Part shown: positions 1 to 64,000 of the stretch, piece by piece
How positions within the stretch are numbered: position 1 is the first letter of the stretch
Layout of the letters: each line of letters starts with the position of its first letter
Source: a virus
Lineage: Duplodnaviria; Heunggongvirae; Uroviricota; Caudoviricetes
Strand: one strand, 5' to 3'
Virus record (IMG/VR): IMGVR_UViG_3300038968_000013
Location: 49,317 to 113,316 of that record
Length of the DNA: 64,000 nt
Made by a program: the position numbers and the translations under genes
Notes under the pieces: model-generated
Database searches by the model: none
What the model was told of the DNA's origin: nothing
Seen by the model: the letters and a program-made list of their open reading frames with translations, nothing else

Positions 1-3000
1 GACGTTCGACGGCGTATCGATCTTCGCAAGCGAGAGCTTCAGAAGCTCGATCGAGGTGGCTGCGTTTGCTCCACCCTCGGCGAGAGACCCGAGCATCGCG
101 GCAATGGTTGCAAAGTCACGCTGCGACTGGTTGCCACCCTTGTCACCAATGATAGAGGTCTTGAAGACAAACCCTAGCGCCTCAAACTGCTTGATCTGCT
201 TGTCGGAAAGCCCGATGCTTTGACCCTGCAGCTTGATGAATTCACGAAGTCCTTCAGTGAACGTTCCTTGCCCACTGCTCTCGAAGTCCTTCGCGAAGTC
301 CTGTCCGAGGCTGCGATCGAAGTTACCCTTGATCCACTCCCCGTCCTGCCATACGGGGACGTTCCCCCAGAATGGCGCGAACCGACGCGACTCGTGCTTG
401 CGGCCCTTATCTTCAAGGAAGCCTTCAAATAGGTTACGGGTGACCGTTCCGCCTGTCTTCGGCTTTGTGAACATCGAGAAGAAGTACAGCGGGAGGATCA
501 TACCGGCGAGCGGGTTGCCGGGGTTCAGCGTCAGGAAGAGGTTTGCCCAGTCCATTGCACCAGCTCCACCGAACTGAGTGCGCTGGAACGAACCAAGAAG
601 GTTGCTCGCGTTGCTTCCACCACCGGGGCTTGTGCCACCGCCCCAGAATCCACCGCCCATAAATGACGACAGCGACCCAAGGCCCGCAGTGAAATTCGCA
701 ACGGCCATGGTGAACTTATCAAAACCACCCATGAAGAGCTTGCGCGTTCCTTCGTTACCGAAGACATTACCACGCCCCTCTTCAAGGGAGTTTAGCCCCA
801 TAAAGGCTTCGACCGCAGCAACGATCGCGGTAAGGATGCCGAAGCTTGCCCATGTGGTGTAGCTCGTTAGCGCATTCGCAATTCCACCAATGACACCAAC
901 CTGGGTTGCACCTTGTGTTCCCATTGCAACAGCTTCAGCCCCACTTGTTGCGCCAACGGGAACCGTCGAAGCCCCAAGCACCGCATCGCTGTACCCAACA
1001 AATCCGGGAGCGATATTCGCGAGACCTTCACCAACGGCACCGGCAATCTGAGACGAGGCACCACCGATCGCGACGTTAAACGCCTCGGTAATTGTGGCTC
1101 CACCGCGCCAAGCGTTGAAGCCGTTGTAGATGCCCTTGAGCACGGACACGACGGAGCCGGTATTCGATACGACCTGACCAAGGTTGCCGTTGACCGCGCC
1201 GAGACCAAACTGCGCAAGGCTGCCAGCTCCTTGAACCGCCTGGCCAGTCTGTCCAGTAAGGCCAAAGATACCGGCGATTGATCCGATGCCGTTTGCAACC
1301 TGACTCCAGCCGCCACCAGAACCATCGCCCCCGGTGCTCATTCCACCGAAGAGTCCGTTCCAGATACCACCAATGATATCAGCGCCACCCTTCACCATCG
1401 CGGGAAGATCGTTGAGGAAGTTCGCGCGGAACTTACCATCGAAGCCAAGCTTGTCCTTCAGCATCCCCTTCAGCATGTCGCCGAAGATTGCCTGTCCAGA
1501 CCGCTTGAAGATCTCCATCGCATCGAGACCCTTGTTGGTGCCCTGAAGGATACCGTCTACAAGGCCGTCGATGATGTTGTTGATCGACTCACCAAGATCA
1601 ATCGTGGTGTCCTCGATCTTCTTGCGCAGCTTTTCGATCGCCTGCTCTTGACGTGCAAGTAGCTCGACGTTTTCACCAGTCTGCCCATTTGATTCAGCCT
1701 GTGCCTTTGCCAGCTGAATCTCTGCTTCCTCCATCGAAAGCTTTCCGGCATGAACAAGTGTAAGAAGATCCAGCTCCTTCGCACGTAGCTCGATCGACTT
1801 ATTGACGCTTGCGTTTTCCTGCTGGGCGCTGCTGAGAATAGACTCCTGGTTCTCAAGGGTCGCCTTAGTGACCGCATCGCGAAGCAGCTGTTCCTTCTGT
1901 AGTGCAGGAATAGTCTTTGCGCGCTCTGCGAGTACCTTGGCTTCGGCAAGAGCTTCCGCCTTCTTAATGTCGACTGCCTTTACCGTCGACTGGTTGAGGG
2001 TCTGTAGCGCAACGATACGCGCCTGGATCATCTGGATATCGCGTGGTGTATCGTACAGAAGATCCTGAACCTTCTTCAGGTCAGCTTCAGCCCGCTGGAT
2101 CTCGATCAGCGCAACCTTCTCCTTCGCTAGCTGTGCCGCTAGCTCTGCGGACTTTGCGGACACACCCTTCTTGCCAGCGGCAACCAGAGCATCCGTCTCG
2201 GCCACAAGGCGAGCCTGCGCGATTCCTTCCTCGCGGATCTTGATCTCTAGCCGTGTGGCTTCGATCTCTTCCTTGAGGGAGTCGAGTGCATCGTTGGTCT
2301 TGGGCTTGTCCTTCGGAGGGTCGGTGCGCTTACCTTCTGGCGCAGGGGGTCCGTACGCGCCGATGGCGATACCAGGGATGGAGTTGGCAGCTGCGAGCGC
2401 CATGTTGTCGAGCGCCACACCAGCAGCAACAGCCTTGTTGTAAACGTCAAGAAGGTAGGTCTGGAGATTCTGGAAGTAGGTTTGCAGCGCCTGCTGCTTC
2501 TCTGGGTCCATCTCAAGGCTAAGCCCATCGAACACACCCAGCTCTTCGGCGGTCTTTTGGAGAGCGTCTACGCTGTTCTTAAACTCGGTGTTAAGGTTGA
2601 TCGAGTTGTTGACAAGATCCTTGATTCCCTGCGCAGCGTTCAGCGCATCCTGGCGTACCGCCTTCAGCGCCTCCTGCATCTCCTTCGAGGTTTGCGCAAA
2701 CTCGTTACTGCCATCTCCAACGTCCGTTAGCTTCTCGACGAGCCCATCAAACACGCCCGTGAGAGAGAGCGCGGCGGTGATCGCAATTGCGGCAAGCGCA
2801 GCAAGACGTCCCCACGGCAGCGCAAGAAAGGCTGCCCCGGTTTCGAGGATCGCGATACGGAGATTAGTGAAAGCAACGGTGAGAAGGATGATAAGTGTCT
2901 GCGCCCCCGCATACAGAATAGCGGTTTGTGCAATGGCGCTAGCGAGACCACCCATTGCCTTGATGACGTTATACATCATCTCAGCAAACTTACTCAGGGC

Positions 3001-4017
3001 AATCACACCATCCAGGATTAGGTCAGTGAGGTTAAAGAATCCGTTTGCAAGGGACGGAAGGAGATTCGCGAAGCCCCGGAGCGCGGTGTTCGCGGCTTGG
3101 TCGAAGATGTCGCGCATTCCGGCGACCTTCTCTGTGAGACCGATGACCTCCTTAACGCCACCACGGAGCGCGTTGACGAAGTTCTCGTTTTCGACGACCG
3201 ACTTACCAAACTCCTCGGACAGCGCCCCGAGCATCTGGGAAAGGATGCCCATCTGTCCAGAGTAGTTCTGAACCTGCGCTGCTGCTGATCCACCGAAGCG
3301 TGCCTCGATGATCTTCAGCGCCTGCTCAAGCTTATGCGCCTTCGTGGCACCTTCATCCACCACGATGCCGAAGCGCGAGAGCGTGGCAAACTGACCTTGG
3401 AGTGCCTTACCAATAAGGAGAGCCGCCGCATTGACGTCCTTACCCATCGCAGTTGACAGGTCGAGGGATGCCTTTGTCAGTCGCTCGATATTTTCTTTGG
3501 TTGCACCGAACGCGGTAAGCTGGCCGCTAATGTTGACAATGACATCATCACCGACGCCAGTTAGTCGCTGATACTCGGTTGCCAGCTCTAGGATCTTGTC
3601 CTTGAGTCCGGTTGTGCCTTCCCCTACGTTACGGAGAAGAACGTCGAGCTTCGCAACGGCAACCTGCTTCTCTGAGGCGGCGGTAACGGCGCTGCGAACC
3701 GCATCAGCAAAGAGAGAGAACCCGCGCTGAATCTGAACCAGGGTACCGCGTAGTGTGAAGAACGCGAGGTTCCCCTGGAACACGCCGCGAGTCAGATCGG
3801 TAACCGACGCCCCAGTCTTCCGTGCCGCATTCGAGGCGCCGTTAAGGGCATTCGACGTTTGCTGGACGGTTGTAGTGTGGACCTTGATGTTGCCGCTAGT
3901 CTTCGCAATGGCGTTAGAGAGGTTGCCAATCTCCTGGGTAAGCCTCTGCACTTCAGCAGCACTTGCGCCTACATCAACTCGGAGATTAACTGTAACGTCA
4001 TTGTTGGCTGCAGCCAT
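1..4017 (-). CDS. tail tape measure protein (partial; C-terminus lies beyond window start)
   Basis: Minus-strand ORF from ATG at 4017 stays open to position 1 (>1330 codons), so it is absent from the track. Translation is Ala/Gly/Gln-rich with long coiled-coil-like stretches and Gly-rich hydrophobic segments. It sits directly downstream of the G/G-T chaperone pair. Confidence 0.85.
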   Translation of the reverse strand, partial: MAAANNDVTVNLRVDVGASAAEVQRLTQEIGNLSNAIAKTSGNIKVHTTTVQQTSNALNGASNAARKTGASVTDLTRGVFQGNLAFFTLRGTLVQIQRGFSLFADAVRSAVTAASEKQVAVAKLDVLLRNVGEGTTGLKDKILELATEYQRLTGVGDDVIVNISGQLTAFGATKENIERLTKASLDLSTAMGKDVNAAALLIGKALQGQFATLSRFGIVVDEGATKAHKLEQALKIIEARFGGSAAAQVQNYSGQMGILSQMLGALSEEFGKSVVENENFVNALRGGVKEVIGLTEKVAGMRDIFDQAANTALRGFANLLPSLANGFFNLTDLILDGVIALSKFAEMMYNVIKAMGGLASAIAQTAILYAGAQTLIILLTVAFTNLRIAILETGAAFLALPWGRLAALAAIAITAALSLTGVFDGLVEKLTDVGDGSNEFAQTSKEMQEALKAVRQDALNAAQGIKDLVNNSINLNTEFKNSVDALQKTAEELGVFDGLSLEMDPEKQQALQTYFQNLQTYLLDVYNKAVAAGVALDNMALAAANSIPGIAIGAYGPPAPEGKRTDPPKDKPKTNDALDSLKEEIEATRLEIKIREEGIAQARLVAETDALVAAGKKGVSAKSAELAAQLAKEKVALIEIQRAEADLKKVQDLLYDTPRDIQMIQARIVALQTLNQSTVKAVDIKKAEALAEAKVLAERAKTIPALQKEQLLRDAVTKATLENQESILSSAQQENASVNKSIELRAKELDLLTLVHAGKLSMEEAEIQLAKAQAESNGQTGENVELLARQEQAIEKLRKKIEDTTIDLGESINNIIDGLVDGILQGTNKGLDAMEIFKRSGQAIFGDMLKGMLKDKLGFDGKFRANFLNDLPAMVKGGADIIGGIWNGLFGGMSTGGDGSGGGWSQVANGIGSIAGIFGLTGQTGQAVQGAGSLAQFGLGAVNGNLGQVVSNTGSVVSVLKGIYNGFNAWRGGATITEAFNVAIGGASSQIAGAVGEGLANIAPGFVGYSDAVLGASTVPVGATSGAEAVAMGTQGATQVGVIGGIANALTSYTTWASFGILTAIVAAVEAFMGLNSLEEGRGNVFGNEGTRKLFMGGFDKFTMAVANFTAGLGSLSSFMGGGFWGGGTSPGGGSNASNLLGSFQRTQFGGAGAMDWANLFLTLNPGNPLAGMILPLYFFSMFTKPKTGGTVTRNLFEGFLEDKGRKHESRRFAPFWGNVPVWQDGEWIKGNFDRSLGQDFAKDFESSGQGTFTEGLREFIKLQGQSIGLSDKQIKQFEALGFVFKTSIIGDKGGNQSQRDFATIAAMLGSLAEGGANAATSIELLKLSLAKIDTPSNV

Positions 4018-4047
4018 AGCAACAGTCCTATAGTGTGGGGTTAAGGT

Positions 4048-4913
4048 TTAGACATCATCCTCGTCATCGAGGACAATGATTTCATCTTCGCCGTTCAGGA
4101 TTTGAAGTGCGAGCTGAATACGGGAGAAGATGCGTTCCCGGTCTTGCCCTTCGATGTTGTACGTGGTGTACGCAAAGAGCATGCGGTCGGTATCGAGGTA
4201 CCAACGCGAGGTTTTGTCTTTGGGATCGGTGTGCTTGGCGCACGCGAGACGGAAGACCTTCAGAGCGAAGTTTCCGGCCTCTCCCGCAGCGATGAAAGGA
4301 CAGAGGTCACAGTCCTCATCTTCGGGGTGCTCTCCCACGCAACATGCGCGGCAGAGCCCTGGTCGCGGCGAAAACCCGTTGGCTGTCTTTCGTTCGCAGT
4401 CAAAACAGTCAACGGGCTTTGTCGCATTTTGGAGGTAGCGGAAGAGGCGGACTATTTTCCCAGGTCGTCTTCGTCCTGGGCCTTGTCCTCTTCGTCCCAT
4501 TCATCCATGACTTCCTTGATGCGGTTAGCATACTTGTCCGGAAGCGCATTCAGATAAATGAGTTCACTGTCTGCTTGGTTGAAGGGAAGCTCACCACCGT
4601 TCGACTCCTGGACCTTCTTCAGCTCCGTGAGTGCGTCCGGATAGATCGCAATCTTCAGTGGCCCGGTCAGCGTATCGATCGTGAGACCGCGCCAGCCCTT
4701 AACCACACGACGTGTGTACGCACGCGCATGCTTCTCGCGGTCGACTTCCGCCACACCCTTACGGCCTGGGGCGATACACGCCTTACCAATCATGTCTCGC
4801 TCTTTTGGAGAGAGCCAGTGAATGTTTACAACAAACTTGTCCGCGATTACGACTTCCTTCTCGCGGTCTGGGATCTCGTTTACCTTCCCAGAAAGAAAAC
4901 CACCAACTGCCAT
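4048..4913 (-). CDS. tail assembly chaperones G (4452..4913) and G-T fusion (T part 4048..4461, reached by -1 frameshift)
   Basis: Two overlapping minus ORFs, with the downstream one in the -1 frame. A GGGAAAA heptamer lies just before the upstream stop codon, and both have acidic C-termini. The position between the major tail protein and the tape measure protein matches lambda G/GT. Confidence 0.7.
4455..4461 (-). other. programmed -1 ribosomal frameshift slippery heptamer G_GGA_AAA
   Basis: Minus strand reads CTG GGA AAA TAG. Slipping back 1 nt gives GGG AAA ATA GTC CGC CTC TTC, i.e. G K I V R L F, which matches the downstream ORF translation exactly. Confidence 0.7.
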
Positions 4914-5008
4914 GTTACTTTCCTACCTGTACCTAGATAGAGTATGGTGGGGCAGGATGAACGCTCACGGTATGGTTTACGCCAGAGCCTGCCCCGATGT
5001 TTTGATGC

Positions 5009-6034
5009 TTAGGTGAAGACGAGCGTTAGTTCGCTGTCGTCGTTACCTGTTCCTACCGCTAGATTGTACTGCAGCTGCAGGGTGAGAAGACCAACGTCGT
5101 CTGCCTGCGTGACACTTTGCAGCTGACCCTTAGCAATCATCTGCATGCGCTTTCCAACTCCAGACCCGTGAGTAAAGTTGATGGTCTGGATGAAGCCGGT
5201 GCGAAGGTCATCGTAGAACTGCTGCGCATTAGCCGAGTCACAACCGATCGTGATCTGCAGCGTCGGTGAGCGCCCTACAATCAGCAGACCGTATAGACCG
5301 TCCGCTGAGTTCGCATCCTTATCTTCCTGAACGTCGATACCCGCATCAAGCGAGAACGACTTAAACTTCAGAGATGCCGCTGCAATTGTTCCCACGTTTG
5401 TGGTGATAGTGCAGCCCGAGCTTTCCATTGTTTCGGAAGTGTTACCCGCTGACTGGAAGTGCGCCGAGGTGACATTTTGTGCTGTCGTTACCGTGGGGTT
5501 ACCGTTAATGACACCCGTTAGCGTTGGATCAACCGTAATAACCTGACCCGCCGATCCAGCCATTGTGTACGTACCGAAAACACCCTTTAGCTTGTAAAGA
5601 AGTGCATTCGTGCCAACATCGGAACGCTGAACTTCGACAAGGCCGTCCTCGAAACCAGACGAGCGGAAGGTGTAGGTAAGCGAAGAAGATCCGGCCGATG
5701 CCGACTCAGACATACCGCACATGCGGAGAATGCGGCCAAGACGGAACTTCGGAGACTCGACTGTACCAGGGATCTGCGCCCCGCTGTTTCCGATTCCGAT
5801 AACCACAAGGCCAGGCGTCAGACGATAAAGCTGACGACCAACCGCATCGGAAGTCTTCGACATCGACTGACGAAGCTCCTGCAGGTTTACAAGGTCCGTA
5901 TCAATCTGAACCGGAGTGGTGTTCCGGAACTGATGGATACAGCTTGACATGTTGGGAGAGGTGCCGCCCCCATAGGTTGCCGTGGAGTTTACAGCCACAC
6001 TCATCGCAACGATACGTGATAGATGTGATGCCAT
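5009..6034 (-). CDS. major tail (tube) protein, putative
   Basis: 341-aa ORF immediately upstream of the chaperone pair, Gly/Thr/Ser-rich and beta-type in composition. The call rests on synteny. Confidence 0.6.
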   Translation of the reverse strand: MASHLSRIVAMSVAVNSTATYGGGTSPNMSSCIHQFRNTTPVQIDTDLVNLQELRQSMSKTSDAVGRQLYRLTPGLVVIGIGNSGAQIPGTVESPKFRLGRILRMCGMSESASAGSSSLTYTFRSSGFEDGLVEVQRSDVGTNALLYKLKGVFGTYTMAGSAGQVITVDPTLTGVINGNPTVTTAQNVTSAHFQSAGNTSETMESSGCTITTNVGTIAAASLKFKSFSLDAGIDVQEDKDANSADGLYGLLIVGRSPTLQITIGCDSANAQQFYDDLRTGFIQTINFTHGSGVGKRMQMIAKGQLQSVTQADDVGLLTLQLQYNLAVGTGNDDSELTLVFT

Positions 6035-6047
6035 ATTTCATTCCCCT

Positions 6048-7130
6048 TTACATAACGCCACTGCGTTTCATGTAGTTGGTAAGTGAGTTTGCGACTTGTC
6101 TCCCGGTTGACTCCCACGTCAAGTGTTGGATGGACCGTGATGCGCGCTTCCCCATTTGTAGAGCGCGTCGATAATCGCGCATGATTGATTCCATAGCCTC
6201 AATGGTGTCTGGAATACTTGCCAGCGCACTATTGAGAACTGTCTCTAAACCGTCGATCGTTGCATACCGATTGTTGTACGGCTGCCACGATACATATTTC
6301 ACCGTCTCGCTCGACGTGAAATCTAAGACACCACTGTACTTCGTAACGATGCACGGAAGCCCGGTGGACATTGCCTCGATCAGCGTCAAACCAAATCCTT
6401 CCGCTGCTGTCGGGAAAACGAACCCGTGGCTGCGGTGATAGGTTTCTGCGAGGTCTTTGACGTGCAGCTTCCGGAAATCGAGGACGATGTTATCCTTCCA
6501 AACGACTCCGGGTGAATGCTGCGTATACCCGTCTAGTAGCGCGCGACCAACCGCAGGTTCATAATCAGCGGTGGTCAGCTTGCAGTACAGGTGGCAGTCT
6601 TTCCTGCCGTAGAACTTCTTATTCCAGACAGCCTCGATAACGTCATACCCCTTACGAGCTGACGGGCTGCCAACAATGAGCCACTGGAACGAATCTCCCG
6701 CAGCCCAGGTCCGCTTCTTGTAGGGGAAGTTTTCGTGCTCCACCCCGAGCGGAATGATCTCGATGTCACACCCGACGTGCTTGCGAAAAATGTCGTAGCA
6801 AAACTGCGTCGGGACAATCAGGTGATCCGCGTTCCACAGATACGGTCGGTGCTCCTCTGGGAAATCTGCGGATTCCCACATCGAGAAGAGCACATTCTTC
6901 TTACCGCGAATCGGTCGGAAGTTGCGCGGCGAAGCAACGTGAAAGGCTACCTCGCTGCGCGGGTTGAGGGTGACGCCGTACTTCCGTACCGTAGTCAGCA
7001 GATGGCGGTTTGTCTCACACCATCCAAGATCCCACGTTTGGCCCTCGATATTGCGGTTGGTCCAGTGTACGCCAGGCATTACTGAAACAGCATTCCCAGC
7101 GCATCTTGCAGACGCTTCGTGCGAACCCAC
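6048..7130 (-). CDS. glycosyltransferase, GT-B fold (GT4-like)
   Basis: Motif EGFGLTLIEAMSTGLPCIVT matches the GT4 E-x7-E region. A likely internal start at M18 (7079) abuts the upstream gene with a 1-nt overlap. Confidence 0.8.
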   Translation of the reverse strand: MGSHEASARCAGNAVSVMPGVHWTNRNIEGQTWDLGWCETNRHLLTTVRKYGVTLNPRSEVAFHVASPRNFRPIRGKKNVLFSMWESADFPEEHRPYLWNADHLIVPTQFCYDIFRKHVGCDIEIIPLGVEHENFPYKKRTWAAGDSFQWLIVGSPSARKGYDVIEAVWNKKFYGRKDCHLYCKLTTADYEPAVGRALLDGYTQHSPGVVWKDNIVLDFRKLHVKDLAETYHRSHGFVFPTAAEGFGLTLIEAMSTGLPCIVTKYSGVLDFTSSETVKYVSWQPYNNRYATIDGLETVLNSALASIPDTIEAMESIMRDYRRALQMGKRASRSIQHLTWESTGRQVANSLTNYMKRSGVM

Positions 7131-7813
7131 TTCTCGAAGAACACCTTCGCGTTCTTTGGGTCCAGCACGTTCATGTCACGCGTGCCGCCGAAATTGTGCG
7201 TGACCTTCGCGTCGTACACCATGAGTGGATATTGACCGAACGCCTCAACTTGGCGCAGACAGTAATCCACATCTTCAAACGAGTAGAAGTACTCGGTGCT
7301 CAGTCCCCCGAGCGAGTCCCACGCATCCTTACGGACCAGAACACAGGCAAACGTCACCCACGGGCAGTATAGCGACTTGACCACATTCTCCGGGTCGATT
7401 CCCGCTTGAATGTGTACCGGCATCATATCACTGTGCCGGAAGCCGCAGCCCGCATGAATGAGCTGATTTTTCGTCGTAACGATCTTACAGCCCAAGAGAG
7501 GTAGCGCGCGCTGTTTCCATAGCGCATCAATACAGTCAGGGTCTACGATGACATCATTGTTGACGAGGAGAAGGTGTGACCCTATCGCCCCCCGTGCCCC
7601 GATGTTGTTCCCTTCCGAGAACGACGTATTGTACCCCGGCGTAATGATGGTCCATCCGTATTCACAGGCAATGTCGACCGTTTCTTGGTCGGTGCCATTT
7701 TGAATCAGGATCTTCTCCACAACCGGGAAACGATCCGGGATGGATGCCGCGAGACGTGCAAAGTAATCTGGCCGATCCTTCGACAGGCAGACTACGGTAA
7801 TACCTTCAACCAC
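7079..7813 (-). CDS. glycosyltransferase, GT-A fold (GT2-like)
   Basis: N-terminal VVCLSKDRPDYF is a typical GT2 start. LVNNDVIV provides a DxD-type motif. Confidence 0.7.
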   Translation of the reverse strand: MVEGITVVCLSKDRPDYFARLAASIPDRFPVVEKILIQNGTDQETVDIACEYGWTIITPGYNTSFSEGNNIGARGAIGSHLLLVNNDVIVDPDCIDALWKQRALPLLGCKIVTTKNQLIHAGCGFRHSDMMPVHIQAGIDPENVVKSLYCPWVTFACVLVRKDAWDSLGGLSTEYFYSFEDVDYCLRQVEAFGQYPLMVYDAKVTHNFGGTRDMNVLDPKNAKVFFEKWVRTKRLQDALGMLFQ

Positions 7814-7915
7814 TCCACAACTTCCATGTACCTAGAAAAGAGCCCCGTGTTGGAGTTTCACCACCAGTACGGTCCCTAATCAGGGGACCATACGCAAATG
7901 GCCAGGGCGTAAAAG

Positions 7916-8395
7916 CTAGCTCTTAACGTATGCTTCGCGGGGATTACCCAGCACGGTCGAGAATCGGGCTACGAATTGCACGTAGGCTCCGGGCTGAAAC
8001 TCATCGACCTCTGAAACCGCGACCATCGTTTGGTAGGGGACCAGATCTACTGATGCCCCACCAATGCTCCAAGGTGTGCCGGAAAGAAGAACTTGCTTCA
8101 CATCGGCTGCCATCTCGGCACCAACTTCTGCAGCAGAATAGCATGTTTGGCCACTGATTACAAGGTGTATGTCAAGTTCGGATTGGACCCCATCTACCCA
8201 AGTATTGAGGTTTTCTTCCTCGACGCCGCCCCAAATAAAGATACAGGGCTGAGCCGTCTGGGAATCGAGGGTAGCCTCATTAGGCATCAGCTCGTAGACT
8301 TCCCGGCAGTTAAACGAGTGACCGTTGGCCACCGAGATATTTCGGAGCGCAGCGGCTAGATCCTTGACGATTTGTGTACGAATTGACAGTGCCAT
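7916..8395 (-). CDS. tail terminator / tail completion protein, putative
   Basis: 159-aa ORF between the neck genes and the tail genes. Called by synteny only. Confidence 0.35.
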   Translation of the reverse strand: MALSIRTQIVKDLAAALRNISVANGHSFNCREVYELMPNEATLDSQTAQPCIFIWGGVEEENLNTWVDGVQSELDIHLVISGQTCYSAAEVGAEMAADVKQVLLSGTPWSIGGASVDLVPYQTMVAVSEVDEFQPGAYVQFVARFSTVLGNPREAYVKS

Positions 8396-9081
8396 TACTT
8401 CAAGTTCCCTAGGTCTAGGAGGTCGACTAGACGGGTCGCAATCGCGGGGCCGACATCAGGAACGATCCGGTCCCGAGCCTCCTGCAGGTAGCGGCGCCCA
8501 ACGCCCTTTCCTCCACCAATCTTCACATGGGTTGCCGCAGCAAAGAGCGGAATGACCTTATCCCGCTGTTGCCCACGACCCCGGTCTTCCCCACGGGTGC
8601 GGCGTCGCTTCCCGCGACCCTTAAGGGCCTTGACGCCGTAAAGCACGTCATTCCACCAGAAGGTCCGATCGAATAGCTCGCGAGCCTGGAGTGCGGTGAA
8701 CTTCGGTACCCCAGCTGCCGTCATAGCAGCCTTAAGGGGAATCGTCATGACCTTCGCCTTACGGGGCTCCGCGTCAGCTCCAAACTCCTGCGCACCACCG
8801 TAGATCGGAATCTTGCCATTCTCAGGCTTGAGGATTCCGAGCTTCGCCGTGATCGTGTCGTTATCCTTTTCGACCTTACCCATGATCGAGGCACGCAGCT
8901 TACCGGTGCGTGGGGTAAGGATCTTCCGCGTTAGGTTGTCCTTCGCGTACACTTCCGCCAGCTTCATCGACGCGCGCAGCGTATCTTCGGTCGCCTTGAC
9001 GATCTTCGTATCGATCGTCTTCAGGCGACGAACCAGCGCCTTGAGCGGCTTCAGGTCGACGGCGACCTTCACACTCGCCAT
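8395..9081 (-). CDS. head-tail joining (neck) protein, putative
   Basis: 228-aa ORF downstream of the gp6-like adaptor. It carries an Arg/Lys-rich insert. Called by synteny only. Confidence 0.3.
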   Translation of the reverse strand: MASVKVAVDLKPLKALVRRLKTIDTKIVKATEDTLRASMKLAEVYAKDNLTRKILTPRTGKLRASIMGKVEKDNDTITAKLGILKPENGKIPIYGGAQEFGADAEPRKAKVMTIPLKAAMTAAGVPKFTALQARELFDRTFWWNDVLYGVKALKGRGKRRRTRGEDRGRGQQRDKVIPLFAAATHVKIGGGKGVGRRYLQEARDRIVPDVGPAIATRLVDLLDLGNLK

Positions 9082-9659
9082 TACAGTCGAACCACCGCGT
9101 AGGCAGACAGAATCGAGTTCACTGCCGGAAGAAACTCCAGCGACGTGTAGGACGCAGAACTATTCCCAGTGCCCTGTGACTGCAGCCCCGACTTACTGGC
9201 TAGCTCGATCTCATGCCCCGCCTGTAGGATGCACGCGAACTTGATGTCGTCCGGAATCGGATCAAAGCCACCCACGTAGATTACCTGGACCGTGTTAAAT
9301 CCCTCAAGAAACGCGGTGTAGCGCAGCTTGAGAATTCCCGCCTCGGTGTCAACGCCGTACGACGTGGTGGACATGGCTGCAGCGGTTGAGAAATCACTCG
9401 TTGACGATTCCTTCACAGACGTCACGCTGGCAATCGGAAGTGCATGCAGCTGGAGCACTGACTGCTCTGCTGCTGGTGAGAAGTACTCCGTGTACGTATC
9501 CTTCGTGAACCGACGTCCGATCTTCTTCTCGAAGCGACTCGATACCGACTTGATCGCGAGCTGGTAGAATTCTTCGTCCGCAACATCGACCGTCGCCGCG
9601 CGAATCTTACGGAAGGATGGATGCAGCTTCAGTTCATCTAGTGTGCAAAACTCTGCCAT
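9081..9659 (-). CDS. head-tail connector (gp6-like adaptor) protein
   Basis: N-terminus CTLDELKLHPSFRKI resembles the gp6-like connector family start (..LDE.K.HLRI..). The position in the operon fits. Confidence 0.5.
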   Translation of the reverse strand: MAEFCTLDELKLHPSFRKIRAATVDVADEEFYQLAIKSVSSRFEKKIGRRFTKDTYTEYFSPAAEQSVLQLHALPIASVTSVKESSTSDFSTAAAMSTTSYGVDTEAGILKLRYTAFLEGFNTVQVIYVGGFDPIPDDIKFACILQAGHEIELASKSGLQSQGTGNSSASYTSLEFLPAVNSILSAYAVVRL

Positions 9660-10051
9660 TACGAGGTTACCTTCCGTAGGTTCTCAACGCGGAAACGAAC
9701 TTCGTGGGCGCCCTGCTTCGTTGGAGAGCCGTAGAAGAAATCGAAGCGCGCGATGTGCAGCTCTGTATTAAAACGCTCGTCGATGATTGGGTTGTCCGCT
9801 GACTGCATATTCCACGTCAGTAGCCCCGAGGTTGGATGGATCTCGACGTTGTTTGTGTTCTTGACGTCCTGCTCATTCCGCCCGTTGATGATATTCGCGG
9901 TCAGGGGTGACGGTTCGGGAACATCAGCATTGAACAGTGTCAGCGTAATCGCCGTAAGCGAGGCGAGCGGGATCACTGTCCCCGTCTCATCCTTGAGCGT
10001 GGCGGTATAAATTGCTGCGGTATCCTGTTTGACGCGGAAAGTATTGACCAT
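9659..10051 (-). CDS. hypothetical virion-module protein
   Basis: 130-aa ORF, translationally coupled to its neighbours. Confidence 0.4.
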   Translation of the reverse strand: MVNTFRVKQDTAAIYTATLKDETGTVIPLASLTAITLTLFNADVPEPSPLTANIINGRNEQDVKNTNNVEIHPTSGLLTWNMQSADNPIIDERFNTELHIARFDFFYGSPTKQGAHEVRFRVENLRKVTS

Positions 10052-10054
10052 GGG

Positions 10055-10486
10055 TTACTCTGTCAGTTGGTCGAGGGAGGTCTGAAACACCGTCTGCTTC
10101 TTTGCGGCTTCTTCGTCGGAGAGAGCAGAGCGATACAGATGCTCCGTTGAGCAGGCGGGACACAGGACGGTGTGACGCTCACCATCATATGGCGGCGCCC
10201 CAATTAGCTCTGAAATGTCCTGCCCGCAGTGTGTGCGGAGGTCCATCAGCTTTACGAGGCTGGTGTTCCACGCACCAAGCGTGTCTTCCGTGGGCAGCTC
10301 CGAAGCTCCGAGAATTTCGTTGAGCGCAATCGTCAGCTGCTTCAGCCCATGCCAATCCTGTTCGTCGATAAGGCGATGACGCTTGGCATTGATTGCACGC
10401 ATCCGATCTTCATGGAGACGGCGCGGCCCACGGCAGTAAACCTTGAGGAATCCCCTATTGAATTCCTGTTGCTGTGCATTCGTCAT
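10055..10486 (-). CDS. hypothetical virion-module protein
   Basis: 143-aa ORF in the same operon. Confidence 0.4.
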   Translation of the reverse strand: MTNAQQQEFNRGFLKVYCRGPRRLHEDRMRAINAKRHRLIDEQDWHGLKQLTIALNEILGASELPTEDTLGAWNTSLVKLMDLRTHCGQDISELIGAPPYDGERHTVLCPACSTEHLYRSALSDEEAAKKQTVFQTSLDQLTE

Positions 10487-11301
10487 TAGGTGCTGCTACC
10501 TACAATCTGTAGCGTGAACGTGCTCTTGAGCGCGCCCGTGCTATTCGAAAGCGTCTGCTTGATCCACAGACCTGAGGCTTCTCCCGCCGCGAGAACGCCC
10601 GCTGCTGCCACTTCACCAGACACCGCAGGAATCTGTGTTGCGGCATTCGTGGTGATGAAGGTGACGGAGCTTGGGCTAGACGGCGCCGTGAGACGGTTGG
10701 TTGTGGACTGCGCCGAACCGGTCGCAAATCCCCACTCGATTACGGTGTCCGGATCAGCGGTACACGCGATCGTGGCATTCGTAAGCGAGAGGGTTCCGTG
10801 ATTGTTCTTCGCGTAGATCTTTTCGTAACGATCGACAGGGGAGCCGGTGGGAGTCTGCGAGTCGTAGAACAGCACGCGCACGGCACGCTCACCCGCAGCG
10901 ATAGTCGTGAAATCCGGGGTGTCCCCATCATCCCTTATTGTAATCGTTCCCACCGCGTTGGTGAGTGCGGACCCAGATTGAAGGCGAACCTCCGCAAGTA
11001 GGATGCGCTCAAAGACCTTTGCACCTGTGGTAAAGGTGTTGGCGCTTGCTGAGATGTTGATGTCCTCAGTGTCAATAACACCGGTCGCGAGACGTCCAGT
11101 GATACGAACCTTCTTGTCGCCGTCGCTTGTTCCACTCGATGCCACCTCAACGGCGGTTCCCGTAGAACCAGGGATCTGTCCGGTCGAGAAGACTGGACGA
11201 GTCTTGGTTGTCGTTTCGATAGCGCCACCCGACGTTCCGCTGTCGGACGTCGGCATATTCGCGCTGGTGTAAAGTACTAGATCAGTAGCTGCGATACTCA
11301 T
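10486..11301 (-). CDS. Ser/Thr/Gly-rich beta-type structural protein (decoration or fibre candidate)
   Basis: 271 aa, very S/T/G-rich. The start overlaps the upstream stop codon. Confidence 0.4.
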   Translation of the reverse strand: MSIAATDLVLYTSANMPTSDSGTSGGAIETTTKTRPVFSTGQIPGSTGTAVEVASSGTSDGDKKVRITGRLATGVIDTEDINISASANTFTTGAKVFERILLAEVRLQSGSALTNAVGTITIRDDGDTPDFTTIAAGERAVRVLFYDSQTPTGSPVDRYEKIYAKNNHGTLSLTNATIACTADPDTVIEWGFATGSAQSTTNRLTAPSSPSSVTFITTNAATQIPAVSGEVAAAGVLAAGEASGLWIKQTLSNSTGALKSTFTLQIVGSST

Positions 11302-11313
11302 GTTGTTACTCCG

Positions 11314-12720
11314 TTAGTTCAAGACATCCTCGTCCGTAATGTCTGCGACAGTGACAGATTCGTCTGTGAAAGTTGCCATCTTTAGTTCTTCGGTAGCAGT
11401 AGCTAGCGTCAAAGCTTCCCCACTGATGGTGAGAACCTGTAGTGACTCTAGAACCATCTCCGCTGCACGGACCATCTCGTTTGTGAACTTGATGAACCGA
11501 ATCAGCGAGGGAAGGCCGATAGCCTCAAAAGGGATACCCTTAGAGCTAGCAACCTTTTGTAGGTTCTCGTAGGCTAGCTCGAAGGCTTTGATATTCTTCG
11601 TCAGGTTTTCAAAAGCCACCTGACTATCAGACCGTAGCGTTACTAGAGCTTCGATCTGAACGGCGCGAGACGCCGAGATAAGGCCCCCGCGTGCTTCGTA
11701 CGGAACCTCTGACGTCGATTGCACACCCGTCACGTTTTCAACGGGTACAATAAGGGAGGATGTACGGCTCCCGAGATTTTCTAGCGCGACATCGATCCCG
11801 TGCTGGATCTTAGAGACCGCCTCTAGGGCTGCCTGGCGAGACGCCTGGAGTCCTACCAGCGCCTCATACGCTCCGACCACACTTACCGCCGAAGTCTTAA
11901 GTGCCTCAAATTCTACCACAAATTGCACCGAAAGCATAGAAGATGTTGCTTCAAATGCTACCGGAACGCCCCGTGCTAGCCCGCTAAGGTTTTCCCAATG
12001 CGCCTGGACCGTAGCCTGGAGGGCTATGATGTTCTCGATCGTGGCGTCATGGGTAGAAACGACCTTCGCCAGCGCCTCGTAGGACGTGGCAAGATCCTTG
12101 GCAATTTGCTTCTTTGCCTCAAAGCTTACTGCCGAGCTGTTCATGGTGCCTGCGACCGCCTCCAGAAGAGGGGTCTGGGTGACCAGAATCCCGACAAGCG
12201 CCTCGAAGCTAATGTCCTGTGCCCGCGCCAGGGTGACCAGCGACTCAAAGCTTACCGTGCTTGGCTGGACCGCCCGGAGCAGGGCTTCAAATTGGTTCAC
12301 CCGGCTGGCCGCGAGCCCAACCACGTCCTCGTACGACGGGGTTAGACTCGTAGCCAGTGAGACCAGGGCTTCAAGAACGGCAGGTTGATTTGCCGCAACC
12401 GTATTCGTAGCTTCGTAGGAAACCTGCAGCGCCTTCGCCAGGCCGACGATATCCTCGTGTGAAACATCACTAGAGAGCGAGACTTTAACCAGGGCTTCGT
12501 AAACAGCCTGGAGCCCAAACGCGAGCGAGGTCAGGTTCTCAATACCTACCGTACTGCTGGCTACTTGCCCAACCAGTACCTCATACGCGATCGGAGAGAC
12601 GGTCGAGATCCCGACGATGTTCTCGTAGGCGACGCTGCGGGTCTGTTCTAGCTTGACGATGTTTTCGAAGACAGTCTGAACTTCGGTACCAACGTCGTTG
12701 TCATCAATCAGTAGTAGCAT
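11314..12720 (-). CDS. tandem 14-residue-repeat protein (x-S/A-Y/F-E-A/N-L/I core), function unknown
   Basis: About 30 consecutive repeats are visible in the translation (VAYENI, IAYEVL, AVYEAL, VSYEAT, PSYEDV, NQFEAL, VSFESL, ISFEAL...). Confidence 0.6.
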   Translation of the reverse strand: MLLLIDDNDVGTEVQTVFENIVKLEQTRSVAYENIVGISTVSPIAYEVLVGQVASSTVGIENLTSLAFGLQAVYEALVKVSLSSDVSHEDIVGLAKALQVSYEATNTVAANQPAVLEALVSLATSLTPSYEDVVGLAASRVNQFEALLRAVQPSTVSFESLVTLARAQDISFEALVGILVTQTPLLEAVAGTMNSSAVSFEAKKQIAKDLATSYEALAKVVSTHDATIENIIALQATVQAHWENLSGLARGVPVAFEATSSMLSVQFVVEFEALKTSAVSVVGAYEALVGLQASRQAALEAVSKIQHGIDVALENLGSRTSSLIVPVENVTGVQSTSEVPYEARGGLISASRAVQIEALVTLRSDSQVAFENLTKNIKAFELAYENLQKVASSKGIPFEAIGLPSLIRFIKFTNEMVRAAEMVLESLQVLTISGEALTLATATEELKMATFTDESVTVADITDEDVLN

Positions 12721-15700
12721 TAGTCAAAGTCACAAAAGTAGTAACCACACTGCTTATCCTGCGAGCATGGGAGTCCAATCTTACTATCTGCACCAGCTGA
12801 GCAAGCATAACAATCGGCTGCCGTAGAGCAGGCACGTCCCTTTAGAAAGCCACTCTGGCAGGTAGTGCTACAGGTCGGCGCAGTGTTGCAGACACCATCT
12901 GTCTTCTTCCCCAGGTTCCCAGCGAAATCCACATTTGCAGCACAGGCGCTAAGGAGATCACAGTAGGCGCTTGACCCCTCCTGAGTATAATGGACCTTAT
13001 CAGCCAAGTATGGGTGCGAGGCGTCCTTCGTAAGGATTGAAGCGCCACCCTTGTCAATGAAGTACTGGAACGAATCGACAAAATTTCCACCTGTCGCGAT
13101 TTGCTCGGCTACTAGCCAAGATCGCCAGGAAATGACATCTTGAGTTCCTTCAAACCACCCAGTCTGCTTCCCGTTTTCTACGCCCGAATTAGTCGGAGCT
13201 GAGGTCACCCAAACGTTCTCAACCACCTTACAGACTCCGCTATCGCATTGTCCACCGGAGCTACATGTTTGGCCATTCTGTGTCCCACCGCGACAGCGCA
13301 TCGTTGCCTTATCGTCAATTGATCGCTTGCCCCGAATCATACGCGCAAGGGTATTAGACGTTGCACAGATACCGCTACAGCCAACTGCTCCCGTGGCTGG
13401 GGTACACCCGCTGTAGGAGTCCGCATGAGTAGCCGCTGACGCGGTTGCGACTACGCTGGACCGTGCTGTTACGCAGACGTTAGAGCTACATGTCGTTGTA
13501 GTGATAGTGCCACAGGTACCACTTGGGCAGTCTGCTGGCTTTGTGCAGGAGAGCCCATTGTTTGCGCCGCCGGAGCACGTCGAGGGAAATGGGCCCGCAC
13601 CACCGAGGTGGCACTCTGAGCTTGAAGAGCAGGAGCAGGGCCCAGAGATGTTTGCTAACCCGAATGAGGTTGAGTTCTTAGCCATAGCGCAGAACGCCAC
13701 AAACGGGTAATCCTCTGAGTCCCAATTTGACGTCTCGGGACAGGAGCACTCTTTTCCCTGGTCGGTGCCGTACCCGCCAGCAGCTGTCCACGACTCACAG
13801 AACCCATTCTTTAAGATTCCCCCGTAGGACGAATTATTATAGGGAGCCGCCGTCGCAACCGGGTGAACCGTGTTGTTAGCGATCTGAATGAACGCTACAT
13901 CAATGGCTAGTCCACCTGTTCCAGTAATTGGAATGGTTGTGATCTTGTTTCCGGTTCCACTTTGCCCAGCCGCAAGCGTGTAGAAATCGCGATCGATGTC
14001 TCCCATGGAAGCACCGCCACGGGCCTGATCGTAGATAGCCGAAGCCTCAATCATGCTCGCCGCGCATGCAACCTTAACAGTAGATTGATCGGTTCGCGAA
14101 TCACCCATTAGGCCAACTCGCTTGTCACCCGGCAGCACATCGGAGGGGATCGGCGTGGGGCTTTGACTTACAACCTCTAGGTCCGCAAAAGTAATACGCG
14201 CCTGGTCCCCATTTTTGTGAAAAACGGTCTTATGAACCTCACCGATATAGTCATCAATCCCAGCATAGCTAATAGTGCTATTGTCGGGGTTTGTATTGAT
14301 GAGAAAAGGCACCGGGAAGTACAGCGTATCGCCAGTTCCGTCGTCTGGAACAAAGTTGTTCAGATCAAAGGATGTGCCAGTCTTAACGTTCGGCGTTCCG
14401 GCGATATCGCGGAGGCTGAGTTGCACGCCAGCCCCTAGGGTGTCGCTCCCCTCTGTGTCTTGCGCCGCAACATTAAAGACCGCAGCAAGCGGCGTAAAGC
14501 TACGGCTCGTTGGCTCCTGGAATTCAACCTCGCGGAGCCAGTCGGCATCATCGACACTAGTGTTTTCTGAAATACGAGTGGTGTTTCCATCCGGCTCGTT
14601 CGCAACGGTTCCGTTTCCGGTTAGACACTTATACTCATTGCCAGCCCCAGAGCACCCAGTCCCGACCCATCCTAGGTCCGCTCCGTTAGCGTCTACCCAC
14701 AGGGATTCAGAGACCCAGTTTGTTGATGGCGAGCTGCCTGTTTGCACAATCAGATTGTCACCAAAAACGCGCGAACGCTCTCCACTGTCATCCGGCCCAA
14801 AGAGCACACGATCCGGGGAAACAAGGCTGGTGTATGGACTTGTGAGGCCAGTTGTCGTACAGGATGCGTTAACGCATGACCCAGCAAGAGAGCAGTTGTT
14901 GCTATTGCAGTCCCCGTTTACAGTACAAGTCGCACCAGCGTTTGTGCCGCCAACGCAAGCCTTCATGAGGTTGTAAGTAGGCCACGTTGTGTTACACTCA
15001 CAGTCGGTATTCGTCGCGCAGGCTAGGTTCAGCGTTCCTCCGTTTGCCAGGCGGGAACGAATAGAGTCTCCCCCTGTGCATTTCCCCACCCGTTGAGTTC
15101 CAAGTCCGCGCTGATAAACGACGGGTAGATTGCTTGTGCATACGCCTCCGGTCCCGCAGTCTGCGTTGACGTTGCATACTGACCCGCTAGGGGCCGTTCC
15201 GGCAGTGCAGAGCTTGCCAAACTCGCCGCTATAGAACTTACAGGTTACTTCACCGGTTCCGTTTACCTGCTCAACTGCCATTACGTTTTGGCTGTTTTGC
15301 GCACGGGAAATTAGACCAAAGTAAGAGGGGGAGCACTTCGCCTCATTTGGGCGAAGCTCATCGCATTCGTTAATGCAGTGACAATCGCTTCCGTCGCAAC
15401 TAAGGGTTTCGTTTTCATCGCGAACGCACGCCGTTGGGTTGCTTCCCATTGAAAGGTAATCGGGACGGCCAGGTAGGCAATCCGCGACTGTAGTACAGGA
15501 TTGCCCGCATACGGTATCCACCATTTCAACCGACTGCTGGCATCGACCAACGACCTCCTGCGCATTCCCGTAAAGTACGGCAAAGTGCTCAAGGGGCTGA
15601 GAGCAAGCACCAGAGATAGTATTTAGACCCTGGTCTGTGCATGTCTGCCAATGATAAAGCGAACACCCCTTTTCGGTGCTTGTGGCAAGGGAGATAAGGG

Positions 15701-16157
15701 GACGACGCTGTGGCTTGCAGTACCCGCTTCCGCAGTTTGCTGCCGAGTTGCATGGGGAACCATTACGGGTCGGACCAACGCAAATGGGCATAGCCCCCAG
15801 CATAGGGAGCGTGTACATTCCGGCTAGGAGTTGCGTGTAAGTCGACCCGAGAAGCACGGTGCCGTTAGAATTGACTCCATCCGCGCTGCTACTGTCAAAG
15901 TCAATCAACATGCGGTTATTCACAGCCGACGTAAACAATGTTGTGTTGAGACTTGGCCAGTACGGATTAGTACTAGCAGAAATCGCGACGCTGTTAGAGC
16001 GATATCGCGGCGCTGTCCCTCCGACCCCACCTGTAAAGACCGAGGTCTTAACCGGCGTGTCGTTTGTTGCAACGTCCGATCCGGCAAAGAACTGAGTTGT
16101 TGCAGCTTGCGCAGGCGAAGCAAACAGTAAGAAGAAGTAGAGAATGATCCAATACAT
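12720..16157 (-). CDS. 1145-aa secreted Cys-rich protein
   Basis: Classic Sec signal peptide MYWIILYFFLLFASPAQA|AT. Many CxxGxC / CxSGxC-type Cys pairs (CGSGYC, CGTGGVC, CNSNNC, CDSGVC, CPSGTC). The start overlaps the upstream stop codon. Confidence 0.65.
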   Translation of the reverse strand: MYWIILYFFLLFASPAQAATTQFFAGSDVATNDTPVKTSVFTGGVGGTAPRYRSNSVAISASTNPYWPSLNTTLFTSAVNNRMLIDFDSSSADGVNSNGTVLLGSTYTQLLAGMYTLPMLGAMPICVGPTRNGSPCNSAANCGSGYCKPQRRPLISLATSTEKGCSLYHWQTCTDQGLNTISGACSQPLEHFAVLYGNAQEVVGRCQQSVEMVDTVCGQSCTTVADCLPGRPDYLSMGSNPTACVRDENETLSCDGSDCHCINECDELRPNEAKCSPSYFGLISRAQNSQNVMAVEQVNGTGEVTCKFYSGEFGKLCTAGTAPSGSVCNVNADCGTGGVCTSNLPVVYQRGLGTQRVGKCTGGDSIRSRLANGGTLNLACATNTDCECNTTWPTYNLMKACVGGTNAGATCTVNGDCNSNNCSLAGSCVNASCTTTGLTSPYTSLVSPDRVLFGPDDSGERSRVFGDNLIVQTGSSPSTNWVSESLWVDANGADLGWVGTGCSGAGNEYKCLTGNGTVANEPDGNTTRISENTSVDDADWLREVEFQEPTSRSFTPLAAVFNVAAQDTEGSDTLGAGVQLSLRDIAGTPNVKTGTSFDLNNFVPDDGTGDTLYFPVPFLINTNPDNSTISYAGIDDYIGEVHKTVFHKNGDQARITFADLEVVSQSPTPIPSDVLPGDKRVGLMGDSRTDQSTVKVACAASMIEASAIYDQARGGASMGDIDRDFYTLAAGQSGTGNKITTIPITGTGGLAIDVAFIQIANNTVHPVATAAPYNNSSYGGILKNGFCESWTAAGGYGTDQGKECSCPETSNWDSEDYPFVAFCAMAKNSTSFGLANISGPCSCSSSSECHLGGAGPFPSTCSGGANNGLSCTKPADCPSGTCGTITTTTCSSNVCVTARSSVVATASAATHADSYSGCTPATGAVGCSGICATSNTLARMIRGKRSIDDKATMRCRGGTQNGQTCSSGGQCDSGVCKVVENVWVTSAPTNSGVENGKQTGWFEGTQDVISWRSWLVAEQIATGGNFVDSFQYFIDKGGASILTKDASHPYLADKVHYTQEGSSAYCDLLSACAANVDFAGNLGKKTDGVCNTAPTCSTTCQSGFLKGRACSTAADCYACSAGADSKIGLPCSQDKQCGYYFCDFD

Positions 16158-17479
16158 TACATCACCGGAATAAAGTAAGTTGCGTTAGCTGACCCAGCAT
16201 TCGACCACGCGCACTGCACCCAAACGTCCGCAATATCCATCGCAGCTCCACTTGCAGAGGCGCTTTTATACCCACCAACCTCTAGGCCGTTAAGGTAATT
16301 AAGCCGCGTTGAAACCCCTGATCCGAACCCAGTGATGATGATGTTAAAGGTACTGTAGGTCTCGGCAGAGAGCGTAACTTGGGTATCGACAGGCGTCGGA
16401 GTCGCAGCTGGCGCCGTTGGACTTGGTGCAGGAATCGCAATATAGCGAAGCTGGTAAGTTCGATTCGTACCAGTAGTGCGTCCCGCCCTGGCTTGATAGC
16501 GGCACCCGTGAATAAAATCGACACCAGCTGCCGAAGCTGGAATTGCCGGGGTTGGCGTACCTGAGTCCCACGCCGCGAGACCCATGGTCTGTCCTGTGGT
16601 GTCGTCGCCTGCGTTTGACTGCGCATAGTTGTTGTCTGAGGTAGTCCCATCGTGATTCGCTGCCCAGACGTAGGACGCTGGCGAAGATTCCCATACCGCC
16701 CAAATGTTCGACGATCCGGTTCCGTTGTTAACCTTAGTAGAGGCTGGCCAGTTGTTGTACGTCCCGTTCGAGTCACCTTTTCGAATATTTACGTAGGTGT
16801 TCGGCGTCGGCATATCTCCGGTTCCGATGTAGAGGTCGTCAAACTTTTGATACTGGAAGTGATTACCAGAAACCGTTAGCGCAGCCGAGAGGGTAAGGGC
16901 ATCGATGTTCGTAATAGTACGACCAGTGTGAGTAGACCCAAGCTGGGACCACGTACCACCGGACTCTTGGTACCATTTTGTAGAGCCTGATCCGCTTCCC
17001 GTTACCACCTCAATTAAGAAGGGCACCCAGGTATTCGTTGGAAGGGCGTAAGTGTTTCCTGACTGCGCCCCATTTGTTTCTAGCGTTAGCGTGTAATCGG
17101 TTGTGCCGTTGGGGCAACTAAACTTTAGCTTGATGTCTCCCCAATCGGCAATCGCGCCGGTTGGGGTATTCGTGCAAGTTGTAAACGGGGTAACTTGAAT
17201 GCGGAAAAACAGGTAAACCGTTCCCGTAGCCCCAAGCCCTGTAACAACAGAACAAGTCCCGGATGTCCCAGACGACTTCTCCATGAGCACAAAGTAGTCA
17301 CCTGAAGCGGCCGACCCGCTATTGATCTTGGTCTGGGATAGTCCGGTATTACAGGCAAGGCCCTTTTCCCCCTGCTCAAAGCCTTCAGCCCAGAGCATCC
17401 CTGCTTGTACGTTCCCGCACAGAGTTAAAACAAAAAGAACTGCGGCAATTAGTCCGCGTCGACAGTGTAGGAAAAGCAA
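16157..17479 (-). CDS. 440-aa secreted protein
   Basis: Signal peptide ...AAVLFVLTLCGNVQA|GM. The body is Thr/Gly/Ser-rich. Confidence 0.55.
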   Translation of the reverse strand: MLFLHCRRGLIAAVLFVLTLCGNVQAGMLWAEGFEQGEKGLACNTGLSQTKINSGSAASGDYFVLMEKSSGTSGTCSVVTGLGATGTVYLFFRIQVTPFTTCTNTPTGAIADWGDIKLKFSCPNGTTDYTLTLETNGAQSGNTYALPTNTWVPFLIEVVTGSGSGSTKWYQESGGTWSQLGSTHTGRTITNIDALTLSAALTVSGNHFQYQKFDDLYIGTGDMPTPNTYVNIRKGDSNGTYNNWPASTKVNNGTGSSNIWAVWESSPASYVWAANHDGTTSDNNYAQSNAGDDTTGQTMGLAAWDSGTPTPAIPASAAGVDFIHGCRYQARAGRTTGTNRTYQLRYIAIPAPSPTAPAATPTPVDTQVTLSAETYSTFNIIITGFGSGVSTRLNYLNGLEVGGYKSASASGAAMDIADVWVQCAWSNAGSANATYFIPVM

Positions 17480-18942
17480 ATGTTGATCCGTTTCGCGTTA
17501 GAACCTGACACGTAGTCCAGGTCGATTTCATCACCAACGGCCACCTTACCCTCCGCTGCTTGGATAGTGGTCGTACACGCCCCACCTGTTGAGGTAGAGC
17601 AAGCAAGATCGCTTGTCGCAATATCGGCGGGAGAGCCGTCATCGCGTTGAATGTTGATTGTAGCTGCCGCTGAAGCCTCGCTACTAATCTCGCAACACAG
17701 CTGCGTGATTGTAATCGCACGAGCCTTATTCATCCAGATGGATGGAATATCGAGAGTGGCTGGATTAAGGGCCGAGGTTTCGTTGAAGATTGTAAAACAC
17801 GCCTGCTGCGTCTTCATGGCCACAGAGGCATAAGTGCTGTCGATGTCAACGCATGTCGGAGCTGCGTTGTCCGTAAGTGTTTGGGCAACTGTTCCAGCGC
17901 CACAGGCCCCCGCACCCGCCGCCGCTACGGATGAGGTTGCGAAGGTGGTCCCCGTCCCGCGTAAATAGCGACCGGAGGTTGCAGTGTTGTTGGCACCAGT
18001 GCCACCGTACGATTCGTCTAGTGGGGTGGAAATCTTGAGGCCCGTGAGGATACTTACCTCTTGGCCATCAAACTCAAGGTCGTTAAGCGTAGAGTCGTAT
18101 TCAATCGACATCTGTTGAGTTGTACCGAAGTACTTCTTAACGTCGTTCAGCATCCAAGTAGCGGGCATATTTCCGGTAGCAATTGGATCTGTAACCCGCA
18201 GTAGATTGGCCCCAGCGGAAACAGTCAGAACCCCTCCGGTTGCCGAACCAGAGAAATCCCCCGTGGTGAATTCGATTTTTTCTACCCGGTCGCCTGGAGA
18301 TACAACACCAATAGAGGCCCGGATGCTTGGAATTCGCCAACCGTAAGTAGAGCTTCCAAGGTACGAGCAGTAAAAGAAGCTCTGCCCATCCGTAGTAAGA
18401 TCATTGTCGATGCAGACGCGCCCAACCTCATCCGCAGCATCACAGTTGGCGGAAGAACAGGAGGTTGCATTTGGGAGTTCGACTTGCGCTGCGCCAAAGT
18501 CCTGCACCGTTGCCCCGTAGGTGTTAGCCTCATCCTCATAGCAAATCGCCGAGGGGAGCTTAGATCGTGTTGTGATGCCACTCGCATCAATGTCTGCATC
18601 CGCAACGGTCCCATTTGCAATCTCTGCGGTTCCAACAGCACCCGTTGCGATCTCTGTCGCGGTTACACCATCGGCCTTGATGCTGATAGCACCACTCGAC
18701 GCTGAGAAGTTGTTTGTGTTGAATGACGCGGCGCCCTTCTGAGAGGTCGAGGCATCGGGGATCGAGATGCTACACTGCCCTCCGCTAACACTTCCGGTCA
18801 GCGGAGGCGTGATGCTCGTTTCGAAGCAGGTATCGTACGCTCCACCGTAACTAATCGATGGAGGCGGATAACTGATCTGCGCCCACCCTGGCGTTGCGAG
18901 TAGGAGAACGAAAAGAATGACCAGGAGGTAACGCTTTACCAT
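17449..18942 (-). CDS. 497-aa secreted protein with fibre-like GTAEIANGTVADADI repeats
   Basis: Signal peptide MVKRYLLVILFVLLLATPGWA|Q. Contains the phage-fibre-like repeat IKADGVTATEIATGAVGTAEIANGTVADADI. Confidence 0.55.
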   Translation of the reverse strand: MVKRYLLVILFVLLLATPGWAQISYPPPSISYGGAYDTCFETSITPPLTGSVSGGQCSISIPDASTSQKGAASFNTNNFSASSGAISIKADGVTATEIATGAVGTAEIANGTVADADIDASGITTRSKLPSAICYEDEANTYGATVQDFGAAQVELPNATSCSSANCDAADEVGRVCIDNDLTTDGQSFFYCSYLGSSTYGWRIPSIRASIGVVSPGDRVEKIEFTTGDFSGSATGGVLTVSAGANLLRVTDPIATGNMPATWMLNDVKKYFGTTQQMSIEYDSTLNDLEFDGQEVSILTGLKISTPLDESYGGTGANNTATSGRYLRGTGTTFATSSVAAAGAGACGAGTVAQTLTDNAAPTCVDIDSTYASVAMKTQQACFTIFNETSALNPATLDIPSIWMNKARAITITQLCCEISSEASAAATINIQRDDGSPADIATSDLACSTSTGGACTTTIQAAEGKVAVGDEIDLDYVSGSNAKRINICFSYTVDAD

Positions 18943-19358
18943 TTTTGCACCCGGAGGGTCTTGTTGTTGGTTGTAGCTACACAGTAAACGTTCCCAGTAA
19001 AAATACCTGGACCATTCTGCTGATAGGAACCATTGTTTGGAATAGGAATCCCGTTGGTTGAGGCAACCGAGGAGTGGAATCCCATGTAGATTGTCGCGCC
19101 GGAATTGTTGTAGATGAGCCAGCCCACCTTCGAACCAGCCGCGACTACGATCTCAGGCGTATTGGCGGTATCAAGGGTTAGCTCGACGGGAGCTGTTTGT
19201 GTGGCGCCCGCCGTAACATTGCCGCCGTCTGGATCATCGAGAGAAACGCGCTGCACATAGCGAGTAACGGGCCCAGGGTCCGACACCTGATATGTCGCAA
19301 CGTTGTGGGTCGTCCCGGCTGTTGCGGTCCCCTTAACTACACTCGCCTTTGTTGCCAT
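18936..19358 (-). CDS. hypothetical small beta-rich protein (decoration candidate)
   Basis: 140 aa, Thr/Gly/Asn-rich, sited between the GT4 gene and the secreted-protein genes. Confidence 0.45.
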   Translation of the reverse strand: MATKASVVKGTATAGTTHNVATYQVSDPGPVTRYVQRVSLDDPDGGNVTAGATQTAPVELTLDTANTPEIVVAAGSKVGWLIYNNSGATIYMGFHSSVASTNGIPIPNNGSYQQNGPGIFTGNVYCVATTNNKTLRVQKW

Positions 19359-19361
19359 ACG

Positions 19362-20351
19362 TTACAGATCCTTAATGATATCAATGATACCTTGCGCGGA
19401 TCGTTCCCACGTAAACGCTTGAAGGTCTTGGTGAGCACGCTTTCCGACGATGAGCGAGTTGTCGTAATCGTGCATCACCGCTGCCATCTGCCTTGCGAGG
19501 CCCGGAAGATCCACGATCGCAAACTCGTACTTGCCTGTTGGGTTCGTAACTGCGGGGCCACCCATTGACGCTTCGATCCGCTCTAGCTTGTGCGGAGCAA
19601 AGAAGCAGTTACGGCGATTCGCAAACTCCAGCATCCCAGAGTACTCAGTGGTAATCGTGGGAAGCCCAGAGGACATCGCCTCGGCAACGGTCAAACCCCA
19701 GCCTTCGCCCATGGTCGGCATCACGAAACAGTGCGCCGAATGATACAGCTCGATCATTTCCTCGCGTGTAACATTTCGCCCATCCGTGATGGTGTTGCCA
19801 CGCTTGAAAACGTTCTGAAGATCTGGGTTGTGCGAGGTAGTTTTGATGTACAGTTCAACGAAGGGAATCTCTTTGAAGAAGTGATCCCAGACCACTCCTA
19901 GATTCCACCACCCCTTACGAGCATTAAAGGCGCCCACCCACAAGAAACGAAACTTCTCGTTCTGATCTTGTGAAATCGAGCGCCTTACGTAGGGGACATG
20001 ATCTGTCCCGAGAGGCACCACCTCCACGCGCTTCCCCGTCCACTTACGAAAGTATCGCTGGCAGAACTTGGAAGGCACGATGATAAGGTCGGCCTTGCGC
20101 ACCCGATCAAGCACATCTTGCGTGCAATCGGGTGTTTCGTACATCGTGATCAGAACATTAAACTTGCCTTGAAAGTGCTCAAACGCGTGCGGAGCACAGT
20201 AGGAAATATGAATGGGGCTGCGCCCGGAGATCTGAACCCCAAGCTTTTGAAACGCGGACTTCGTTCGAAAGATCGCGTTGTGATACCCGTAGTAGTTCCC
20301 GCCAGGAAGGTACTCGCCTTCCTTCGTGAACCACGAAACACTGACTGCCAC
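19362..20351 (-). CDS. glycosyltransferase, GT-B fold (GT4-like), paralog of 6048..7130
   Basis: EGWGLTVAEAMSSGLPTITT motif. Overall collinear with the 6048..7130 protein. Confidence 0.8.
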   Translation of the reverse strand: MAVSVSWFTKEGEYLPGGNYYGYHNAIFRTKSAFQKLGVQISGRSPIHISYCAPHAFEHFQGKFNVLITMYETPDCTQDVLDRVRKADLIIVPSKFCQRYFRKWTGKRVEVVPLGTDHVPYVRRSISQDQNEKFRFLWVGAFNARKGWWNLGVVWDHFFKEIPFVELYIKTTSHNPDLQNVFKRGNTITDGRNVTREEMIELYHSAHCFVMPTMGEGWGLTVAEAMSSGLPTITTEYSGMLEFANRRNCFFAPHKLERIEASMGGPAVTNPTGKYEFAIVDLPGLARQMAAVMHDYDNSLIVGKRAHQDLQAFTWERSAQGIIDIIKDL

Positions 20352-20382
20352 TCACTGAAGCCTGATCGTACCCAGATTAGGT

Positions 20383-20622
20383 TTAGCGACGGTTTTGACG
20401 CGTCATCATGCGGTGGTTCGGAGGAAAATCATCAGCCGCTGTCCCTGCCTTTGGAGGCGGTGGCGGTGCTGGCTCTTCACTCTCGAAAACTTCGAGCCGA
20501 ACGACTAGCTGTCGAATCCGCAGCTCTTCAGCTAGTGGGACCACGAAAATCGATCCCTTGGGATGCCAGACGCCATCGGCTGTCGCGACCGGCAGGATTG
20601 CTTGAACTTTGCTTAGTTTCAT
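20383..20622 (-). CDS. hypothetical small Pro-rich protein
   Basis: Track ORF 20383..20646, with the likely start at the internal MKLSKV. Confidence 0.3.
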   Translation of the reverse strand: MKLSKVQAILPVATADGVWHPKGSIFVVPLAEELRIRQLVVRLEVFESEEPAPPPPPKAGTAADDFPPNHRMMTRQNRR

Positions 20623-20694
20623 AACACAACAACGGGGGAAGAGCAAGAAATTCCCACTCTTCCCCCGCTTCCTGTTTTGATTCCCTACGACGGA

Positions 20695-22020
20695 TTAGCT
20701 GTAGGTCTTAGCGACCGACCACGAACCCGTGTTAGATCCATCAGCCTGATTTACGCAGACGAAAGCGAAACGCTCCATCACACGCATCACAAGCTCGCCA
20801 GTGGTGAAACCGGCGTGAGGCGAAATGTCGATCGACATACGCTTGCGATCACCGAAGATCGCGTGCTTGAAGTCACCGTAGATCAGGAACTTCGAGCCCG
20901 AAGTGTCATCCGCAGCCTTCGGCATCACTGTCGAAGTGTAAACCGGACGACCAAGCAGACGGCGAGGCGAGGCTTCCGTTACAGAAGACACGTTGTCCGC
21001 AAGGTTGAACGGACGACCGTTGTTGTCGACCATAGCGGTCTGGATCTGGTTCCACACGTAGTTGGACATGACCCATACGCCATTCTCCTGAAGCTTCTCA
21101 TCGACCTTATTGTAGATTGCAATCAGGTCGTTCCACTTGATGTTCTTGAACGAGGTAGAACCGGAAGGAAGGGTATGGATACCCGCCGTACCAGTCTCGA
21201 CCATTACACCAGTGAACGGAGTGTGGTCGGCACGAAGCACCTGGAAGTCTTCCGCAAGGGCCACAGCCTCTGCGAATACGTCGACCAGGAAGGACATCAG
21301 ATCCGGAGTCGAATCCTCGTCCACTTCGAGCGAGATGTTGTCCAGAGCCATGAGGCGAGTTGCCACCATCTCTGGACGGGTGAACGCCTGAGTCGACTGA
21401 CCTACGCCACTCGCTTCAGTTGTCACCGCCTTGTTTGCGCCAGACGACGTGATGTTCTGGCCTACAAGAGTCGTAGGGCCATAGGTCGCGACCGGTAGAC
21501 GCATGACCTCACGGGTCATCGGCATGATGCGGCAGAGCTTGCGAGCAAGACCAAAGTTGCTCACAAGGCGGATGATTTCGTTGGCCTGCTCCGGTGGAAC
21601 AAGCACACCACCGCCCGCGTCAGGAGTACCGCCAGTGTAGACGTTACCTTCCTTCTGCGTACGTGCGTTCTTCCAGAAATCATACTTCTCATCGAGGCCG
21701 CGAGCCTTGCGAGCAAGGTCCACAACCATCATTCCTACACCCTCACGGGCGCGCGCACGGGCATCTTCCCCATTAGCAGCGGTGTAGTGCTTTTCACCGC
21801 GAGGAAGCTGCTTGTCCATCTCGTCCATGCGCTTGTTGACGTTCTCTAGAAGCCCACGGGTCTGCTCAAGGGCCGCACGAACTTCGGCGGTTTCCTTATC
21901 AATCGCAGCTCCCTTGGACTCAAACTCACGGAGGGCGGTTTCTACCTTCTCCGTCTGCTCAAGAACCGCATCCTTCAGCTTGTAAAGGGGGTTCTCGTCC
22001 TTAACATGAATGTCAGCCAT
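20695..22020 (-). CDS. major capsid protein, HK97 fold, with N-terminal coiled-coil (delta/scaffold-like) domain
   Basis: 441 aa. The N-terminal 100 aa are coiled-coil. The position after the protease and the composition are typical of HK97-family MCPs. Confidence 0.75.
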   Translation of the reverse strand: MADIHVKDENPLYKLKDAVLEQTEKVETALREFESKGAAIDKETAEVRAALEQTRGLLENVNKRMDEMDKQLPRGEKHYTAANGEDARARAREGVGMMVVDLARKARGLDEKYDFWKNARTQKEGNVYTGGTPDAGGGVLVPPEQANEIIRLVSNFGLARKLCRIMPMTREVMRLPVATYGPTTLVGQNITSSGANKAVTTEASGVGQSTQAFTRPEMVATRLMALDNISLEVDEDSTPDLMSFLVDVFAEAVALAEDFQVLRADHTPFTGVMVETGTAGIHTLPSGSTSFKNIKWNDLIAIYNKVDEKLQENGVWVMSNYVWNQIQTAMVDNNGRPFNLADNVSSVTEASPRRLLGRPVYTSTVMPKAADDTSGSKFLIYGDFKHAIFGDRKRMSIDISPHAGFTTGELVMRVMERFAFVCVNQADGSNTGSWSVAKTYS

Positions 22021-22107
22021 TGCTGTATTTCCTAGTTGTTGTCTATGGCTGGTAGTTAACCAGCGAGTAAGAGTTTCTTGGTTCTTTGCCTACAAAAGAA
22101 CTGGGAG

Positions 22108-23322
22108 CTACCCGTTCTTTGAGCGAGCCTTAGTCTTCGTGACCAGCTCGCCGAGAATGTCCGCTGCGAGACTGCGCTGACGGATCTCTTCCTTGCGCGC
22201 ATTCATCGCTGAGCGAATGTCTTCGATATCTTCAAACTTAAACTCAGGCTCCTTAGGAGTCTCTGATTCACGCTTCCCCTCAGGCTCTGCGGCTGACTTG
22301 CCGGTGTCGGCGTCGCCATCAGCTTCCTGTGGCCCTGCGTTACGAAGCACTGCGGCGATCAGCTGCATTGCGTCCGTTAGCGCCTTGCGGTTTGCGGAGT
22401 TGAGCACCGCACCCTTGCGATTCTCCCCAACGGGGATCTCGTCAATGCGCTTCTCTAGTGACTCAAAACGAGCACCAAATTCCTTCATCAGCTTCTCTAG
22501 ATCCATGACTGTCTCGTCCTTGGTTCCCTCGGCTGCCAGATCAACGCCGACCTCAACAGGGGCCCGCTGTTCGTTCTCTGGGTCCGCATCGACCGTTTCG
22601 TCATCGTCACTCTCTACGATGCGCCACTCACCCGCCTTGAATTCATCAGGCAGGGTCTCGCGTACCTCGTAGATTCCACGCTCATTCTTGGTGGCCACAA
22701 ACCGCTCTGGGTTTAGTCCACGTTCACGAATGTTCGTGATCAGCGCATCAGGGTCCGCTGGGACCGGAACAACGCTGGTCTCCATCGCGTCAGTGCGAAT
22801 GAAGTTCCATCCCGTGTAGTAGCCGTCGCCATCGCGAATCGGCTCAGCTTCAAGGGTGCGCCACCCAAACGACACTGTGCGTAGATCGCCATTCACCAGC
22901 ATCTCAAAAATACTATCGGCGAAACGCTTGTGCTCCGTGTCAGTCGTAGTCTTGAGCGGGGTGAAGCGGATCTTCAGCACCTTCCCAAGCCCCTCAACGT
23001 TCGTCTTGCGGAAATCCACAATGCGACCGATCGGTGGCTGGTCATAACGGTGCGCCCACATCAGGACCGGGTTGGCCTTCAGATTACGAAGGTCAATGCC
23101 CTTGACCTGGATAGTGCTGCCGTCGCGCTTGATTCCTTCGCTAACGGCAATCGCCTCCACGACGGGGCCTGAGCTGGTCTCGTCAACCTTGCGTGCGCCG
23201 AACGCACTGTAGTTGGTCGCTACCGGCTGCTTATTGTCAGCAAGCGCCTCGGCAAAGCGAAGCGTCGCCATCTTGTCCCCATCAGGGGTATCCTTACGAA
23301 ACTTTAGATCCGTGATCTTCAT
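22108..23322 (-). CDS. prohead protease (HK97/S78-like) with C-terminal scaffold-like coiled coil
   Basis: Likely start MKITDLKF with an AGGAG RBS 6 nt upstream. Motifs PVLMWAHRYDQPPIGRIVDF and LRTVSFGW match the protease family. The C-terminus is acidic coiled-coil. Confidence 0.6.
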   Translation of the reverse strand: MKITDLKFRKDTPDGDKMATLRFAEALADNKQPVATNYSAFGARKVDETSSGPVVEAIAVSEGIKRDGSTIQVKGIDLRNLKANPVLMWAHRYDQPPIGRIVDFRKTNVEGLGKVLKIRFTPLKTTTDTEHKRFADSIFEMLVNGDLRTVSFGWRTLEAEPIRDGDGYYTGWNFIRTDAMETSVVPVPADPDALITNIRERGLNPERFVATKNERGIYEVRETLPDEFKAGEWRIVESDDDETVDADPENEQRAPVEVGVDLAAEGTKDETVMDLEKLMKEFGARFESLEKRIDEIPVGENRKGAVLNSANRKALTDAMQLIAAVLRNAGPQEADGDADTGKSAAEPEGKRESETPKEPEFKFEDIEDIRSAMNARKEEIRQRSLAADILGELVTKTKARSKNG

Positions 23323-23626
23323 TGATGCTCCTGTGATACTGTTCCTCGCGCGTGGCGATCGTATGGCAATTCGCGCAAAGCAAAGTGAGTTCCCCAAGGA
23401 GGAACCGTTGTAAAATGCGTTGCGCTTGTTGCAGATTTACTGCCGTCGCGCGGAAACCACGTCGCCGATCTTCAGCTCCGTCGTGGTATCGATGGTGAAA
23501 CTCTAACGCCCGCCAGTCTGAAAACCGGCATTGGGAGCATCTTCCACCGACTTGCTCAATGATCCACTGTCGGTATTCAAACCGACGTTCATGAGCCTGG
23601 GACTTCTCTTCCGCGCTATTAAACAC
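23294..23626 (-). CDS. HNH endonuclease
   Basis: EFHHRY...LLCANCH motif pair. Confidence 0.65.
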   Translation of the reverse strand: MFNSAEEKSQAHERRFEYRQWIIEQVGGRCSQCRFSDWRALEFHHRYHDGAEDRRRGFRATAVNLQQAQRILQRFLLGELTLLCANCHTIATREEQYHRSINEDHGSKVS

Positions 23627-23659
23627 TAATTACTGACAAAAATCAAGTGATTTACGTAT

Positions 23660-25957
23660 TTACTCGTCGTCATCGCCGCCCGCAGGGACGGTGGTGCAAC
23701 GACAGTTGCAAACATCAGCTGCCGACCCGAGGACATCACCTGGCCAGCGAAGCCCGTTACTGAAGGTTTCCCCAACAACGACAACCTCATAGTCGATATC
23801 GTGTCCAGCACGAACGAGGTCATCTTGACTTGAAAGCCAGCCATGGCGCTCGACACCCTGCTCTGCGTATTCAAGCGAACGCGCCTCGTTTACCGCCGAC
23901 AGCATTTCTGTCCGCGCGATGCGGTTTGCCCGCGAGGTTGTGAGGGTCATCACTTCCTTCGTGGCATCCTCCAGCGCCGCCGCTTGCTGGTTGATCGTAA
24001 GCCCTTCCATAGCGGTCTCAGCGAGCGAGGCCTGCAGCAGTTTACGTACCGTCTTTTCAATGTCCTGTGGCACCTGGCGAATCTGAATGACGCGCGTATC
24101 CAGCAGCGTCTTCATCTTGTGCGAGTCAATGGCGATGGGATCTTCGCCGAGCGTCATCGCGGCAGACTTGATACCCAGCTCAATGGCTGCCTTGTAGTGC
24201 TTACGCGAGAACTCCTCGATCTGGCTCTGCGCCTTTGGAACGTCAAACATGATGCCGTCAAGAAGATCATCAAGCACACCGCGCTTCTGCATGCGTACCG
24301 TCTTCTTGACCTTAGCGAGCATTTCCTTCCGCAGCCCGTAGAAGAAGTTATGCAGCTTGCGATAGAAGGCGTGCTCTAGCGGCACCAGCATGCGCTCAAA
24401 ATCCTCGGCCAGCTTGGCGCGGCGAGCTGAGCGAGTCTTGCCCTTGAAAGACTTCTCTCCGACCGCCTTCTCGACGGCCTTGTCCTTCTTCTTTTTCTTC
24501 TTGGCGCTCTCTACGGCGTCGTCAATTTCCTTCTGTTCCTTCTCGTCGTCATCCATCACGGCGTCATCAGTGGCGCCGTTCGACTGATCCTCAAGAAGGA
24601 GATCGTCCCCAAGCCCTGCCGGGTCACCAAGACCCATCACCATCGCCATGCTGGCTTGCTCACCAGCAAGCATACGGGCAGGAACGAGGTTGTTGGCCAC
24701 GAGCCAATCGTCACCCCATTCGACACTTTCGAAGCCAAGTGAAAGCACCCGATTGATCTGGTTGATCGGCCAGCCCATCTGGAAGAACTTCATGGCAATC
24801 TCTGCCTTCTCTCCCATGTCCTCGCGCATCGCGGGGATCTCATCGATGGCAAACCCAGCAACCTTCCCTGGTGCGTACGACTTCACCAGCGTCTTTTGCA
24901 GCACAGACGACAGACGGTTGATCTTCGGCACGATGTTGTTTTCGAACAGCATGCGCTGCGCCGACTCAACACCATCACGGCTCAGTCCTGCGCCCTGGAA
25001 GTCATTTAGTAGGGGCACAGGTACACGGAAGCAGGCAGCGATCTCCTGACGGGACCACTTACGCCCTTCCACAAAATCCATTTCTTTCTGCGAGAGACCA
25101 AGCTCTTCGAGCTGCATCCCCCCGTGAACAATGGCGACCTTGTGAATGTTGCGCGGCCCACCCCACTGGTCCTCGATACCCATACGAATCTGACGCATCT
25201 GCTCTTCCGTAAGGAAGATGTCATCCGGACGTGTCTCCGGTGGCGTGAAGGTCAGCTTCAGTGACGGGCTTGATCCGTTCAGAAAGAACTTCTCGTCGAA
25301 CACCTGGCGCGCAATGTCCGCACGAATAGACTTCATCGCGGCCTGCAGCGGCCCAATGCCCATGATCTGATTGTGTGATGCGGGGTCGGTGTACTTGAGG
25401 TGAATCAGCGAATCACCAGGGACGTTAAACGCCACCTTGCCAATCTTGACGGACCAGCTAACGAACTTCCCTGACGCATGCTCATAGTTCGGCGACACAT
25501 GCTGCACCCCGAGGGCGAGCAGTGAGCGAGGAAGTCCCCGCGAGTTGGGAAGGTCTGGCATGATCCAGGCATTCCCAGCCGCCTCTAGGTAGAGCGCAAT
25601 AGTTTCGATGAACTGACAGAAGTCGGCGTAGATGCCGGGGTAGGGGTCCGCAAGGAGGTCGAGCAGCGGGTCTTCCTTCACCGCAATCGGCAGCCCATCT
25701 TCGTCAGGCTGCTCTAGGTACATACGGTAGGGAACAGACGCCATCGCCTGCGAAATGATCGTCATACAGGCGTAGGTTGTGCTGTGATTGGAAAATGGGT
25801 CGCGGTAACCGGACTCGCCGCCGTAGGTCTGAATCTCACGACCCTCAATAAAGGCACGCTGGATTTCAGCTAGGCTCGTCGAACGCTGCTGTGGTGCAGG
25901 CGTCTTCGGTGCGAAGAACGGAAGGTTCTTTATAGTAGTTCGAAGGCGATCAAACAT
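23660..25957 (-). CDS. portal protein fused to MuF-like minor head protein domain
   Basis: 765 aa. The N-terminal ~430 aa are portal-like. A poly-Lys linker (KKKKKKDK) separates them from a C-terminal domain ending RAGHDIDYEVVVVGETFSNGLRWPGD, typical of Mu gpF / SPP1 gp7 domains. Confidence 0.75.
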   Translation of the reverse strand: MFDRLRTTIKNLPFFAPKTPAPQQRSTSLAEIQRAFIEGREIQTYGGESGYRDPFSNHSTTYACMTIISQAMASVPYRMYLEQPDEDGLPIAVKEDPLLDLLADPYPGIYADFCQFIETIALYLEAAGNAWIMPDLPNSRGLPRSLLALGVQHVSPNYEHASGKFVSWSVKIGKVAFNVPGDSLIHLKYTDPASHNQIMGIGPLQAAMKSIRADIARQVFDEKFFLNGSSPSLKLTFTPPETRPDDIFLTEEQMRQIRMGIEDQWGGPRNIHKVAIVHGGMQLEELGLSQKEMDFVEGRKWSRQEIAACFRVPVPLLNDFQGAGLSRDGVESAQRMLFENNIVPKINRLSSVLQKTLVKSYAPGKVAGFAIDEIPAMREDMGEKAEIAMKFFQMGWPINQINRVLSLGFESVEWGDDWLVANNLVPARMLAGEQASMAMVMGLGDPAGLGDDLLLEDQSNGATDDAVMDDDEKEQKEIDDAVESAKKKKKKDKAVEKAVGEKSFKGKTRSARRAKLAEDFERMLVPLEHAFYRKLHNFFYGLRKEMLAKVKKTVRMQKRGVLDDLLDGIMFDVPKAQSQIEEFSRKHYKAAIELGIKSAAMTLGEDPIAIDSHKMKTLLDTRVIQIRQVPQDIEKTVRKLLQASLAETAMEGLTINQQAAALEDATKEVMTLTTSRANRIARTEMLSAVNEARSLEYAEQGVERHGWLSSQDDLVRAGHDIDYEVVVVGETFSNGLRWPGDVLGSAADVCNCRCTTVPAGGDDDE

Positions 25958-25968
25958 CCAGGTGGTCC

Positions 25969-27441
25969 TTACATAACTCGGATTGACGCCGAGTAGTCAT
26001 ACTGTCGTTGGTTGGTGACCGTCGCAAAAGCTAGTAGTAGCGCGTCGGCACGATCGGGTGAGGGCAGTCCTCGCTTGAGAAGTTCATCCTTAGTTTCGAC
26101 ACGCCGTTGCGTTCCGTTACGTGCATAACGCACTTCCCGGTTACACAGCTGGTGCTGTAGCTCCTCGTCTCGTTGAGGGATGGAGATGCGGTCCATTGCA
26201 AGCTTACCGTCCACGAACCAAAGCTCATCTCCCCGACTGGCATAATGCTTAGGGTTCCGTGGCTTTGATCCGTTGTTAATTCCAGAGACAGTCCATCCCT
26301 GACTACGGAGAGCATCAATCACTCCTCCACCAATCCCGACTTCATCAACCACAATCAGCGTGTCATCCTGGCACTTCAGGAAGGCGTCTGGATCAAGGTC
26401 AAACTTATTCGGGTTCCCAAAGGGCTGCCGCCACCACATGGTTGCCGCCTGTACCGTCATCCCCGCAACTGACATCAGGTCGAGGCGCTTGTAGGTCTGA
26501 ATGTCCAGCACAAGGTTGCCGCGACGAACGAGGATCACGGTTTCACAGTCCCCGTACCGGGCAACGTCTACCCCAATCTGAATCGGGAGCAGCGGCATAT
26601 CCTCGCAGAAGCGGTCAAATGCCTGCTCCACCTCATCGTAACCGAAGATCGTCTTTCCCTCTGCGATCATCGGGAAGAGCCCATGGACCTTCGCCTGCAC
26701 AATCGGGGAATCTTCACCGTGTAGATCAATCAGGCGCTGGCTCGCTTCGGGGTTCACAAATGAAGACTCCCGTTGATCTACGTGCCGTGTAATCCAGTAC
26801 TTTTTGTATGACGGCTTGGTGAAGATCTCGTAGAAACGACCCGAGCGCCGTTGCGGGTTTCCAATGCAGAGACAGACGTTCCGAATGCCGCCCGTGAGAG
26901 TCGCCATCTTCGCGTCGAATTGTGCATCATCGACCCCGCTAGCCTCACTGATGACAATAAGAAGGTAGTCAGCATGGAGTCCCTGACCAGCTTCGGCATG
27001 GGCGTCCCCGGTTACCGCTGAGACACGTTTAGCCGCGATCGACTGGAAGGCCCGCCACCGCTCACCATATCCACGCACCTTTATTGTAGAGGGAGTCCAC
27101 TCCAGGAGCTGCGGTAGGTACTCAGAGTCGGAAATAACGCGTTGGATCTCCATCCAGAGCGATACTTGGATTTGCTGGGCACTCGCGGACATCGCCGCAA
27201 CCTTCGCGTACGGATGCACGAGCAGGAACCACACAATGGCCACCGACGCGAGGAAGTCTTTACCGACTCCTGTTCCCGCCGCGACCGCGACAAGATCGTT
27301 CGTGGCAAGAGACATCAGTACTTCCTCTTGCCACTTATCGAGCTTCTTTACTTGAGCAACTTCATAGGCAAACTTGACGGGATCTTTGCGGTAATCTTCC
27401 CATCGTGCCTGTAGTAGCTCTAGATCACTACTTTGACTCAC
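25969..27441 (-). CDS. terminase large subunit
   Basis: 490 aa with a P-loop-like AAGTGVGKD. The length and the position upstream of the portal fit TerL. Confidence 0.75.
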   Translation of the reverse strand: MSQSSDLELLQARWEDYRKDPVKFAYEVAQVKKLDKWQEEVLMSLATNDLVAVAAGTGVGKDFLASVAIVWFLLVHPYAKVAAMSASAQQIQVSLWMEIQRVISDSEYLPQLLEWTPSTIKVRGYGERWRAFQSIAAKRVSAVTGDAHAEAGQGLHADYLLIVISEASGVDDAQFDAKMATLTGGIRNVCLCIGNPQRRSGRFYEIFTKPSYKKYWITRHVDQRESSFVNPEASQRLIDLHGEDSPIVQAKVHGLFPMIAEGKTIFGYDEVEQAFDRFCEDMPLLPIQIGVDVARYGDCETVILVRRGNLVLDIQTYKRLDLMSVAGMTVQAATMWWRQPFGNPNKFDLDPDAFLKCQDDTLIVVDEVGIGGGVIDALRSQGWTVSGINNGSKPRNPKHYASRGDELWFVDGKLAMDRISIPQRDEELQHQLCNREVRYARNGTQRRVETKDELLKRGLPSPDRADALLLAFATVTNQRQYDYSASIRVM

Positions 27442-27664
27442 TCTTTACGTTCTTCTCCCCGGCTGCGACCATCAGCGCCAGCGCAGAGATAAACGGGCCC
27501 AGCTTCTGCCCGAGTCCTTCAATACCGGTAGGGATGGTGCCGTTGCGTACTAGCTCTCCCGCTAGGAAGACCGTCATACGAAAGCACCGCTCGAAGAACG
27601 TCTCGTCGTAGAGAAACTTCTTAATCCATTCAAGCATCGCTCTTCTTCTTTCCCCCGGCACCAA
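27428..27664 (-). CDS. hypothetical protein
   Basis: 78-aa ORF between the TerS candidate and TerL. Confidence 0.3.
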   Translation of the reverse strand: MVPGERRRAMLEWIKKFLYDETFFERCFRMTVFLAGELVRNGTIPTGIEGLGQKLGPFISALALMVAAGEKNVKSESK

Positions 27665-28109
27665 TCGCTAGCGCGAGAATGTCCAGCGCCTTACTGTTCT
27701 GGGCATCGCCCGCACGCTGAACGTGACCGAGATCCTGTGCCAGTTCCTTCAGCATCTCGGTCGTCTTATTCGCACCAGAGACATCGCGCTTTTCGAGCGC
27801 CATGTCGTAATTTGCACGTAGCTGTGCAATTAGCTGGCCGACGAGTTCGGCCCCGATTTCCCCATGCTGCATCGCCTTCGCCATCCCGATGTTCACGACG
27901 CGGAGGTCCGCGTTCACGATGCCTTCGGACGTCTTCAGGATGCGAGCAATCTGGCGTACCGCGTAGCGCATTTCGTATCGCAGAAACTCGACGCAGAGAC
28001 GCCGATCCTCGACAGAGAGCGTCTTCGGATCAACCTGATCCTTCGCAATCTGCTCGATGGTTTCACGAATAGAATTTAGCTTCTGTTGCTTGTCGCTGGT
28101 ACGCGCCAT
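27630..28109 (-). CDS. terminase small subunit, putative
   Basis: 159-aa helical protein directly upstream of TerL. Called by synteny only. Confidence 0.35.
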   Translation of the reverse strand: MARTSDKQQKLNSIRETIEQIAKDQVDPKTLSVEDRRLCVEFLRYEMRYAVRQIARILKTSEGIVNADLRVVNIGMAKAMQHGEIGAELVGQLIAQLRANYDMALEKRDVSGANKTTEMLKELAQDLGHVQRAGDAQNSKALDILALAIGAGGKKKSDA

Positions 28110-28112
28110 TGG

Positions 28113-28742
28113 TTATCTTTCGATGTCGTACTGCCGGTTCACAGCAGTCATGACAATTTCGGTGATGTCGACTTGTCCGTACGCATCACCGAGTGCGCGA
28201 ATCTTCGCTTGGAAGTCCGCGTGTTGGTCACTAGGTACCCACAGGATCACACGCTCAATGGGTGTTTCCTGCGGCTTGTTCTTTTCCGATTCGGGCGAGA
28301 TCGGGTCGTTCGGATCAAGCTGCTCCTTCTCTAGGAGATAGGTCAGCTCATCTTCGCCCCAGAGCCCCTTGAGGGAATTCTCATCCTCGTGGAGTAGGTC
28401 TTTCAGCACGTCGGTATTCCATCCGCCGCCTACTTCCTGGGAGCGATTGTCGAGCAGCGCCATGCGGACCTTCTTCTTGCCCTTGAGATCCTTGCGCCGC
28501 ACCGCGATGATTTCTGATCCGTCCGTGTCGACAACACGAACCTTGGTGATCCCTGCAGCCGTAGCCGCTTCGACCACACCGTTGCCAGCGATCAGTTCAC
28601 CGTCTTCGTCGATCAGAACTGACCGACCCATGCCCACTTCATGCACGCCGTCAATCAGCATGCTGATATTCTTCTCGGTATGAATCCGAGCATTCTTCGG
28701 ATCGTACTTCAGATCCTTAACTGACTTAATGTCCTTTGCCAC
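28113..28742 (-). CDS. ParB-like nuclease domain protein
   Basis: N-terminal KYDPKNARIHTEKNISMLIDGVHEVGMGRSVLIDEDGELIAGNGVVEAA resembles the ParB/Srx fold. Such proteins often sit near phage terminases. Confidence 0.55.
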   Translation of the reverse strand: MAKDIKSVKDLKYDPKNARIHTEKNISMLIDGVHEVGMGRSVLIDEDGELIAGNGVVEAATAAGITKVRVVDTDGSEIIAVRRKDLKGKKKVRMALLDNRSQEVGGGWNTDVLKDLLHEDENSLKGLWGEDELTYLLEKEQLDPNDPISPESEKNKPQETPIERVILWVPSDQHADFQAKIRALGDAYGQVDITEIVMTAVNRQYDIER

Positions 28743-28995
28743 GCTTTACCTCTCCACACGTTGGGAAGGGAACTTCCCCACGATCCATCCGGGCCAATCC
28801 GGAAAGATCCATGACCTCCACCGGCACTCCGTAGTTGTGGTACTTCCGATACGACAGTCGATACTCGATCATGAACGCCGGTTCGTGCCCGCGTTCGTGA
28901 CAGTAGTGACACATCCCAATCGTCATCGGGCCCAACCGCGACGCATACGTATTCACTGCGCCGTTCGGTGCTCCACAGCAGTCGCATTTACCCAA
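28726..28995 (-). CDS. hypothetical Cys/His-rich small protein
   Basis: 89 aa with a CDCC..CHYCHERGH pattern. Confidence 0.3.
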   Translation of the reverse strand: MGKCDCCGAPNGAVNTYASRLGPMTIGMCHYCHERGHEPAFMIEYRLSYRKYHNYGVPVEVMDLSGLARMDRGEVPFPTCGEVKRGKGH

Positions 28996-29848
28996 GGAGC
29001 TTCACCACTTCCTGGACAACTTCCTCCACGGACACATAGGTCGGACATGGATTGCGAAAGCCGTTACAGACTTCCTCGCAGTTACACCCGGTTCCCGGAT
29101 TCACGGGGTAGGTATTGCTGTAGGCGCGAAGATTTGAATCCTTCGGGCCAAAGACAATCACCTGAGGGGTACCCATGGCGGCTGCAACATGCATCAGTCC
29201 CGAATCTTGTCCGAGGTACAGGGAGCACCAGTTGAGTAGTCCCGCTGTCTCGCGCACCGAGAACGTGTCGATGTAACACGCGTCGGTGTCTTGTAGGATC
29301 TCGGTGCGACGTTGCCCAAAGCAATCGGGCGTTGAAGCACCAATCTCAATGATTGGATACGACTCACGCAGCTCCGACACGACCGCCTGCCACATGTCGA
29401 AGGGCCAACGACGCGACGGCCATCCTGCCCACGTATCGATGGCGATGGTGCCAGGGGAGATGTCACGACCGACTTCGAGTTCCTTATCGGTCAGAAACAG
29501 CTCAGGCATGCGGTACTCGTCGCGTGGGGTGAGCCCACACGCGGCAACGTACGCATCCACCATGTGCTGGTGACTATTGCCACCTAGCGGTAGCTCCACC
29601 TTTCGGGGAAGCTGCAGCATTTCGTGCGTCCCGTTGAATCGAGGGCTATGACTGAAGATCCAAGGACGACGAACGTTGACCTCGATCTTGAGGTCAGGGT
29701 ACGTGTGTCGTAGCGCACGTACAGCGCCGGTTACTGCTATCTCGTCACCGAGAGAGCCAAACAGTTCTAGAAGCATCGCTCCAGCCAATCGCTCATCACG
29801 ACTACAGCGTTGGCATAGGAATACGGTGATCCGTACTGCTTGTCCCAA
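28988..29848 (-). CDS. glycosyltransferase family 9 (heptosyltransferase-like)
   Basis: GQDSGLMHVAAAMGTPQVIVFGP matches the GT9 signature region. LLELFGSLGDEIAVTGAVRALRHTYPDLKIE matches the GT9 N-terminus. Confidence 0.7.
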   Translation of the reverse strand: MGQAVRITVFLCQRCSRDERLAGAMLLELFGSLGDEIAVTGAVRALRHTYPDLKIEVNVRRPWIFSHSPRFNGTHEMLQLPRKVELPLGGNSHQHMVDAYVAACGLTPRDEYRMPELFLTDKELEVGRDISPGTIAIDTWAGWPSRRWPFDMWQAVVSELRESYPIIEIGASTPDCFGQRRTEILQDTDACYIDTFSVRETAGLLNWCSLYLGQDSGLMHVAAAMGTPQVIVFGPKDSNLRAYSNTYPVNPGTGCNCEEVCNGFRNPCPTYVSVEEVVQEVVKLLG

Positions 29849-30393
29849 TTCTCCTTGCCCACCTCGTATACCTTGGGAGCAAGTTGATGCAGCATGATGC
29901 GCGGCGCGTTAGATTTTTGTGCCGCTTTGTCTAGCTCTCGATTGAAGCCCACTGGCCAAGTGAGACAGTAGTGAGAGCTGTTTACAATAATAGAGTGAAG
30001 TGTTTCAGCCGCTTCTTCGGGTCGATGTTTCTGGGCACCCGATCCGCCATAGTGGCTCTCGTCAACCCCGATGTGCTCTAGCGTTGAAATCGAGAGGACC
30101 GTGAGCCCCGTAAAATCGAAGCCTACCGCGTCAACCCGTTCGGCCTTGATGTACGGGTCATACGGGTCGAGCACCCGGTGCGGCACAATCGCGGCATCCG
30201 CGTTCGGCAGCACCTTCAGCGCGCGGCGATAGGGCACGTTAGGATCGTACCAGTACGGGGTCACAGCCCCGACTTCCACGATGTCCCACGGCTCTTTCAG
30301 GTCGCCGTACCACTCGGCCACGATGGGGATCTCAACCGCTCGCTCCCCTTCATTTACCGCGTAGCTTAATTCTTTGCCACGGAACAAAAACAC
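29767..30393 (-). CDS. putative SAM-dependent methyltransferase
   Basis: Weak motif I (DIVEVGAV) and motif LTVLSISTLEHIGVD of the class I MTase type. Confidence 0.3.
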   Translation of the reverse strand: MFLFRGKELSYAVNEGERAVEIPIVAEWYGDLKEPWDIVEVGAVTPYWYDPNVPYRRALKVLPNADAAIVPHRVLDPYDPYIKAERVDAVGFDFTGLTVLSISTLEHIGVDESHYGGSGAQKHRPEEAAETLHSIIVNSSHYCLTWPVGFNRELDKAAQKSNAPRIMLHQLAPKVYEVGKENWDKQYGSPYSYANAVVVMSDWLERCF

Positions 30394-31004
30394 TACAGCT
30401 TCTCAAATACCGCGATACCGCCCCAATTCAGGGACTCGTCGATCGCCATCTTCACGAGGCGCCAGTCGCTGCGGAGTTCCGGGAAGAGCCCGAGCTTGCG
30501 CAGAGCTTCCCGCGTCGCGGTGCCAAAGTCGACGTGATCCTTCGGACCACTACCTTGCCAGTCCATCTTGTTCTGGGCTGCAGGGGAGACGTCATGGAAC
30601 AGCATGAGCCCGCCCTTTTCTACCTTGTCGCCGTAGTGAAGCGCGTCGAGCATCACATGCGTGATGTCGTGCCCGCCATCCACGAACAGGAACTGCAGCG
30701 GAGCTGGGACGTGCATGTACACGTACTCTGACTCACCCTGCACAACGTTCGCGCCAGGGAACGGAGGTTGCTTCGCGCAGATAGCGCCAGCAGCGCCGTC
30801 GCGGTCATTGTCCACACCCCAATACTCAAACTCACGCCCGAGATCCTGGAGGTGCTGGGCGATACCACGAGAGGTGTCGCCGTGACAGATTCCAATCTCA
30901 CACACGCGCAGCTTCTGATCAGGAAAGCGACGCGCCACTTCTTCCAACGCCTCGGCTACTGCCGCCGCGTCGGTTGCACTAATGATTCCGTATGACTTGA
31001 GCAA
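30393..31004 (-). CDS. class I SAM-dependent methyltransferase (Methyltransf_24 / TylF-like)
   Basis: VCEIGICHGDTS ... LFVDGGHD motifs. Confidence 0.55.
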   Translation of the reverse strand: MLKSYGIISATDAAAVAEALEEVARRFPDQKLRVCEIGICHGDTSRGIAQHLQDLGREFEYWGVDNDRDGAAGAICAKQPPFPGANVVQGESEYVYMHVPAPLQFLFVDGGHDITHVMLDALHYGDKVEKGGLMLFHDVSPAAQNKMDWQGSGPKDHVDFGTATREALRKLGLFPELRSDWRLVKMAIDESLNWGGIAVFEKL

Positions 31005-31773
31005 CTTTTTCCACCACTTCTTCTACCGAGATTTCTTCGAGGCACGGGGCAATCCCGTGTACCGCCACATCACAATCCAACTTCCAGCACGGTGAGCAAA
31101 CAATCTGCGACTCGCACCACACGTCGTCAGGGTACCCCACGACGCTGCGCTGCTCCCGTCCACCAGCGATCACGACTGACCGAGTGCCAACGGCGTTCGC
31201 GAGATGCATTGGGCCACTGATAGGGCCAACGTGGCACAATGCATCTGCAAGCATAACGAGTGTTTCGGGTAGCGGCTTCCCCATACAGAGCGAGAGGCAC
31301 CCGATATCTGGGTCCGTGAGTCCACCAATCTGAACTACGTAGACGCCTAGGTCACGTACGTCACTAACAAGCTTCCGCCACTTCTCTAGCGGCCATCGCT
31401 TGGTATTCCCTGCCCATGCCCCTGCGGTGCTCTGCACGGTCACGTAGCGGAATTCCGAGAAGGCGTGGTTGCCTTCTACGCGCGCGAACAGCTGCACGCG
31501 CCCTGGAGGTTCAAGCCCCAGCTTGCGACACATGAACACAACCATGTGCTCATCGCCGCAGACCCGCATATCATCCAACTCCGGGAAACTTCTGGCGCCA
31601 TCCCATGGCACCGCTTCTCCGATGTAGGGGTTCCCGGCAAACAGTTCCGGGTATGCGGATGAAACTACCGGTCGAACACCACGCTGCTGATAAATCTCTC
31701 GCGCCACTGCCGAGAGAAGTATTGCATCGCCGATACCGGGACCGCCCGCGCTAATCCTCTCATACGAGAGCAT
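30979..31773 (-). CDS. glycosyltransferase family 9 (heptosyltransferase-like), second copy
   Basis: GIGDAILLSAVAREI N-terminus and GPISGPMHLANAVGTRSVVIAGG signature. Confidence 0.65.
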   Translation of the reverse strand: MLSYERISAGGPGIGDAILLSAVAREIYQQRGVRPVVSSAYPELFAGNPYIGEAVPWDGARSFPELDDMRVCGDEHMVVFMCRKLGLEPPGRVQLFARVEGNHAFSEFRYVTVQSTAGAWAGNTKRWPLEKWRKLVSDVRDLGVYVVQIGGLTDPDIGCLSLCMGKPLPETLVMLADALCHVGPISGPMHLANAVGTRSVVIAGGREQRSVVGYPDDVWCESQIVCSPCWKLDCDVAVHGIAPCLEEISVEEVVEKVAQVIRNH

Positions 31774-32383
31774 TGTAGGCGCAGAGAGGTCGATTCACGA
31801 ACAGAAACTCAAGGGGCTTCTTGTTGTAGATCGCCTGGTAGAACTCGCCGTCGTTCACGGACGAATTCACATTCCAGCGTTCGTCGCCCACTAGCTCGAT
31901 CGGGATGCAGCCTTGTGCCGTATCGATCCCGCATGGACGCACATTCTGTGGAGCCGCGATGCAGCGATACGAACCATCGAGGTTCACCTGATCGTAGAAG
32001 AAGCCCTTGCTAGGAAACTCCTTCATCAGGAACTGAATCGTCTCAAGATAGCTCGTGAGCATCAGGTTGTCGTCATCAAGGAAGCAGATGCGACACTTTC
32101 CACGCTCCGTGAGGTAGTCGAGGACTTCGTTACGCTCCGCTGTCCCGCCGATACCGGGAGACTCGCAGCGCGTCTTCACGACGTATATACCGTCTTCCCA
32201 TCCCTGCTTCTCTTGCAGGGGGATAAAGTGCGCATGCGACTGCCACCAGACAATCGGCAGCGTGCTCTTCTCCATCGACATGCGAATCGACTTCTCTACG
32301 AACGGCAGGTTGTCGAGGCGTGTTACCGGCGTGATGATGACGAACGGGTATTCAAACTCGTGTAGATTTACATCTAGCTTCAT
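31760..32383 (-). CDS. glycosyltransferase, GT-A fold
   Basis: Likely start MKLDVN. FVIITPVTR is a GT2-type N-terminus. CFLDDDN provides a DxD motif. Confidence 0.5.
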   Translation of the reverse strand: MKLDVNLHEFEYPFVIITPVTRLDNLPFVEKSIRMSMEKSTLPIVWWQSHAHFIPLQEKQGWEDGIYVVKTRCESPGIGGTAERNEVLDYLTERGKCRICFLDDDNLMLTSYLETIQFLMKEFPSKGFFYDQVNLDGSYRCIAAPQNVRPCGIDTAQGCIPIELVGDERWNVNSSVNDGEFYQAIYNKKPLEFLFVNRPLCAYNALV

Positions 32384-32880
32384 GGTTGCTTCTGCCCCTC
32401 GATCTTGCAGTGCCCCTCGATCCACCCTGAGGCAACCTCGCGCGTCTCCGGTGAGAGAGATTGGACTAGAGAGAACGGCGCAAACTCAGCGAGGATGATC
32501 ACCATGGCTGTAATTGCCGCTGCCTTATCTAGCGAGGCGTCTTCCGTTAGGATCTCAGCATGGGCCGCGAGCTTAAACATGTACCGCTCTGACAGCACAC
32601 AGCTTGGCGTGATGAATGCCGAGACACGCGCGACCGCAGGGTTGTTGAAGAATGTTGTGGACTCTTCGCCCCCAAGGTTGTTGCGCGCCGCTTCTTTCAC
32701 CATCCAGCGTTGGAAGAAATCCGAAGCGAGATACTTGACGTTCTCGTAAAAAACAGAGTCGAGATACTGACCTAGGTGGTCTTCCCCGGTGCCAGATCCT
32801 TGCGCAGATGGAAGCCATCCAACACTTGGCTCCATGCACCGACTCGCCGATTCGCTGAGACCACTGCCGCTAATCCACAT
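32380..32880 (-). CDS. hypothetical protein
   Basis: 166-aa ORF within the glycan island. No motif recognised. Confidence 0.3.
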   Translation of the reverse strand: MWISGSGLSESASRCMEPSVGWLPSAQGSGTGEDHLGQYLDSVFYENVKYLASDFFQRWMVKEAARNNLGGEESTTFFNNPAVARVSAFITPSCVLSERYMFKLAAHAEILTEDASLDKAAAITAMVIILAEFAPFSLVQSLSPETREVASGWIEGHCKIEGQKQP

Positions 32881-33386
32881 AGACCACCCTTACCCACGTA
32901 CGCTTTCGCGCCGAGCACCACTCCAGCTTGTAGAGTCGCAAAGTCACATACGCGTGCTTCCGCTCCTACAATGACACCTGACCCGATCATCACATGGCTG
33001 CCGAGTTCGGCACCGTCCATGATCAGGGCTCCAGGCATGACAATACTACCGACCCCGATCTTTGCTGAAGAGGCGATGACAGCCGTTGGCGCCTTCACGC
33101 TCCTGATCGGCCAAACCCGCTTCTCCTGACGGGCACTCAGCACAGGCGTAAGAGCCGCCGCGCGTTGCACCGGATCAGGATTCGTAAAGACCAGTTGCCC
33201 GGTGACGGGCATTTCCGCTAGCGCCTCGGTGAACCCGATGATGCGCAGCCCGTGAAACGTTGTCCCGATTTCGCCGTACCCGCGATCCGCGAGTACTTCA
33301 ATGTCCACCAACGGATTCGCATCCATCAGCAGATTTGCAACTGTGCGTGCTTCTTGGCTCGCTCCTACAAGAAAAACCTTCGACAA
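32772..33386 (-). CDS. sugar acetyltransferase, NeuD/PglD-like (left-handed beta-helix)
   Basis: N-terminal Rossmann-like MSKVFLVGAS... followed by hexapeptide-repeat stretches (IGVGSIVMPGALIMDGAELGSHVMIGSGVIVGAEARV). Confidence 0.6.
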   Translation of the reverse strand: MSKVFLVGASQEARTVANLLMDANPLVDIEVLADRGYGEIGTTFHGLRIIGFTEALAEMPVTGQLVFTNPDPVQRAAALTPVLSARQEKRVWPIRSVKAPTAVIASSAKIGVGSIVMPGALIMDGAELGSHVMIGSGVIVGAEARVCDFATLQAGVVLGAKAYVGKGGLCGLAAVVSANRRVGAWSQVLDGFHLRKDLAPGKTT

Positions 33387-33391
33387 CGGAC

Positions 33392-33775
33392 CTACCTCAG
33401 ACCCGCAAGAAGGTAGCTAACTGCGCTAGCTAGAACCTCAGGCTTGTCATGGAAAAACGCGATGCCCGTATTACACTTACGACACAGGAGACCACGCACT
33501 CGACCAGTAGCATGACAGTGGTCCACCGCAAGACGACCATTCTTAGCGCGCTCAGGGGACTTACAGATCGCACAAACGTGCCCCTGTAGCTTTAGGAGCG
33601 TTTCGTACTCAGCAAAAGATATCCCGTATCGCTTAACCTCAACCGCAATACGACACTGACCGCACTTGACGTGATTAGGGTTTTCCCTGCTGATGTATTT
33701 ATACTTTGCGTCGTGACCCTTCGCGCATGGTGTCTTCAGCTTACGAAGGATGCGACCCCGAACCGGTGCATCCAT
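33392..33775 (-). CDS. recombination endonuclease VII (Holliday junction resolvase)
   Basis: CAIC...LAVDHCHATGRVRGLLCRKCN matches the Endo VII zinc/HNH-like core. Confidence 0.65.
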   Translation of the reverse strand: MDAPVRGRILRKLKTPCAKGHDAKYKYISRENPNHVKCGQCRIAVEVKRYGISFAEYETLLKLQGHVCAICKSPERAKNGRLAVDHCHATGRVRGLLCRKCNTGIAFFHDKPEVLASAVSYLLAGLR

Positions 33776-33818
33776 TTACGCCGGTAGTTTCTCACAGAAC
33801 CCATTGAAAGTCAAGGAA

Positions 33819-34349
33819 TTACATGAGGTTTTTCCATGAAACCCGGTCGATGATGTTCGCGATGGTTTTGCGGGTCACCTTGTATTGTCGCGCAAGGTCG
33901 CCGAGCGTAAAGAGCTTCGAGGCGTACTTCTTTCGGATCGTCAATACTTCGGCCGGTCCCAAAGTAGCGCGGGGTTGTCCTGGACGACTGCCTGGACGCC
34001 CGCGTCCTTTAGAATAGCAGTCACGAATGTTAGCCTTTCGGGAGTCAACACGGATATGAGCTGGATTAACGCATAGCTTATTATCGCAAGCATGAAGGCA
34101 GTCTTGAGTACGCGGAATACTTGCAACATTATGTTCCAGCATGTAGCTGAACCGATGAGCCCCGAGAAGTCGCGGTCGTCCACTTGGCGTTTGTTCTCCG
34201 GTGTACGCGGCGCCGTAACCATCAGAGCTAACCGCGCCTTGCCACCACCAGCAGTCTGTTGTCTTTCGTACCTTCGCATAGAACCGATCCTTGATCAGCG
34301 ACGGCCATACCTTGGTTTCTATGGCGTACCCGTTGGGTGGTACCCGCAA
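33819..34349 (-). CDS. HNH homing-type endonuclease (HNH_3-like)
   Basis: HRFSYMLEHN ... CLHACDNKLCVNPAHIR. Confidence 0.6.
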   Translation of the reverse strand: MRVPPNGYAIETKVWPSLIKDRFYAKVRKTTDCWWWQGAVSSDGYGAAYTGEQTPSGRPRLLGAHRFSYMLEHNVASIPRTQDCLHACDNKLCVNPAHIRVDSRKANIRDCYSKGRGRPGSRPGQPRATLGPAEVLTIRKKYASKLFTLGDLARQYKVTRKTIANIIDRVSWKNLM

Positions 34350-34771
34350 AACTCACAGTCGCTATAACCGTGTCGAGTACAGACCGACATCATGGGGTCG
34401 CGCGGTTGTGGTCGCTCGATCGTTACCGTTGGTACTCCACCAAACCATGATGCTGACGAAAAAATCTGCGATGCCGGTGGCCCCGCATGTAGCTTGCATT
34501 CCTTCCGCTCGATCTCCGGATCGCAGATGATCTTCTGAAGGCCCATCAGGGCACGACATGCCCCGTGTGCTGCTTCCGTCTCGGCGCCATCTTCGGCGTT
34601 ACGAATGGCCACACTGAAATGCACAATCGCGCGTAGCAGATGTTCCTGCCACGTTTGATCGAGCCACTTGTGACCCTTGTTGCTATCGTGTGCTTCGAGT
34701 AGTTCGTCGACCCGCGCTAGTGCATCAACCAGCTCTGGCCCCAAAATTCGTGTTCTCTCTTGCTTCAGCAT
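34319..34771 (-). CDS. hypothetical protein
   Basis: Track ORF 34319..34864, with a likely internal start at MLKQER. Confidence 0.3.
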   Translation of the reverse strand: MLKQERTRILGPELVDALARVDELLEAHDSNKGHKWLDQTWQEHLLRAIVHFSVAIRNAEDGAETEAAHGACRALMGLQKIICDPEIERKECKLHAGPPASQIFSSASWFGGVPTVTIERPQPRDPMMSVCTRHGYSDCEFCGYHPTGTP

Positions 34772-35204
34772 CTTTCCTCTTCTTCCGCTCCTCAGCCTGT
34801 ACGATCTTTTTCGCATCCGCTTGCAACCGCTTAATGAACGCGTCTGCCTCAGGGGTACGGTCACCCTCTTTCAGGATGCGATACATCGTCCGCACCTCGT
34901 CCTTGCACCGCTCCACCCGTAGCTTCCAGATTGCCTCACGCAGCGCCGTGATCTTCGCACCACCAAACGAAATGATGCCGATGTCTTCCACGACGTCGAT
35001 TGCGGCGTTCTCTAGTCCGAGCCACGCCTTCTCGTATTCGTCTGACTGCTCCGGGTAGGTGTTCTTCCACATAGGCTCCGGAAGGACGATTTTCTTCTTT
35101 GGCTTACTTGCCACGACTCCACCTCTTCCGCTTCTTCTGTGTTCCGTGCTTCTTGTGATGCTTCCGGTTCTCGCCGCGATTCGGAGGACAGAGCGCGCAC
35201 CCAA
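34725..35204 (-). CDS. hypothetical protein
   Basis: 159 aa, helical and Lys/Glu-rich C-terminus. Confidence 0.3.
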   Translation of the reverse strand: MGARSVLRIAARTGSITRSTEHRRSGRGGVVASKPKKKIVLPEPMWKNTYPEQSDEYEKAWLGLENAAIDVVEDIGIISFGGAKITALREAIWKLRVERCKDEVRTMYRILKEGDRTPEADAFIKRLQADAKKIVQAEERKKRKDAEARENTNFGARAG

Positions 35205-35242
35205 GGTTCAATTGCCTACGGATGCGGTCATCCATCTGCGAG

Positions 35243-35653
35243 TTAACGTCTTCGGCCTTTAGTAGCGTCTTCGCCCGGTGGATCATACTCGACTACGAAT
35301 TCCTCCGTGGGCTTGCCGAGTTCTGCTGCGCGGTCGCGGGTCCAACCGCTTCCGTAAGATTTGGATCGGGACCAGGCGATACGAACCAGCCGCTCACATC
35401 GTTCCGCGATTTCTCGATTTCGAGACATATATCCGCGAAGTTTGCCTCGATTACCCCACTGCGCGACTTCGGGTAGAAAGATACATGTAGGGATTCCGCG
35501 TCGCGTGGCGGCTTCAGCTGCCAACGTGTCAACGCCCAGAGCCCCGCCAGATACCACCTCAGAAGGCTGATATTTGTCCAGAACCTCTTCCACAATCCGT
35601 TTCGCTTCTTCACTCTCACCTAACGCCACCGATCCTACGATTGCTAGTCGCAC
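35243..35653 (-). CDS. SLOG / DUF2493-like Rossmann protein (DprA-LOG superfamily)
   Basis: MRLAIVGSVALG...VVSGGALGVDTLAAEAA matches the pattern. Confidence 0.45.
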   Translation of the reverse strand: MRLAIVGSVALGESEEAKRIVEEVLDKYQPSEVVSGGALGVDTLAAEAATRRGIPTCIFLPEVAQWGNRGKLRGYMSRNREIAERCERLVRIAWSRSKSYGSGWTRDRAAELGKPTEEFVVEYDPPGEDATKGRRR

Positions 35654-35856
35654 GGAATCGCCTCCTCTAGTTGGATGCTCACCCGCAGGATCTGCGCGCC
35701 CTTATAGTGATGGCACCGCACCGCAGACTTCGCGTGGTTGATCTGGCGATACACCTTTGCGCGCTCGATCTTCTTGGTCAGCTTATGACCGCGCCCGCCG
35801 CAGAAGTATTCGCCGTTGTGCTCAACGATGTATCCCTTGAACGTCTCGTCAAACAT
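35644..35856 (-). CDS. hypothetical protein
   Basis: Likely start MFDETFKGY, which contains CGG..H.. Cys/His. The upstream part of the track ORF looks like non-coding shadow. Confidence 0.3.
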   Translation of the reverse strand: MFDETFKGYIVEHNGEYFCGGRGHKLTKKIERAKVYRQINHAKSAVRCHHYKGAQILRVSIQLEEAIPCD

Positions 35857-36061
35857 TATTGTTCCAGTGCTGCTGTCTGTGGAGAGCATCCTGGTCCATC
35901 TGGGTGACGTACACCATTTCGACGGTCCATAGCTCTGCGTAGTTGTCTCCGGACATCGTAAGCTGCGCGCCTGAGTGAATACCACTCCGCATCGGCAGCC
36001 ACACGACGGCCCGCTCGTCTCCTTTACGGAGCATGACTTGTTTCATTCGTTGGTTGGTCAT
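35849..36061 (-). CDS. hypothetical protein
   Basis: 70-aa ORF with protein-like composition. Confidence 0.3.
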   Translation of the reverse strand: MTNQRMKQVMLRKGDERAVVWLPMRSGIHSGAQLTMSGDNYAELWTVEMVYVTQMDQDALHRQQHWNNNV

Positions 36062-36303
36062 AAGAAAGGTGCCCCTTGCAGTATTGCGCCTCCGGTTTCA
36101 GCCGTCGCTTACTCCTGCTAGTTTTGATAAGGAGGAGGGGCTAGCTCTAAAGATTCCCGTACTCGATACACCAGTCGTACGCGTCGCGGTGCTCTACACG
36201 ATCCTGCCAGTCTTTTGGCTTCTCGGTATAGCGACGTTCGCGGTAGGTGTTGCCCTTGCCGCAGACCGGACAGTAGGCATACGTGATGTGGTACCAGTGC
36301 GGC

Positions 36304-36660
36304 CTAGGCGTGGGCATAGATGGTTTCTTTCCAGGCGAAAGGTAGGTCGTAGACGAAGTGGTAACGTTGCTTCAGGATCTCGACCATGCGCTTCCTGCCA
36401 TCCTCGTTGATCGAGTGGCAGATCACCGACACGCCGAACTTTGCGACGTCAGGGTTCCCGATCATCCACTGCGCGAGACCGGTGCCGTCCATTTCCGTGC
36501 CGAGGTCGTGATCGAGCATGATCACGTCGTACGGAAACGACATCAGCAGCCGTTGCGCGTGGTAGGGATTCTTCGCGTAGTCCGTCTCGTGGTGTGGATT
36601 ATTCCACGAGTACTCTTTGAACCGCTCGACCTCATCGTCCACAAACAACACCCGCATCAC
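36304..36660 (-). CDS. orphan response-regulator receiver (REC/CheY-like) domain protein
   Basis: MMRVLFVDDE...YDVIMLDHDLG shows the acidic pocket and phospho-acceptor Asp context of REC domains. No output domain is present. Confidence 0.5.
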   Translation of the reverse strand: MMRVLFVDDEVERFKEYSWNNPHHETDYAKNPYHAQRLLMSFPYDVIMLDHDLGTEMDGTGLAQWMIGNPDVAKFGVSVICHSINEDGRKRMVEILKQRYHFVYDLPFAWKETIYAHA

Positions 36661-36944
36661 ACCACCCCGTACTCGATCTTCAGGTTCTCGTCGCGCATCA
36701 TGTCATCCACGCGCGCATCGATTGACTCGTACCCACGAAGCCGCGCCGCTGTTTCCATCCGTAGCCAAGTTTGGAATTGCTTACTCTTAGCCATGCGGAG
36801 AAACGCGAGGCGCTTGTTCTCGTGCTGAGAACGCGTATCCTGCGCCGTGCCTACAGCTCCGCTAAAGACGGTGGCGACACCGACAGGCTGAAGACGTCTT
36901 CTGCTTCTTCTGGCCACCGTGACCAGATCCACGGAAGAATTCAA
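36657..36944 (-). CDS. hypothetical protein
   Basis: 95-aa ORF. Confidence 0.25.
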   Translation of the reverse strand: MNSSVDLVTVARRSRRRLQPVGVATVFSGAVGTAQDTRSQHENKRLAFLRMAKSKQFQTWLRMETAARLRGYESIDARVDDMMRDENLKIEYGVV

Positions 36945-37092
36945 ACTCTAGGTCTTTCGACCCCACACTAAAAAGTAGCTCTTTCATGCTTAGTCCGTTG
37001 TTACTGCTACCGCGATGTCGATAATCGCCTCACCGAGGCAGAAGAACATTTCCGCCACCTCGATCAATCCTCGCCACACCCATCCGCCGCGC

Positions 37093-37347
37093 TTAGGCTT
37101 TTTCATCTTCCCAGACGATCTCGGTTGCCCCATCGTGCCCATGGATTGCTTCAAGCACAGAGATGGAGTCGTAGATTGCCACACAGCTGGTCGGCTTTAA
37201 CCAGCTGAGGGCGCATTTCCCGTTCGTGAATTCGATTCCTTCCGCAACGACACCAGTTCCCGATACTCCGGAGATATCTTCGTTGCGTTGAAGCCAGAAT
37301 CTCTTGTTGGTCACCTTAGGTTTGTTACTGGTTTTCGATCGCCCCAA
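37093..37347 (-). CDS. hypothetical protein
   Basis: 84-aa ORF. Confidence 0.25.
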   Translation of the reverse strand: MGRSKTSNKPKVTNKRFWLQRNEDISGVSGTGVVAEGIEFTNGKCALSWLKPTSCVAIYDSISVLEAIHGHDGATEIVWEDEKA

Positions 37348-37747
37348 GCGTTACCTCGATGGATGCTACCGTTGCCTCGGTGACACTGATACTCTCCGAG
37401 GTGCCCGTCAGTACTACGTCGTCCTTCGTCCAGGTGACGATGACAGCGCACATACCAGCCGCCTTGCCTACAAGCTTCGGTACACCCAGCTCGTCTACCA
37501 CTTCGCCTACGTTCGAATCGTTGACGGAGTAGGCAAGCGTCCCGCCATCAAGCGAAACCACCTTCCCTGCCGCCGACTTCCCTGTCACTACAACGGTGAC
37601 CTTCTGCTCTGTGCTGATTGTTGCCATAGGATATCCTTTGTCGTCTAAGAGTTTAACTACAATGTATGCCGGTTCTGCATATGCGCGCGCGATGATGATA
37701 AGACACAGCAGGAACAGGCATACGGCGAGCGCCACCAGTTCGAACAT
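37325..37747 (-). CDS. membrane-anchored Ig-like (Big_2-type) protein
   Basis: Likely start MFELVALAVCLFLLCLIIIARAYA (TM or signal sequence) followed by a beta-rich Ig-like region. Confidence 0.35.
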   Translation of the reverse strand: MFELVALAVCLFLLCLIIIARAYAEPAYIVVKLLDDKGYPMATISTEQKVTVVVTGKSAAGKVVSLDGGTLAYSVNDSNVGEVVDELGVPKLVGKAAGMCAVIVTWTKDDVVLTGTSESISVTEATVASIEVTLGAIENQ

Positions 37748-37917
37748 GTTAGTGGGCGCAGTTACGAAACACAGGGGCACCACCCCATGTGATCTGAGGT
37801 ACTACTCGCATACCCCACTCACGCTTGCACGAGGTGCAATAGCGGACCTGGCATGTGTAGCAGTACACAATCGATGGATGCAGACAGTGCCAGTGGGTGT
37901 GGGTATGGTGCTGATGG

Positions 37918-38211
37918 TTATGCGTATAGGTCATCGTCTTCTTCTAGTTCCTTTGCTAGCTCTGCAGGGATCTCTGGACCGATCTTCACGGGGAACCCTT
38001 CCGGTTCCCACTCAGGGAAGAGTACTTCGCCTACCATGCAGAAAAAGTTATGCAGCCATGCTGCGGGTGGGATGAGCCAGTCGTAGACGACGTTCGTTCC
38101 GCGAAGGAAGTTCTCGCCGTCCTTTTCCCCGAAGTAGCAGGGGATTCCGTAGAAGCTGGCGTAATTCTGATACCTGTATGTTCGTCTCAAGTGCGCTCCA
38201 CGACTCGCCAT
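37918..38211 (-). CDS. hypothetical protein
   Basis: 97 aa with an acidic C-terminus. Confidence 0.3.
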   Translation of the reverse strand: MASRGAHLRRTYRYQNYASFYGIPCYFGEKDGENFLRGTNVVYDWLIPPAAWLHNFFCMVGEVLFPEWEPEGFPVKIGPEIPAELAKELEEDDDLYA

Positions 38212-38484
38212 TTCTTGAGAAGGCGGTCGACCAGCTCCTGGACGGAGGTGGTATGGGTATTGACAAGGAATTCAACGAGTTCTACGTATGACGCGTCGCG
38301 GTGGAGGCACCAGAAAGACATAGGTTGTGTAGTATTTTCATCCATGTTCTACAATATGCCGTGTGCGTTCCGCACTACTACTCTCACCTATTTCCGGGGC
38401 TTGCGCAGATCAGAAGGTTCCGCTAGCTATTCATCATCACGAAAGGAGGACGGTATCGCCAGCACGCGAACCGTTACATGAACA

Positions 38485-38841
38485 ATGCCGAAAACCATCA
38501 CATTCACCGAACAGCAGCTGCTGACGCTTCTTCGGGGAATCGCACCACAGCGCCAGACTAAGCTTTCCGTGAAAGACCTCGTACGTCTTTCTGGAAGCGC
38601 CGACCCCAACCTTCAGCTGTCGATTCGCGAAGCCATTCGCGCGACGCTGGAGGAACACGGGGAGTTGAAGTCTCGCGACATCAACTACCATCTGAAGCGC
38701 GACAACCTGCCTCTCGCTACCGCATCCACAAACCTCCCTGCACTCATTCAAACCACCCTCGGAACGATGCAAGCGAACAAGGAAGTCGTCCGACGTGGAA
38801 AGCGTGGACGCTCGACCTACCGACTCGCGAAAGCAGCGTGA
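38485..38841 (+). CDS. hypothetical DNA-binding-like protein
   Basis: 118-aa plus-strand ORF that converges on the terminator at 38937..38973. Confidence 0.4.
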   Translation: MPKTITFTEQQLLTLLRGIAPQRQTKLSVKDLVRLSGSADPNLQLSIREAIRATLEEHGELKSRDINYHLKRDNLPLATASTNLPALIQTTLGTMQANKEVVRRGKRGRSTYRLAKAA

Positions 38842-38936
38842 AGGGGGCGCTTCGAGAGACATACTAGCACCCCCACCACCACCCGTCAAGAAAAAGCGTG
38901 TGCGTGGTCTCGCCCCCCGTGCTGCGCACAAGAAAA

Positions 38937-38973
38937 GGGCCGGAACCCATCAGGGAACCGGCCCTTTCTCTTT
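38937..38973. terminator. bidirectional rho-independent terminator
   Basis: GGGCCGG(38937-43)...CCGGCCC(38958-64) stem with an inner CCC/GGG pair, followed by TTTCTCTTT. It is preceded by AAAAG, so it also works for the minus strand. Confidence 0.55.
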
Positions 38974-39318
38974 ACCGCTCCACATTGCCACCCCACCGGG
39001 CTGCAGCCGGGTGTGTGGACTGGACCCTCGTCATGGTCACACCGTCCGCGTTTCAACCCCTTCGCACTCGATCCTTCTCAGCTACTCCTTAGGACTCACC
39101 TTTTAAGGGCTTTGTTGGCCCTGCCAGCTGCAGGCTGGCGATGACCATCCCGTTTGGCTCCAGACCGAACACTACTCTTGGTGCGGATTTCCCTAGGCGT
39201 CCCTAGGGCATTGCTGTTGAAGGTCCTGCCCCCGTAGGGCTGCAACTAGCTCACCGGGCGACCTAGGCGCCTAGTACCCGTGTATTTTGCCGTGCAGCTG
39301 CCTACGGGGCACAGCTCG

Positions 39319-39542
39319 TTACGCCGCAGCCTGCGCCTTGGCTTCCTTCTTCTGCTTGTCGAACTCGTCGCAGCCGTCCGTGAGCATTGCCATCACGACG
39401 TCACGCTTGGTCACGCCCTGCGGACAGGACTTCGCGATCTTGCTGATGCGATCGAACAACGCGGGCGGGATCTTCACCGCCAGCAGCTTGTCTTCGTTCT
39501 CTTTCGCTTCCTTCTTCGTGAGCAGTTCCTTGATGTTCTTCA
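39319..39542 (-). CDS. ribbon-helix-helix (Arc/CopG-like) regulator, putative
   Basis: GTG start with a GGGAGG RBS 7 nt upstream. KLLAVKIPPALFDRISKIAK...VTKRDVVMAML fits an RHH beta-alpha-alpha layout. Confidence 0.4.
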
Positions 39543-39731
39543 CCGTGGTTCCTCCCTTTCGTGAGTGAGCTGCAACAGCTGACCACCGTACTACTACAGG
39601 TATGCTCAACTGTCAAGCCCAGAAAGCATGCCCCGGTCACTTCGTTTGCGACCGTCCAGGTGCGACGTACTCTCGCATACGTGAAACCATCTGTCAAGAG
39701 CGAAGAATTCATCAGCCATTCACCAGGGCAC

Positions 39732-39760
39732 TTGACACGGTGCGCCATATCCGCTAAAAT
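39732..39760 (+). promoter_or_regulatory. sigma70-like promoter TTGACA-N17-TAAAAT
   Basis: TTGACA at 39732-37, 17-nt spacer, TAAAAT at 39755-60. It lies upstream of the small operon ending at the terminator 40548..40599. Confidence 0.55.
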
Positions 39761-39791
39761 GGCTGCGAATACAGAGAAAAGGAGAATACAC

Positions 39792-39887
39792 ATGACGAAG
39801 ACAGACTCAATGGGAATCTTCGGAGTCGCATGGCTCGTCGTGCTGCTTGCATTCACGGTTTCTGCACGGTATGCTTTCCTTCCGTAA
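39792..39887 (+). CDS. small membrane peptide (31 aa)
   Basis: AGGAG RBS 8 nt before the ATG. MTKTDSMGIFGVAWLVVLLAFTVSARYAFLP has a single TM segment. It is below the track's length cut-off. Confidence 0.35.
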   Translation: MTKTDSMGIFGVAWLVVLLAFTVSARYAFLP

Positions 39888-39899
39888 GGAGGAAGCACC

Positions 39900-40196
39900 G
39901 TGCGATTCAAGACCCGCCCAAAAAAGACCAAGGCACTCCGGGCGCACGCAAAGCTCCGTGCGCTCCAACGCTACGACCTCGATCTCACCGCGAAGATGCG
40001 GCGCAAGATCATCGAGGAGATTCAGCAGCAACGTAGCATCCATCTCGAAACGCAATCCAATCGCGTCTCGATACACCTCGTCGAGATAGAGCAGCGCGAT
40101 ATCCGTGTGGTATACGACCGCACGCGCAAAGAAATCATTACCGTGCTGCCCCCGGAGAACGAGCATGCTCAAGTGGCTACCTGTCACGCTCTGTGA
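39900..40196 (+). CDS. hypothetical protein
   Basis: GTG start with an AAGGAGG RBS 7 nt upstream. 98 aa. Confidence 0.4.
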   Translation: MRFKTRPKKTKALRAHAKLRALQRYDLDLTAKMRRKIIEEIQQQRSIHLETQSNRVSIHLVEIEQRDIRVVYDRTRKEIITVLPPENEHAQVATCHAL

Positions 40197-40512
40197 TCCG
40201 CCACACTCCGTGTCGAGACCGAATCAGGTCGTCGATCTCGCAAACGACTTCCACGAAACCGGCTGGTATGGTCCCGCGCTCGTTGGGTATCCGCTCAACG
40301 GACGCATCCAGCTCCTGACCGGTTCGCATCGGTACGCTGCAGCTCGTCTCAGCGAGAAGGATCAGCTCCCCGTCTACTTGGTCTCACTCGCCGAGGTCGA
40401 GGCATTCTGGGGCAACGTCGGCCAATGGAAGCGCATTCTGAACAGCGCACCGCACGTCATCGCAGGATTCCCCGGCAAGCACTTTGTCGACCGTAAAGCG
40501 ATTCAACGCTAA
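40165..40512 (+). CDS. ParB-like (sulfiredoxin-fold) domain protein
   Basis: Likely start MLKWLP. LLTGSHRYAAARL resembles the ParB GxxR box. Confidence 0.45.
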   Translation: MLKWLPVTLCDPPHSVSRPNQVVDLANDFHETGWYGPALVGYPLNGRIQLLTGSHRYAAARLSEKDQLPVYLVSLAEVEAFWGNVGQWKRILNSAPHVIAGFPGKHFVDRKAIQR

Positions 40513-40547
40513 GGACGGACTCACCGGTCCCTGGCCAAAACTAGAAA

Positions 40548-40599
40548 AGCCTATCTCTCATTGGTGCGGTGGTTTCGCTACCAGAGAGATAGGCTTTTT
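40548..40599. terminator. bidirectional rho-independent terminator (long composite hairpin)
   Basis: AAAAGCCTATCTCTC ... GAGAGATAGGCTTTTT. The stem is 12 bp and encloses a structured 24-nt loop. It is flanked by an A-run and a T-run. Confidence 0.6.
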
Positions 40600-40798
40600 G
40601 CGTATTGGTACAGAAATAACGTACTACACGATGTGCGATCGATGCTACGCGGTATTCGCGTTGTCCTTGCTGTAGCACTCGTAGCAGCGCACCGGGTACC
40701 CACACCAACGGTGTGTCAGTGTTCCACACCGACAGCATCGTTTACGGCGGTACCCATAGCGACAGTCTTCGCAGGTTGCTGGATTGTGTTTCATAGAG

Positions 40799-40872
40799 CG
40801 GAACCGAGGGGGATCGAACCCCTAACCTTTCCCGTGACAGGGGAGCGTTCTAGCCAATTGAACTACGGCTCC
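40799..40872 (-). tRNA. tRNA-Asp (GTC)
   Basis: Manual fold. Acceptor GGAGCCG/CGGTTCC, D-arm GTTC..GAAC, anticodon loop CTGTCAC and T-arm AGGGG TTCGATC CCCCT. Confidence 0.6.
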
Positions 40873-40877
40873 GTGAG

Positions 40878-40951
40878 AGTCGATACCCGGATTCGAACCG
40901 GGACCGCTAGTTTGGAAGACTAGCATGCTAACCGTTGAACACTACATCGAC
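40878..40951 (-). tRNA. tRNA-Gly (TCC), probable
   Basis: Manual fold. Acceptor GTCGATG/TATCGAC, anticodon stem CTAGT/ACTAG with loop CTTCCAA, and T-arm CCCGG TTCGAAT CCGGG. The D-stem is weak, and the 5' end overlaps the ORF 40928..41182. Confidence 0.45.
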
Positions 40952-41182
40952 ATTGATATGACCGCCATCTGCGGTGGTATAGGGGGCGCAGGTTCTGATG
41001 TGGAACCCCTCGACCGTCTTGCCACTTCCCTCATGTATTGTACGGAAGTACTTCTGAGCCGCTTGGCAAGCACTGAGGACGTCTAGCGCCACTACCCTTA
41101 CGATTCGATTAACCGTCGAAGGCATACGACTGTCCGTAACCCTTGCCTCACACTCCACCACGTATACCTTCATTGTCATCAC
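40928..41182 (-). CDS. hypothetical protein (doubtful 3' end)
   Basis: 84-aa ORF. Its last 24 nt overlap the predicted tRNA-Gly. Confidence 0.25.
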   Translation of the reverse strand: MMTMKVYVVECEARVTDSRMPSTVNRIVRVVALDVLSACQAAQKYFRTIHEGSGKTVEGFHIRTCAPYTTADGGHINVDVVFNG

Positions 41183-41397
41183 TCAATCAACCCCGCTGCC
41201 TTACACCGCGCCTCGAATTCCCGCGACAAAATGCGGCATCCCTCCAGCTGTCGCTTCACGAACTCCCTATCCTCGATCAACCTAGCCGTTGGACATGGGC
41301 TGAGATTCGCACACCCACGGCAGAACTTCGGATTGGATGGCATCGCCTGATGGTACCCCCTGAGTACCTTCAACTCCTCGTCCGTGATCAAATCCAT
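41179..41397 (-). CDS. hypothetical Cys-containing small protein
   Basis: 72-aa ORF downstream of the minus-strand promoter at 41517..41546. Confidence 0.35.
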   Translation of the reverse strand: MDLITDEELKVLRGYHQAMPSNPKFCRGCANLSPCPTARLIEDREFVKRQLEGCRILSREFEARCKAAGLIE

Positions 41398-41516
41398 CCA
41401 CCCCTCTTCTGCAGGCTAGCTCGCTTGACATGGATTTGGGCAACCATGTCGTATTCAGGATTCGCTTCTGAGCTATCTGCCTCGTCGCCCGAAGTACAAG
41501 CGAATCGGCAAAAGGC

Positions 41517-41546
41517 ATTATACGCACACCCTCAAGAAGGCGTCAA
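41517..41546 (-). promoter_or_regulatory. sigma70-like promoter TTGACG-N18-TATAAT (minus strand)
   Basis: Reverse complement of 41517..41546 reads TTGACGccttcttgagggtgtgcgTATAAT. Confidence 0.55.
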
Positions 41547-41614
41547 GGTGTTTTTTAGCAGCAATTCCGCGTATTTAGGCCCAACCTCGCGGAATCGTTG
41601 AGGAAAATCGATTT

Positions 41615-41626
41615 TTCCCTAGGGAA
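41615..41626. promoter_or_regulatory. perfect 12-bp palindrome TTCCCTAGGGAA (candidate operator, copy 1)
   Basis: Exact palindrome followed by TCAAC. An identical copy lies 105 bp away. Confidence 0.45.
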
Positions 41627-41719
41627 TCAACGTGAGGGGCGCATCCCAAGAAGACGTGAGAAAAAACTCACCCCTTTTCCCTATATGACCGGGAAAAGTT
41701 CCCTATGCCTGCGTAAGTA

Positions 41720-41731
41720 TTCCCTAGGGAA
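41720..41731. promoter_or_regulatory. perfect 12-bp palindrome TTCCCTAGGGAA (candidate operator, copy 2)
   Basis: Identical to copy 1 and also followed by TCAAC. A CTTTTCCC/GGGAAAAG inverted repeat lies between the two copies. Confidence 0.45.
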
Positions 41732-41938
41732 TCAACAGGTCTGTTTTGTGGTCCCGTGCTTTAGGGCTTTGTTCATGGCGCGTTCAGACTCTCGAATCAA
41801 GGCACCCACAGCCTTGCCTATACGTTCGCGCTGAGCGTAGGTGAACGGATCGTTCGTCTCTACGCTGGCGAGTAGGAGCACGAGGCTCTGTACGTGAGTC
41901 TCGACCTTTTCTAGGTAGTCTCTGACGGTACGTGCCAT
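41732..41938 (-). CDS. hypothetical protein
   Basis: 68-aa ORF. Confidence 0.3.
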   Translation of the reverse strand: MARTVRDYLEKVETHVQSLVLLLASVETNDPFTYAQRERIGKAVGALIRESERAMNKALKHGTTKQTC

Positions 41939-42150
41939 AGCGTTACCGGATGCTTCGGGAAGAGGACGAACGACTGCAGCGGGAACTGTAGCTCAGTATC
42001 CCAAGCGACGGGCGTACCATTGACCACCACAGCCTTATTGTTGAACCATCGGCGTAGTTCGGACCCAGAAGCCTCGCCACGTTTCGCGCCCTCACGAGTT
42101 TGAAAGTGACAGACCTCATGCAGTTCCTTTAAGAAGTCGAGCGCCCTCAT
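41911..42150 (-). CDS. hypothetical protein
   Basis: 79-aa ORF. Confidence 0.3.
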   Translation of the reverse strand: MRALDFLKELHEVCHFQTREGAKRGEASGSELRRWFNNKAVVVNGTPVAWDTELQFPLQSFVLFPKHPVTLWHVPSETT

Positions 42151-42223
42151 TCCTCGAATGTACCATAAAAGCTAGCTGGGTACAATAGGTGGAGAAGGTT
42201 ACTTGTATGCCGGGTTCCCGGTT

Positions 42224-42502
42224 TTACTGCCAGACCGGCTTCGACATGTCGAGGATCTGTCCGAACTGATTGCGACAGTCTGCCAGACATGCCGGGGCCT
42301 TCTCGTGTTTGAACCGGATGATCTTCGCGACCCGTGCCGCCTGTGCCGCCAGCGCCACGCTGTTGGCGCGAGAGCAGAGATCCACCAGATACCGACATTC
42401 CGCTTCCTCGTTCGGAAGCGTCGCCGCCACCGTCTCTGGGTCTGCCTGTGCCGTTGCTGCCGTGAAGAGCACCATTGCTGCCGCGAGTATGATCTGCCTC
42501 AT
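42224..42502 (-). CDS. secreted 92-aa four-Cys protein (paralog A)
   Basis: Signal peptide MRQIILAAAMVLFTAATAQA. Near-identical to 45127..45405. Confidence 0.5.
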   Translation of the reverse strand: MRQIILAAAMVLFTAATAQADPETVAATLPNEEAECRYLVDLCSRANSVALAAQAARVAKIIRFKHEKAPACLADCRNQFGQILDMSKPVWQ

Positions 42503-42630
42503 GATGGTTCCTCCCTTTCGTGCGTCTTACTTCATTCCGAAGTACTGCTTCAACCGCTCCGGAAGCAGAATGATTGAATACCCGATGTAGAGCACTAAGC
42601 CAAGAGCAAACCAGCGAGCCTTGCGGACCA

Positions 42631-42867
42631 TCACACTCCCCACTCGTACCCGTCGTGAGAGTGCGCGGCTAATGCCTGGTACATGTTGTCGAAAAACTTC
42701 TTCCACGCAATGCGCCTACCCTCCGTAAGACCTATCGTGTCTATGGTCTCACGTACCCGTTCTTCGCTAAACAGATGTAGCAAGTGCCCTAGTTCCTTCT
42801 CGGACTGCACCGTGATGCTGATAGTGATGTCCTGAAAGGGGGTTTCAGGTGCGCGACGGAACTTCAT
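42631..42867 (-). CDS. hypothetical protein
   Basis: Likely start MKFRRAPETPF within the track ORF 42631..42942. Confidence 0.3.
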   Translation of the reverse strand: MKFRRAPETPFQDITISITVQSEKELGHLLHLFSEERVRETIDTIGLTEGRRIAWKKFFDNMYQALAAHSHDGYEWGV

Positions 42868-43223
42868 ACCAACACCCACGCCAGGAAGAAGTAGGTCAGC
42901 GCATGAAGGTACTGATCGAACCCCAGCAAGATCCAGAACCACTCGCTATTGTTCGGCAGTAAGCCGTAATGCGCACCAACGTTCATCTTGGCCCAATCGA
43001 TGTGGTAGTGAGCTACCCCGTCGACCACCATCGACAACATAGCGAGCGTCACGCTATCGCAGCACGAGAGCACAACCCAGAACGTTGCCAGCGCATGCAG
43101 CCCCGCGTGGAGAATTCCGCCAGGGTGACCGTACGTACCCTTATTGGTGTACATGTACGGATGCGCCTGCATCGGAAAGTCCACGATGAAATGCTTCGTG
43201 AATAGCCAGAAGAGTAGCGTCAT
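42864..43223 (-). CDS. polytopic membrane protein, His-rich
   Basis: 119 aa with 3-4 hydrophobic helices. Confidence 0.4.
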   Translation of the reverse strand: MTLLFWLFTKHFIVDFPMQAHPYMYTNKGTYGHPGGILHAGLHALATFWVVLSCCDSVTLAMLSMVVDGVAHYHIDWAKMNVGAHYGLLPNNSEWFWILLGFDQYLHALTYFFLAWVLV

Positions 43224-43954
43224 TAGCCCTCCATCCCCATGTCATACCCCGGATGATCCGGAATCAGGCTACCGAGATATGCTCGGTCCTGCGTGAAAAC
43301 CGGAGGACACCCATTTGTTCCCCAACCATGCGACAGGCACTCGCGCCAATACTGCTGCACACGACCGCGACGAAAGCCTTCCGGATGATTGTTCCAGTTG
43401 TCACCCTTCGCGTGAATCATGTCGTGTAGGTCGGGCGACTTCTTCCCGTGCAGTTCCTTGTGCGAGTAGTAGTGCTGCGCCAGCATCTGCAGGGAATTGC
43501 GTTCCGCATCCTGCTGCCGCCAGATGAAGTAGTTCATGACCTCGGTGCGATCTGGGATCACGAACACGCGCGCATCGAAGACAGCCGCCATGTCGACGCC
43601 CCAGCACCGGTTGAACGCGACCGATGCCGTTGCCGCCGCGATCGAGCACATTTTCTGCAGGTTGCCGTCGAACCACGCGTCGGTCTGAATCGAGTCGAAG
43701 TCCGTCAGGAGTAGCGAGATTTCGTCCGACTGCGTGAAGGCGAATTGGGTACCCTGAATGCTTTTGCAGAGCGCCAACGCGGTGACGTCCATCGCGTTCA
43801 TGAAGCCCTTATCGTATGGCTTCTCCATGTGACGAGTCAGCGTGTGAAACGCTTTCCCGTCGACACGGATGACGGTGTAGGTGCGCCGAGGAAGGGAAAT
43901 GCGGTACCGATCTTCGTACTGCTCCTTCATGCGATCACCTAGCGAGTCAGGCAT
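43223..43954 (-). CDS. tRNA-His guanylyltransferase (Thg1-like protein)
   Basis: YEDRYRISLPRRTYTVIRVDGKAFH, EKPYDKGFMNAMDVTALAL and AFTQSDEISLLL align with the Thg1 family blocks (..VVRLDGRGFH.., ..KPNDERALNLMN.., ..YGYSDEYSFVF). Confidence 0.65.
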   Translation of the reverse strand: MPDSLGDRMKEQYEDRYRISLPRRTYTVIRVDGKAFHTLTRHMEKPYDKGFMNAMDVTALALCKSIQGTQFAFTQSDEISLLLTDFDSIQTDAWFDGNLQKMCSIAAATASVAFNRCWGVDMAAVFDARVFVIPDRTEVMNYFIWRQQDAERNSLQMLAQHYYSHKELHGKKSPDLHDMIHAKGDNWNNHPEGFRRGRVQQYWRECLSHGWGTNGCPPVFTQDRAYLGSLIPDHPGYDMGMEG

Positions 43955-44249
43955 CCATTACCTCTTCCGCAACGTCGAACAGGTGGAAAACCAGCGGGCT
44001 GCCATCCTCGATGAACTGCACCGTTCCGATGAACTTCGAGACGTCAGGAACGTTGCAATGAAACCAGCCGGTTCCGAGGATCTTCACGATCCGATGTACC
44101 TTCTCCGCTTCTGGATCGACCCTCGCCCAGAGCACGATATCGTTGCCCTGCGCTCCGACCGAAAGAAGCTGCGCCCCCTTCGGCATAGTGATCGCCGAAT
44201 CTTGCAGAAACGGATTCGGGACCGGAACGATGTACTTGAAAATGACCAC
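43947..44249 (-). CDS. hypothetical protein
   Basis: 100-aa ORF. Confidence 0.35.
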   Translation of the reverse strand: MVIFKYIVPVPNPFLQDSAITMPKGAQLLSVGAQGNDIVLWARVDPEAEKVHRIVKILGTGWFHCNVPDVSKFIGTVQFIEDGSPLVFHLFDVAEEVMDA

Positions 44250-44250
44250 G

Positions 44251-44571
44251 CTACTCCCTCCCCTTCGTACGCTCTCCGATGACGCCGCCTTTCTTCACGA
44301 GCATGAAGCTCATTCCGTACGGCGACGCGAACCGGATGCCGTCCTGAGGATGACCGTGCGGCGGGATGCCAAGAATGCTGCGGCGCCCACCACAGGTGAA
44401 ATCCTTCCCGACGAACTCGATGTAGTCTTCGGGAAGACCACCAACCTCGGCGGGATCGGCCCACCGAATGTCGACCAGCTCAGTCTCCGCGAGCGCAGGA
44501 GAATCGCAATCCTCCTCGATCAGCCAGCCACCGATCCAGTCTGCTTTCTTGTCGATCAGATCCTGCCACAT
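44251..44571 (-). CDS. hypothetical protein
   Basis: Likely start MWQDLIDKK within the track ORF 44251..44733. Confidence 0.3.
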   Translation of the reverse strand: MWQDLIDKKADWIGGWLIEEDCDSPALAETELVDIRWADPAEVGGLPEDYIEFVGKDFTCGGRRSILGIPPHGHPQDGIRFASPYGMSFMLVKKGGVIGERTKGRE

Positions 44572-44602
44572 CAGTGCATCCTCCCTGATTCTTTCCTGAG
44601 TG

Positions 44603-44935
44603 TCAAGCCTTGAAGCAGTCGGGCACCGGAACGTCCGTCTCGTTCCCGTCGTCGTCCGGAGGGCCCACGAGAAACACGTCGCCCGCCAGGTAATCGCCAG
44701 GACGGAGATTGCGTCCCGCCATCTGCGTCGCACGGCGGTTGAGCGGCAACCCTTCCAGCTTTCCCTCTTCGTTACAGAAGAGAGAAACCTCGTGCCGAGT
44801 CCCCGCGAGGTTGAGCGTCATGGGAACCAGCTCGATGTAGCCACCGACCACCTTCTGCATAGCGTCGAGACCGTTCAGCTCTTCGAACCGCACCGGCTGG
44901 GTTTCGTCTGCCGGGATGATCATTGCCTTTGCCAT
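44603..44935 (-). CDS. DUF3846-like protein
   Basis: MAKAMIIPADETQPVRFEELNGLDAMQKVVGGYIE resembles the DUF3846 N-terminus common in phages and plasmids. Confidence 0.35.
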   Translation of the reverse strand: MAKAMIIPADETQPVRFEELNGLDAMQKVVGGYIELVPMTLNLAGTRHEVSLFCNEEGKLEGLPLNRRATQMAGRNLRPGDYLAGDVFLVGPPDDDGNETDVPVPDCFKA

Positions 44936-45126
44936 CGCGTCACACCTCCTTAGTGAATGACTGATGCTTTACTAGCGGTACCAGGGCTTCGTGTCAAGCC
45001 CCTTGATCAATCCGTAGAATCCGCCATCGCCACCGGCCCAACGGAAGATATGTCCCGTGCGTGTGTCGAGCGTATCTCCGCTGTTGAAGTACACCTTCGT
45101 GCCGATGATCATGTAGATGCCGAGGT

Positions 45127-45405
45127 TCACTTCCAGACCGGGGCGTTCATGTCGAGGATCTGGCCGAAGTTATTCCTGCAGTCGGCCAGGCACGCGGGAG
45201 CCTTCTCGTGCTTAAATCGAATAACCTTCGCGACTCGTGCCGCCTGTGCCGCGAGCGCCACCGAATTCGCGCGAGAGCACAGGTCCACCAGAAACTTGCA
45301 CTCTGCTTCCTCGTTCGGAAGTACCGCAGCTACCGTTTCGGGATCTGCATGCGCCTTCGATGCCAAACTGATGGCGAGAGCTACCGCCAGAATGATCTTT
45401 TTCAT
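45127..45405 (-). CDS. secreted 92-aa four-Cys protein (paralog B)
   Basis: Start MKKIILAVALAISLASKAHA inside the track ORF 45127..45621. The mature parts are ~90% identical to paralog A. Confidence 0.5.
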   Translation of the reverse strand: MKKIILAVALAISLASKAHADPETVAAVLPNEEAECKFLVDLCSRANSVALAAQAARVAKVIRFKHEKAPACLADCRNNFGQILDMNAPVWK

Positions 45406-45788
45406 CGCGTCTCCAATTCTTGTGTGATTTTGTTGATCCACTCTTGAAGGGAACGTCCCTCGTGATCTACCGGTTCCTCTGGTGCTTCCCCTGCTGCCAC
45501 TAACTGCTGACTGTACCATGTAAGGTACACTTGCTGAGACTGCAACTGCTCGCGAAGGATGATCAGGGAGCGCCCGTCGATCTTCTGGAGCCCGTACTTC
45601 GTGATCCAGCAGACCGGGCACTTACAAGAGAGCTTCTGAAAGACTTCTTCAGGCTTTCGCATTCCACAGACCTCGACCGCCCACTGTGCCGCATTGCAGA
45701 CGCGGTACACTTCGTCCTGGATAGGACCGTGAGCTGCAGCTGCGGACACGTACATGATGTCGTCGAGAACGGGCCAGCCTTCACTCAT
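45402..45788 (-). CDS. hypothetical Cys-rich protein
   Basis: Likely start MSEGWPVLDD. Stop and start overlap (ATGA) with paralog B. Confidence 0.35.
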   Translation of the reverse strand: MSEGWPVLDDIMYVSAAAAHGPIQDEVYRVCNAAQWAVEVCGMRKPEEVFQKLSCKCPVCWITKYGLQKIDGRSLIILREQLQSQQVYLTWYSQQLVAAGEAPEEPVDHEGRSLQEWINKITQELETR

Positions 45789-45982
45789 CGCTGCGCCTCG
45801 ATTGCGCCCAGCACTGCACGACACGCGGCTTCCAATTGCTCTCGTGCTGTTGCGTCCATTTCCGACAGCACCCGATCGGCCTGGGTATGGCCATCGGTAC
45901 GCATGAAGGCGATCAGAACGTCCTCGAAATCACGCCCGACTGCATGAATCCTGCTGACGATACCAAGAACCCCTCGCGGCAT
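45785..45982 (-). CDS. hypothetical protein
   Basis: 65-aa ORF. Confidence 0.25.
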   Translation of the reverse strand: MPRGVLGIVSRIHAVGRDFEDVLIAFMRTDGHTQADRVLSEMDATAREQLEAACRAVLGAIEAQR

Positions 45983-46185
45983 AACCCTTACCTCCCTTTA
46001 TTGTACGTTTAGGCTAGAGCGTTTACGGGGAGCCTTGCGCGACACAATGGAGACACGCGACCACTCACTCCCACTCCGATGTTGACATACGAAGTTGGCA
46101 GCTGCCGAGACCGAACGAAACGGACCTACTCGGCTAAACTGCGCTGCCTTTGAAACGACGAACCACTGTCTGTCGAATGTCATTG

Positions 46186-46431
46186 TCAGATAACCCGAAG
46201 GTGTTCGCAGAAAACGTACAGATTGTGCTTCACTGACGGGTGGTCCATCTTCACCGTTGCGCATTTCCCGTCGAGAGCAATCACGGTACCGTACTTCGCG
46301 CCGCGCATCCACAGGTCGCAAGCCGGATGCAACTCGATTCGATTCCCTACAGTAACCGTCTTTCCTTGGTAGTCCGTCATAGTCACCCCTCCAGTGCCCA
46401 AATCCATATCGACCTTCTCGGATTCTGTCAA
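46186..46431 (-). CDS. hypothetical protein
   Basis: 81-aa ORF, the last minus-strand gene before the repeat region. Confidence 0.3.
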   Translation of the reverse strand: MTESEKVDMDLGTGGVTMTDYQGKTVTVGNRIELHPACDLWMRGAKYGTVIALDGKCATVKMDHPSVKHNLYVFCEHLRVI

Positions 46432-46439
46432 GCTTTTTC

Positions 46440-47980
46440 TGGATGGATTTCTGATGATTCGTTATTTGTTCAACTTGGTAGCTAACTTAGGCGACTTGCC
46501 AGAGACGCTACTTTGGGCTGGATCAATTTGAAACTGGGTGGGTTATACATATGCGGGACTTTGGGGAGGAGCTATTCAGGGAAACGTGAAATATTATAGC
46601 GCGGGGGTACACTACAGAATAAGCTAACTCATTGATCCGACTGGGAAAACCAAATTGCCCAATGTTTTCGCGGGGTTAGGGGCTGGACAAGATCCGTGCC
46701 AGCCGATTGGCACGGGACTTGCTAGCGATCGTTGGCATGCGGATTATCCCTGCTAGATCGCGGGGTTACGCGCTTCCCCAAAACATGAGGGGTATCGCGG
46801 ACTTAGGGCACCTAATGAAATCAGGTACTTAGCGCCAATGTCCGATAATGTTCTATTATGTCAACTCGCCACTCCAATTAAATCAGGTACTTAGTTAGGC
46901 TCGCCGAATATTATTAGGTCGCGGGGCCGTTACGCCTAACGCGCTTTTCGGCCAGGTGTGGCATAATCCTTGCTAGAACCGACGCGTAAGGCGTTGGCAT
47001 GATTCTTGCAGGGTCGGGGATCGCTAGGGTGGCCCCCCCCTGTATCATTTCGTTACACCCTGTCTCATTTTAACACATATCGACCCATCCCTTAGTGCGT
47101 CATTATGTCGCACCTACCTTAGGCGAAAGTCGCTTCCTTAACAATTCCGGGCACTTACCCGAGCTGGCACGATTCTCGCGTATCTGATTCTTCTTTACTT
47201 TCGCGCACTTAGGTCTGGTATGGTACTAGTGACATAGGCGAAAGTAGGGCAGATTTTGACGGCGTGCGTCATTTTTCGCTAAACTTTCGCTTTTCTGGAC
47301 CATGCGCTAATCGAGCGGAAACCGGCATAGGCAACGCGTCAAGGTCGGTTGATACATTGGCATGGTCTCAGGGTTGCGCGTGTCCTAGGGCAATTGTGGA
47401 CGTTCTAGACCTACGTTCCGAATGACATAGGTTGTTTCGGTTGCTATCTATTAAGGGCGGTTCCCGGTTCGCCCGGTTGGTTCCCGTTCCCGTGGCCTCG
47501 GCGCGGTTGGCCACGGTTCCCGGTTCGCTCATGGTTCCCGGTTGAATTGGCCACGGGTCGCGGTTGGTTTTCTGGGCTAGACGCGCGCCCGCTAGCGTCT
47601 AATCGGGCGCGAATTTTCCCGGTTGGTAGCGGATTATGCGCTAAGTACCCGGAAACATTAGAAAAGAAAAATTACGATTGACGCATTTTTTTTGTTGACA
47701 ACCGCTTGCGGTTTCCTTAGGATCGGTTCCGTTGATAGCGCAACCCCGCATGACGGCGGTTCGCGGATTCCGTAGGGTGCAAGGTTGTTCGCCGTTTCGC
47801 ACGCGGTTCAACGGAACGTGCGTTAAGGTTCGCGGCGCGCTAATCCGTAGGCTTTGACGTCGGAACGTTGCCCGGTTCCGATACCATGCCACATAGGGCG
47901 GAAACATTGGGAACGCGGTTGACCCTCACTGCTAAACCGCGCGGAATTAACCGCGCCGTTTACCTAGGAGGGTTTCACCA
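46440..47980. repeat. 1.5-kb repeat-dense non-coding region (candidate origin / partition / control region)
   Basis: No credible ORF. Direct repeats TTGGCA(C/T)G..TGCTAG x4 (46700-47030), AAATCAGGTACTTAG x2 (46815, 46882), TAGGCGAAAGT x2, and CGGTTCC/GGTTCCCGGTT x>8 (47460-47900). Palindrome CCGTGCCAGCCGATTGGCACGG (46693-46716). Also contains a C8 tract (47035-42) and T8 tracts. Confidence 0.6.
47695..47723 (+). promoter_or_regulatory. sigma70-like promoter TTGACA-N17-TAGGAT preceded by an A/T-rich UP-like tract
   Basis: TTGACA at 47695-700, 17-nt spacer, TAGGAT at 47718-23. It points into the plus-strand module. Confidence 0.45.
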
Positions 47981-48153
47981 TGGCAAAGGTTGTCGGCAAG
48001 GTTGTTTTGCGTAACGGTAAGGTTGCAACGCACGGCGGTTGCGCGTTGCTGCGTCGTTCCCTTTCCGGTCTCACGGTTCGTGTCATGACGTCGCCGAACA
48101 TTCGGCGCGAAACCGTCATGGCGCACGCGTTGCGGTTGGCGGTTGCCCGGTAG
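47980..48153 (+). CDS. small hypothetical protein (57 aa)
   Basis: AGGAGG RBS 8 nt before the ATG at 47980. Translates MAKVVGKVVLRNGKVATHGGC... and is below the track's length cut-off. Confidence 0.3.
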   Translation: MAKVVGKVVLRNGKVATHGGCALLRRSLSGLTVRVMTSPNIRRETVMAHALRLAVAR

Positions 48154-48264
48154 GTAGCAAGTAGGACGCTCGCGCGGTTCGGAGCGTCTTACATGATATC
48201 AACCGGTCAAGGTTGGTTTCCCGTGTCGCATGGTGCGGCATAGTATCTAGGAAAGGTTCGAACA

Positions 48265-49188
48265 ATGGCGCACGAATTGGAAATGAACAACGGCGAAGCT
48301 TCCATGATCTATTCTGGCGAGCTTCCGTGGCATGGTCTCGGTTTTCGGATTCCGCGAAACGTTCCGTGGGAAATTGGTTTCGTGAAATGCGGCGCCGATT
48401 TTCATGTTCAGCGTGCGAAGCTTCAAACGGAAACCGGTTCGCACGTTCCGGGTCATTTCGCGTTGCAACGCACGGATACCGGGCGCGTGCTTTCCGTGGT
48501 CTCGGATCGGTATTCGGTGATTCAAAACGTGGACGCGTTCCGGTTGTTCGGCGAAGCATTCGGAAGCGCGGCGGTTTTGCATACTGCCGGGGTTTTGCGG
48601 CATGGCGCGGAAGTTTGGGGGTTGGCGGAATTGCCGCCCATGGCCATCGTCTCGCGCGAGATTCATCGTCGTTTTTTGCTGGTCACTACTGGCCACGGTT
48701 CGCGCAAAGCGTTGAAAGTGATTCCGACCGCAACGCGCGTCGTTTGCGCGAATACTCTCGCGGTTGCGCTCGGCGGTTCCACGGATGGAATTACCATCCG
48801 GCATTCCGGCGACGTCAACGCGAAGCTTGCCGCCGCTGGCGAAGCGTTGAACGCGGCATATGCCGAATTCAACGCCTATGCCGAAACGGCGGAACGGTTG
48901 GCAAATAAGACGTTGACCAATGGCGAGCGAACCGAATTGCTCGAAACGGTTTTCGGCGACAATTCGGAAGCGATCGACCGTTGCAAATTCCTTGCGGTTC
49001 ACGGCAAGGGTCAACGCGGTTCTGATATCGTCGGGAGCGCATACGCGTTGCTGGCGGGAATCACGGATTACGTAGACCACGAAACCCGTGCGGCGCGTTC
49101 CCGGAACGTCAACCGTCGTTTCGCGGTTGCGACGCTTGGCGCGGGCGCGCGCGTCAAGTCAAAAGCGTTGCAATTGCTCGCGGCGTAG
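48265..49188 (+). CDS. DUF932-like phage/plasmid protein
   Basis: 307 aa. N-terminal MAHELEMNNGEASMIYSGELPWHGLG is typical of the DUF932 family found in ICEs and phages. Confidence 0.5.
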   Translation: MAHELEMNNGEASMIYSGELPWHGLGFRIPRNVPWEIGFVKCGADFHVQRAKLQTETGSHVPGHFALQRTDTGRVLSVVSDRYSVIQNVDAFRLFGEAFGSAAVLHTAGVLRHGAEVWGLAELPPMAIVSREIHRRFLLVTTGHGSRKALKVIPTATRVVCANTLAVALGGSTDGITIRHSGDVNAKLAAAGEALNAAYAEFNAYAETAERLANKTLTNGERTELLETVFGDNSEAIDRCKFLAVHGKGQRGSDIVGSAYALLAGITDYVDHETRAARSRNVNRRFAVATLGAGARVKSKALQLLAA

Positions 49189-49191
49189 TTT

Positions 49192-49266
49192 GAACGCTAG
49201 ACGCGTGCGCTCGCATAGGCGCGCGTCTAGACGTTTGCACTAACGCGAACGGGAAAGGTTTAGACG
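49192..49266 (+). repeat. conserved intergenic cassette, copy b (GC-rich imperfect palindrome + GTTTGC-ACTAAC-GCGAAC hairpin + GGGAAAGG RBS)
   Basis: Shares about 60 bp with copies c and d. It ends 6 nt before the ATG at 49267. Confidence 0.6.
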
Positions 49267-49662
49267 ATGATTCAACGCATGTCGGAACCGGAATTGTTGG
49301 AACGGGCGGCAACCGCCGCACGGTTGGCAATGCGGGCGCGAACCGGAAACGGTTTCGCCTATTTTTTTCGCATGGCGGTTGAAACCGACCGCGAATTACA
49401 GGAACGCGCCGCAACGCGGGCGGTTGTTTCGGCAATGCTCGCAAGCGTTCCGGAAAACAACGCGCGCGCGCTGGCAACGCTCGCGGCATTCGGGCGCGCG
49501 TTCACCATGACGGCGGCAACCGAGACCAACGGCGACAACGGAAGCGACAACGGCGACGGCGGGTCAAAGGTTCGGCGACGAAAACCGCGACCGCAACCGC
49601 CATCGGGAACGCTCGCGGAATTGTTCGCGGCGAAGCTTGCGACCGCGAACGGGAAAGGTTGA
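49267..49662 (+). CDS. hypothetical protein
   Basis: 131-aa, Ala-rich ORF preceded by cassette b. Confidence 0.4.
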   Translation: MIQRMSEPELLERAATAARLAMRARTGNGFAYFFRMAVETDRELQERAATRAVVSAMLASVPENNARALATLAAFGRAFTMTAATETNGDNGSDNGDGGSKVRRRKPRPQPPSGTLAELFAAKLATANGKG

Positions 49663-49665
49663 CCA

Positions 49666-49890
49666 ATGAGCTATACCCTCACGAAACGGCAATTGACAAC
49701 GCTTCGCGCGGGGTTGACCCGCGCTATTGGTTCGGGCGATGCGGCGAAAGTAGCAAAGCAGGTTCGCGGCGCCCGCGTTGTTTTCGACTCGTTCGGCTAT
49801 CCCGATTGTTGGTCAAATTGGCAACGCGCATGGGACGATTTCTGCGCGAATGATGTTCGCTTTTTCGGCGAACCTAACCCGATGCATTAA
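49666..49890 (+). CDS. hypothetical protein
   Basis: 74 aa. Its GCGAACGGGAAAGGTT RBS module is embedded in the 3' coding end of the previous gene. Confidence 0.4.
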   Translation: MSYTLTKRQLTTLRAGLTRAIGSGDAAKVAKQVRGARVVFDSFGYPDCWSNWQRAWDDFCANDVRFFGEPNPMH

Positions 49891-49974
49891 ACGTGAAACC
49901 GCTAGACGTTGCGGAATCCGCGTTTATTGCGTGGTATGCCGCATGGGTTGTCGGCAACCTGCTTTTCTAGTGTC

Positions 49975-50056
49975 AACGTCGGGCGCGTGCGCTAGTCTCG
50001 GCGCGCGTCCTATCGTTTGCACTAAACGCAAACGGGAAAGCGAGACCGAAACGAAT
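49975..50056 (+). repeat. conserved intergenic cassette, copy c (hairpin GTTTGC-ACTAAAC-GCAAAC)
   Basis: Same architecture as cassette b. It precedes the ATG at 50057. Confidence 0.6.
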
Positions 50057-50797
50057 ATGGGAAAACTTTTGACCCTTGGAAGCTGCAACGCAAAAACCGT
50101 GAAAGGCGAAGCATTCGGGGTTTTGACCGGGATTCTTCACCTTGCGCCGGAACGCGCCAGCGGTTTCAATGTTTGCGCCTATGCGGGCGCGTGCGTCGCG
50201 CCATGTCTTAACACTAGCGGGCGCGGTCGACCCGAAACCCCGCTAGGTGAACGGATACAATCGGCGCGGTTGCGTAAGACGGCGCGGTTTTTTTCCGACC
50301 GCGCCGAATTCATGCGAGACCTTGTGCGCGACGTTGCGGCGGTTGAACGCAAAGCGAAACGGCGCGGCATGGTTCCGGCAATTCGGTTAAACGGAACGTC
50401 GGATATTCCATGGGAACGCGTAGCGGTTGGCGCGGCGCCGAATATCATGGCGTTGTTTCCTGACGTGCAATTTTACGATTACACGAAATACCCGGTAGCG
50501 CGGCGGTTGCTGCTTCCGCCGAATTACCATTTGACGCAATCGCTGGACGTTGGCCACAATTCGGAACGCGAAGCGTTGACCGCGCTTTCCATCGGGCGAA
50601 ACGTGGCGGTTGTTTTTCCCGTGGCGCGTTCCGGACCTTTACCCGAAACGTTTACGCTAGGCGCGTCAACGTTCCCGGTAATCAACGGCGACGCTTCCGA
50701 CCTTCGATTTACTGACCCGGTTGGCGTTATCGTGGGGTTGCGTGAGAAAGGTCGGGCGAAGCATGACGCAAGCGGATTCGTGCGGGCGGTTGCCTAA
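50057..50797 (+). CDS. conserved phage hypothetical protein
   Basis: Start MGKLLTLGSCNAKT inside the track ORF 49778..50797 and preceded by cassette c. 247 aa. Confidence 0.45.
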   Translation: MGKLLTLGSCNAKTVKGEAFGVLTGILHLAPERASGFNVCAYAGACVAPCLNTSGRGRPETPLGERIQSARLRKTARFFSDRAEFMRDLVRDVAAVERKAKRRGMVPAIRLNGTSDIPWERVAVGAAPNIMALFPDVQFYDYTKYPVARRLLLPPNYHLTQSLDVGHNSEREALTALSIGRNVAVVFPVARSGPLPETFTLGASTFPVINGDASDLRFTDPVGVIVGLREKGRAKHDASGFVRAVA

Positions 50798-50877
50798 ATG
50801 ACCGACGCAATGCGCGTTGTCTGGAATTGCGTTAAACTTGCCGTTGCGTTGTATCTGCTAGGACGGTTGACCCGGTA

Positions 50878-50955
50878 GCGTAAACGCTAGGCGCGTGCGC
50901 TGGTCTCGGCGTGCGTCTAGACGTTTCCACTAACGGAAACGGGAAAGGTTGCACG
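50878..50955 (+). repeat. conserved intergenic cassette, copy d (hairpin GTTTCC-ACTAAC-GGAAAC, compensatory change)
   Basis: The stem changes G-C to C-G at the same pair relative to copies b and c. It precedes the ATG at 50956. Confidence 0.6.
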
Positions 50956-51207
50956 ATGAATGTTCCTGAGATTGTTTGCGGCAATTGCGACCAATGGAAA
51001 CACGCAACGGGAAACGACGCGGCGCCGTTTGATTGCGTCAACCGTTGCACGGAACGCAAACTAGATCCGGTCTCGCGTTGCCGAACATGCGAGACGAAAC
51101 TTGACGCGCGTGCGCATGTGGACATGCGTTCCGACAATCGCGGCGCCTATTGCTCGCGCGTATGTTTGAACGGCGCGACGAAACTACAGGAAAGGTCGGG
51201 ATACTGA
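50956..51207 (+). CDS. Cys-rich zinc-finger-like small protein
   Basis: MNVPEIVCGNCDQW...CVNRC...CRTCE...CSRVC. Confidence 0.4.
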   Translation: MNVPEIVCGNCDQWKHATGNDAAPFDCVNRCTERKLDPVSRCRTCETKLDARAHVDMRSDNRGAYCSRVCLNGATKLQERSGY

Positions 51208-51210
51208 ACC

Positions 51211-51456
51211 ATGGAAATTTTCTATTCTGACGGTGGACACGGCGGACCTTACCCTAGCGTCTATGCCGCAGAATGCGCCGCTCGCGTCTATGTGAAACGG
51301 AACGCGCGTCTAGGTCGCAAAGTCTCGGTTCAAGTAAGACGGTCGACCACGGAAACGGAACCGGTTTCCACGGTTGACGTCAAAACGTGCATTGTGACGG
51401 CGGCAATTGACGGCGACGTCGAGACCGTGCGCAAATTGCTCATGGTGCTTTCATGA
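51211..51456 (+). CDS. hypothetical protein
   Basis: 81-aa ORF. Confidence 0.35.
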   Translation: MEIFYSDGGHGGPYPSVYAAECAARVYVKRNARLGRKVSVQVRRSTTETEPVSTVDVKTCIVTAAIDGDVETVRKLLMVLS

Positions 51457-51722
51457 GTCGACCACGGGTCAAACAATGGGAACGGTTGCCGTCATGGGAA
51501 CGCATGCCGGGTCAACCGAGACCGGAACCGGAAACGGAACCGCCGCTATGCTTCGCGTGCGGCGCGGCGTACGTTGACGCGGTTGGCGTTGCGTGCGGCG
51601 GTTGCGTGGACGATTGCGTTGCGTGTCGATACTGCCGAACCGCATACGCGTTGAGCAACCGCGACGATTGCGCCGAATGCGCGTTGACGGCGGCAATGTC
51701 GCGGCATGAATCCGAACGATAG
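51453..51722 (+). CDS. Cys-rich small protein
   Basis: 89 aa with multiple CxxC pairs. Confidence 0.35.
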   Translation: MSRPRVKQWERLPSWERMPGQPRPEPETEPPLCFACGAAYVDAVGVACGGCVDDCVACRYCRTAYALSNRDDCAECALTAAMSRHESER

Positions 51723-51749
51723 ACCACGGGCGGAACGCTTTGACCCTAA

Positions 51750-51780
51750 CCGGGCGAAGCGTTCCGCCCGGTTTTTTTTT
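51750..51780 (+). terminator. rho-independent terminator
   Basis: CCGGGCG(51750-56) AAGCGTTC CGCCCGG(51765-71), a perfect 7-bp stem, followed by T9. Confidence 0.65.
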
Positions 51781-52277
51781 GCCTACCAACCGCCAACCGC
51801 TAACCGCGCCAACCGCGAAACCCTACCTAGAACGCGCCACGTTGACCGTAGACGCGCGCGCGCCCTATCCCCTACCCTATCCCCTACCCTCGCCGTTGCG
51901 TTGCTCTAATCGAATCCTAGGACGTCGCCTAATAAATCGCGGGTCGCCGCGACCACGCACCTTTCGTGCCAACCTGATTCCCATTATTAAGAATGGGAAT
52001 GTAAATGTAACAATGACAATGTAATTCTTACATGTAGGAATGTAAGTTTTACAACGGGGGGTCGCGCAGGGAGGCAGCGCGGCGCAATAGCCCAAAAATC
52101 GCTTCGAACCGCTGGGAAAAATGACCTCTTTGGACCAACCGCCTAACCCTGTAAACAAACTCAACTTTTCGCAATTTTCGTTTTGAAAGTTTTCGTTTTG
52201 AAATTTCTTCACGAAAAATTTGCGGAATCGTGATATAATTATTGCGAATAATTGAGAGAGGGGGGGGGTGTTTTGAG

Positions 52278-52748
52278 ATGCCTTACCGAACAGCAGAGGA
52301 ACGAAAGCAATACGCGAAGCGTTGGAGAGAGCAGAACCCAGACTACTATAAGCAATGGAGCGAAAGGGTAAAGTTAGGTGAGCGCACGGTTAAGCCACAG
52401 GCGCGTGTGCCTTATTCAGCTAAAGGCAAGAATAAGTGGATTGAGCGGTATCCAGAGAAGTACAGGAAGCAGATGGAAGCCCAACGTGAGCGCAGGCTTG
52501 AGAACAAGAGGAAGCTTGTAGAAATGTTTGGCGGGAAGTGTGAGCTATGCGGGTACGACAAATACCTCGGCGCGCTGGACTTTGATCACATAGATCCAAG
52601 CACTAAGTCATTTAGTATCGGTGGACTTCTCCACGCTAGCCTTGAGAAGTGTGTCGAGGAGGCAAAGAAGTGTCGCCTTCTCTGCGCAAACTGTCACCGT
52701 GAGCACGGAGCCCGTCCGAAGCTGGACAAGTACAACGCTCTACAATAG
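52278..52748 (+). CDS. HNH endonuclease (homing-type), AT-richer than its surroundings
   Basis: GGKCELCGY...DFDHIDP...LLCANCHR. Likely ATG at 52278 (MPYRT); the track shows an upstream TTG start. A G9 tract lies inside the RBS region 52262-70, and a TATAAT box at 52233-38. Confidence 0.6.
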   Translation: MPYRTAEERKQYAKRWREQNPDYYKQWSERVKLGERTVKPQARVPYSAKGKNKWIERYPEKYRKQMEAQRERRLENKRKLVEMFGGKCELCGYDKYLGALDFDHIDPSTKSFSIGGLLHASLEKCVEEAKKCRLLCANCHREHGARPKLDKYNALQ

Positions 52749-52993
52749 AGGTGAGGGTTTCAATTTCCTGCTCCCTATCGGCTATCGACTTGAGGTGTGG
52801 ACTCGGTATCACCACCACACCATACGGCCAATCTTGCCTCACTTTATCGTGCGATCCTTAGCTATACACAATAGCCCAATCGCGAGCGTCAAAGCCAGGA
52901 AAAATGCATGCCCGTCTATCTCCGGAGCAGCGTTGCCCGATTGTGCTACGTGGTGACTGTTCTCACAGAACCAACCAAACCAATCGCACAGCA

Positions 52994-53452
52994 TTACTTT
53001 TCCTCGCAGTCTTTCGGTTGCCACTGGATACGCGGTACCCGATCTTCTTCATCGTGTCGTGCCACGACTAGCCGATTACACTTCGGTGGCCAGTACATCA
53101 CCAGCGGTACGTCAGCGTCGACAGGATTTGAGGCTTGCGAATCAAGTGTCGGTCGTTCCCCTACTGCCTTGAGCCAGTAGCGACGGTTCCCGAAGGCTTG
53201 GATCACGACGTCGCTAGTTGTACTCAGCTCACAATGCACTTGGCCATCGTTTGGAATGACCGCATCGCTTTGGGCTTGCGCCAAACTAGGCTCAGGCTTG
53301 CGTGTCGTGATTGGTGCCGAGAGGACTTCCCACCCTATTGTACGCTCACAATCCACCGGTTGGCTCCAGGTGAACGTCATAGGGATCGAAACAGGATTAG
53401 CGGCTGCCACCGACGATGCGAGGGCGGCAGCCGCGATTGACTTGAGAAACAT
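52994..53452 (-). CDS. secreted hypothetical protein
   Basis: Likely start MFLKSIAAAALASSVAAANP (signal peptide) inside the track ORF 52994..53524. Confidence 0.4.
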   Translation of the reverse strand: MFLKSIAAAALASSVAAANPVSIPMTFTWSQPVDCERTIGWEVLSAPITTRKPEPSLAQAQSDAVIPNDGQVHCELSTTSDVVIQAFGNRRYWLKAVGERPTLDSQASNPVDADVPLVMYWPPKCNRLVVARHDEEDRVPRIQWQPKDCEEK

Positions 53453-53453
53453 G

Positions 53454-53969
53454 TTAGTTGCTGGGCTCGACGCCATGGAGGATCGGCGGGGCGAGACGCG
53501 TTGGCGTCGGCGTCGGCGTAGCACTCCGAGTAGGCGTTGTTGTTGCCACGGGCGTTACCGTCCGCGTGCTTGTTGGCGTTGCGGTGGCTGTTGCGGTTGG
53601 CGTTGGTAGCGTCGCGAATCGGTCTGGCGTATCACACGGATCGACGCCACCACACCCGGTACACGATTCACCCGCTGTGTTTGATTGGCACAGGCGGAAA
53701 CGAATAGTGTCACCCGGTGAAGCAAGCGTAGAGAAATCTGCGCAAAGCACGCCCGGTTGTGGTGAAGGGCAAGGTGCTTGAACCGCCAGAACGTTCGTAA
53801 TGACGGTCTGTTGCGTTGGCGTGAGGCGCAGTAGTCGCGCCCCCGTTGCCGAGGAATCGAACGGAGCAAACCTCGCACGAAAGTTTTGATTGGTTTGCGC
53901 GTTAGCAAACTGCGCGAGGTATAGAATGAAAACGATGATCGCAGCTAGTGCGAAAAACAGCTTACGCAT
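53454..53969 (-). CDS. secreted protein with Thr/Pro-rich linker
   Basis: Likely start MRKLFFALAAIIVFILYLAQFANA|Q. The C-terminal stretch is TPTATATATPTSTRTVTPVATTTPTRSATPTPTPT. Confidence 0.4.
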   Translation of the reverse strand: MRKLFFALAAIIVFILYLAQFANAQTNQNFRARFAPFDSSATGARLLRLTPTQQTVITNVLAVQAPCPSPQPGVLCADFSTLASPGDTIRFRLCQSNTAGESCTGCGGVDPCDTPDRFATLPTPTATATATPTSTRTVTPVATTTPTRSATPTPTPTRLAPPILHGVEPSN

Positions 53970-54444
53970 GTGGCTTCTCCATGATCGACTGCACGATCGC
54001 GAGGGAGTTCTTTGCATTGATATGCAGCACGAACAATCCATTCGCCTCGATCCAGTCTTTGGCGTACTTGAGGTAATCGTCCACGAGGATATCTCCCGCG
54101 TGGCAGTATTTGTTCTTCAGGAACGAGCGCCCCACGGTACACATAGTGAAGCCCTTGAAATGCTCCTGGCCCCACGCGATCTTTTGCGCCTCGGACCACC
54201 CACCTTCTGGGCATCCGGTCAGGATCACGGGGCGGTACTTTTGTAGCCCGCGCATGAGATCCCAGGCGTCGGGCATAACGGGCAGCTCCGCGTAGAAGTT
54301 TGGCGCCTTCTCGCGAAGCTTAGCCCAGGCTTCTTCCCAACCGAGTTTTTCCTCGGTTTCCTTCATGGAGCCACCCATGAGGTCGGCGTACGCGCGGTCG
54401 AAATCCGCGAGCACGCCGTCACAGTCGATGAAGATCCGGCGCAT
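53962..54444 (-). CDS. HAD-family 5'(3')-deoxyribonucleotidase-like
   Basis: Likely start MRRIFIDCDGVLADFD, a HAD motif I of the NT5C type. Confidence 0.55.
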   Translation of the reverse strand: MRRIFIDCDGVLADFDRAYADLMGGSMKETEEKLGWEEAWAKLREKAPNFYAELPVMPDAWDLMRGLQKYRPVILTGCPEGGWSEAQKIAWGQEHFKGFTMCTVGRSFLKNKYCHAGDILVDDYLKYAKDWIEANGLFVLHINAKNSLAIVQSIMEKPHA

Positions 54445-54582
54445 TACCAAAGCTTGTTCCAGATCTTGCGGTACCGAGCTGCGAGAGTATCGTTGGTGCG
54501 ACCGTCGAACGTTTCGAGCGACCACACGACGATGACGGCGAGGTTCGCCACCACGAATGCTGCACCGATGAATCCCACCATG

Positions 54583-54711
54583 TTACTGTCCTCCCATCCC
54601 TACGATGATGTACTTGAAGTAAGCCGCGCCCGAGATAAACCCGAGCGCGACTCCCACACCCACCGCCACCCCAAACACCACCGACCGAAAAAACGTCTTT
54701 ACGTTGTCCAT
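54583..54711 (-). CDS. small membrane peptide
   Basis: MDNVKTFFRSVVFGVAVGVGVALGFISGAAYFKYIIVGMGG. The start overlaps the SPFH gene stop codon. Confidence 0.3.
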   Translation of the reverse strand: MDNVKTFFRSVVFGVAVGVGVALGFISGAAYFKYIIVGMGGQ

Positions 54712-55796
54712 TACTGTGCCTGCTTCAAGTCGACCATGGGCATCGCGGGACCGGAGACGAGGGAGAGTTTTCCATCCCACTTCCGAATACGTTCCCACTC
54801 GACCAGTGTCGGCGTGATTGACTTGGCGAGGATTTCGTTTGCTTGTGCCTCGGCCTTGGCGCGGATCAGCTGTGCATCGGCTTGTCCTTGAGCGAGCGCC
54901 TTAGCCTGGTCACCCTCGGCTTGCTTGGCGCGCACCATGTTCTCGGCTTGGATTGCAGCCTGTGTCGCGGCGATAGCCTGGTTGACTGCCTGCATGACCT
55001 TATCGTCGACCCGCAGTCCCGAGACGAAGGCGAACGATTCCACCTTGATACCGTCCGGTGCCATACGAGTCTGCAGCTCCTTGAGCACGTTGGCCTCTAG
55101 CTCGCGGCGCCCTTCTCCGAGAATGAGCATCGTGTCCATCGTCTGGCCATAGTGGGCCACGATGTCACGAATCTGAGAGCGCATGTATGTGTGTGTGATG
55201 CGTCCGATGTCCTGGCGGAACTTCACGAAGAGCTGCGGAATCTTCTCCGGTTCCAGCGAGTAGGCCAGGAAGACGTCGGCGTTCACGAGGCTCGACTGCT
55301 TCGAGTTGAACGTGATGCTCTCGTCGCCGGGGGACTCTGGGGTATCGTCCTTGGTGAATACCTGCTGCTGCAGGAAGATCGGGAACAGATGAATCTCGGT
55401 CTTGAAGGGGTTGTACACCTGAATGCCAGTAACGGCAGTCGCGTTAGCAACGCCCTTATCTGAGCCCCAGAGGTTCACCTTGACGCCTACGTAGCCAGGC
55501 GGCACCCGTGTATATCCACAGCCGCTACCTGTCAGCAGAAACGCGGACAGCGCCAGCGGCAGCAGCACGGCGGGGAACGATACCTTACCCACGTTCTCGG
55601 TGAGCCAGGCGAATCCCATGTAGAGTAGCGTCGCGGCCAGCATGAAATCGGCCAGACACACGAGCAGCCCAAAGATAGCGAGGAACGTGCTCTTCGCGGA
55701 CCACATTTCGATCCCGAGCGTCCACACCCCCACGACCACGAGTAGCGCGCAGATGACGCTACCTACGACTTGAACGAGAAACCGCAATCCACTCAT
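54711..55796 (-). CDS. SPFH/band-7 (flotillin/HflK-like) membrane protein
   Basis: N-terminal TM helices followed by an SPFH-like core, then an Ala/Gln-rich coiled-coil tail (AQAENMVRAKQAEGDQAKALAQGQADAQLIRAKAEAQA). Confidence 0.65.
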   Translation of the reverse strand: MSGLRFLVQVVGSVICALLVVVGVWTLGIEMWSAKSTFLAIFGLLVCLADFMLAATLLYMGFAWLTENVGKVSFPAVLLPLALSAFLLTGSGCGYTRVPPGYVGVKVNLWGSDKGVANATAVTGIQVYNPFKTEIHLFPIFLQQQVFTKDDTPESPGDESITFNSKQSSLVNADVFLAYSLEPEKIPQLFVKFRQDIGRITHTYMRSQIRDIVAHYGQTMDTMLILGEGRRELEANVLKELQTRMAPDGIKVESFAFVSGLRVDDKVMQAVNQAIAATQAAIQAENMVRAKQAEGDQAKALAQGQADAQLIRAKAEAQANEILAKSITPTLVEWERIRKWDGKLSLVSGPAMPMVDLKQAQ

Positions 55797-55822
55797 ACCA
55801 TCCTCCCCTTATTGTACTCGGT

Positions 55823-57544
55823 TTACTTAGCCTGCATTCGATACCGCAACTCCGACTCGTGCTGACTTCTCAGCGCGGTAAGGACTTGCGCAGAGTCGAT
55901 TGGAGTGTATAGCTCCCGAACCATGGCGACTCTTTCGTCCCAGCTGCGACTACGAAACGCCTCTGGCTTTTCGTACCATTCTTCGGGCACGTCGAAATCG
56001 CTAGCATTCGCGAGTACCGTATCGATAGTGTTTTTGATTGAACGTCCGGTGAAGTGTTCACTTTGCTTCCTGAAATCCTCGCACTCCATCCCGAGGTCGA
56101 GCCACGTATCCGCCATGTCAAAAGCGGGAGCCTTGTGCTTCGTCTGCGCCCTACGTGGACGGGACAGTGGCTCGTATCTCGTTGATGGAATCTTGACGAT
56201 ACCCTGTTTGGTGGCTTTGCGCAAGAGGAGCGCGATCAGATCCGCGTAATCCTCTGGCGTCTCCGGTCCCATGACTGGAAAGCGCGCGACGAATCGCTGA
56301 CGGAGAGCCGCGTCGGTGGCGGTCGGAGCATTCGTGGCTGCAATTGTGATGTATGAGCCCGAATAGGCTGAACCGACACCAGAGAAGAAATCCATCAGCC
56401 CCTTGAGAATGTCACGATCGCCGCCACCCATGCCGGGAGAGGAACGATCGCCACCCGCGAAGAGCAGATCCACGTCGTCGAGACACATGATCGAGAGACG
56501 ACCCGGATCTCTCAGGTCGTTCAGTAGATCATTTAGAAGCGTAGCTGTTTTGCCATACCATTCCGACTTCACGTCCGATGCACCCAGCGACTTGAAGTAG
56601 GTTGGCATACCGATTTGGTCAGCGCGACGCTGTAGCAGCGTCATCGCCATCCTCATGATACTGCTTTTACCAGTGCCCGGAGGTCCGTCCAGGAGGATGC
56701 TTTCGAGAATACCCCCCATTTCACAAAATGGATTCTTCCCGAGCTGTGGGTCGTAGCACGCGAGACGATCCATTTGCCGCCTGAGCTGTAGTACCGCAGC
56801 GTCGTTGCCGACGATCTCTTCCGGTTGAACCGGGACAAAGGAAACACTTGTAGCATCTTTTGCTTTCTCTACCGTTGTTCCCGTGATGGTGAACTTCTGG
56901 TATCGGAAGGTGACTTGATCGAGAGACGATCCGAGTGTCTTATGAGCACGGGCTTTAATCCGAGCTTGTTCAGCAACCCAGCTCCAGTAGTCGCGAGAAA
57001 TACTAAGCTCGTCGCCAACGATATGGACGATAGGATTGCCGTGCTGATCTTTTGCTTGAATGGCATCGATGTACCGTGCAAGGCAAAGCCCGAGGTCGCC
57101 GTCGATAGATCCACGGATATCTAGCTTCAGGATGCTTGTGTCGAGAGTTGCGAATTGACCTTCCCGACGTCGCAGCAGGCGAGCCGCTTCCACTTGAATG
57201 AAGCTCGCTGCTACGAACGTCGAGTAGGCAGAAATGAATGCTGCGCGTTCTTGAATCTCCGGAGAGATAACGCCACCGCGTGCTTGAAGCTCTTTGGCAG
57301 CCTCGCGCTGCCCGGTGCGTTCCATCAGATGGTCCACGAACCAGTAGTAGAAGCACACGGCTTGCCGAATGAGGAAAACGAGAGCCATTTCCTCAGGCAG
57401 GACTCGCCAGGTCTCTTGTGGCGAGAGGTCTTTCAGAATGTCTTCGAGGTCGCGTTCACCGTCGATCTTGGAGAGCGCCCGTTCGGCGGTCGCAATCCAC
57501 TTATCGAGGTCTTCAGCCTTGATGGGGAGGGCTTCGCGTTCCAT
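55823..57544 (-). CDS. AAA+ ATPase (classic-clade AAA domain) with ~330-aa N-terminal domain of unknown function
   Basis: Walker A LLDGPPGTGKSS, Walker B IMCLDDVDLL and sensor/Arg-finger region IAATNAPTATDAALRQRF. Confidence 0.7.
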   Translation of the reverse strand: MEREALPIKAEDLDKWIATAERALSKIDGERDLEDILKDLSPQETWRVLPEEMALVFLIRQAVCFYYWFVDHLMERTGQREAAKELQARGGVISPEIQERAAFISAYSTFVAASFIQVEAARLLRRREGQFATLDTSILKLDIRGSIDGDLGLCLARYIDAIQAKDQHGNPIVHIVGDELSISRDYWSWVAEQARIKARAHKTLGSSLDQVTFRYQKFTITGTTVEKAKDATSVSFVPVQPEEIVGNDAAVLQLRRQMDRLACYDPQLGKNPFCEMGGILESILLDGPPGTGKSSIMRMAMTLLQRRADQIGMPTYFKSLGASDVKSEWYGKTATLLNDLLNDLRDPGRLSIMCLDDVDLLFAGGDRSSPGMGGGDRDILKGLMDFFSGVGSAYSGSYITIAATNAPTATDAALRQRFVARFPVMGPETPEDYADLIALLLRKATKQGIVKIPSTRYEPLSRPRRAQTKHKAPAFDMADTWLDLGMECEDFRKQSEHFTGRSIKNTIDTVLANASDFDVPEEWYEKPEAFRSRSWDERVAMVRELYTPIDSAQVLTALRSQHESELRYRMQAK

Positions 57545-57663
57545 TAGTACGCCAGGAAGTAGTACACGTTAAGACTGCACGAGCCGAGAAGTAGGAGAAG
57601 CGAGACGCCCGAGACCCACATGAGGGTCGTAAGCGCATCCCCGATGCCACGTCCGTCCATTAC
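57544..57663 (-). CDS. possible 39-aa membrane peptide
   Basis: MDGRGIGDALTTLMWVSGVSLLLLLGSCSLNVYYFLAY sits between the coiled-coil and AAA genes. The upstream part of the track ORF is antisense shadow. Confidence 0.2.
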   Translation of the reverse strand, partial: VMDGRGIGDALTTLMWVSGVSLLLLLGSCSLNVYYFLAY

Positions 57664-58772
57664 TCGTGCCGTACGCCTTCGTGAGCCTCGCGCTCGACGT
57701 CCGCAAACTCTTTGAGGAAGTCGTTGACGTGACCGGTAAGCTGTTGCAGCAGCTCCCGCGAACGCTCTGGGCTGATTGCCGCGTGCTTGAGGCGCTGTGC
57801 CGCGATTTCGAGTGCCGCTCCTGCCACCGCCACGTTGTGATCCGTGATCACTTCCACGGAACGGTTGAGCGCAGGATCGACCGCCTGGTAGCGTTCCAGC
57901 TGAGCGCGCGCACGCACTGCCGTCATGGAGTTTTCGAGCACGACGGCCAGGTTCTGCCACTTCTCCAGCAGGTTCCGACGCATGCCGTGAACCGACTCGA
58001 TGGAGAGCGCAGCTGCATCCTTCGACTTCTGCAGCGTGGGGATGGCGCGCTGAGCCTCGGTGACGATGGTAATGAATTCCATCACGTCGAGACGCACCTT
58101 CTCCAGGTCACGCTTCAGAGCTTCGAATTCGGCTTCCTTCGCGGGCCGATCCTTCTGCTCGATGGTTCCGGACTTCAGCTCCAGGTCGAGCGCATTGTAG
58201 CGCCCTTCCAGCTCTGCTCTGCGCTGTTCCGCTTGGAGTTGACGCGGGGTCGCTTCCTTGAGCTTGGACAATACGGTATCGATGCTCTTCCCGTACGACT
58301 CGACGTTGGACACGTACTCCGCTTCTACCGTCCCCAACTTCTCGATCGTCTCCTGCACGAAGGTCTCGACTTCGCGACACGCCTCTTCGACCGAGGCAGT
58401 GTCGAGCCGCGAAACACGGAGCGCCTGAGCCTTGTTCATCGCCTTGTCGGAGAACTGCCCGAGGAACGCCAGGGTCTTTTCCTTGACGCCCCGGAATTCG
58501 CCCGACCGCGCGATTTGCAGCCCGATGGCCTCGATGCGCTGAATCACGTCAGAGCACAACGCCCGAAGCTCCTGCTCCATGGCGGCGCCCTTCTCGTGTG
58601 CGTCGGCCAACTTCTGGCTACCGTGCGTGACGCGTTGCTTGCCCTGCTTGACCTCGGTGGCTTGCCGTTCCTGCTTGATGTCCAGGTCCGAAATCACCGT
58701 GTCGTTCTGCAGCGATTCGCGGATAGCTGCCCGCCCGGTACGCTGCGCCGTTTGTTCCCTCACTTGCGCCAC
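57660..58772 (-). CDS. all-helical coiled-coil protein (TelA/YaaN-like?)
   Basis: 370 aa. GTG start with a GGAGGTGG RBS. Long heptad-like Glu/Arg/Leu-rich segments. The family assignment is tentative. Confidence 0.45.
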   Translation of the reverse strand: MAQVREQTAQRTGRAAIRESLQNDTVISDLDIKQERQATEVKQGKQRVTHGSQKLADAHEKGAAMEQELRALCSDVIQRIEAIGLQIARSGEFRGVKEKTLAFLGQFSDKAMNKAQALRVSRLDTASVEEACREVETFVQETIEKLGTVEAEYVSNVESYGKSIDTVLSKLKEATPRQLQAEQRRAELEGRYNALDLELKSGTIEQKDRPAKEAEFEALKRDLEKVRLDVMEFITIVTEAQRAIPTLQKSKDAAALSIESVHGMRRNLLEKWQNLAVVLENSMTAVRARAQLERYQAVDPALNRSVEVITDHNVAVAGAALEIAAQRLKHAAISPERSRELLQQLTGHVNDFLKEFADVEREAHEGVRHE

Positions 58773-58799
58773 TGTGCCACCTCCGTTTGATAGTATGCG

Positions 58800-58925
58800 A
58801 ACATGTTGTTTGTGACCATCTTTTTACCGGTGCTCTAACACTGAGCTACTTCCACATGTGGAAGGCTGGACTTTAACCAGCGACCCCCGGTCCTTCATGA
58901 GAACAGTCAACAGTCGGCTCGCAAG
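58800..58925 (-). ncRNA. Y RNA-like permuted tRNA mimic, E1
   Basis: Reading 5' to 3' on the minus strand, in order: leader GCGAGCCGAC, anticodon-stem 3' strand ACCGG, variable loop GGGTC, T-arm GCTGG TTAAAGT CCAGC, acceptor 3' strand CTTCCAC-A, a 1-nt link, acceptor 5' strand GTGGAAG, TA, D-arm GCTC AGTGTTA GAGC, A, and anticodon-stem 5' strand CCGGT. The 7-bp acceptor and 5-bp anticodon stems are perfectly complementary between the two halves. Confidence 0.5.
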
Positions 58926-59109
58926 CCGTTAACATTGGTCCCGATGCCGTGGACACAACCCCCGGCTCTCCCGCACCAACGCGGTTGTTCTGTGTACATG
59001 TCGGGCTACACCGAATCGTGCTGCCCCGGCCGGGTCAACAGCAGAGATTCATCTGGCAGACATTTAACCAACACGGTCTAGTTTCTGAACTACATCGGGA
59101 AAAGAAAAA

Positions 59110-59246
59110 GCGAGCATGTAGCTTCTTTGAGGAGTGTATTTTTGACGGTTGCTCTACCAACTGAGCTACATTCTTGGTTGCCCTTGAATGGCTGGATTCG
59201 AACCAGCGACCCACTGTGTGTGATAACCCTCAAACGTTCGGCTCGC
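59110..59246 (-). ncRNA. Y RNA-like permuted tRNA mimic, E2
   Basis: Same order as E1. T-arm GCTGG TTCGAAT CCAGC, acceptor halves CATTCAA / AAGAATG (5 of 7 bp) joined by a GGGCAACC loop, and D-arm GCTC AGTTGGTA GAGC. Leader GCGAGC pairs with trailer GCTCGC. Confidence 0.5.
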
Positions 59247-59328
59247 GAAAAATGACCCCGAAGTCATGCTAATTATGCATGAATACTCAGCCTCGATGAG
59301 CATCGGGGAGAGAAGCTGTTTCAAAAAG

Positions 59329-59411
59329 TACCGGTGACAGGATTCGAACCTGCAAGAGTTTCCCCTACTAGTTCCTAAGACTAGCGTGTACGCCAATGCC
59401 ACCTCACCGGC
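59329..59411 (-). tRNA. tRNA-Leu (TAG), class II
   Basis: Manual fold. Acceptor GCCGGTG/CACCGGT, anticodon arm CTAGT CTTAGGA ACTAG, a 13-nt variable arm and T-arm GCAGG TTCGAAT CCTGT. Collinear with E. coli tRNA-Leu. Confidence 0.6.
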
Positions 59412-59421
59412 AAAAAGAAAG

Positions 59422-59531
59422 TGGGTAGGGGTGGAGTTGAACCACCAAGTAAGCTCTCAAGTAGGCATACTCAACTAGTATTTTCAGCCCACCATCCAGC
59501 TATTCTCTGTACAACAAATGTACACCTACCC
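59422..59531 (-). ncRNA. 110-nt tRNA-like RNA (perfect 7-bp acceptor + T-arm, ~35-nt extra internal sequence)
   Basis: 5' GGGTAGG ... GGTGG TTCAACT CCACC CCTACCC A 3'. The D-arm is a 4-6 bp palindrome (G)TGTACA..TGTACA. No canonical anticodon arm could be placed by hand. Confidence 0.35.
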
Positions 59532-59595
59532 ATAGTCTCGGACAACGGATTGCGGTCTCACTGTACCGCGCTTAATCCCCGAGCTTAAAACGGTT

Positions 59596-59650
59596 GGGGC
59601 CAGGCTGGATTCGAACCAGCAGAGAGGGATGGCAAATCCCCCACGAACTG
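59596..59650 (-). ncRNA. tRNA-like 3' module (anticodon-like hairpin GGGGA TTTGCCA TCCCT + T-arm GCTGG TTCGAAT CCAGC + CTGGCCC)
   Basis: No matching 5' acceptor strand either upstream or downstream. It shares a GCTGGCAAAA submotif with E4. Confidence 0.3.
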
Positions 59651-60100
59651 AGCGGATCAAAGCGTGCAAGCTTTTGCCAGCTCAGCGACACTACCCGGTC
59701 TAGACTTCCTCAGCCCGCCGCCATTGCCAACCATGCGACTTACTGACCCCAGAAAACTAACCACGAACATAAAAGTGAAGAGCGAGCTGTCAGCTGGGTA
59801 CCCTTGATCTACTCGTACCGCCCCATTGATGCGAAGGCTTATCAGCTTCGTAGAGGGTATCACCCCAGGTGACTTGTCATCCATCTTACACCCCGGATGC
59901 ATAGGTGTGCTGCCTTCATCGGTGGACCTGACCTTTTCACTACTCAGTTAAACGTTGTTTCGAGGGCGCCTTGTCCGGTCTCCCCCTGGCTTTTTTATCA
60001 AAGTAGAGAACACTCTTCGATTGGCTCGTGGTTCTTGTCCCAGCAATCCTACCCCTCAGTGTGCTAATGAGTCTCAGATCTCAGCCGGGACCAAAACTAT

Positions 60101-60235
60101 ATACCCTGAACGTATGGGCGTCGATGCGGTTTAACGCTCTGCCATTGAGCTAACTCTGCAGGTTAGTGCAGAGCCTGGGACTCGAACCCAGATCTTTCGA
60201 TTATCATTCGAGAACACACCAACAGTCGGCTCAGG
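60101..60235 (-). ncRNA. Y RNA-like permuted tRNA mimic, E3
   Basis: Leader GTTTCACCCTGAGCCGACTGTTG..., T-arm CTGGG TTCGAGT CCCAG, acceptor 3' strand GCTCTGC-A, loop CTAACCT, acceptor 5' strand GCAGAGT, TA, D-arm GCTC AATGGCA GAGC. Head ACCCTGA pairs with tail TCAGGGT. Confidence 0.45.
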
Positions 60236-60284
60236 GTGAAACTTAGATTGTCAAAGAACAAGGTGGAGAACGAGTTACAGAAAG

Positions 60285-60365
60285 CAGGGATTAGTGGGAT
60301 TTGAACCCACATCAGCCGGTTTTTGCCAGCTTCGTCATCCAGTAGCGATAACCCTGCCTAGTTCG
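60285..60365 (-). ncRNA. tRNA-like module E4 (shared leader + T-arm GTGGG TTCAAAT CCCAC)
   Basis: Leader GAGAGCCGAAC matches those of E1-E3. The tRNA-like features are incomplete. Confidence 0.3.
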
Positions 60366-60380
60366 GCTCTCCGGATCTTT

Positions 60381-61043
60381 TTACAGCGCCACTTCGCGTG
60401 GCGTGTGAACTGACGGCATCGTAGCACCGATGGATGGCTTTGTCAAATCCTGATGCTTTGCCATCCAATCCTGCACGAACCAGAGCTGTCCACAGCCGCC
60501 GCCGATGTCGTCCTGTCCCGCAGGATCGAAGCAGCGCACCGAGTACCCGATCGTCTTCATCATGTCCATGAAGTTGGTCGCGAGGGTCCGCTGACGATGA
60601 TTCGCCGCAGCCACGCTCTCGTCCCGCTCACAGATGACGCTGATCGTTGCTTCCCACGTATCCGGGTGAAACAAGCGGCGCAGGTTGTTGACGTCCTGCC
60701 ACGATACGTTACCCGGATGCGCGCAGTAGTTGAAGAACGGGCGGCGCCCGGTGACGTTGTAGAAGCGATTGCCTTGGTACGCGATCTGCGCGAGGTTCAG
60801 CTTTGCCTTGAACGGAATGAGCTGATCGCGCTTCTCGTCGGTGCTCTCATGAACCGAGAATTGCAGCCCGATGGTAGGAATCTTCCGCGCCGCTTCCATG
60901 ATCGGGTCGTAATCGACGTCCGGAGCACTCGTGGAAATGAGCAGCGAGAAGTTCGGGTAGAGGAAGTACAGGTACTCCATCGCCCTGATCAGTTCCTTTT
61001 GGTTGAGCATTTGTTTACACCAATTGTAAGTAAGATAACCCAC
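60381..61043 (-). CDS. hypothetical protein downstream of rsr
   Basis: 220-aa ORF. No motif recognised. Confidence 0.4.
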   Translation of the reverse strand: MGYLTYNWCKQMLNQKELIRAMEYLYFLYPNFSLLISTSAPDVDYDPIMEAARKIPTIGLQFSVHESTDEKRDQLIPFKAKLNLAQIAYQGNRFYNVTGRRPFFNYCAHPGNVSWQDVNNLRRLFHPDTWEATISVICERDESVAAANHRQRTLATNFMDMMKTIGYSVRCFDPAGQDDIGGGCGQLWFVQDWMAKHQDLTKPSIGATMPSVHTPREVAL

Positions 61044-61160
61044 TACCCGGTCGGCTCACCGTATGCCGTTATGTCTGAGACGCGAACATGTAGACGCCTA
61101 GGGCTGTTTTCATTTAGGCAATGGTAACCCTAGAGCTATCGGCTCGCGCGTATCTTGTCG

Positions 61161-62777
61161 TTACAGACCCTTCGCGAACTCCGAGATTAGCTGCGGGGTG
61201 GCAGTGTCGAAGCCCACCACGTCGAGCTGACCCGGATCGTTTGGATCTGCGATGGTGAAGTTGGTCGCAGTCATGCCGACCGTTACCATCTTGCAGTCCT
61301 TCTTGTTCATGCGCGTACGGAACTGGCGCAGAGCAGTGCTCGCGTGCGTGTTCCCGGCCCAAACCTCGTTGTCCGTGATGATCACGAAGCAATCGACGTC
61401 GAGGCTATGCTGCATCGCGTACTTCATTGCGACCGCACCGTCCGTACCACCGAAGTTGGCGTCCTGAGCAGCGCGCGCAGCATCACGGAGCGACATGCCC
61501 GGATGGATACGAAGATCCTTGAAGTGATGCGCGAATCCACCGATGAAATAGTTGCTCTCGGTGTTTGCGATCACGAGCGCCATTGCTGCTGCGCCGATGC
61601 ACGGAGTCAGACCCGGCACGCCCGCGATGCTGCCGCCCGCCATCGAGCCCGAGACGTCGACTCCCAGGAAGAAGTTCTTCCCGGTCGGCTCGACCGCCTT
61701 GAACGCGAGGTAGAACGCCTCGTCGAGGGCCTTGACCACCTTCTGCGAAGGTGTCCAGGTCTTGGACATGTCGCGGGCACCACGCCCCGCCGCGTACGTC
61801 AGGTTCGCAGCCAGGATCTGAATCGGATGCACACGGCCCTTGATGATCGCGTCCTGGTTGCCCAGAAGCTTCACGATGTCCTTCTCGGCCTGCGACAGCG
61901 GCTTCAGCAGTCCGACACGCGTCATGGTCGCCAGGTTGCGGATGACCATGGTGATCCCGCCCGTCGACAGCAGCGCCTCCCAAACCTCTGGAGCGTTCAG
62001 CAGCTGCGTCGGGATGATCTCGCGCGGCAGGTTGAAATCGGTGATCAGCTGCACCGCAGTCTTCACGTCGGCCTTGGTAGCCCCCGTGATTGCCTGCATG
62101 ACACGCGCACCCTCGATCATGTCCGGACCCTTGGTGAAGTCTTCCTTCTTCAGGGCGAACTCGAAGACAGCACGGCGCATAGCATCGTCGGTCTTCGGAT
62201 GCGTCAGACGCAGGAGGTCACGATGCGACCAACCGTCACGCTGCTGGTACTTCACGACCTGCAGTGCCAGCTTGTCGACCGGCTTGGCAAGGTACCAATC
62301 ACGCACCGCGTTCTTCAGCGCACGACCCCAGCCACGATACTGGCGGGCGAAGGCGATGAAATGGAACAGATGCGTTCCAGTACGCGCGACCTTGTGCAGA
62401 TTGGCGAGCGCGTAACGCTTCACGTCGTCGCTACCCTCGGAGGCAGCGTATGCCAGTGCCAGCAGCGCCGGATCGTTCTTCGGCGCGCGACCGTCCTGCG
62501 AAATCTGGACGATCTCGTTGACGAGACGCATGCCATCCTCCAGGAGGCACGCCTTGACGGCGTTCAGGCTCTCCTTGGTGTGCTGGCGCTGGTCAGCGTA
62601 GTACGTCCCACCCTCGGTGCCGAGGATCAGGAAGCGACGCAGATGCATCCAATGCCCGGTGGCAAAAACGTAACCACCCGCATGGTTCTTCACCTGGCGC
62701 GCGTCCAGCGGCTCCGACTCCGGAACCGGCTTCGAAATCTCGTTCAGTAGATAGCTTCCCTTGCGTCCCATCGTCAT
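61161..62777 (-). CDS. rsr: Ro60/Rsr ortholog (TROVE domain + C-terminal vWA/MIDAS domain)
   Basis: GGYVFATGHWMHLRRFLILGTEGGTYYADQRQ...ISQDGRAPKNDPALLALAYAAS aligns with the N-terminus of the Ro sixty-related protein (..RFLILGSEGGTYY..RAPKND). GVDVSGSM is a MIDAS motif. Confidence 0.85.
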   Translation of the reverse strand: MTMGRKGSYLLNEISKPVPESEPLDARQVKNHAGGYVFATGHWMHLRRFLILGTEGGTYYADQRQHTKESLNAVKACLLEDGMRLVNEIVQISQDGRAPKNDPALLALAYAASEGSDDVKRYALANLHKVARTGTHLFHFIAFARQYRGWGRALKNAVRDWYLAKPVDKLALQVVKYQQRDGWSHRDLLRLTHPKTDDAMRRAVFEFALKKEDFTKGPDMIEGARVMQAITGATKADVKTAVQLITDFNLPREIIPTQLLNAPEVWEALLSTGGITMVIRNLATMTRVGLLKPLSQAEKDIVKLLGNQDAIIKGRVHPIQILAANLTYAAGRGARDMSKTWTPSQKVVKALDEAFYLAFKAVEPTGKNFFLGVDVSGSMAGGSIAGVPGLTPCIGAAAMALVIANTESNYFIGGFAHHFKDLRIHPGMSLRDAARAAQDANFGGTDGAVAMKYAMQHSLDVDCFVIITDNEVWAGNTHASTALRQFRTRMNKKDCKMVTVGMTATNFTIADPNDPGQLDVVGFDTATPQLISEFAKGL

Positions 62778-62927
62778 CCCCTCACATTCGGTTATCGGCT
62801 CACACGGTAGGTTTTAAGACACCACTTACCCGGCCCAGCCACGCTTGCGCTTTCGATTCGGCCCGTGTGCTCAGGAAACAGAGCTTATGCTATCCTGATG
62901 GTTGTGTCAAGCGGTCGCGCAGATTTT

Positions 62928-63098
62928 TTAGCAGTCGTCTTCTTCGAGAGCAGCGGCCCACGCGTCTTCGAGGTCGTAGGTGTCGAAAATTTCACCGCAG
63001 TTGTTGCATTCGAACTCGTAGACTTCACCGTCGATGTCGTCTTCCAGATAGTCCGACTCGACGTCTCTCGATCCACATTCGATACACCGCACCGCCAT
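62928..63098 (-). CDS. small acidic zinc-ribbon protein (56 aa)
   Basis: MAVRCIECGS...CNNCGEIF... has two CxxC pairs. It is below the track's length cut-off. Confidence 0.4.
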   Translation of the reverse strand: MAVRCIECGSRDVESDYLEDDIDGEVYEFECNNCGEIFDTYDLEDAWAAALEEDDC

Positions 63099-63099
63099 G

Positions 63100-63738
63100 T
63101 CATCCCCCTTGAATGATCGACAGGATATGTTGAGCGGAAATCGGCGCGTAGTTCCACACGTCGACTCCGACGTTGATACGCTTGTCGAGAACCTTCCAGG
63201 CTTCGTGAACGTGGCCGCAGAGCAACCACTGGTTCGGGTTGTACTCCGGACGAAACTCTTCGAACCGCACTTCGTCGGAATGATCCGCGTTGACGCGCGC
63301 TTCCAGATCCGGGAGGTGGGCGAGAGTTACAACGGGACCATCGATTCCCAGCTGCAGCTCCAGAGGTGGCTGCCAGATTTCAGAAATGCCACCCCACTCC
63401 TTGTATTGTGCTTCGTGCTTGTCGCGATGCTTCGTGGAATGCCCGTCGCGCCCCTTGTCCCAGCAGTTGTCATGGTTGCCAGGAACCACGATCTTGGTAC
63501 CCCGGCACCAGCTGAGCCACGGGACCGTTTCGGCACGCTTCCCCATGGCAACGTCGCCGACGTGAATGACGGTTGCACCTTCCGGAACAACCGCATTCCA
63601 GTTGAGCACAAGACCCTTGTTCATGCTGGGTACATCAGCCCATGGCCTCGTGCAGTACGTGAGGATATTGCCATGCCCCCAATGTGTGTCGGAGGTAAAG
63701 TAAAGCTTACTAATATCCTCCCATACTTTTCTGATCAT
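63100..63738 (-). CDS. calcineurin-like metallophosphoesterase
   Basis: FTSDTHWGH, IHVGDV, GNHD and GHVH form the dimetal phosphoesterase motif set. Confidence 0.65.
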   Translation of the reverse strand: MIRKVWEDISKLYFTSDTHWGHGNILTYCTRPWADVPSMNKGLVLNWNAVVPEGATVIHVGDVAMGKRAETVPWLSWCRGTKIVVPGNHDNCWDKGRDGHSTKHRDKHEAQYKEWGGISEIWQPPLELQLGIDGPVVTLAHLPDLEARVNADHSDEVRFEEFRPEYNPNQWLLCGHVHEAWKVLDKRINVGVDVWNYAPISAQHILSIIQGG

Positions 63739-64000
63739 CTACTTAGACTCCGTAGCCCCAGGACTATTATCAGCCCAACCAAGGCGAGTAAGAAGGCGTC
63801 GTTGTTGACTATGCCTCTGGTAATTGCGGCGCTGCCTCTCTCCCACCAAGTCAGAGAGGTCTTGTTTCTCGGCGGGACTGCGATCACTCTTCGCCTCGTA
63901 CGCTTTGATCGCTTGATCCAACGTCGAGTCCTGCATCCACCGCACCAGCAGCCTTCCCATCTTCCCTCCAAGGAAACGATATTTGGTTGATGCTGTCGTC
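63739..64000 (-). CDS. hypothetical protein (partial; the frame is open to the window end)
   Basis: The ORF has no stop between 63960 and 64000. Its stop overlaps the start of the phosphoesterase gene. Confidence 0.25.
   Translation of the reverse strand, partial: TTASTKYRFLGGKMGRLLVRWMQDSTLDQAIKAYEAKSDRSPAEKQDLSDLVGERQRRNYQRHSQQRRLLTRLGWADNSPGATESK

What the first reader, a model, noticed from the sequence alone, without database searches (positions are those of the whole stretch)
47475..47565. Cluster of GGTTCCCGGTT / GGTTGGCCACGG direct repeats
At least five copies of a CGGTTCC-core 11-mer lie within 90 bp, flanked by TTGGCCACGG x2. This is a typical look for a protein-binding array (centromere-like parS or an iteron).
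Basis: seen in the sequence. Interest (0 to 1): 0.5.

Follow-up and report, generated by a model that had tools for sequence, protein, structure and literature searches.

The report
Direct-repeat array upstream of phage early promoter
A real cluster of short GGTTCCCG repeats lies just upstream of the early promoter of an uncultivated large phage and is most likely a set of protein-binding sites controlling that promoter, not a plasmid-type centromere or replication origin; it is also the densest point of a CGGTT motif that is strangely over-represented across the whole early operon.

Summary
There are four GGTTCCCG cores (47459, 47479, 47515, 47533; three are exact GGTTCCCGGTT), two degenerate copies (47555, 47614), two TTGGCCACGG and one inverted CCGTGGCC. 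That is far above chance, but it is not five exact 11-mers.

The array lies in a 1.55-kb ORF-free gap between divergent gene blocks of an environmental tailed phage, 130-270 bp upstream of a conserved sigma70-type promoter (47695-47723). Two more CGGTTYCC copies bracket that promoter's -10. The only useful relative (L027, about 77% nt identity) keeps four cores with different number and spacing, and lacks TTGGCCACGG.

I found no ParA, Rep gene, DnaA box, RNA structure or conserved ORF. The replication module lies at least 25 kb away. The parS/iteron reading is therefore not supported.

An operator or upstream binding array for an unidentified regulator is the best guess (about 0.4).

Unexpectedly, CGGTT(G) is enriched about 10-fold across the whole early operon, also after codon shuffling, and in L027 too. 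A second, inverted CGGTTGG array follows the operon's terminator.

The same gap holds a dif-like XerCD site and three sigma54-consensus promoters.

The parts
47459..47471 (+). repeat copy a, GGTTCCCGGTTCG (exact 13-mer)
   Evidence: The orthologous copy in L027 is GGTTCCCGATTCG.
47479..47491 (+). repeat copy b, GGTTCCCGTTCCC (core GGTTCCCG intact)
47515..47527 (+). repeat copy c, GGTTCCCGGTTCG (exact)
47533..47545 (+). repeat copy d, GGTTCCCGGTTGA
   Evidence: The orthologue in L027 is GGTCCCCGGTTGG.
47555..47567 (+). degenerate copy e, GGGTCGCGGTTGG. It overlaps the start (47559) of the first copy of a ~26-nt module (YCCGGTTGGTAGCGGATTAGACGCT-like) that recurs at 47617, 47726 and 48147.
47614..47626 (+). 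outlying copy f, TTTTCCCGGTTGG, about 100 bp upstream of the predicted start of the early promoter; conserved in L027
47490..47516 (.). CCGTGGCC-N11-GGCCACGG inverted pair (the second arm is part of TTGGCCACGG at 47507-47516). It lies in a 33-nt insertion specific to this window.
   Evidence: Absent from L027.
47547..47556 (+). second TTGGCCACGG, in a 24-nt insertion specific to this window
   Evidence: (family D1)
47695..47723 (+). sigma70-type early rightward promoter P_R: TTGACA-17-TAGGAT, preceded by an AT-rich stretch (35% GC)
   Evidence: In L027 it is TTGACA-17-TACTAT, with the hexamers kept and the spacer changed. GC profile.
47709..47730 (+). two promoter-proximal copies, CGGTTTCC (47709-47716) and CGGTTCC (47724-47730), bracketing the -10 hexamer
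   Evidence: In L027: CGGTTCCC ... CGGTTCC (family D4).
47430..51785 (+). early rightward block (57-aa ORF, DUF932, 131 aa, 74 aa, GP88, two Cys-rich proteins, 81 aa) with operon-wide excess of CGGTT(G): 55 copies on the + strand and 25 on the - strand
51727..51781 (+). strong intrinsic terminator that ends the early operon (19-nt arms plus a T9 run)
   Evidence: I20; conserved in L027
51786..51822 (-). second, inverted array. Read on the + strand: CCAACCG CCAACCG CTAACCG CG CCAACCG CGAAACC, which is CGGTTGG-type heptamers on the - strand.
   Evidence: L027 has one unit fewer.
46382..47979 (.). ORF-free control region between the leftward promoter (TTGACA at 46431-46426 on the - strand) and the first rightward ORF. 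Some blocks are about 100% identical to L027.

Best explanation
The cluster is an array of direct repeats with an 8-bp core GGTTCCCG, usually extended to GGTTCCCGGTTSG. Most likely it is a set of binding sites for a sequence-specific DNA-binding protein, phage- or host-encoded and not identified, that controls the early rightward promoter P_R.

Shown: the array is real and local. Its core is kept in the one informative relative, while copy number and spacers change. It lies 130-270 bp upstream of a conserved sigma70-type promoter. Two further CGGTTYCC copies bracket that promoter's -10, and another copy lies at about -100.

Inferred: a regulator occupies the promoter-proximal copies to repress or activate, and the upstream array raises its local concentration or allows cooperative or looped binding, as multi-site operators do.

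The array is also the peak of an operon-wide CGGTT(G) excess, and a smaller inverted array follows the operon's terminator. The same protein, or another process, may therefore act on the whole early operon.
For: - Statistical reality of the cluster.
- Conservation of the core with variable spacers. In L027 the array is GGTTCCCGATTCG..GGTTCCCGGAT GGTTCCCGCAT GGTCCCCGGTT, while the flanks are about 90% identical.
- In L027 all four cores fall within about 2 bp of one helical face (offsets 0, 19, 30, 41). In the window three of four do (0, 20, 56, 74). This is my own arithmetic on the coordinates.
- P_R hexamers are conserved while its spacer diverged. CGGTTYCC copies lie on both sides of the -10 in both phages.
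- All copies are on one strand.
- No RNA structure (z = +0.70 and +0.99), no Rfam family and no conserved ORF. A DNA-level role is what remains.
Against: - No candidate binding protein was identified. None of the neighbouring proteins has a recognisable DNA-binding domain.
- There is only one informative relative. Of the two substitutions in orthologous copies, one hits the core, so selection on the core is not demonstrated.
- The window-specific parts are plain local duplications of 18-40 nt (families D1 and D6).
- The array is the most indel-prone part of an otherwise well conserved stretch.
- The more distant syntenic relative L029 has no such array.
- Individual CGGTT copies in the operon are no better conserved than average 5-mers (52% against 48%).
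Confidence: 0.4

Rival explanations
1. The array has no function of its own. It is a slippage or duplication hot spot that amplified an oligomer (CGGTT, GGTTCC) already favoured throughout this operon for some other reason.
For: Copy number and spacing differ between the only two relatives, through indels of 33 and 24 nt. The window's extra units are recognisable 18-40-nt local duplications (families D1 and D6), and L027 has a plain 11-bp tandem. The array is the least conserved part of 47380-47740. Array 2 also differs by one 7-nt unit. CGGTT copies turn over at the neutral rate. L029 lacks the array.
Against: Both lineages still keep four intact or nearly intact 8-mer cores despite about 23% divergence. 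Spacers differ between copies, which is not the pattern of a simple microsatellite. Further copies sit at precise promoter positions in both phages. The density is six times the already high local background.
Confidence: 0.25
2. The array belongs to an operon-scale, strand-biased motif system, in which many copies of CGGTTG on the sense strand act by number and orientation. It could be a Chi-like attenuator of a host nuclease on the first DNA expressed or entering, a nucleation-and-spreading protein, or an RNA-level motif bound on early transcripts. The two inverted arrays would mark the boundaries.
For: There are 55 CGGTT copies on the + strand in 4.36 kb, against 5.6 expected from the coding strand of the other genes. 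Inside ORFs there are 36, against 13.1 +/- 2.9 after synonymous-codon shuffling, in all three frames. CGGTT and GGTTG are the top 2 of 1024 pentamers (z = 6.2-6.7, control gene sets at most 3.9), and CGGTT is also top in L027 (z = 5.7). Orientation flips at the operon end, where the inverted array follows the terminator. Turnover of individual copies at a maintained density fits motifs that act by count.
Against: No known system matches. The motif is also enriched 5-fold on the antisense strand. The array lies upstream of P_R, so it is outside that transcript. The enrichment is confined to 4.4 kb, whereas Chi or KOPS would be genome-wide. The host, and therefore its Chi sequence, is unknown. 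L029 lacks the enrichment.
Confidence: 0.15
3. The repeats are iterons of a replication origin: they bind an initiator and melt the AT-rich stretch about 90 bp to the right.
For: Direct repeats lie next to the most AT-rich 60 nt of the gap (35% GC at 47650-47709). The site is at a switch of GC skew and of transcription direction. A promoter lies nearby, as with transcriptional activation of lambda ori (that comparison is from memory).
Against: The units are short (8-13 bp) and irregularly spaced. No DnaA box lies in the gap. No initiator gene is adjacent: the HTH_36 protein and DnaB helicase lie about 8-10 kb beyond the window's right end, roughly 25 kb away. The AT-rich stretch is explained by the promoter's upstream element. 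In phages, skew follows transcription direction.
Confidence: 0.07
4. The repeats are a centromere-like parS bound by a ParB-type protein for partition of a plasmid prophage.
For: This is a repeat array in a non-coding hub that also holds a dif-like XerCD site, which would suit a circular, plasmid-like replicon. A protein matching PHROG 'ParB-like partition protein' exists at 28113-28742.
Against: No ParA or other partition ATPase was found in the genes scanned or in the 10 kb beyond each end. The ParB-like protein lies beside the terminase, has no Pfam match at E<0.01, and weakly resembles a methyltransferase. The repeats are not palindromic. There is no DNA similarity to any plasmid.
Confidence: 0.05
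5. The C3 tracts of the repeats form a G-quadruplex (on the - strand) or an i-motif (on the + strand) that acts as a structural signal.
For: Only 4 G3-N1-8 x4 motifs exist in the window, all on the - strand. One is in the array (47463-47491) and one lies 40 nt right of array 2 (51863-51889). L027 has its only such motif in the array.
Against: This follows automatically from repeating a CCC-containing unit. One loop is 8 nt and the tracts are minimal (G3). No independent evidence supports it.
Confidence: 0.03

Closest known systems
Multi-site operators and upstream binding arrays of phage early promoters (for example lambda OR/OL, recalled from memory)
   Same: Several copies of one short motif lie at and upstream of a conserved early promoter in a divergent control region. 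A second group of sites lies a few kb away at the other end of the regulated block.
   Different: The sites here are asymmetric direct repeats, not 17-bp near-palindromes. The distal array is 130-270 bp upstream. No repressor gene has been recognised. The second array follows a terminator rather than lying at a promoter.
Untranslated repeat region / injection stop signal (iss) of phage T5 (Davison, bioRxiv 10.1101/866236)
   Same: [quoted passage not shown] It is better conserved than nearby coding DNA, with a related repeat block in inverted orientation a few kb away. A deoxynucleotidase (NT5C-like) gene lies nearby (53962-54525).
   Different: No paired DnaA boxes. No sequence or protein relationship to T5-like phages (TerL at most 33% identical to unrelated phages). 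The position relative to the genome ends is unknown.
Iteron arrays of plasmid and lambdoid origins
   Same: Direct repeats on one strand, roughly in helical phase, with an AT-rich stretch next to them.
   Different: The units are much shorter than 17-22 bp and the spacing is irregular. No adjacent initiator gene and no DnaA boxes. The replication genes are about 25 kb away.
Centromere arrays of partition systems (P1 parS heptamer/hexamer boxes; omega-protein heptad arrays of pSM19035; recalled from memory)
   Same: Short repeats of 7-11 bp in variable number, bound cooperatively. Arrays can double as operators.
   Different: No ParA/ParB or delta/omega-type gene pair nearby. The heptads are not contiguous in array 1. 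No IHF-centred architecture.
Over-represented polar oligomers (Chi, KOPS; recalled from memory)
   Same: A 5-7-mer strongly over-represented with a strand bias, present inside genes in all frames. Individual copies are not conserved, but the density is maintained.
   Different: The enrichment is limited to one 4.4-kb operon instead of a whole replichore. The antisense strand is enriched too. The tandem arrays at the boundaries have no counterpart.

Membership tests
parS / ParABS centromere | Cognate partition ATPase and centromere-binding protein encoded in the replicon, usually next to the site | tested here: not met
   No ParA-type protein among the ORFs scanned with PHROGs and Pfam, or in the 10 kb beyond each end. 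The only ParB-like match (28113-28742) lies beside the terminase 19 kb away. About 29 kb of the 113-kb contig, and some window ORFs, were not examined.
parS / ParABS centromere | Palindromic site or defined box A/box B architecture | tested here: not met
   All cores are direct and on one strand. The only inverted pair (CCGTGGCC/GGCCACGG) is absent from L027.
parS / ParABS centromere | Specific binding by ParB and stabilisation of a replicon | not testable with these tools
   Needs EMSA or ChIP and a plasmid-stability assay.
Iteron-type replication origin | At least three direct repeats of about 17-22 bp at regular, helically phased spacing | tested here: not met
   Units of 8-13 bp. Spacing is 20/36/18 bp in the window and 19/11/11 bp in L027.
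Iteron-type replication origin | Adjacent initiator (Rep) gene and/or DnaA boxes | tested here: not met
   No DnaA box with up to 1 mismatch in the gap. The HTH_36 protein and DnaB lie about 8-10 kb beyond the window's right end.
Iteron-type replication origin | AT-rich unwinding element next to the repeats | tested here: inconclusive
   A 35% GC stretch at 47650-47709 lies 90 bp to the right, but it coincides with the upstream element of P_R.
Operator / upstream regulator-binding array | Motif copies overlap or closely flank a core promoter and cluster within about 300 bp upstream | tested here: met
   CGGTTYCC at 47709 and 47724 brackets the -10 of TTGACA-17-TAGGAT. There is one copy at about -100 and four to five at -165 to -270. 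The layout is the same in L027.
Operator / upstream regulator-binding array | Core of the site conserved in relatives while spacers vary | tested here: inconclusive
   L027 keeps 3 exact and 1 near-exact cores with different spacers. This rests on one relative, and one of two orthologous substitutions hits the core.
Operator / upstream regulator-binding array | Identified cognate DNA-binding regulator | tested here: not met
   No HTH, RHH or other DNA-binding domain in the flanking proteins by PHROGs, Pfam or PADLOC. The small Cys-rich proteins at 50956-51207 and 51453-51722 remain untested candidates.
T5-type untranslated repeat region (iss) | Non-coding region over 1 kb, dense in direct and inverted repeats, and better conserved than neighbouring genes | tested here: met
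   46382-47979 has no conserved ORF, 37 direct and 32 inverted repeat families, and blocks about 100% identical to L027 against 74-84% in the genes.
T5-type untranslated repeat region (iss) | Paired DnaA boxes; position at the first-step-transfer boundary inside a terminal repeat; relationship to Tequintavirus | tested here: not met
   No DnaA boxes. TerL is at most 33% identical to unrelated phages. The genome ends are unknown and cannot be tested here.
Structured non-coding RNA | Folding energy better than shuffled sequence, a conserved structure, or an Rfam match | tested here: not met
   z = +0.70 (window) and +0.99 (L027). No Rfam match at gathering score, and only noise at E<5. The one hairpin is not conserved.

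The most novel reading that the evidence does not exclude
The early operon of this phage lineage is marked by an operon-scale oligomer code. CGGTTG is kept at about 10 times the normal density on the sense strand, inside genes in all frames. A dense array lies in front of the promoter and an inverted array lies behind the terminator. This would be a previously undescribed way of tagging the first-expressed DNA: for example a Chi-like shield against a host nuclease, or a nucleation-and-spreading regulator that opens or silences the whole operon. The array in this finding would be its main loading site.
Probability: 0.12. Interest if true: 0.75.

Novelty: new variant of a known kind. Interest (0 to 1): 0.45.

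Why it matters
If the array is an operator, it is a handle on the early regulatory switch of a large, uncultivated phage lineage. That lineage also seems to use sigma54-type promoters and carries a dif-like XerCD site, and both are unusual for tailed phages.

If the operon-wide CGGTT(G) excess is functional, it would show that a phage can keep a short oriented motif at very high density across one operon, independently of the proteins encoded. No known system explains that. It could be tested by recoding the genes.

Tried and rejected
- **DNA similarity.** The gap has no DNA match in isolated phages or plasmids.
- **Exact-pattern scan of IMG/VR** for two GGTTCCCGGTT within 3-12 nt. It gave 5 contigs with tandem GGTTCCC heptamers. 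They share no special proteins with this phage, and at least one lies inside an ORF. I judged them unrelated.
- **Search for more relatives.** Via DUF932, the 81-aa protein, GP88, the 140-aa protein and a conserved 21-mer. Only L026-28 (one lineage, identical to each other) and the distant L029 cover the gap. Other assemblies of the same phage are identical in the array.
- **Structured RNA.** Rejected.
- **Small ORF over the array.** Rejected. The frames and ends are not conserved, although both indels are multiples of 3 nt.
- **Invertible or mobile cassette bounded by the two arrays.** No long inverted repeats.
- **Upstream activator site for a downstream sigma54 promoter.** No GG-N10-GC match to the right of the array.
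- **Literature string search for the motif.** Only primers were found.
- **Alphaproteobacterial LexA box (GTTC-N7-GTTC, recalled from memory).** It appears in the 11-bp tandem, but that follows automatically from the repeat, and the host is unknown.
- **Host identification via the dif-like site.** The same dif type occurs in Acidobacteriota, Myxococcota, Nitrospira and Actinomycetota, so it does not discriminate.
- **Solved structures for DUF932 and GP88.** None found.

Full report
**Context.** The window is part of an uncultivated tailed phage. It encodes a portal protein (23660-25957), a large terminase (25969-27441), a major head protein (20695-22020) and a 1145-aa tape-measure-sized protein, all on the - strand, plus three tRNAs and a Ro/TROVE-like protein. 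The same sequence occurs in several metagenome assemblies, on contigs of up to 113 kb. No isolated phage is close: TerL is at most 33% identical to any, and there is no DNA match.

The finding lies in a gap without conserved ORFs, 46382-47979. Left of the gap the genes run leftward, and a conserved TTGACA-17/18-TATGGA promoter sits at 46431-46403 on the - strand (my reading). Right of the gap a rightward block holds a 57-aa ORF, DUF932, small proteins and GP88. That block ends at a strong terminator at 51727-51781. Cumulative GC skew turns here.

**The observation.**
- GGTTCCCGGTT is exact at 47459, 47515 and 47533. With up to 1 mismatch there are 6 matches in the window against 1.1 expected.
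- The 8-mer core GGTTCCCG occurs four times in 82 nt, out of 11 in 128 kb of both strands.
- Allowing up to 2 mismatches to GGTTCCCGGTTSG adds 47555 and 47614.
- TTGGCCACGG is exact at 47507 and 47547, with an inverted CCGTGGCC at 47490.
- CGGTT occurs ten times on the + strand in 128 nt. Simulated sequence gives at most 4 per 130 nt, and 1.5 Mb of unrelated environmental loci gives at most 5.

So the cluster is real. It holds four good copies plus degenerate ones rather than five 11-mers. It also starts 16 nt left of the stated coordinate.

**Comparison with relatives.** Only two other lineages cover this region.

L026-28 come from three Logan assemblies and are identical to each other. Their DUF932 is 92% identical in protein to the window's. 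They align across the gap at 75-88% nucleotide identity, which is similar to or above the 74-84% of the genes, and some blocks are almost 100% identical.

In this relative the array reads GGTTCCCGATTCG CCCAAC GGTTCCCGGAT GGTTCCCGCAT GGTCCCCGGTTGG. That is four cores spaced 19, 11 and 11 bp apart, with no TTGGCCACGG. The window has two extra segments of 33 and 24 nt, and both are recognisable local duplications (families D1 and D6). The flanks on both sides are about 90% identical.

So the core motif persists, while copy number and spacers are fluid and the TTGGCCACGG units are a recent addition in this lineage.

The distant syntenic relative L029 (DUF932 50% identical) has a comparable 1.35-kb gap but no such array.

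**What lies next to the array.** A sigma70-type promoter, TTGACA-17-TAGGAT, lies at 47695-47723 behind an AT-rich stretch. In L027 it is TTGACA-17-TACTAT, with the hexamer positions kept and the spacer changed. That is good comparative support for a real promoter, here called P_R.

Two further copies of the motif, CGGTTTCC at 47709 and CGGTTCC at 47724, lie directly on either side of the -10 in both phages. Copy f lies at about -100. The main array spans about -165 to -270.

This layout, with sites at the core promoter plus an upstream cluster all in one orientation, is what a regulator-binding array looks like. It is the main reason for my preferred explanation.

**What it is not.**
- *RNA structure.* The array folds no better than shuffled sequence, in the window (z = +0.70) and in L027 (z = +0.99). 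Rfam gives nothing.
- *Coding.* ORFs across the array are not conserved in frame or extent.
- *Origin.* The gap has no DnaA boxes. The replication genes (an HTH_36 protein and a DnaB helicase) lie about 8-10 kb beyond the window's right end.
- *Centromere.* No partition ATPase was found among the ORFs scanned in the window or in the 10 kb beyond each end. The one ParB-like protein sits next to the terminase.
- *Plasmid relationship.* No plasmid DNA matches.

**An unexpected wider pattern.** The CGGTT core is not a general oligomer of this phage: elsewhere there are 0-6 copies per 2 kb per strand. The rightward early block, however, is full of it. There are 55 copies on the + strand and 25 on the - strand in 4.36 kb, against 5.6 and 5.1 expected from the coding strand of the other genes.

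Inside the eight ORFs there are 36 copies, in all three frames. Shuffling synonymous codons, which keeps the proteins and the block's own codon usage, gives 13.1 +/- 2.9 with a maximum of 23 in 1000 shuffles. Among all 1024 pentamers, GGTTG and CGGTT are the two strongest outliers (z = 6.7 and 6.2). Control gene sets from the same phage reach only 3.5-3.9. In L027, CGGTT is again the top outlier (z = 5.7), while L029 shows nothing.

Individual copies are no better conserved between the two phages than average 5-mers, 52% against 48%. What is maintained is the density, not the positions.

Directly after the operon's terminator lies a second array, at 51786-51822: CCAACCG CCAACCG CTAACCG CG CCAACCG CGAAACC. 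This is CGGTTGG on the opposite strand. It has one unit fewer in L027, and the strand preference flips there.

I cannot explain this. It keeps open a reading in which the motif acts by number and orientation, at the DNA or RNA level. It equally feeds the null reading that the arrays are by-products of a locally favoured oligomer.

**Weighing the explanations.**
- Operator or upstream binding array: 0.40.
- Neutral duplication hot spot: 0.25.
- Part of an operon-scale polar motif system: 0.15.
- Iterons: 0.07.
- parS: 0.05.
- G-quadruplex or i-motif signal: 0.03.
- The remainder is unassigned.

The evidence for function is positional and comparative, but it rests on a single relative. No binding protein was found.

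**Comparison with known systems.** In how it probably works, the array most resembles multi-site operators of phage early promoters.

In architecture, the gap as a whole resembles the untranslated repeat region of T5 that contains the injection stop signal. [quoted passage not shown] It is conserved better than nearby genes and has an inverted partner block a few kb away (Davison, bioRxiv 10.1101/866236). This phage, however, has no DnaA boxes in the gap and no relationship to T5.

It fails the tested defining features of parS and of iteron origins. The membership table gives the details.

**Other features of the gap.** A dif-like XerC/XerD core, three sigma54-consensus promoters and several further repeat families share the gap. 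They are recorded under things noticed in passing. The gap looks like a dense control hub rather than a single-purpose site.

Noticed in passing
window 46837-46866 (also L027; L029 about 3645-3670): A dif-like XerC/XerD core: AATG TCCGATAA TGTTCTA TTATGTCAAC T, with a 7-nt central region here and 6 nt in L029. The pattern TCCGATAA-N3-7-TATTATGTCAAC hits more than 120 metagenome contigs and 18 IMG/VR contigs with unrelated flanks. The extended form hits 86 genomes of Acidobacteriota, Myxococcota, Nitrospira (including a complete chromosome), Actinomycetota and others. Compare the published dif sequences of E. coli, B. subtilis and F. alni (PMC3025954). It suggests Xer-mediated dimer resolution or integration in a large tailed phage. 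In the window it is flanked by two direct 19-mers, AAT[GT]AAATCAGGTACTTAG, at 46814 and 46876.
   Followed up: partly
window 46708-46723, 46959-46974, 46995-47010 (weaker: 47165-47180); L029 3290, 3318, 4108 and, on the - strand, 8477 and 8495: There are three exact matches to the sigma54 promoter consensus TGGCAY-N5-TTGCW. All are in the gap and all point rightward (0.19 expected in 64 kb). L027 has weaker versions and L029 has five good ones. No sigma54 activator (PF00158) was seen. The 573-aa AAA protein at 55823-57544 matches the classic AAA family PF00004.
   Followed up: partly
window 47430-51785 and 51786-51822: CGGTT(G) is in operon-wide excess (about 10-fold, robust to codon shuffling, shared with L027 but not L029), and an inverted CGGTTGG heptamer array follows the terminator. 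This is unexplained.
   Followed up: yes
window 49185-49260, 49968-50040, 50890-50958 (related: 47576-47600, 48165-48190): A repeated intergenic element of about 70 nt precedes several early genes. It has a hairpin (CTAGACGCGTGCGC...GCGCGCGTCTAG), then ACGTTTGCACTAACGCAAACGGGAAAGG and the start codon. It is also repeated in L027.
   Followed up: partly
window 51983-52060 (L029 8510-8630 is analogous): An AT-rich block nearly 100% identical to L027, built of ATGTAA/TTACAT repeats. It lies in a second non-coding gap (51782-52241) after the early operon. L029 has TGTACGATCATACA repeats at the equivalent place. This may be another binding array or an origin candidate.
   Followed up: no
window 51863-51890: A perfect tandem CCCTATCCCCTA x2.3, which is telomere-like on the - strand (GGGTAGGGGATAGGG...). 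It is one of only four G-quadruplex-type motifs in the window. L029 has a related CCTATCCTACCCTATACC.
   Followed up: no
window 46486, 46802, 47118, 47208, 47716 and related positions: A recurring (TCGCGSA)CTTAGG motif, 11 on the + strand against 1 on the - strand in the window, concentrated in the gap (family D4, 15). CTTAGG also occurs in the gap of L029.
   Followed up: no
window 46590-46725: A block about 100% identical to L027, far above the coding regions. It includes the hairpin CGTGCCA-N6-TGGCACG, whose loop differs between the phages while the stem is kept.
   Followed up: no
window 47743-48147: A segment of about 400 nt, including the 57-aa ORF with a good ribosome-binding site (47980-48153), is absent from L027. 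The ORF is lineage-specific or not a real gene.
   Followed up: partly
window 46382-46431: The mechanical 81-aa ORF (46186-46431) starts at a TTG that is really the -35 (TTGACA) of a conserved leftward promoter. The real start is probably the ATG after GGAGG, giving 64 aa, as called in the Logan assembly.
   Followed up: partly
window 61161-62777, 36304-36660, 43223-43954: An RNA-repair or RNA-handling gene set: a Ro/TROVE-vWA protein, a cyclic-phosphate-processing receiver domain (cREC_REC) and a tRNA-His guanylyltransferase-like protein. No Y RNA was detected by Rfam.
   Followed up: no
window 48265-51722 (coding parts): GGCCG, CGGCC and GCAGC are absent from the early-operon ORFs, although about 6 copies of each are expected after codon shuffling. 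This may be restriction-site avoidance in the early DNA.
   Followed up: no

What the first reader, a model, noticed from the sequence alone, without database searches (positions are those of the whole stretch)
49192..50955. Conserved ~75-bp cassette upstream of three consecutive plus-strand genes, with a covarying hairpin
Copies at 49192, 49975 and 50878 share a GC-rich imperfect palindrome, then the hairpin GTTTGC-ACTAAC-GCAAAC, then GGGAAAGG and an ATG. In copy d the stem is GTTTCC/GGAAAC, a compensatory G-C to C-G swap. Copy b has a G.U wobble. Covariation argues for a selected RNA or DNA structure sitting just 5' of the RBS, such as a translational operator, an RNase site or a repressor stoperator.
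Basis: seen in the sequence. Interest (0 to 1): 0.7.

Follow-up and report, generated by a model that had tools for sequence, protein, structure and literature searches.

The report
Repeated two-fold RNA cassette between phage genes
Three copies of a ~75-base cassette sit between genes of one phage operon and appear to be a real folded mRNA element. It can switch between two shapes, most likely marks where the long message is cut and stabilised, and also serves as a recombination point for gene swapping.

Summary
Three ~75-nt copies (49186-49258, 49968-50041, 50876-50948) are the only strong matches in the window plus about 10 kb of extra flank.

All lie inside one plus-strand operon of an uncultured tailed phage.

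Four related phage lineages keep the element. With the most distant one included, 9 of 19 pairs show compensatory changes and 96.7% of cells pair. Mismatches in the close copies are G.U in the sense strand, so this is most likely a sense-strand RNA structure, not a DNA operator.

New finding: the stop-codon segment UAGNNNNAACG pairs with the 5' arm and loop of P2. This extends P1 into a 23-bp rod that excludes P2. The two folds lie within about 2 kcal/mol of each other in all nine copies.

My best guess, untested, is a T7-like RNase III processing site whose products carry P1 as a 3' cap and P2 as a 5' cap. One relative shows a cassette-to-cassette recombination that removed the intervening genes.

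No Rfam family matches. I rate it a new variant of a known kind, of moderate interest.

The parts
47695..47723 (+). Sigma-70-type promoter-like site (TTGACA-17-TAGGAT) heading the plus-strand operon that holds all the cassettes.
   Evidence: Best promoter match in 45-55 kb, 10 of 12 positions. It is conserved in relative L120 as TTGACA-17-TACTAT. No promoter-like site was called inside any cassette.
48151..48264 (+). Divergent 'cassette 0' before the DUF932 gene. It comprises TAG stop 48151-48153, hairpin GTAGGACGCTC/GAGCGTCTTAC (48161-48171 / 48182-48192), small hairpin GTCGCA-TGG-TGCGGC (48226-48240) and SD GGAAAGG (48250-48256). The ATG is at 48265.
   Evidence: Read. Weak model hit of 14.9 bits. 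The fold is a ~21-bp rod that includes the stop codon. The L120 orthologue shows compensatory and wobble changes: A-U to U-A, G.U to A-U, U.G to C-G.
49186..49258 (+). Cassette a, between DUF932 (stop TAG 49186-49188) and the 131-aa ORF (ATG 49267). Rod 5' strand 49186-49196. P1 49197-49208 / 49219-49230. P2 49232-49238 / 49245-49251 with loop 49239-49244. SD 49252-49258.
   Evidence: Model score 95.3 bits. P2 has one U.G wobble.
49623..49658 (+). Partial copy 'b': an 8-bp hairpin GTTCGCGG/CCGCGAAC (49623-49630 / 49643-49650) flush against GGGAAAGG (49651-49658). It lies inside the 3' end of the 131-aa ORF, before ATG 49666.
   Evidence: fourth fold. Weak model hit of 14.5 bits.
49968..50041 (+). 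Cassette c, before the GP88-family gene (ATG 50057). TAG 49968-49970. P1 49979-49990 / 50001-50012. P2 50014-50020 / 50028-50034 with loop 50021-50027. SD-like GGAAAGC 50035-50041.
   Evidence: Model score 95.6 bits. The minimum-energy fold is the long rod.
50876..50948 (+). Cassette d, between the conserved 26-aa mini-ORF (50798-50878, stop TAG 50876-50878) and the 83-aa ORF (ATG 50956). P1 50887-50898 / 50909-50920. P2 50922-50928 / 50935-50941 with loop 50929-50934. SD 50942-50948.
   Evidence: Model score 96.5 bits. The P2 stem is GTTTCC/GGAAAC.
51748..51780 (+). Canonical intrinsic terminator (9-bp GC stem followed by a run of T) that ends the plus-strand operon.
   Evidence: Top terminator-like hit. 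It is conserved in L120, L034 and L035. This shows that real terminators in this phage carry a T-run, which the cassettes lack.

Best explanation
**What it is.** The cassettes are cis-acting structured segments of the sense mRNA of one phage operon. The operon runs from a promoter near 47.7 kb to a terminator near 51.8 kb. Each cassette sits between a TAG stop codon and the next gene's Shine-Dalgarno sequence.

**Two folds.** Each cassette can adopt two mutually exclusive folds of nearly equal energy.
- Fold I is a 23-bp imperfect rod. P1 is extended by pairing of UAGNNNNAACG (the stop-codon segment) with CGUUUSCACUA.
- Fold II is P1 plus the small hairpin P2, whose 3' arm abuts the SD.

**Most likely mechanism (inferred, not shown).** The rod is an intercistronic processing site of the T7 early-mRNA type. 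It has an upper stem, then a bulge or internal loop, then a lower stem, and would be cut by a double-strand-specific RNase such as host RNase III at the junction. After the cut, P1 stays as a 3'-terminal hairpin protecting the upstream cistron. The freed CGUUUSC strand refolds into P2, giving the downstream cistron a 5'-terminal hairpin directly in front of an open SD. A ribosome terminating at the UAG would melt the lower stem and push the element into fold II. Cleavage and fold choice could therefore depend on upstream translation.

**Second role.** Because the copies are 67-84% identical, they also act as portable recombination points at which genes are lost, gained or shuffled.

**Confidence.** The 0.4 applies to the full processing mechanism. 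That this is a selected sense-strand RNA structure I hold at about 0.85.
For: **Shown here**
- All three copies are intercistronic and lie in one transcription unit.
- P1 and P2 are predicted independently by RNAalifold. They pair in 96.7% of cells, with compensatory pairs 15-48, 17-46 and 55-66 among close copies.
- With the 64%-identity lineage L035 included, 9 of 19 pairs are compensatory. The model found L035 at E=3e-8 without it having been used in training.
- Sense RNA: departures from Watson-Crick pairing in the eight close copies are G.U apart from one C/U position. Sense folds are 5-10 kcal/mol better than antisense in 9 of 10 cases.
- The rod pairs at 9-10 of 11 positions per copy. 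Only 6e-5 to 2e-3 of 11-mers in the window do as well. It pairs in 89% of cells, with one U.G-to-G-C covarying pair.
- The rod is the minimum-energy fold for 5 of 8 copies when flanking sequence is included.
- L035 has different P1 and P2 stem sequences but keeps both UAGUGUA/UACACUA and P2.
- The two folds differ by 0.1-2.0 kcal/mol in all nine copies. Blocking the first 15 nt, as a terminating ribosome would, gives the P2 fold in all eight close copies and in L035.
- Recombination: the single L034 cassette is a mosaic of a-type and c-type segments, and the two to three ORFs between them are absent.

**From the literature**
- T7 early polycistronic RNA is cut by RNase III at five intercistronic sites. 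The model substrate R1.1 is cut at a single phosphodiester (PMC4858673).
Against: - No cleavage data exist and the host is unknown.
- Only four lineages, about eight distinct sequences, are available. Several 'compensatory' states could have spread by gene conversion between copies rather than by independent mutation.
- If the rod were only a processing site, an equally stable competitor fold would be unnecessary.
- Cassette 0 has a rod and a P2-like hairpin that do not compete with each other.
- In L034 the d-position cassette is replaced by a single 16-bp hairpin flush against the SD. The two-fold design is therefore not obligatory.
- For L035 the antisense fold is the more stable one.
- The reading frame that closes at the TAG of cassette c has no clear start codon in L120. 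A terminating ribosome may therefore not exist at that copy.
Confidence: 0.4

Rival explanations
1. Ribosome-toggled coupling switch. No cleavage occurs. Termination at the UAG flips the element from rod to P1+P2, and the fold state sets how well the downstream gene is initiated, for example by docking P2 next to the SD on the 30S platform or by blocking or allowing re-initiation. Downstream expression is thereby tied to upstream translation.
For: The stop codon is always inside the rod. The two folds are nearly iso-energetic in nine copies, including a lineage with different stem sequences. Blocking the first 15 nt forces P2. P2 always ends 0-1 nt before the SD.
Against: Computed SD and AUG accessibility does not differ consistently between the two folds. 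Cassette 0 and L034 d'' lack the competition. Near-equal energies are partly expected because both helices use the same strand.
Confidence: 0.2
2. Translational operator. A phage or host RNA-binding protein recognises P2 (stem plus ACUAAC loop) next to the SD and represses or activates the three genes together, as T4 RegA or the RNA-phage coat proteins do.
For: P2 abuts the SD. The stem is kept by compensation while the first loop bases, ACU, are constant.
Against: The loop is 6, 7 or 8 nt long and reads ACUGGC in one orthologue. In L035 the loop is CAC and the stem is different. Loop conservation is explained by its pairing with UAGUG in the rod. No candidate binding protein was identified.
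Confidence: 0.1
3. DNA-level site. The palindrome is an operator or 'stoperator' for a dimeric DNA-binding protein, or a recombinase or nuclease target.
For: The cassette is a long imperfect palindrome conserved within a genome and different in a more distant phage. That is the pattern of a phage-specific operator, as argued for the ESAS repeats of cluster K mycobacteriophages (PMC3203893). Recombination does occur at the cassette.
Against: Within one genome the two arms change together (C-G/A-U against U-A/G-C). Arm asymmetries are G.U in the sense strand only, and the antisense strand folds worse. There are only three strong copies, all in one operon and one orientation.
Confidence: 0.07
4. 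Leaky intrinsic terminators or attenuators that grade transcription along the operon.
For: P1 is a stable GC-rich hairpin. Copy c was listed by the terminator scan, with tail CCTATCGTTT.
Against: There is no T-run after P1 in a, d, cassette 0 or L035. The T's that follow are the paired 5' arm of P2. Terminators with long T-runs are present at the operon end in all four lineages.
Confidence: 0.05
5. The cassette has no regulatory role. It is a duplicated intergenic spacer that persists and spreads by recombination. Its hairpins serve only as generic 3' barriers or are neutral.
For: The copies are paralogous, are mosaic between lineages, and bound gene indels.
Against: Pairing is maintained by compensatory change across lineages in which the stem sequences have turned over. 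Two overlapping helices are both kept.
Confidence: 0.1

Closest known systems
RNase III processing sites of the bacteriophage T7 early region (R0.3-R1.3; model substrate R1.1)
   Same: Both are repeated, related hairpins placed between cistrons of one phage polycistronic mRNA transcribed by host polymerase. Both have an upper stem, an internal loop or bulge, and a lower stem. In T7 the cut leaves a hairpin at the 3' end of the upstream message (PMC4858673, plus textbook knowledge of T7).
   Different: There is no sequence relationship. Cleavage has not been shown here. The lower stem includes the stop codon and competes with a second hairpin (P2) that abuts the SD. The host and its RNases are unknown.
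PeSL (promoter-early stem-loop) mobile regulatory cassettes of T4-type phages
   Same: Both are short conserved intergenic cassettes containing a stem-loop, repeated in a region of small variable genes. Both act as points of homologous exchange that create indels between close relatives (PMC2839356 and PMC4122927). Here the equivalent evidence is the L034 mosaic cassette with the intervening genes deleted.
   Different: PeSLs are terminator-plus-early-promoter composites. These cassettes contain no promoter-like site and no T-run. They carry a stop codon and an SD instead, so they punctuate translation units rather than transcription units.
SAS/ESAS (start-associated sequences and their extended inverted repeats) of cluster K mycobacteriophages
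   Same: Both have a conserved RBS-containing motif a few bases before start codons of non-structural genes, preceded in many cases by an imperfect inverted repeat with a variable spacer. The repeat consensus differs between subclusters, and function is unknown (PMC3203893).
   Different: The SAS is 5'-GGGATAGGAGCCC, present in 11-19 copies per genome. The authors state that departures in the ESAS arms do not support RNA pairing and favour a DNA-binding protein. Here departures are compensatory or G.U, there are three copies, and a second hairpin and an alternative fold are present.
Stoperators of cluster A mycobacteriophages (L5)
   Same: Both are short repeated intergenic sites in one orientation relative to transcription (mentioned in PMC3203893).
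   Different: Stoperators are 13-bp asymmetric DNA sites bound by the repressor and scattered over the genome. This element is a 75-nt structured unit that shows RNA-type covariation.

Membership tests
T7-type intercistronic RNase III processing site | Lies between cistrons of a polycistronic phage transcript. | tested here: met
   All copies lie between a stop codon and the next SD, inside one unit bounded by promoter 47695-47723 and terminator 51748-51780.
T7-type intercistronic RNase III processing site | Irregular hairpin of about two helical turns, with upper and lower stems separated by an internal loop or bulge. | tested here: met
   Fold I has 12 bp (P1), then a 1-nt bulge or 2x3 internal loop, then 11 positions with 9-10 paired. 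It is the minimum-energy fold in 5 of 8 copies with context. This is in silico only.
T7-type intercistronic RNase III processing site | Cleaved by RNase III in vivo or in vitro. | not testable with these tools
   No transcript-end or enzymatic data are available for this uncultured phage.
PeSL mobile regulatory cassette (T4-type phages) | Contains an early sigma-70 promoter. | tested here: not met
   The promoter scan of 45-55 kb finds none in or beside the cassettes. A good consensus promoter exists upstream, so the host type is covered by the scan.
PeSL mobile regulatory cassette (T4-type phages) | Conserved stem-loop repeated between small variable ORFs, bounding indels between close relatives. 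| tested here: met
   Three copies lie among small ORFs. L034 has a mosaic a/c cassette with the intervening genes absent. Gene order differs in L035.
SAS/ESAS of cluster K mycobacteriophages | 13-bp motif GGGATAGGAGCCC 3-7 bp before start codons, in 11-19 copies. | tested here: not met
   The motif here is GGGAAAGG, 8 nt (15 nt in copy c) before the ATG. AACGGGAAAG occurs exactly 4 times, all in this operon. It matches the complement of a 16S 3' tail CCUUUC (own knowledge), so it is an ordinary SD.
SAS/ESAS of cluster K mycobacteriophages | Upstream imperfect inverted repeats whose departures do not support RNA pairing. | tested here: not met
   Here departures are compensatory or G.U: 96.7% of cells pair and 9 of 19 pairs have changes on both sides.
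Intrinsic (Rho-independent) terminator | GC-rich hairpin followed directly by a run of U. | tested here: not met
   Only copy c is listed, with a weak tail. Copies a, d, cassette 0 and L035 have none. The operon's real terminator has a run of T.
Any curated RNA family (Rfam 15) | Match at or near the family gathering score. | tested here: not met
   Only three tRNAs are found at gathering score. In 47.4-52.3 kb at E<=5 there are only two chance-level hits.

The most novel reading that the evidence does not exclude
The cassette is a previously undescribed type of intercistronic RNA switch that senses translation termination. The stop codon of the upstream gene is built into one arm of a rod. 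A terminating ribosome melts that arm and the released strand snaps into a hairpin beside the next gene's SD. Processing, stability or initiation of the downstream cistron is thereby set cistron by cistron according to whether the upstream one is being translated. The whole device (stop codon, switch and SD) is portable and moves genes between phages by recombination.
Probability: 0.2. Interest if true: 0.7.

Novelty: new variant of a known kind. Interest (0 to 1): 0.5.

Why it matters
Phage early operons are dense with genes of unknown function, and little is known about how their expression is tuned gene by gene outside T7, T4 and lambda.

This element is a compact, self-contained unit with a stop codon, a bistable structure and an SD. 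It has covariation support, sits in an uncultured groundwater or soil phage clade, and matches nothing in Rfam.

If the rod is a processing site, the T7 strategy extends to an unrelated phage group. If the fold choice really reads out upstream termination, it would be a new and easily testable mechanism of translational coupling, and a candidate part for synthetic operon design.

The element also gives a second, promoter-less example of the PeSL idea, in which regulatory cassettes double as recombination joints for modular gene exchange.

Tried and rejected
**Searches for more copies that found nothing**
- Exact-pattern scans for the cassette: viral contigs with two patterns, then metagenome contigs and genome contigs with a third.
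- blastn of the operon against INPHARED phages.
- GP88-based locus searches in IMG/VR and metagenomes. They returned 110 loci, all at 53% identity or less over the full protein (one partial match at 56%), and the model finds no cassette in them.

Close relatives came only from protein look-ups in Logan, ENA and JGI assemblies.

**Extending beyond the window**
- The look-up with the Ro60 ORF failed because no gene with exactly that product is on record.
- Two other look-ups added about 5 kb on each side, with no new copies.
- The remaining ~40 kb of the at least 113-kb genome was not seen.

**Ideas rejected**
- SD-masking switch: the unpaired probability of the SD and AUG does not differ between the folds.
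- Promoter inside the cassette: none found.
- Terminator: there is no T-run.
- Programmed read-through stimulated by P1, which lies 8 nt after the UAG: an in-frame TAG follows four codons later in copy a.
- An outer helix pairing the post-stop segment with the SD-AUG spacer, seen in the first folds of a and d: it is not conserved in the L120 and L032 orthologues.
- Anti-SD pairing of GUUUCC with the SD: possible only in C-type copies, not in GUUUGC copies. It does occur in cassette 0.

**Other DUF932 homologues**
- Those at 40-46% identity (L122-L134) lie in other genomic contexts.
- L131 has its own, unrelated repeated intergenic hairpins. These were not usable for covariation.
Full report
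**Context.** The window is part of an uncultured tailed phage.
- It encodes an HK97-type capsid protein, a prohead protease and a portal, three tRNAs, a Ro60 orthologue and a Thg1-like enzyme.
- It has no nucleotide match among 50,697 deposited phages.
- The same sequence occurs in Logan, ENA and JGI assemblies, on contigs up to 113 kb.
- Most genes are on the minus strand. The finding lies in a plus-strand block of small non-structural genes: DUF932, a GP88-family protein and several ORFs with no family match.
- The block starts after a consensus sigma-70-type promoter at 47695-47723. It ends at a canonical T-run terminator at 51748-51780.
- Both signals are conserved in relatives.

**The observation.**
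- The repeat finder returns a single three-copy, 76-nt family at 49185, 49967 and 50875. The palindrome core has no chance expectation.
- A covariance model built from the copies scores them at 95-96 bits. Nothing else in the 64-kb window exceeds 19 bits, and nothing in about 10 kb of extra flanking genome does either.
- Each copy has the same anatomy:
  - a TAG stop codon;
  - 4 variable nucleotides, then AACG;
  - a 12-bp GC-rich hairpin, P1;
  - 1-3 nt;
  - a 7-bp hairpin, P2 (CGUUUSC, a 6-8-nt loop, GSRAACG);
  - then immediately GGGAAAGG, with the ATG 8 nt later (15 nt in copy c).
The G.U wobble is in the first copy, not in a 'copy b'.
- A partial copy (P2-like hairpin plus SD) lies at 49623-49658 inside the end of the 131-aa ORF. 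A divergent fourth cassette precedes DUF932 at 48151-48264.
- GGAAAGGT recurs as the RBS of several genes in this operon. It is complementary to a 16S rRNA 3' tail ending CCUUUC (my own knowledge). It is therefore an SD, not a special motif.

**Relatives.** Pattern scans and locus searches of public viral, metagenome and genome collections found no copies. Protein look-ups found three related lineages with the same operon.
- L120, L032 and L033: GP88 90% identical, DUF932 92% identical.
- L034: GP88 85% identical.
- L035-L039: GP88 64% identical, from Hainich groundwater.
- The first two lineages carry cassettes at the orthologous positions.
- L035 has one cassette the model recognises at E=3e-8, although it was not used in training. 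It has the same TAG-GUGUAAACG start, but different P1 and P2 stem sequences.

**Is the structure selected?**
- RNAalifold on seven copies predicts P1 and P2 without guidance.
- On eight close copies, 96.7% of cells pair. Three pairs change on both sides (C-G/U-A, A-U/G-C, G-C/C-G) and four others vary only through G.U. Sliding the partner columns drops pairing to 25-59%.
- With L035 added, 9 of 19 pairs carry changes on both sides. This alignment is model-fitted, so it leans towards the structure.
- Imperfections in the eight close copies are G.U in the sense strand, apart from one C/U position. Sense folds are 5-10 kcal/mol more stable than antisense folds in 9 of 10 elements. L035 is the exception.
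- Folds are 2.5-5 sd below dinucleotide shuffles.
- Caveat: there are only about eight distinct sequences from four lineages. The copies exchange segments, so the number of independent compensatory events is small. A formal R-scape-type test would be underpowered.

**A second, competing helix.**
- When flanking sequence is included, the minimum-energy fold of 5 of 8 copies is a long rod rather than P1+P2.
- In the rod, UAGNNNNAACG (the stop codon and the next 8 nt) pairs with CGUUUSCACUA (the 5' arm and first loop bases of P2). This extends P1 across a 1-nt bulge or 2x3 internal loop to 23 bp.
- The extension pairs at 9-10 of 11 positions per copy, a level reached by only 6e-5 to 2e-3 of 11-mers in the window. 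It pairs in 89% of cells.
- The S position that covaries in P2 also covaries here: U.G with GUUUGC and G-C with GUUUCC. Copies d and d' are mismatched at that position.
- L035 keeps a perfect UAGUGUA/UACACUA helix overlapping its own, different P2. This explains why the P2 loop sequence (CACUA) is conserved.
- The two folds are within 0.1-2.0 kcal/mol of each other in all nine copies. Making the first 15 nt unavailable, as under a terminating ribosome, yields the P2 fold in every copy.
- SD and AUG accessibility is not systematically different between the folds. The element is therefore not a simple SD-masking switch.
- Cassette 0 forms a ~21-bp rod including its stop codon, with a separate P2-like hairpin. 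Its SD can pair with an upstream UUUCC.
- In L034, the d-position element is a single 16-bp hairpin flush against the SD.

**Mobility.**
- In L034, DUF932 is followed by one cassette and then GP88.
- Column by column, that cassette matches the a-type copy at its 5' end and P2 5' arm. It matches the c-type copy in the P1 top, the loop and everything after the SD. The genes in between are absent.
- L120 has extra genes inserted nearby. L035 has a different gene order.
- The cassettes thus behave as recombination joints, as described for PeSLs in T4-type phages (PMC2839356, PMC4122927). Unlike PeSLs, they carry no promoter.

**Mechanism.**
- Shown: an intercistronic, sense-strand RNA element with two conserved, mutually exclusive folds, restricted to one operon and one small phage clade.
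- Inferred: the rod has the upper-stem, internal-loop, lower-stem layout of T7 early RNase III sites. T7's polycistronic early RNA is cut at five intercistronic sites (PMC4858673).
- A cut at the P1/lower-stem junction would leave P1 as a 3' cap on the upstream cistron. The downstream strand would then refold into P2, giving a 5'-terminal hairpin next to an open SD. I put this at about 0.4.
- The alternative is a cleavage-free switch toggled by the terminating ribosome (about 0.2). It is the more novel reading and is not excluded.
- A protein-bound translational operator, a DNA operator or stoperator, a leaky terminator, and a functionless recombination scar are each less likely, for the reasons listed with the rivals.

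**Comparison and verdict.**
- No Rfam family matches.
- The closest described things are T7 RNase III sites (same position and shape; cleavage untested here) and PeSLs (same evolutionary behaviour; the promoter criterion is not met).
- SAS/ESAS are also close (same placement before start codons). However, their authors found that the repeats do not support RNA pairing, whereas these do (PMC3203893).
- I rate the element a new variant of a known kind, namely repeated intercistronic regulatory hairpin cassettes of phage operons. The bistable design that includes the stop codon is its distinctive and testable feature.
- Interest is moderate at 0.5. The structure is well supported for so few sequences, but the function is inferred.

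Noticed in passing
window 59170-62777 (minus strand): A Ro60 orthologue (TROVE + Ro60 vWA domains, 61161-62777) lies next to tRNA-Leu(tag) at 59328-59411. Three copies of an intergenic motif GAGCCGAAC..AGGGTTAYC are nearby (59221, 60346, 61122). One copy runs into a tRNA-like T-arm (GGTTCGAATCC). These could be YrlA-type Y RNAs partnered with the phage Ro60. There is no Rfam hit at gathering score.
   Followed up: partly
window 51983-52221; L120 9495-9740; L035 11760-11900: An AT-rich array of AATGTAA-type repeats and a TTTTCGTTTTGAAA palindrome lie just after the operon terminator and before an HNH endonuclease gene (52242-52748). The array is conserved in L120 and replaced by TGTACG-type repeats in L035. 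It looks like an origin or operator array.
   Followed up: no
window 46400-47700: A 1.3-kb stretch has no convincing ORF and is dense in short repeats. These include GGTTCCCGGTT three times at 47507-47565, and a CTAGACGCGCG-started hairpin with an AATTTT tail at 47577-47618. It lies upstream of the operon promoter and is conserved in L120.
   Followed up: no
window 50798-50878; L120 8353-8433; L034 ~958-1038; L035 ~10720-10805: A conserved 26-28-aa hydrophobic mini-ORF overlaps or immediately follows the stop of the GP88 gene in all four lineages (for example MTDAMRVVWNCVKLAVALYLLGRLTR). It is probably a real small membrane protein. A second short frame before cassette c (49893-49970) is conserved at the nucleotide level but lacks a clear start codon in L120.
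   Followed up: partly
L120 5758-7092: A ~1.25-kb insertion of several small genes, with different RBS style and no cassette, is bounded by an 84-nt direct repeat (89% identical) of the 3' end of the 131-aa gene. This is a second kind of recombination joint in the same operon.
   Followed up: no
L131 3346-3440, 3913-3981, 6934-6988: A more distant integrase-bearing phage (DUF932 41% identical) has its own pair of repeated intergenic elements. Each is GACCGTTGCGGGTTCCGCC plus a hairpin with compensatory differences, one carrying a UUCG loop. It also has a 10-bp GC hairpin 3 nt before an SD. Hairpins abutting the SD may therefore be a wider habit of these operons.
   Followed up: partly
window 42223-42461 and 45126-45364: A 239-nt direct repeat, 78% identical and 2.9 kb apart, lies in the minus-strand block near the Thg1-like gene (43223-43954) and tRNA-Asp/Gly (40798-40951). 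Each repeat is followed by a similar RBS region.
   Followed up: no

What the first reader, a model, noticed from the sequence alone, without database searches (positions are those of the whole stretch)
58775..62777. rsr (Ro60) next to an RNA island of tRNA-like modules: candidate multi-copy Y RNA locus in a phage
Ro60/Rsr proteins bind Y RNAs, and bacterial YrlA-type Y RNAs are known to carry a tRNA-mimicking domain. Just downstream of an unambiguous rsr gene there is a 1.6-kb gene-free stretch (58.8-60.4 kb). It holds one canonical tRNA (Leu-TAG) interleaved with at least five tRNA-like modules. None of those modules folds as a normal cloverleaf, and all sit on the rsr strand. Four copies of a Y-like RNA in one locus would be unusual.
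Basis: partly seen in the sequence, partly recalled or inferred. Interest (0 to 1): 0.85.

Follow-up and report, generated by a model that had tools for sequence, protein, structure and literature searches.

The report
Phage Ro60 gene with Y-RNA array
A tailed phage carries a Ro60/Rsr gene followed by an array of at least six small structured RNAs built like bacterial Y RNAs (three mimic tRNA), a real tRNA-Leu and two unexplained tRNA-like RNAs; it is a large example of a known kind of locus, not a new kind.

Summary
A 1.6-kb stretch with no called genes (58.8-60.4 kb) holds one true tRNA-Leu(UAG) and six other T-arm-bearing modules, all on the rsr strand.

The interpretation also holds. Three modules (B, F, G) have the permuted T arm - acceptor-like hairpin - D arm domain of YrlA-type Y RNAs. 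Six complete modules (M1, A, B, C, F, G) and one truncated module (M2) share a terminal helix, NNNGAGC/GYUCNNN, which flanks an unpaired CGA(A/C). This is the arrangement described for Ro60 binding.

Covariation supports the fold: 95% of cells are paired against 69% in shuffles, and 20 of 26 pairs show compensatory changes.

The ORF is a deletion remnant of an RlmN-like radical-SAM gene.

With my covariance model, 25 of 85 phage rsr loci have at least 2 hits and 12 have at least 3. CcrColossus has about seven modules by eye. Chen et al. 2014 already reported multiple YrlAs near rsr.

Two tRNA-like RNAs without Y stems (D and the almost invariant E) remain unexplained.

The parts
61161..62777 (-). 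rsr (Ro60/Rsr, TROVE + vWA domains), 538 aa (public gene calls start 2 codons later, giving 536 aa)
   Evidence: Pfam TROVE and vWA_Ro60; phrog_850 RNA-binding protein; PDB 2NVO Rsr 1e-129 and Ro60 1e-100
62796..62868 (-). Possible Y-like element in the rsr 5' leader: a CACACGG...CCGUGUG helix encloses GCCGAA and is followed by GAGCCGA 24 nt before the start codon. Tentative.
   Evidence: Sequence; MFE fold; many other phage loci have a GAGCCGA hairpin module just upstream of rsr
61080..61149 (-). M1: hairpin-type Y-like RNA (like YrlB/Yrn2), about 70 nt, GCGAGC/GUUCGC terminal helix
   Evidence: Fold; R1 full-length hit, 23.8 bits; hairpin-class alignment with an invariant GAGCCGA..GGTTAYC block and 9/13 compensatory pairs
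61011..61061 (-). M2: 5' half of a Y-like module (GAGCCGACCGGGUAGUGGGUUAUC...). It is cut off by a deletion of about 625 bp and is intact in L007 and L414.
   Evidence: a 14-nt identity with the 5' end of human Y4 RNA (string confirmed in the literature)
60381..61010 (-). 209-aa ORF: the C-terminal two-thirds of an RlmN/Cfr-like radical-SAM RNA methyltransferase. It lacks the CxxxCxxC cluster motif and is probably a deletion remnant.
   Evidence: NCBIfam RlmN/Cfr C-terminal matches; 310-348-aa homologues with PF04055; motif present in P0122 and P0124 but absent here; deletion mapped against L414
60264..60373 (-). A: Y-like terminal helix (GGAGAGC/GUUCUCC) enclosing a tRNA-like domain in normal topology, with a T arm and an anticodon-like arm that has a non-standard 6-8-nt loop (Yrn1-like)
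   Evidence: Folds; weak tRNA hit, 21.6 bits; relaxed ARAGORN gives tRNA-?(aaaa)
60104..60236 (-). B: YrlA-type Y RNA (terminal helix CCCUGAGC/GUUCAGGG; T arm, acceptor-like hairpin, D arm)
   Evidence: Rfam YrlA 26.5 bits; fold; A2 covariation; R1 96.9 bits, as a training sequence
59761..60031 (-). C: long (about 270 nt) Y-like module (CACGAGCCAAUCGAAG...AUGUUCGUG) with a variable interior. Orthologues in L414 and L005.
59595..59750 (-). D: tRNA-like RNA with an 8-bp acceptor-like stem, a T arm and a long extra arm. It has no GAGCC bracket. Function unknown.
   Evidence: Fold; acceptor and T stems conserved with covariation in window, L414 and L005
59534..59586 (-). Conserved irregular hairpin preceding E
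   Evidence: Differs only at 2-3 positions near its 5' end in L007 and L414
59422..59531 (-). E: 110-nt tRNA-like RNA (7-bp acceptor-like stem GGGUAGG/CCUACCC plus T arm, with a long insert). Sequence almost invariant. Function unknown.
   Evidence: 100% identical in L007 and 2 substitutions in L414, while the neighbouring tRNA-Leu has diverged; no Rfam hit
59328..59411 (-). tRNA-Leu(UAG), canonical class II tRNA
   Evidence: ARAGORN and Rfam, 45.1 bits; compensatory changes in the anticodon and variable stems against L007 and L414
59110..59246 (-). F: YrlA-type Y RNA. It carries the exact GNCGAANG motif (GCCGAACG) and the terminal helix GCGAGC/GCUCGC.
   Evidence: Rfam YrlA 35.9 bits
58797..58922 (-). 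G: YrlA-type Y RNA (GCGAGC/GUUCGC)
   Evidence: Rfam YrlA 40.4 bits; orthologues in L007, L005 and L414

Best explanation
The locus is a phage rsr-Y RNA operon with an expanded and mixed set of Y RNAs. Inferred mechanism: rsr and the downstream RNAs are transcribed on the minus strand and cut into individual RNAs of 65-270 nt.

Each Y-like RNA closes its 5' and 3' ends into a 6-9-bp helix (NNNGAGC/GYUCNNN). Next to that helix sits an unpaired CGA(A/C), followed a few bases later by GGUUAUC or UGUUCUC. This is the arrangement that published work ties to Ro60/Rsr docking: the GNCGAA motif of Chen et al. 2014 and the CGAA bulge of the phiLo Yrl RNAs.

The other end of each RNA is a different effector domain:
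- a permuted tRNA mimic (T arm, closed acceptor-like hairpin, D arm) in B, F and G;
- a normal-topology tRNA-like domain in A;
- a plain hairpin in M1;
- a long variable domain in C.

By analogy with the D. radiodurans, Salmonella and phage phiLo Ro60-Y RNA-PNPase complexes, the phage Rsr ring would use these RNAs as alternative adaptors or gates. They could couple it to host PNPase or to tRNA-recognising factors during infection.

Shown here: gene identity, RNA architecture, covariation, synteny and strand. Inferred: Rsr binding, processing, and the identity of any partners.
For: - Rsr identity.
- YrlA covariance-model hits on the rsr strand, in the same score range as the YrlA hits in four known Ro-encoding phages.
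- MFE folds of every module give the same terminal helix, internal loop and second stem.
- Alignment A2 (17 modules; three window modules plus 14 from seven other loci): RNAalifold finds a terminal helix of 9 bp, T arm 5, acceptor-like hairpin 8, D arm 4, and 20/26 pairs have compensatory changes. 95.3% of cells are paired against 68.8% when shuffled (0/500 shuffles reach it) and 31-44% when slid.
- Terminal-helix test that does not use complementarity to pick partners: mean contiguous flank pairing 1.22 against 0.66 in permutations (maximum 0.93 in 2000). The high values cluster in rsr-adjacent arrays.
- The array is kept, with partly different module sets, order and interiors, in relatives whose Rsr is 89% and 65% identical in protein (L007, L005) and in one whose rsr region is 94% identical in DNA (L414).
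- All R1 hits in 85 phage rsr loci lie on the rsr strand, and most are within about 0.5 kb of the gene.
- Literature: Y RNAs within 4 kb of rsr on the same strand in 254 bacteria and 22 phages. Phage phiLo Ro60 binds two Yrl RNAs that have a CGAA bulge, and forms a complex with host PNPase.
Against: - No expression or binding data exist for this phage.
- All three YrlA hits are below Rfam's gathering score.
- The strict GNCGAANG motif occurs in only one module (F) and is not enriched in the window as a whole. The other modules have GCCGAC, GCCGAU or AUCGAA variants.
- Rfam Y_RNA does not hit the hairpin modules, and the nematode stem-bulge RNA family hits them only weakly.
- A2 mixes paralogues and orthologues, and its structure was predicted on the same alignment, which inflates the pairing statistics somewhat.
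- D and E lack the Y-type bracket, so this model does not explain them.
Confidence: 0.8

Rival explanations
1. The island is a decaying phage tRNA gene cluster. The modules would be tRNA pseudogenes or tandem tRNAs that only look like YrlA, with the T arm of one tRNA next to the D arm of the next.
For: - The phage has ordinary tRNA clusters elsewhere (40798-40951; seven more tRNAs just beyond the window in L001).
- A real tRNA-Leu lies in the island.
- Chen et al. warn that tRNA dimers can score as YrlA. R1 does give a weak partial hit on the true Asp/Gly tRNA pair.
Against: - In B, F and G the T and D arms are joined by a closed hairpin of 5-8 bp with a 4-12-nt loop. There is no room for two acceptor halves, no anticodon arm and no second T arm.
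- The modules carry a covarying terminal helix and a conserved 5' motif that tRNAs lack.
- The same module types persist in relatives down to 65% Rsr identity. Decaying pseudogenes would not be expected to persist in this way.
Confidence: 0.04
2. The repeated GAGCCGA...GYUC brackets are not Rsr sites. They would be processing or termination signals, or the ends of small mobile repeats (MITE- or REP-like) that spread within phage RNA islands.
For: - The array is mosaic. Modules are gained and lost between close relatives, and there is a 625-bp deletion.
- There is an HNH-like fragment in L414 and a coding fragment in L007.
Against: - The brackets are found next to rsr, on its strand, in unrelated phage lineages. 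Four of the 9 IMG/VR pattern hits are next to rsr, against none of the 72 chance-level hits in bacterial genomes.
- The motif matches the published Ro60-contact motif.
- The module interiors belong to distinct conserved types, not copies of a single element.
Confidence: 0.06
3. Part of the island (D, the hairpin, E and tRNA-Leu) works independently of Rsr. These RNAs could be tRNA-like decoys or substrates for host tRNA-processing, tRNA-modifying or tRNA-cleaving enzymes, placed in the same transcription unit. This adds to the main explanation and does not exclude it.
For: - D and E have acceptor-like stems and T arms but no Y bracket.
- E is 98-100% identical in three phages whose tRNA-Leu and Y modules have diverged.
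- An RlmN-like tRNA/rRNA methyltransferase gene sits in the same array in L414.
Against: - There is no known family match and no exact counterpart of the E 3' end in GTDB representative genomes or IMG/VR.
- The interior of D is not conserved.
- The proposed function is pure inference.
Confidence: 0.3

Closest known systems
YrlA-type bacterial and phage Y RNAs (Rfam RF02553; S. Typhimurium and M. smegmatis YrlA, mycobacteriophage ET08/Catera-type; Chen et al. 2014, PMC4201824)
   Same: Modules B, F and G match on these points:
- within 4 kb of rsr, on the same strand;
- 5'/3' terminal helix with a GNCGAA-like 5' strand;
- a YUAY-containing GGUUAUC motif;
- the permuted domain T arm, acceptor-like hairpin, D arm.
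Their Rfam scores equal those of the known phage examples I scanned.
   Different: - The scores are below Rfam's gathering score.
- The motif is usually GCCGAC or GCCGAU and not GNCGAA.
- There are three paralogues plus four other Y-like modules in one locus.
- The array lies downstream of rsr and is interrupted by a protein-gene remnant.
Hairpin Y RNAs: S. Typhimurium and M. smegmatis YrlB, D. radiodurans Yrn2 (PMC4201824)
   Same: M1 (and M2 in the relatives) is a second, shorter Y RNA next to rsr. It is a long hairpin with the same Rsr-type stem, as described for every characterised species.
   Different: The loop is not obviously pyrimidine-rich. There is no sequence similarity to YrlB that I could test.
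D. radiodurans Yrn1
   Same: Module A has its tRNA-like part in normal (non-permuted) order, with an anticodon-like arm whose loop is not the standard 7 nt. Chen et al. describe the same for Yrn1 (6-nt loop).
   Different: No sequence homology was shown. The interior of A varies among relatives. The resemblance is architectural only.
Thermus phage phiLo Ro60 with Yrl1/Yrl2 (NAR 2025, PMC12135203)
   Same: A phage-encoded Ro60 with adjacent Y-like RNAs, each having a 5'-3' stem beside a CGAA-containing bulge. This is experimental precedent for binding and for complexes with host PNPase.
   Different: - phiLo has two RNAs, upstream of the gene.
- Its Ro60 is very distant from this one (E 6e-6, against 1e-129 for D. 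radiodurans Rsr).
- No tRNA-like domain is reported there.
Caulobacter phage CcrColossus TROVE locus (JX100810)
   Same: By eye, about seven tandem Y-like modules lie upstream of the TROVE gene. They include YrlA-type modules and one normal-topology tRNA-like module that is annotated as tRNA-Gln. R1 finds five of them. The core of window module F is 82% identical to one of them.
   Different: The stem motif differs (GGUGGCGUAG...GUUCCCCC). The modules are annotated as 'terminator' or tRNA, or not at all, in the record.
Metazoan Y RNAs and nematode stem-bulge RNAs (Rfam RF00019, RF01656)
   Same: The M2 5' strand CCGACCGGGUAGUGGGUUAUC resembles human Y4 CCGAUGGUAGUGGGUUAUC (a 14-nt identity). 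There are weak full-length RF01656 alignments to hairpin modules.
   Different: No hit reaches significance on the window modules. This is a lead, not evidence of membership.

Membership tests
Ro60/Rsr protein | TROVE (HEAT-repeat ring) domain followed by a vWA domain, about 530 aa | tested here: met
   Pfam PF05731 and PF25045 cover residues 29-535. The protein aligns end to end with 2NVO and with Ro60 structures.
YrlA (RF02553) | Encoded within 4 kb of rsr on the same strand | tested here: met
   B, F and G lie 0.9-2.4 kb downstream of rsr on the minus strand.
YrlA (RF02553) | Permuted tRNA-like domain: T arm, closed acceptor-like hairpin, D arm, with conserved T- and D-loop bases | tested here: met
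   cmscan alignments. RNAalifold and pair counts on 17 modules give T and D arms 100% paired and the acceptor-like hairpin 92% paired, with all 8 of its pairs compensatory. The D loop of G lacks the GG dinucleotide.
YrlA (RF02553) | 5' and 3' ends pair in a stem that carries the GNCGAA(N0-1)G motif on its 5' strand | tested here: inconclusive
   The stem is present and covaries. The exact motif occurs only in F (GCCGAACG). B and G have GCCGACUG and M1 has GCCGAUAG, so all keep G-C-C-G-A but vary at the sixth base.
YrlA (RF02553) | Score at or above Rfam's gathering threshold (69 bits) | tested here: not met
   The window modules score 40.4, 35.9 and 26.5 bits. The YrlA hits in Catera, Cashline, Sparky and CcrColossus score 30-42 bits and also fail, so the threshold excludes the known phage examples I tested.
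Y RNA (functional definition) | Bound and stabilised by Ro60/Rsr in vivo | not testable with these tools
   Needs Rsr immunoprecipitation or EMSA.
Canonical tRNA | Cloverleaf with a 7-nt anticodon loop, called by ARAGORN or Rfam at default thresholds | tested here: not met
   Only tRNA-Leu(UAG) passes. A, B, D, E, F and G fail, and relaxed or intron modes give mismatched or non-standard structures.
tmRNA (considered for D and E) | tRNA-like domain with a G3:U70 pair, a tag reading frame and pseudoknots; detected by ARAGORN or Rfam | tested here: not met
   ARAGORN default and Rfam (E up to 10) give no call. Only junk calls appear at 70% threshold. D has G3-C in its acceptor-like stem.
RlmN/Cfr radical-SAM methyltransferase (the 209-aa ORF) | CxxxCxxC iron-sulfur cluster motif plus the C-terminal CGQL cysteine | tested here: not met
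   The C-terminal GGGCGQL is present, but the N-terminal third that carries CPVGCRFC is deleted. It is present in homologues P0122 and P0124.

The most novel reading that the evidence does not exclude
Phage rsr loci would be modular Y-RNA arrays. One Rsr ring would be re-targeted by a changeable set of adaptor RNAs: tRNA mimics in two topologies, hairpins and long domains.

In this lineage the array would also carry Rsr-independent tRNA-like RNAs. One of them (E, 110 nt) is almost invariant in sequence, which would suit an RNA that titrates or mimics a specific host component, such as a tRNA-processing enzyme or a tRNA-targeting defence enzyme.
Probability: 0.15. Interest if true: 0.75.

Novelty: new member of a known kind. 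Interest (0 to 1): 0.45.

Why it matters
What Ro60 and Y RNAs do in phage infection is still largely unknown. Only one phage Ro60 (phiLo), with two RNAs, has been studied biochemically.

This locus and its three relatives offer a compact natural test set. A canonical Rsr sits next to six or more Y-like RNAs that share one docking helix but carry four different effector domains. This makes it possible to test which domain recruits which partner.

The survey also shows that such arrays are common in phage genomes. In at least some deposited records the modules are unannotated, or annotated as 'terminator' or tRNA, as in CcrColossus. Rfam's YrlA threshold missed every phage example I scanned. Both points matter for annotation.

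Tried and rejected
- Near-identical DNA in the INPHARED phage collection: none. Distant blastn found only tRNA-Leu and one YrlA core.
- Close Rsr relatives in IMG/VR with the single protein as query: none.
- Rfam at gathering thresholds: tRNAs only.
- Extra tRNAs with relaxed ARAGORN, intron mode or tmRNA mode: nothing convincing. I dropped the tmRNA and two-piece tmRNA ideas for D and E.
- Rfam Y_RNA on the hairpin modules M1 and M2: no hit. RF01656 hits only weakly.
- GNCGAANG as a window-wide signal: not enriched (55 found, 55 expected).
- The 3' end of E as an attP core or host tRNA copy: no exact match in the 185,579 representative genomes or in IMG/VR.
- The hairpin-module pattern in bacterial genomes: 72 hits, about the number I estimated by chance, none next to rsr. 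This gave no clue to the host.
It cannot be told from tandem tRNAs without further filtering, so I used it only as a sequence pool.
- Promoter and terminator scans: not above chance. One TTGACA-17-TACGAT site lies at 60446-60418 just before module A.
- PADLOC: no defence-system match for Rsr or for the two ORFs flanking the island. Matches on genes further out (the AAA ATPase and the phosphoesterase) are weak.
- An RlmN-like gene as a general partner of rsr: rejected. It is present only in this lineage among 113 rsr loci.

Full report
**1. What is in the window**

The window is part of a tailed phage. It encodes a portal protein (23660-25957), a large terminase (25969-27441), a major head protein (20695-22020) and a head protease, all on the minus strand. 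It has no close DNA relative among 50,697 deposited phage genomes. The same sequence occurs at 100% identity in four metagenome assemblies (L001-L004).

The 538-aa ORF at 61161-62777 (-) is a canonical Ro60/Rsr:
- Pfam TROVE and vWA_Ro60 and phrog_850.
- An end-to-end match to D. radiodurans Rsr, PDB 2NVO (1e-129), and to vertebrate Ro60 (1e-100). The match to the divergent phage phiLo Ro60 is only 6e-6.
- Ro-like proteins occur in 362 deposited phage genomes, mostly actinophages.

**2.

- Between 60381 and 58772 no gene is called in the public copies. GC falls from about 0.6 to 0.47-0.53. The largest minus-strand ORF (81 aa) has no PHROG match.
- ARAGORN and Rfam find one true tRNA, tRNA-Leu(UAG), at 59328-59411.
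- The T-arm motif GGTTCRANTCC has seven exact matches in the 64 kb. Six are in this island, all on the minus strand, and a seventh island copy has one mismatch (repeat family D1).

**3. What the modules are**

With E-value reporting, Rfam's YrlA model hits 58806-58901 (40.4 bits), 59123-59234 (35.9 bits) and 60115-60214 (26.5 bits). These are below the gathering score of 69. The YrlA hits in four known Ro-encoding phages are below it too: Catera 36, Cashline 42, Sparky 37, CcrColossus 42, 30.5 and 30 bits. The threshold is simply too strict for the phage sequences I tested.

Reading the minus strand and folding each unit shows a common plan:
- a terminal helix NNNGAGC/GYUCNNN;
- an unpaired CGA(A/C);
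- a second stem that begins near GGUUAUC or UGUUCUC;
- a variable distal domain.

Six complete units and one truncated unit follow this plan:

| Unit | Coordinates (-) | Distal domain |
|---|---|---|
| M1 | 61080-61149 | hairpin |
| M2 | 61011-61061 | 5' half only |
| A | 60264-60373 | tRNA-like, normal order, non-standard anticodon-like loop |
| B | 60104-60236 | YrlA-type |
| C | 59761-60031 | about 270 nt, long variable domain |
| F | 59110-59246 | YrlA-type |
| G | 58797-58922 | YrlA-type |

The motif corresponds to the GNCGAA(N0-1)G 5'-strand motif that Chen et al. 2014 link to Rsr recognition. It also corresponds to the 'stem flanking a bulge with CGAA' of the two Yrl RNAs bound by phage phiLo Ro60.

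**4. Is the structure real?**

I ran three tests.

(a) A test that picks 3' partners by sequence motif only (GAGCCGA ... [ACT][CT]GTTC) and then asks whether the flanking bases pair. Mean contiguous pairing is 1.22, against 0.66 in permutations (maximum 0.93 in 2000). The high scores cluster in rsr-adjacent arrays.

(b) An alignment of B, F and G with 14 YrlA-type modules from relatives (L007, L005), other metagenomic phages (L327, L066) and Catera, Cashline, Sparky and CcrColossus.
- RNAalifold returns terminal helix 9 bp, T arm 5, acceptor-like hairpin 8 and D arm 4. Twenty of 26 pairs keep pairing through changes on both sides.
- Pair counting gives 95.3% paired cells, against 68.8% in shuffles (0/500 reach it) and 31-44% when partners are slid.
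- Caveat: the structure was predicted on the same alignment, and paralogues are mixed with orthologues.

(c) The hairpin class (M1 with 12 modules from eight other loci). It has an invariant GAGCCGA..GGTTAYC block and compensatory changes in 9 of 13 pairs.

**5. Relatives**

Three relatives carry the same kind of array after rsr:
- L414: the rsr region is 94% identical in DNA.
- L007: Rsr is 89% identical in protein.
- L005/L006: Rsr is 65% identical in protein.

Shared module types recur, but the module sets, their order and their interiors differ in part. For example:
- L414 runs rsr-M1-M2-M3-M4-rlmN-like gene-A-B-C-D-hairpin-E-tRNA-Leu-F-G.
- L005 runs rsr-M1-B'-A-C'-D-G.

The module types are therefore old and distinct, not recent duplicates. 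The island also changes faster than the flanking genes: 70-92% identity against 94-97%.

**6. How unusual is the copy number?**

- By eye, Catera has three modules (hairpin, YrlA, hairpin), Cashline has two YrlA, Sparky has a YrlA plus a hairpin, and CcrColossus has about seven. One CcrColossus module is annotated as tRNA-Gln.
- A covariance model built from the 17 modules (R1) was run on 85 phage rsr loci. Forty-seven loci have at least one full-length hit, 25 have at least two, 12 have at least three and 6 have at least four. All hits are on the rsr strand.
- An IMG/VR pattern scan for the hairpin type gave 9 loci. Four of them are next to rsr, and one (L327) has five or six modules in 500 nt.
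- The same pattern in bacterial genomes gave only chance-level hits, none near rsr.
- Chen et al. state that every YrlA-like sequence within 4 kb of rsr was reported, giving 355 in 276 genomes.

This locus is at the upper end of a known range.

**7. The ORF inside the array**

The 209-aa ORF (60381-61010) matches the C-terminal part of RlmN/Cfr radical-SAM RNA methyltransferases. It is 65-81% identical to a large family of 310-348-aa radical-SAM proteins.

It lacks their CxxxCxxC motif. Comparison with L414 shows a deletion of about 625 bp in the window. The deletion removed the 3' half of M2, all of M3 and M4, and the first 139 codons of the gene.

**8. What is not explained**

D (59595-59750) has an 8-bp acceptor-like stem and a T arm. 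Both covary among the window, L414 and L005, but its interior is not conserved and it has no Y bracket.

E (59422-59531) and the hairpin before it (59534-59586) are almost invariant. E is identical in L007 and differs at 2 of 110 positions in L414. The adjacent tRNA-Leu, in contrast, differs at many positions through compensatory stem changes.

Neither D nor E matches any Rfam family. They do not look like tmRNA. The 3' end of E is absent from representative genomes and from IMG/VR.

**9. Mechanism and verdict**

Most likely (about 0.8) this is an rsr-Y RNA operon. Its transcripts would be cut into several Rsr-binding RNAs with different effector ends, and these would adapt the phage Rsr ring to host partners such as PNPase or tRNA-recognising factors.
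- Shown: the architecture, covariation, strand and synteny.
- Inferred from the D. radiodurans, Salmonella and phiLo systems: Rsr binding, processing and partners.

The tRNA-pseudogene and mobile-repeat rivals are poorly supported (see the rival entries).

It is a new member of a known kind, large and mixed in its module types. I score interest at 0.45.

Noticed in passing
window 59422-59586 (-); L007 2502-2666; L414 9796-9960: The tRNA-like RNA E and the hairpin before it (about 165 nt together) are almost invariant in three phages: E has 0-2 substitutions in 110 nt. The neighbouring tRNA-Leu and the Y modules have diverged to 70-92% identity. This points to constraint on the primary sequence. 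There is no known family match.
   Followed up: partly
window 60381-61061 (-); L414 7746-9047: The 209-aa ORF is the C-terminal two-thirds of an RlmN/Cfr-like radical-SAM RNA methyltransferase. A deletion of about 625 bp removed its iron-sulfur cluster motif and two and a half Y modules. The intact 348-aa gene sits inside the Y-RNA array in L414. The family is large (thousands of homologues of about 310 aa in metagenomes).
   Followed up: partly
window 62796-62868 (-), upstream of the rsr start: The rsr leader contains GCCGAA inside a CACACGG/CCGUGUG helix, and a GAGCCGA 24 nt before the start codon, next to the ribosome-binding site. Many other phage loci have GAGCCGA, often as part of a hairpin, within 100 nt upstream of rsr. 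This could be another Y RNA or a site for Rsr autoregulation.
   Followed up: partly
window 61011-61061 (-); L007 1774-1878: The M2 5' strand GAGCCGACCGGGUAGUGGGUUAUC shares a 14-nt identity (GGUAGUGGGUUAUC) with the 5' end of human Y4 RNA. The intact L007 copy aligns weakly over its full length to the nematode stem-bulge RNA family RF01656 (16.9 bits, E 0.6).
   Followed up: partly
L339 (CcrColossus JX100810, record coordinates about 108450-109800): By eye, a published jumbo phage has about seven tandem Y-like modules upstream of its TROVE gene. In the record they are annotated as 'terminator' or tRNA-Gln, or not at all.
   Followed up: partly
L414 10060-10340; L007 2340-2495: Coding-looking fragments interrupt the RNA island in the relatives: an HNH-endonuclease-like Cys/His pattern in L414 and a C-terminal ORF fragment in L007. 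This fits homing-endonuclease traffic as a cause of the mosaic structure.
   Followed up: no
window 62928-63738 (-): A calcineurin-like metallophosphoesterase (212 aa, phrog_547) and a 56-aa zinc-ribbon protein lie directly upstream of rsr on the same strand. The arrangement is conserved in L414. A role in RNA-end healing is conceivable but untested.
   Followed up: no
window 54711-58772 (-): Downstream of the island lie a 370-aa protein with no family match, an AAA ATPase (573 aa) and a Band-7/HflC-like protein (361 aa, phrog_200). The Band-7 and NT5C-like genes are syntenic in L005 and L414.
   Followed up: no
window 58923-59109 and 59247-59327 (-): The spacers between F and G and between tRNA-Leu and F hold further hairpins that I could not assign. 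In L414 the equivalent of the F-G spacer carries an ARAGORN 'tRNA-Cys(aca)' call that the window lacks.
   Followed up: no
window 60264-60373 and 59595-59750 (-): Modules A and D share the loop-region sequence AGCUGGCAAAA.
   Followed up: no
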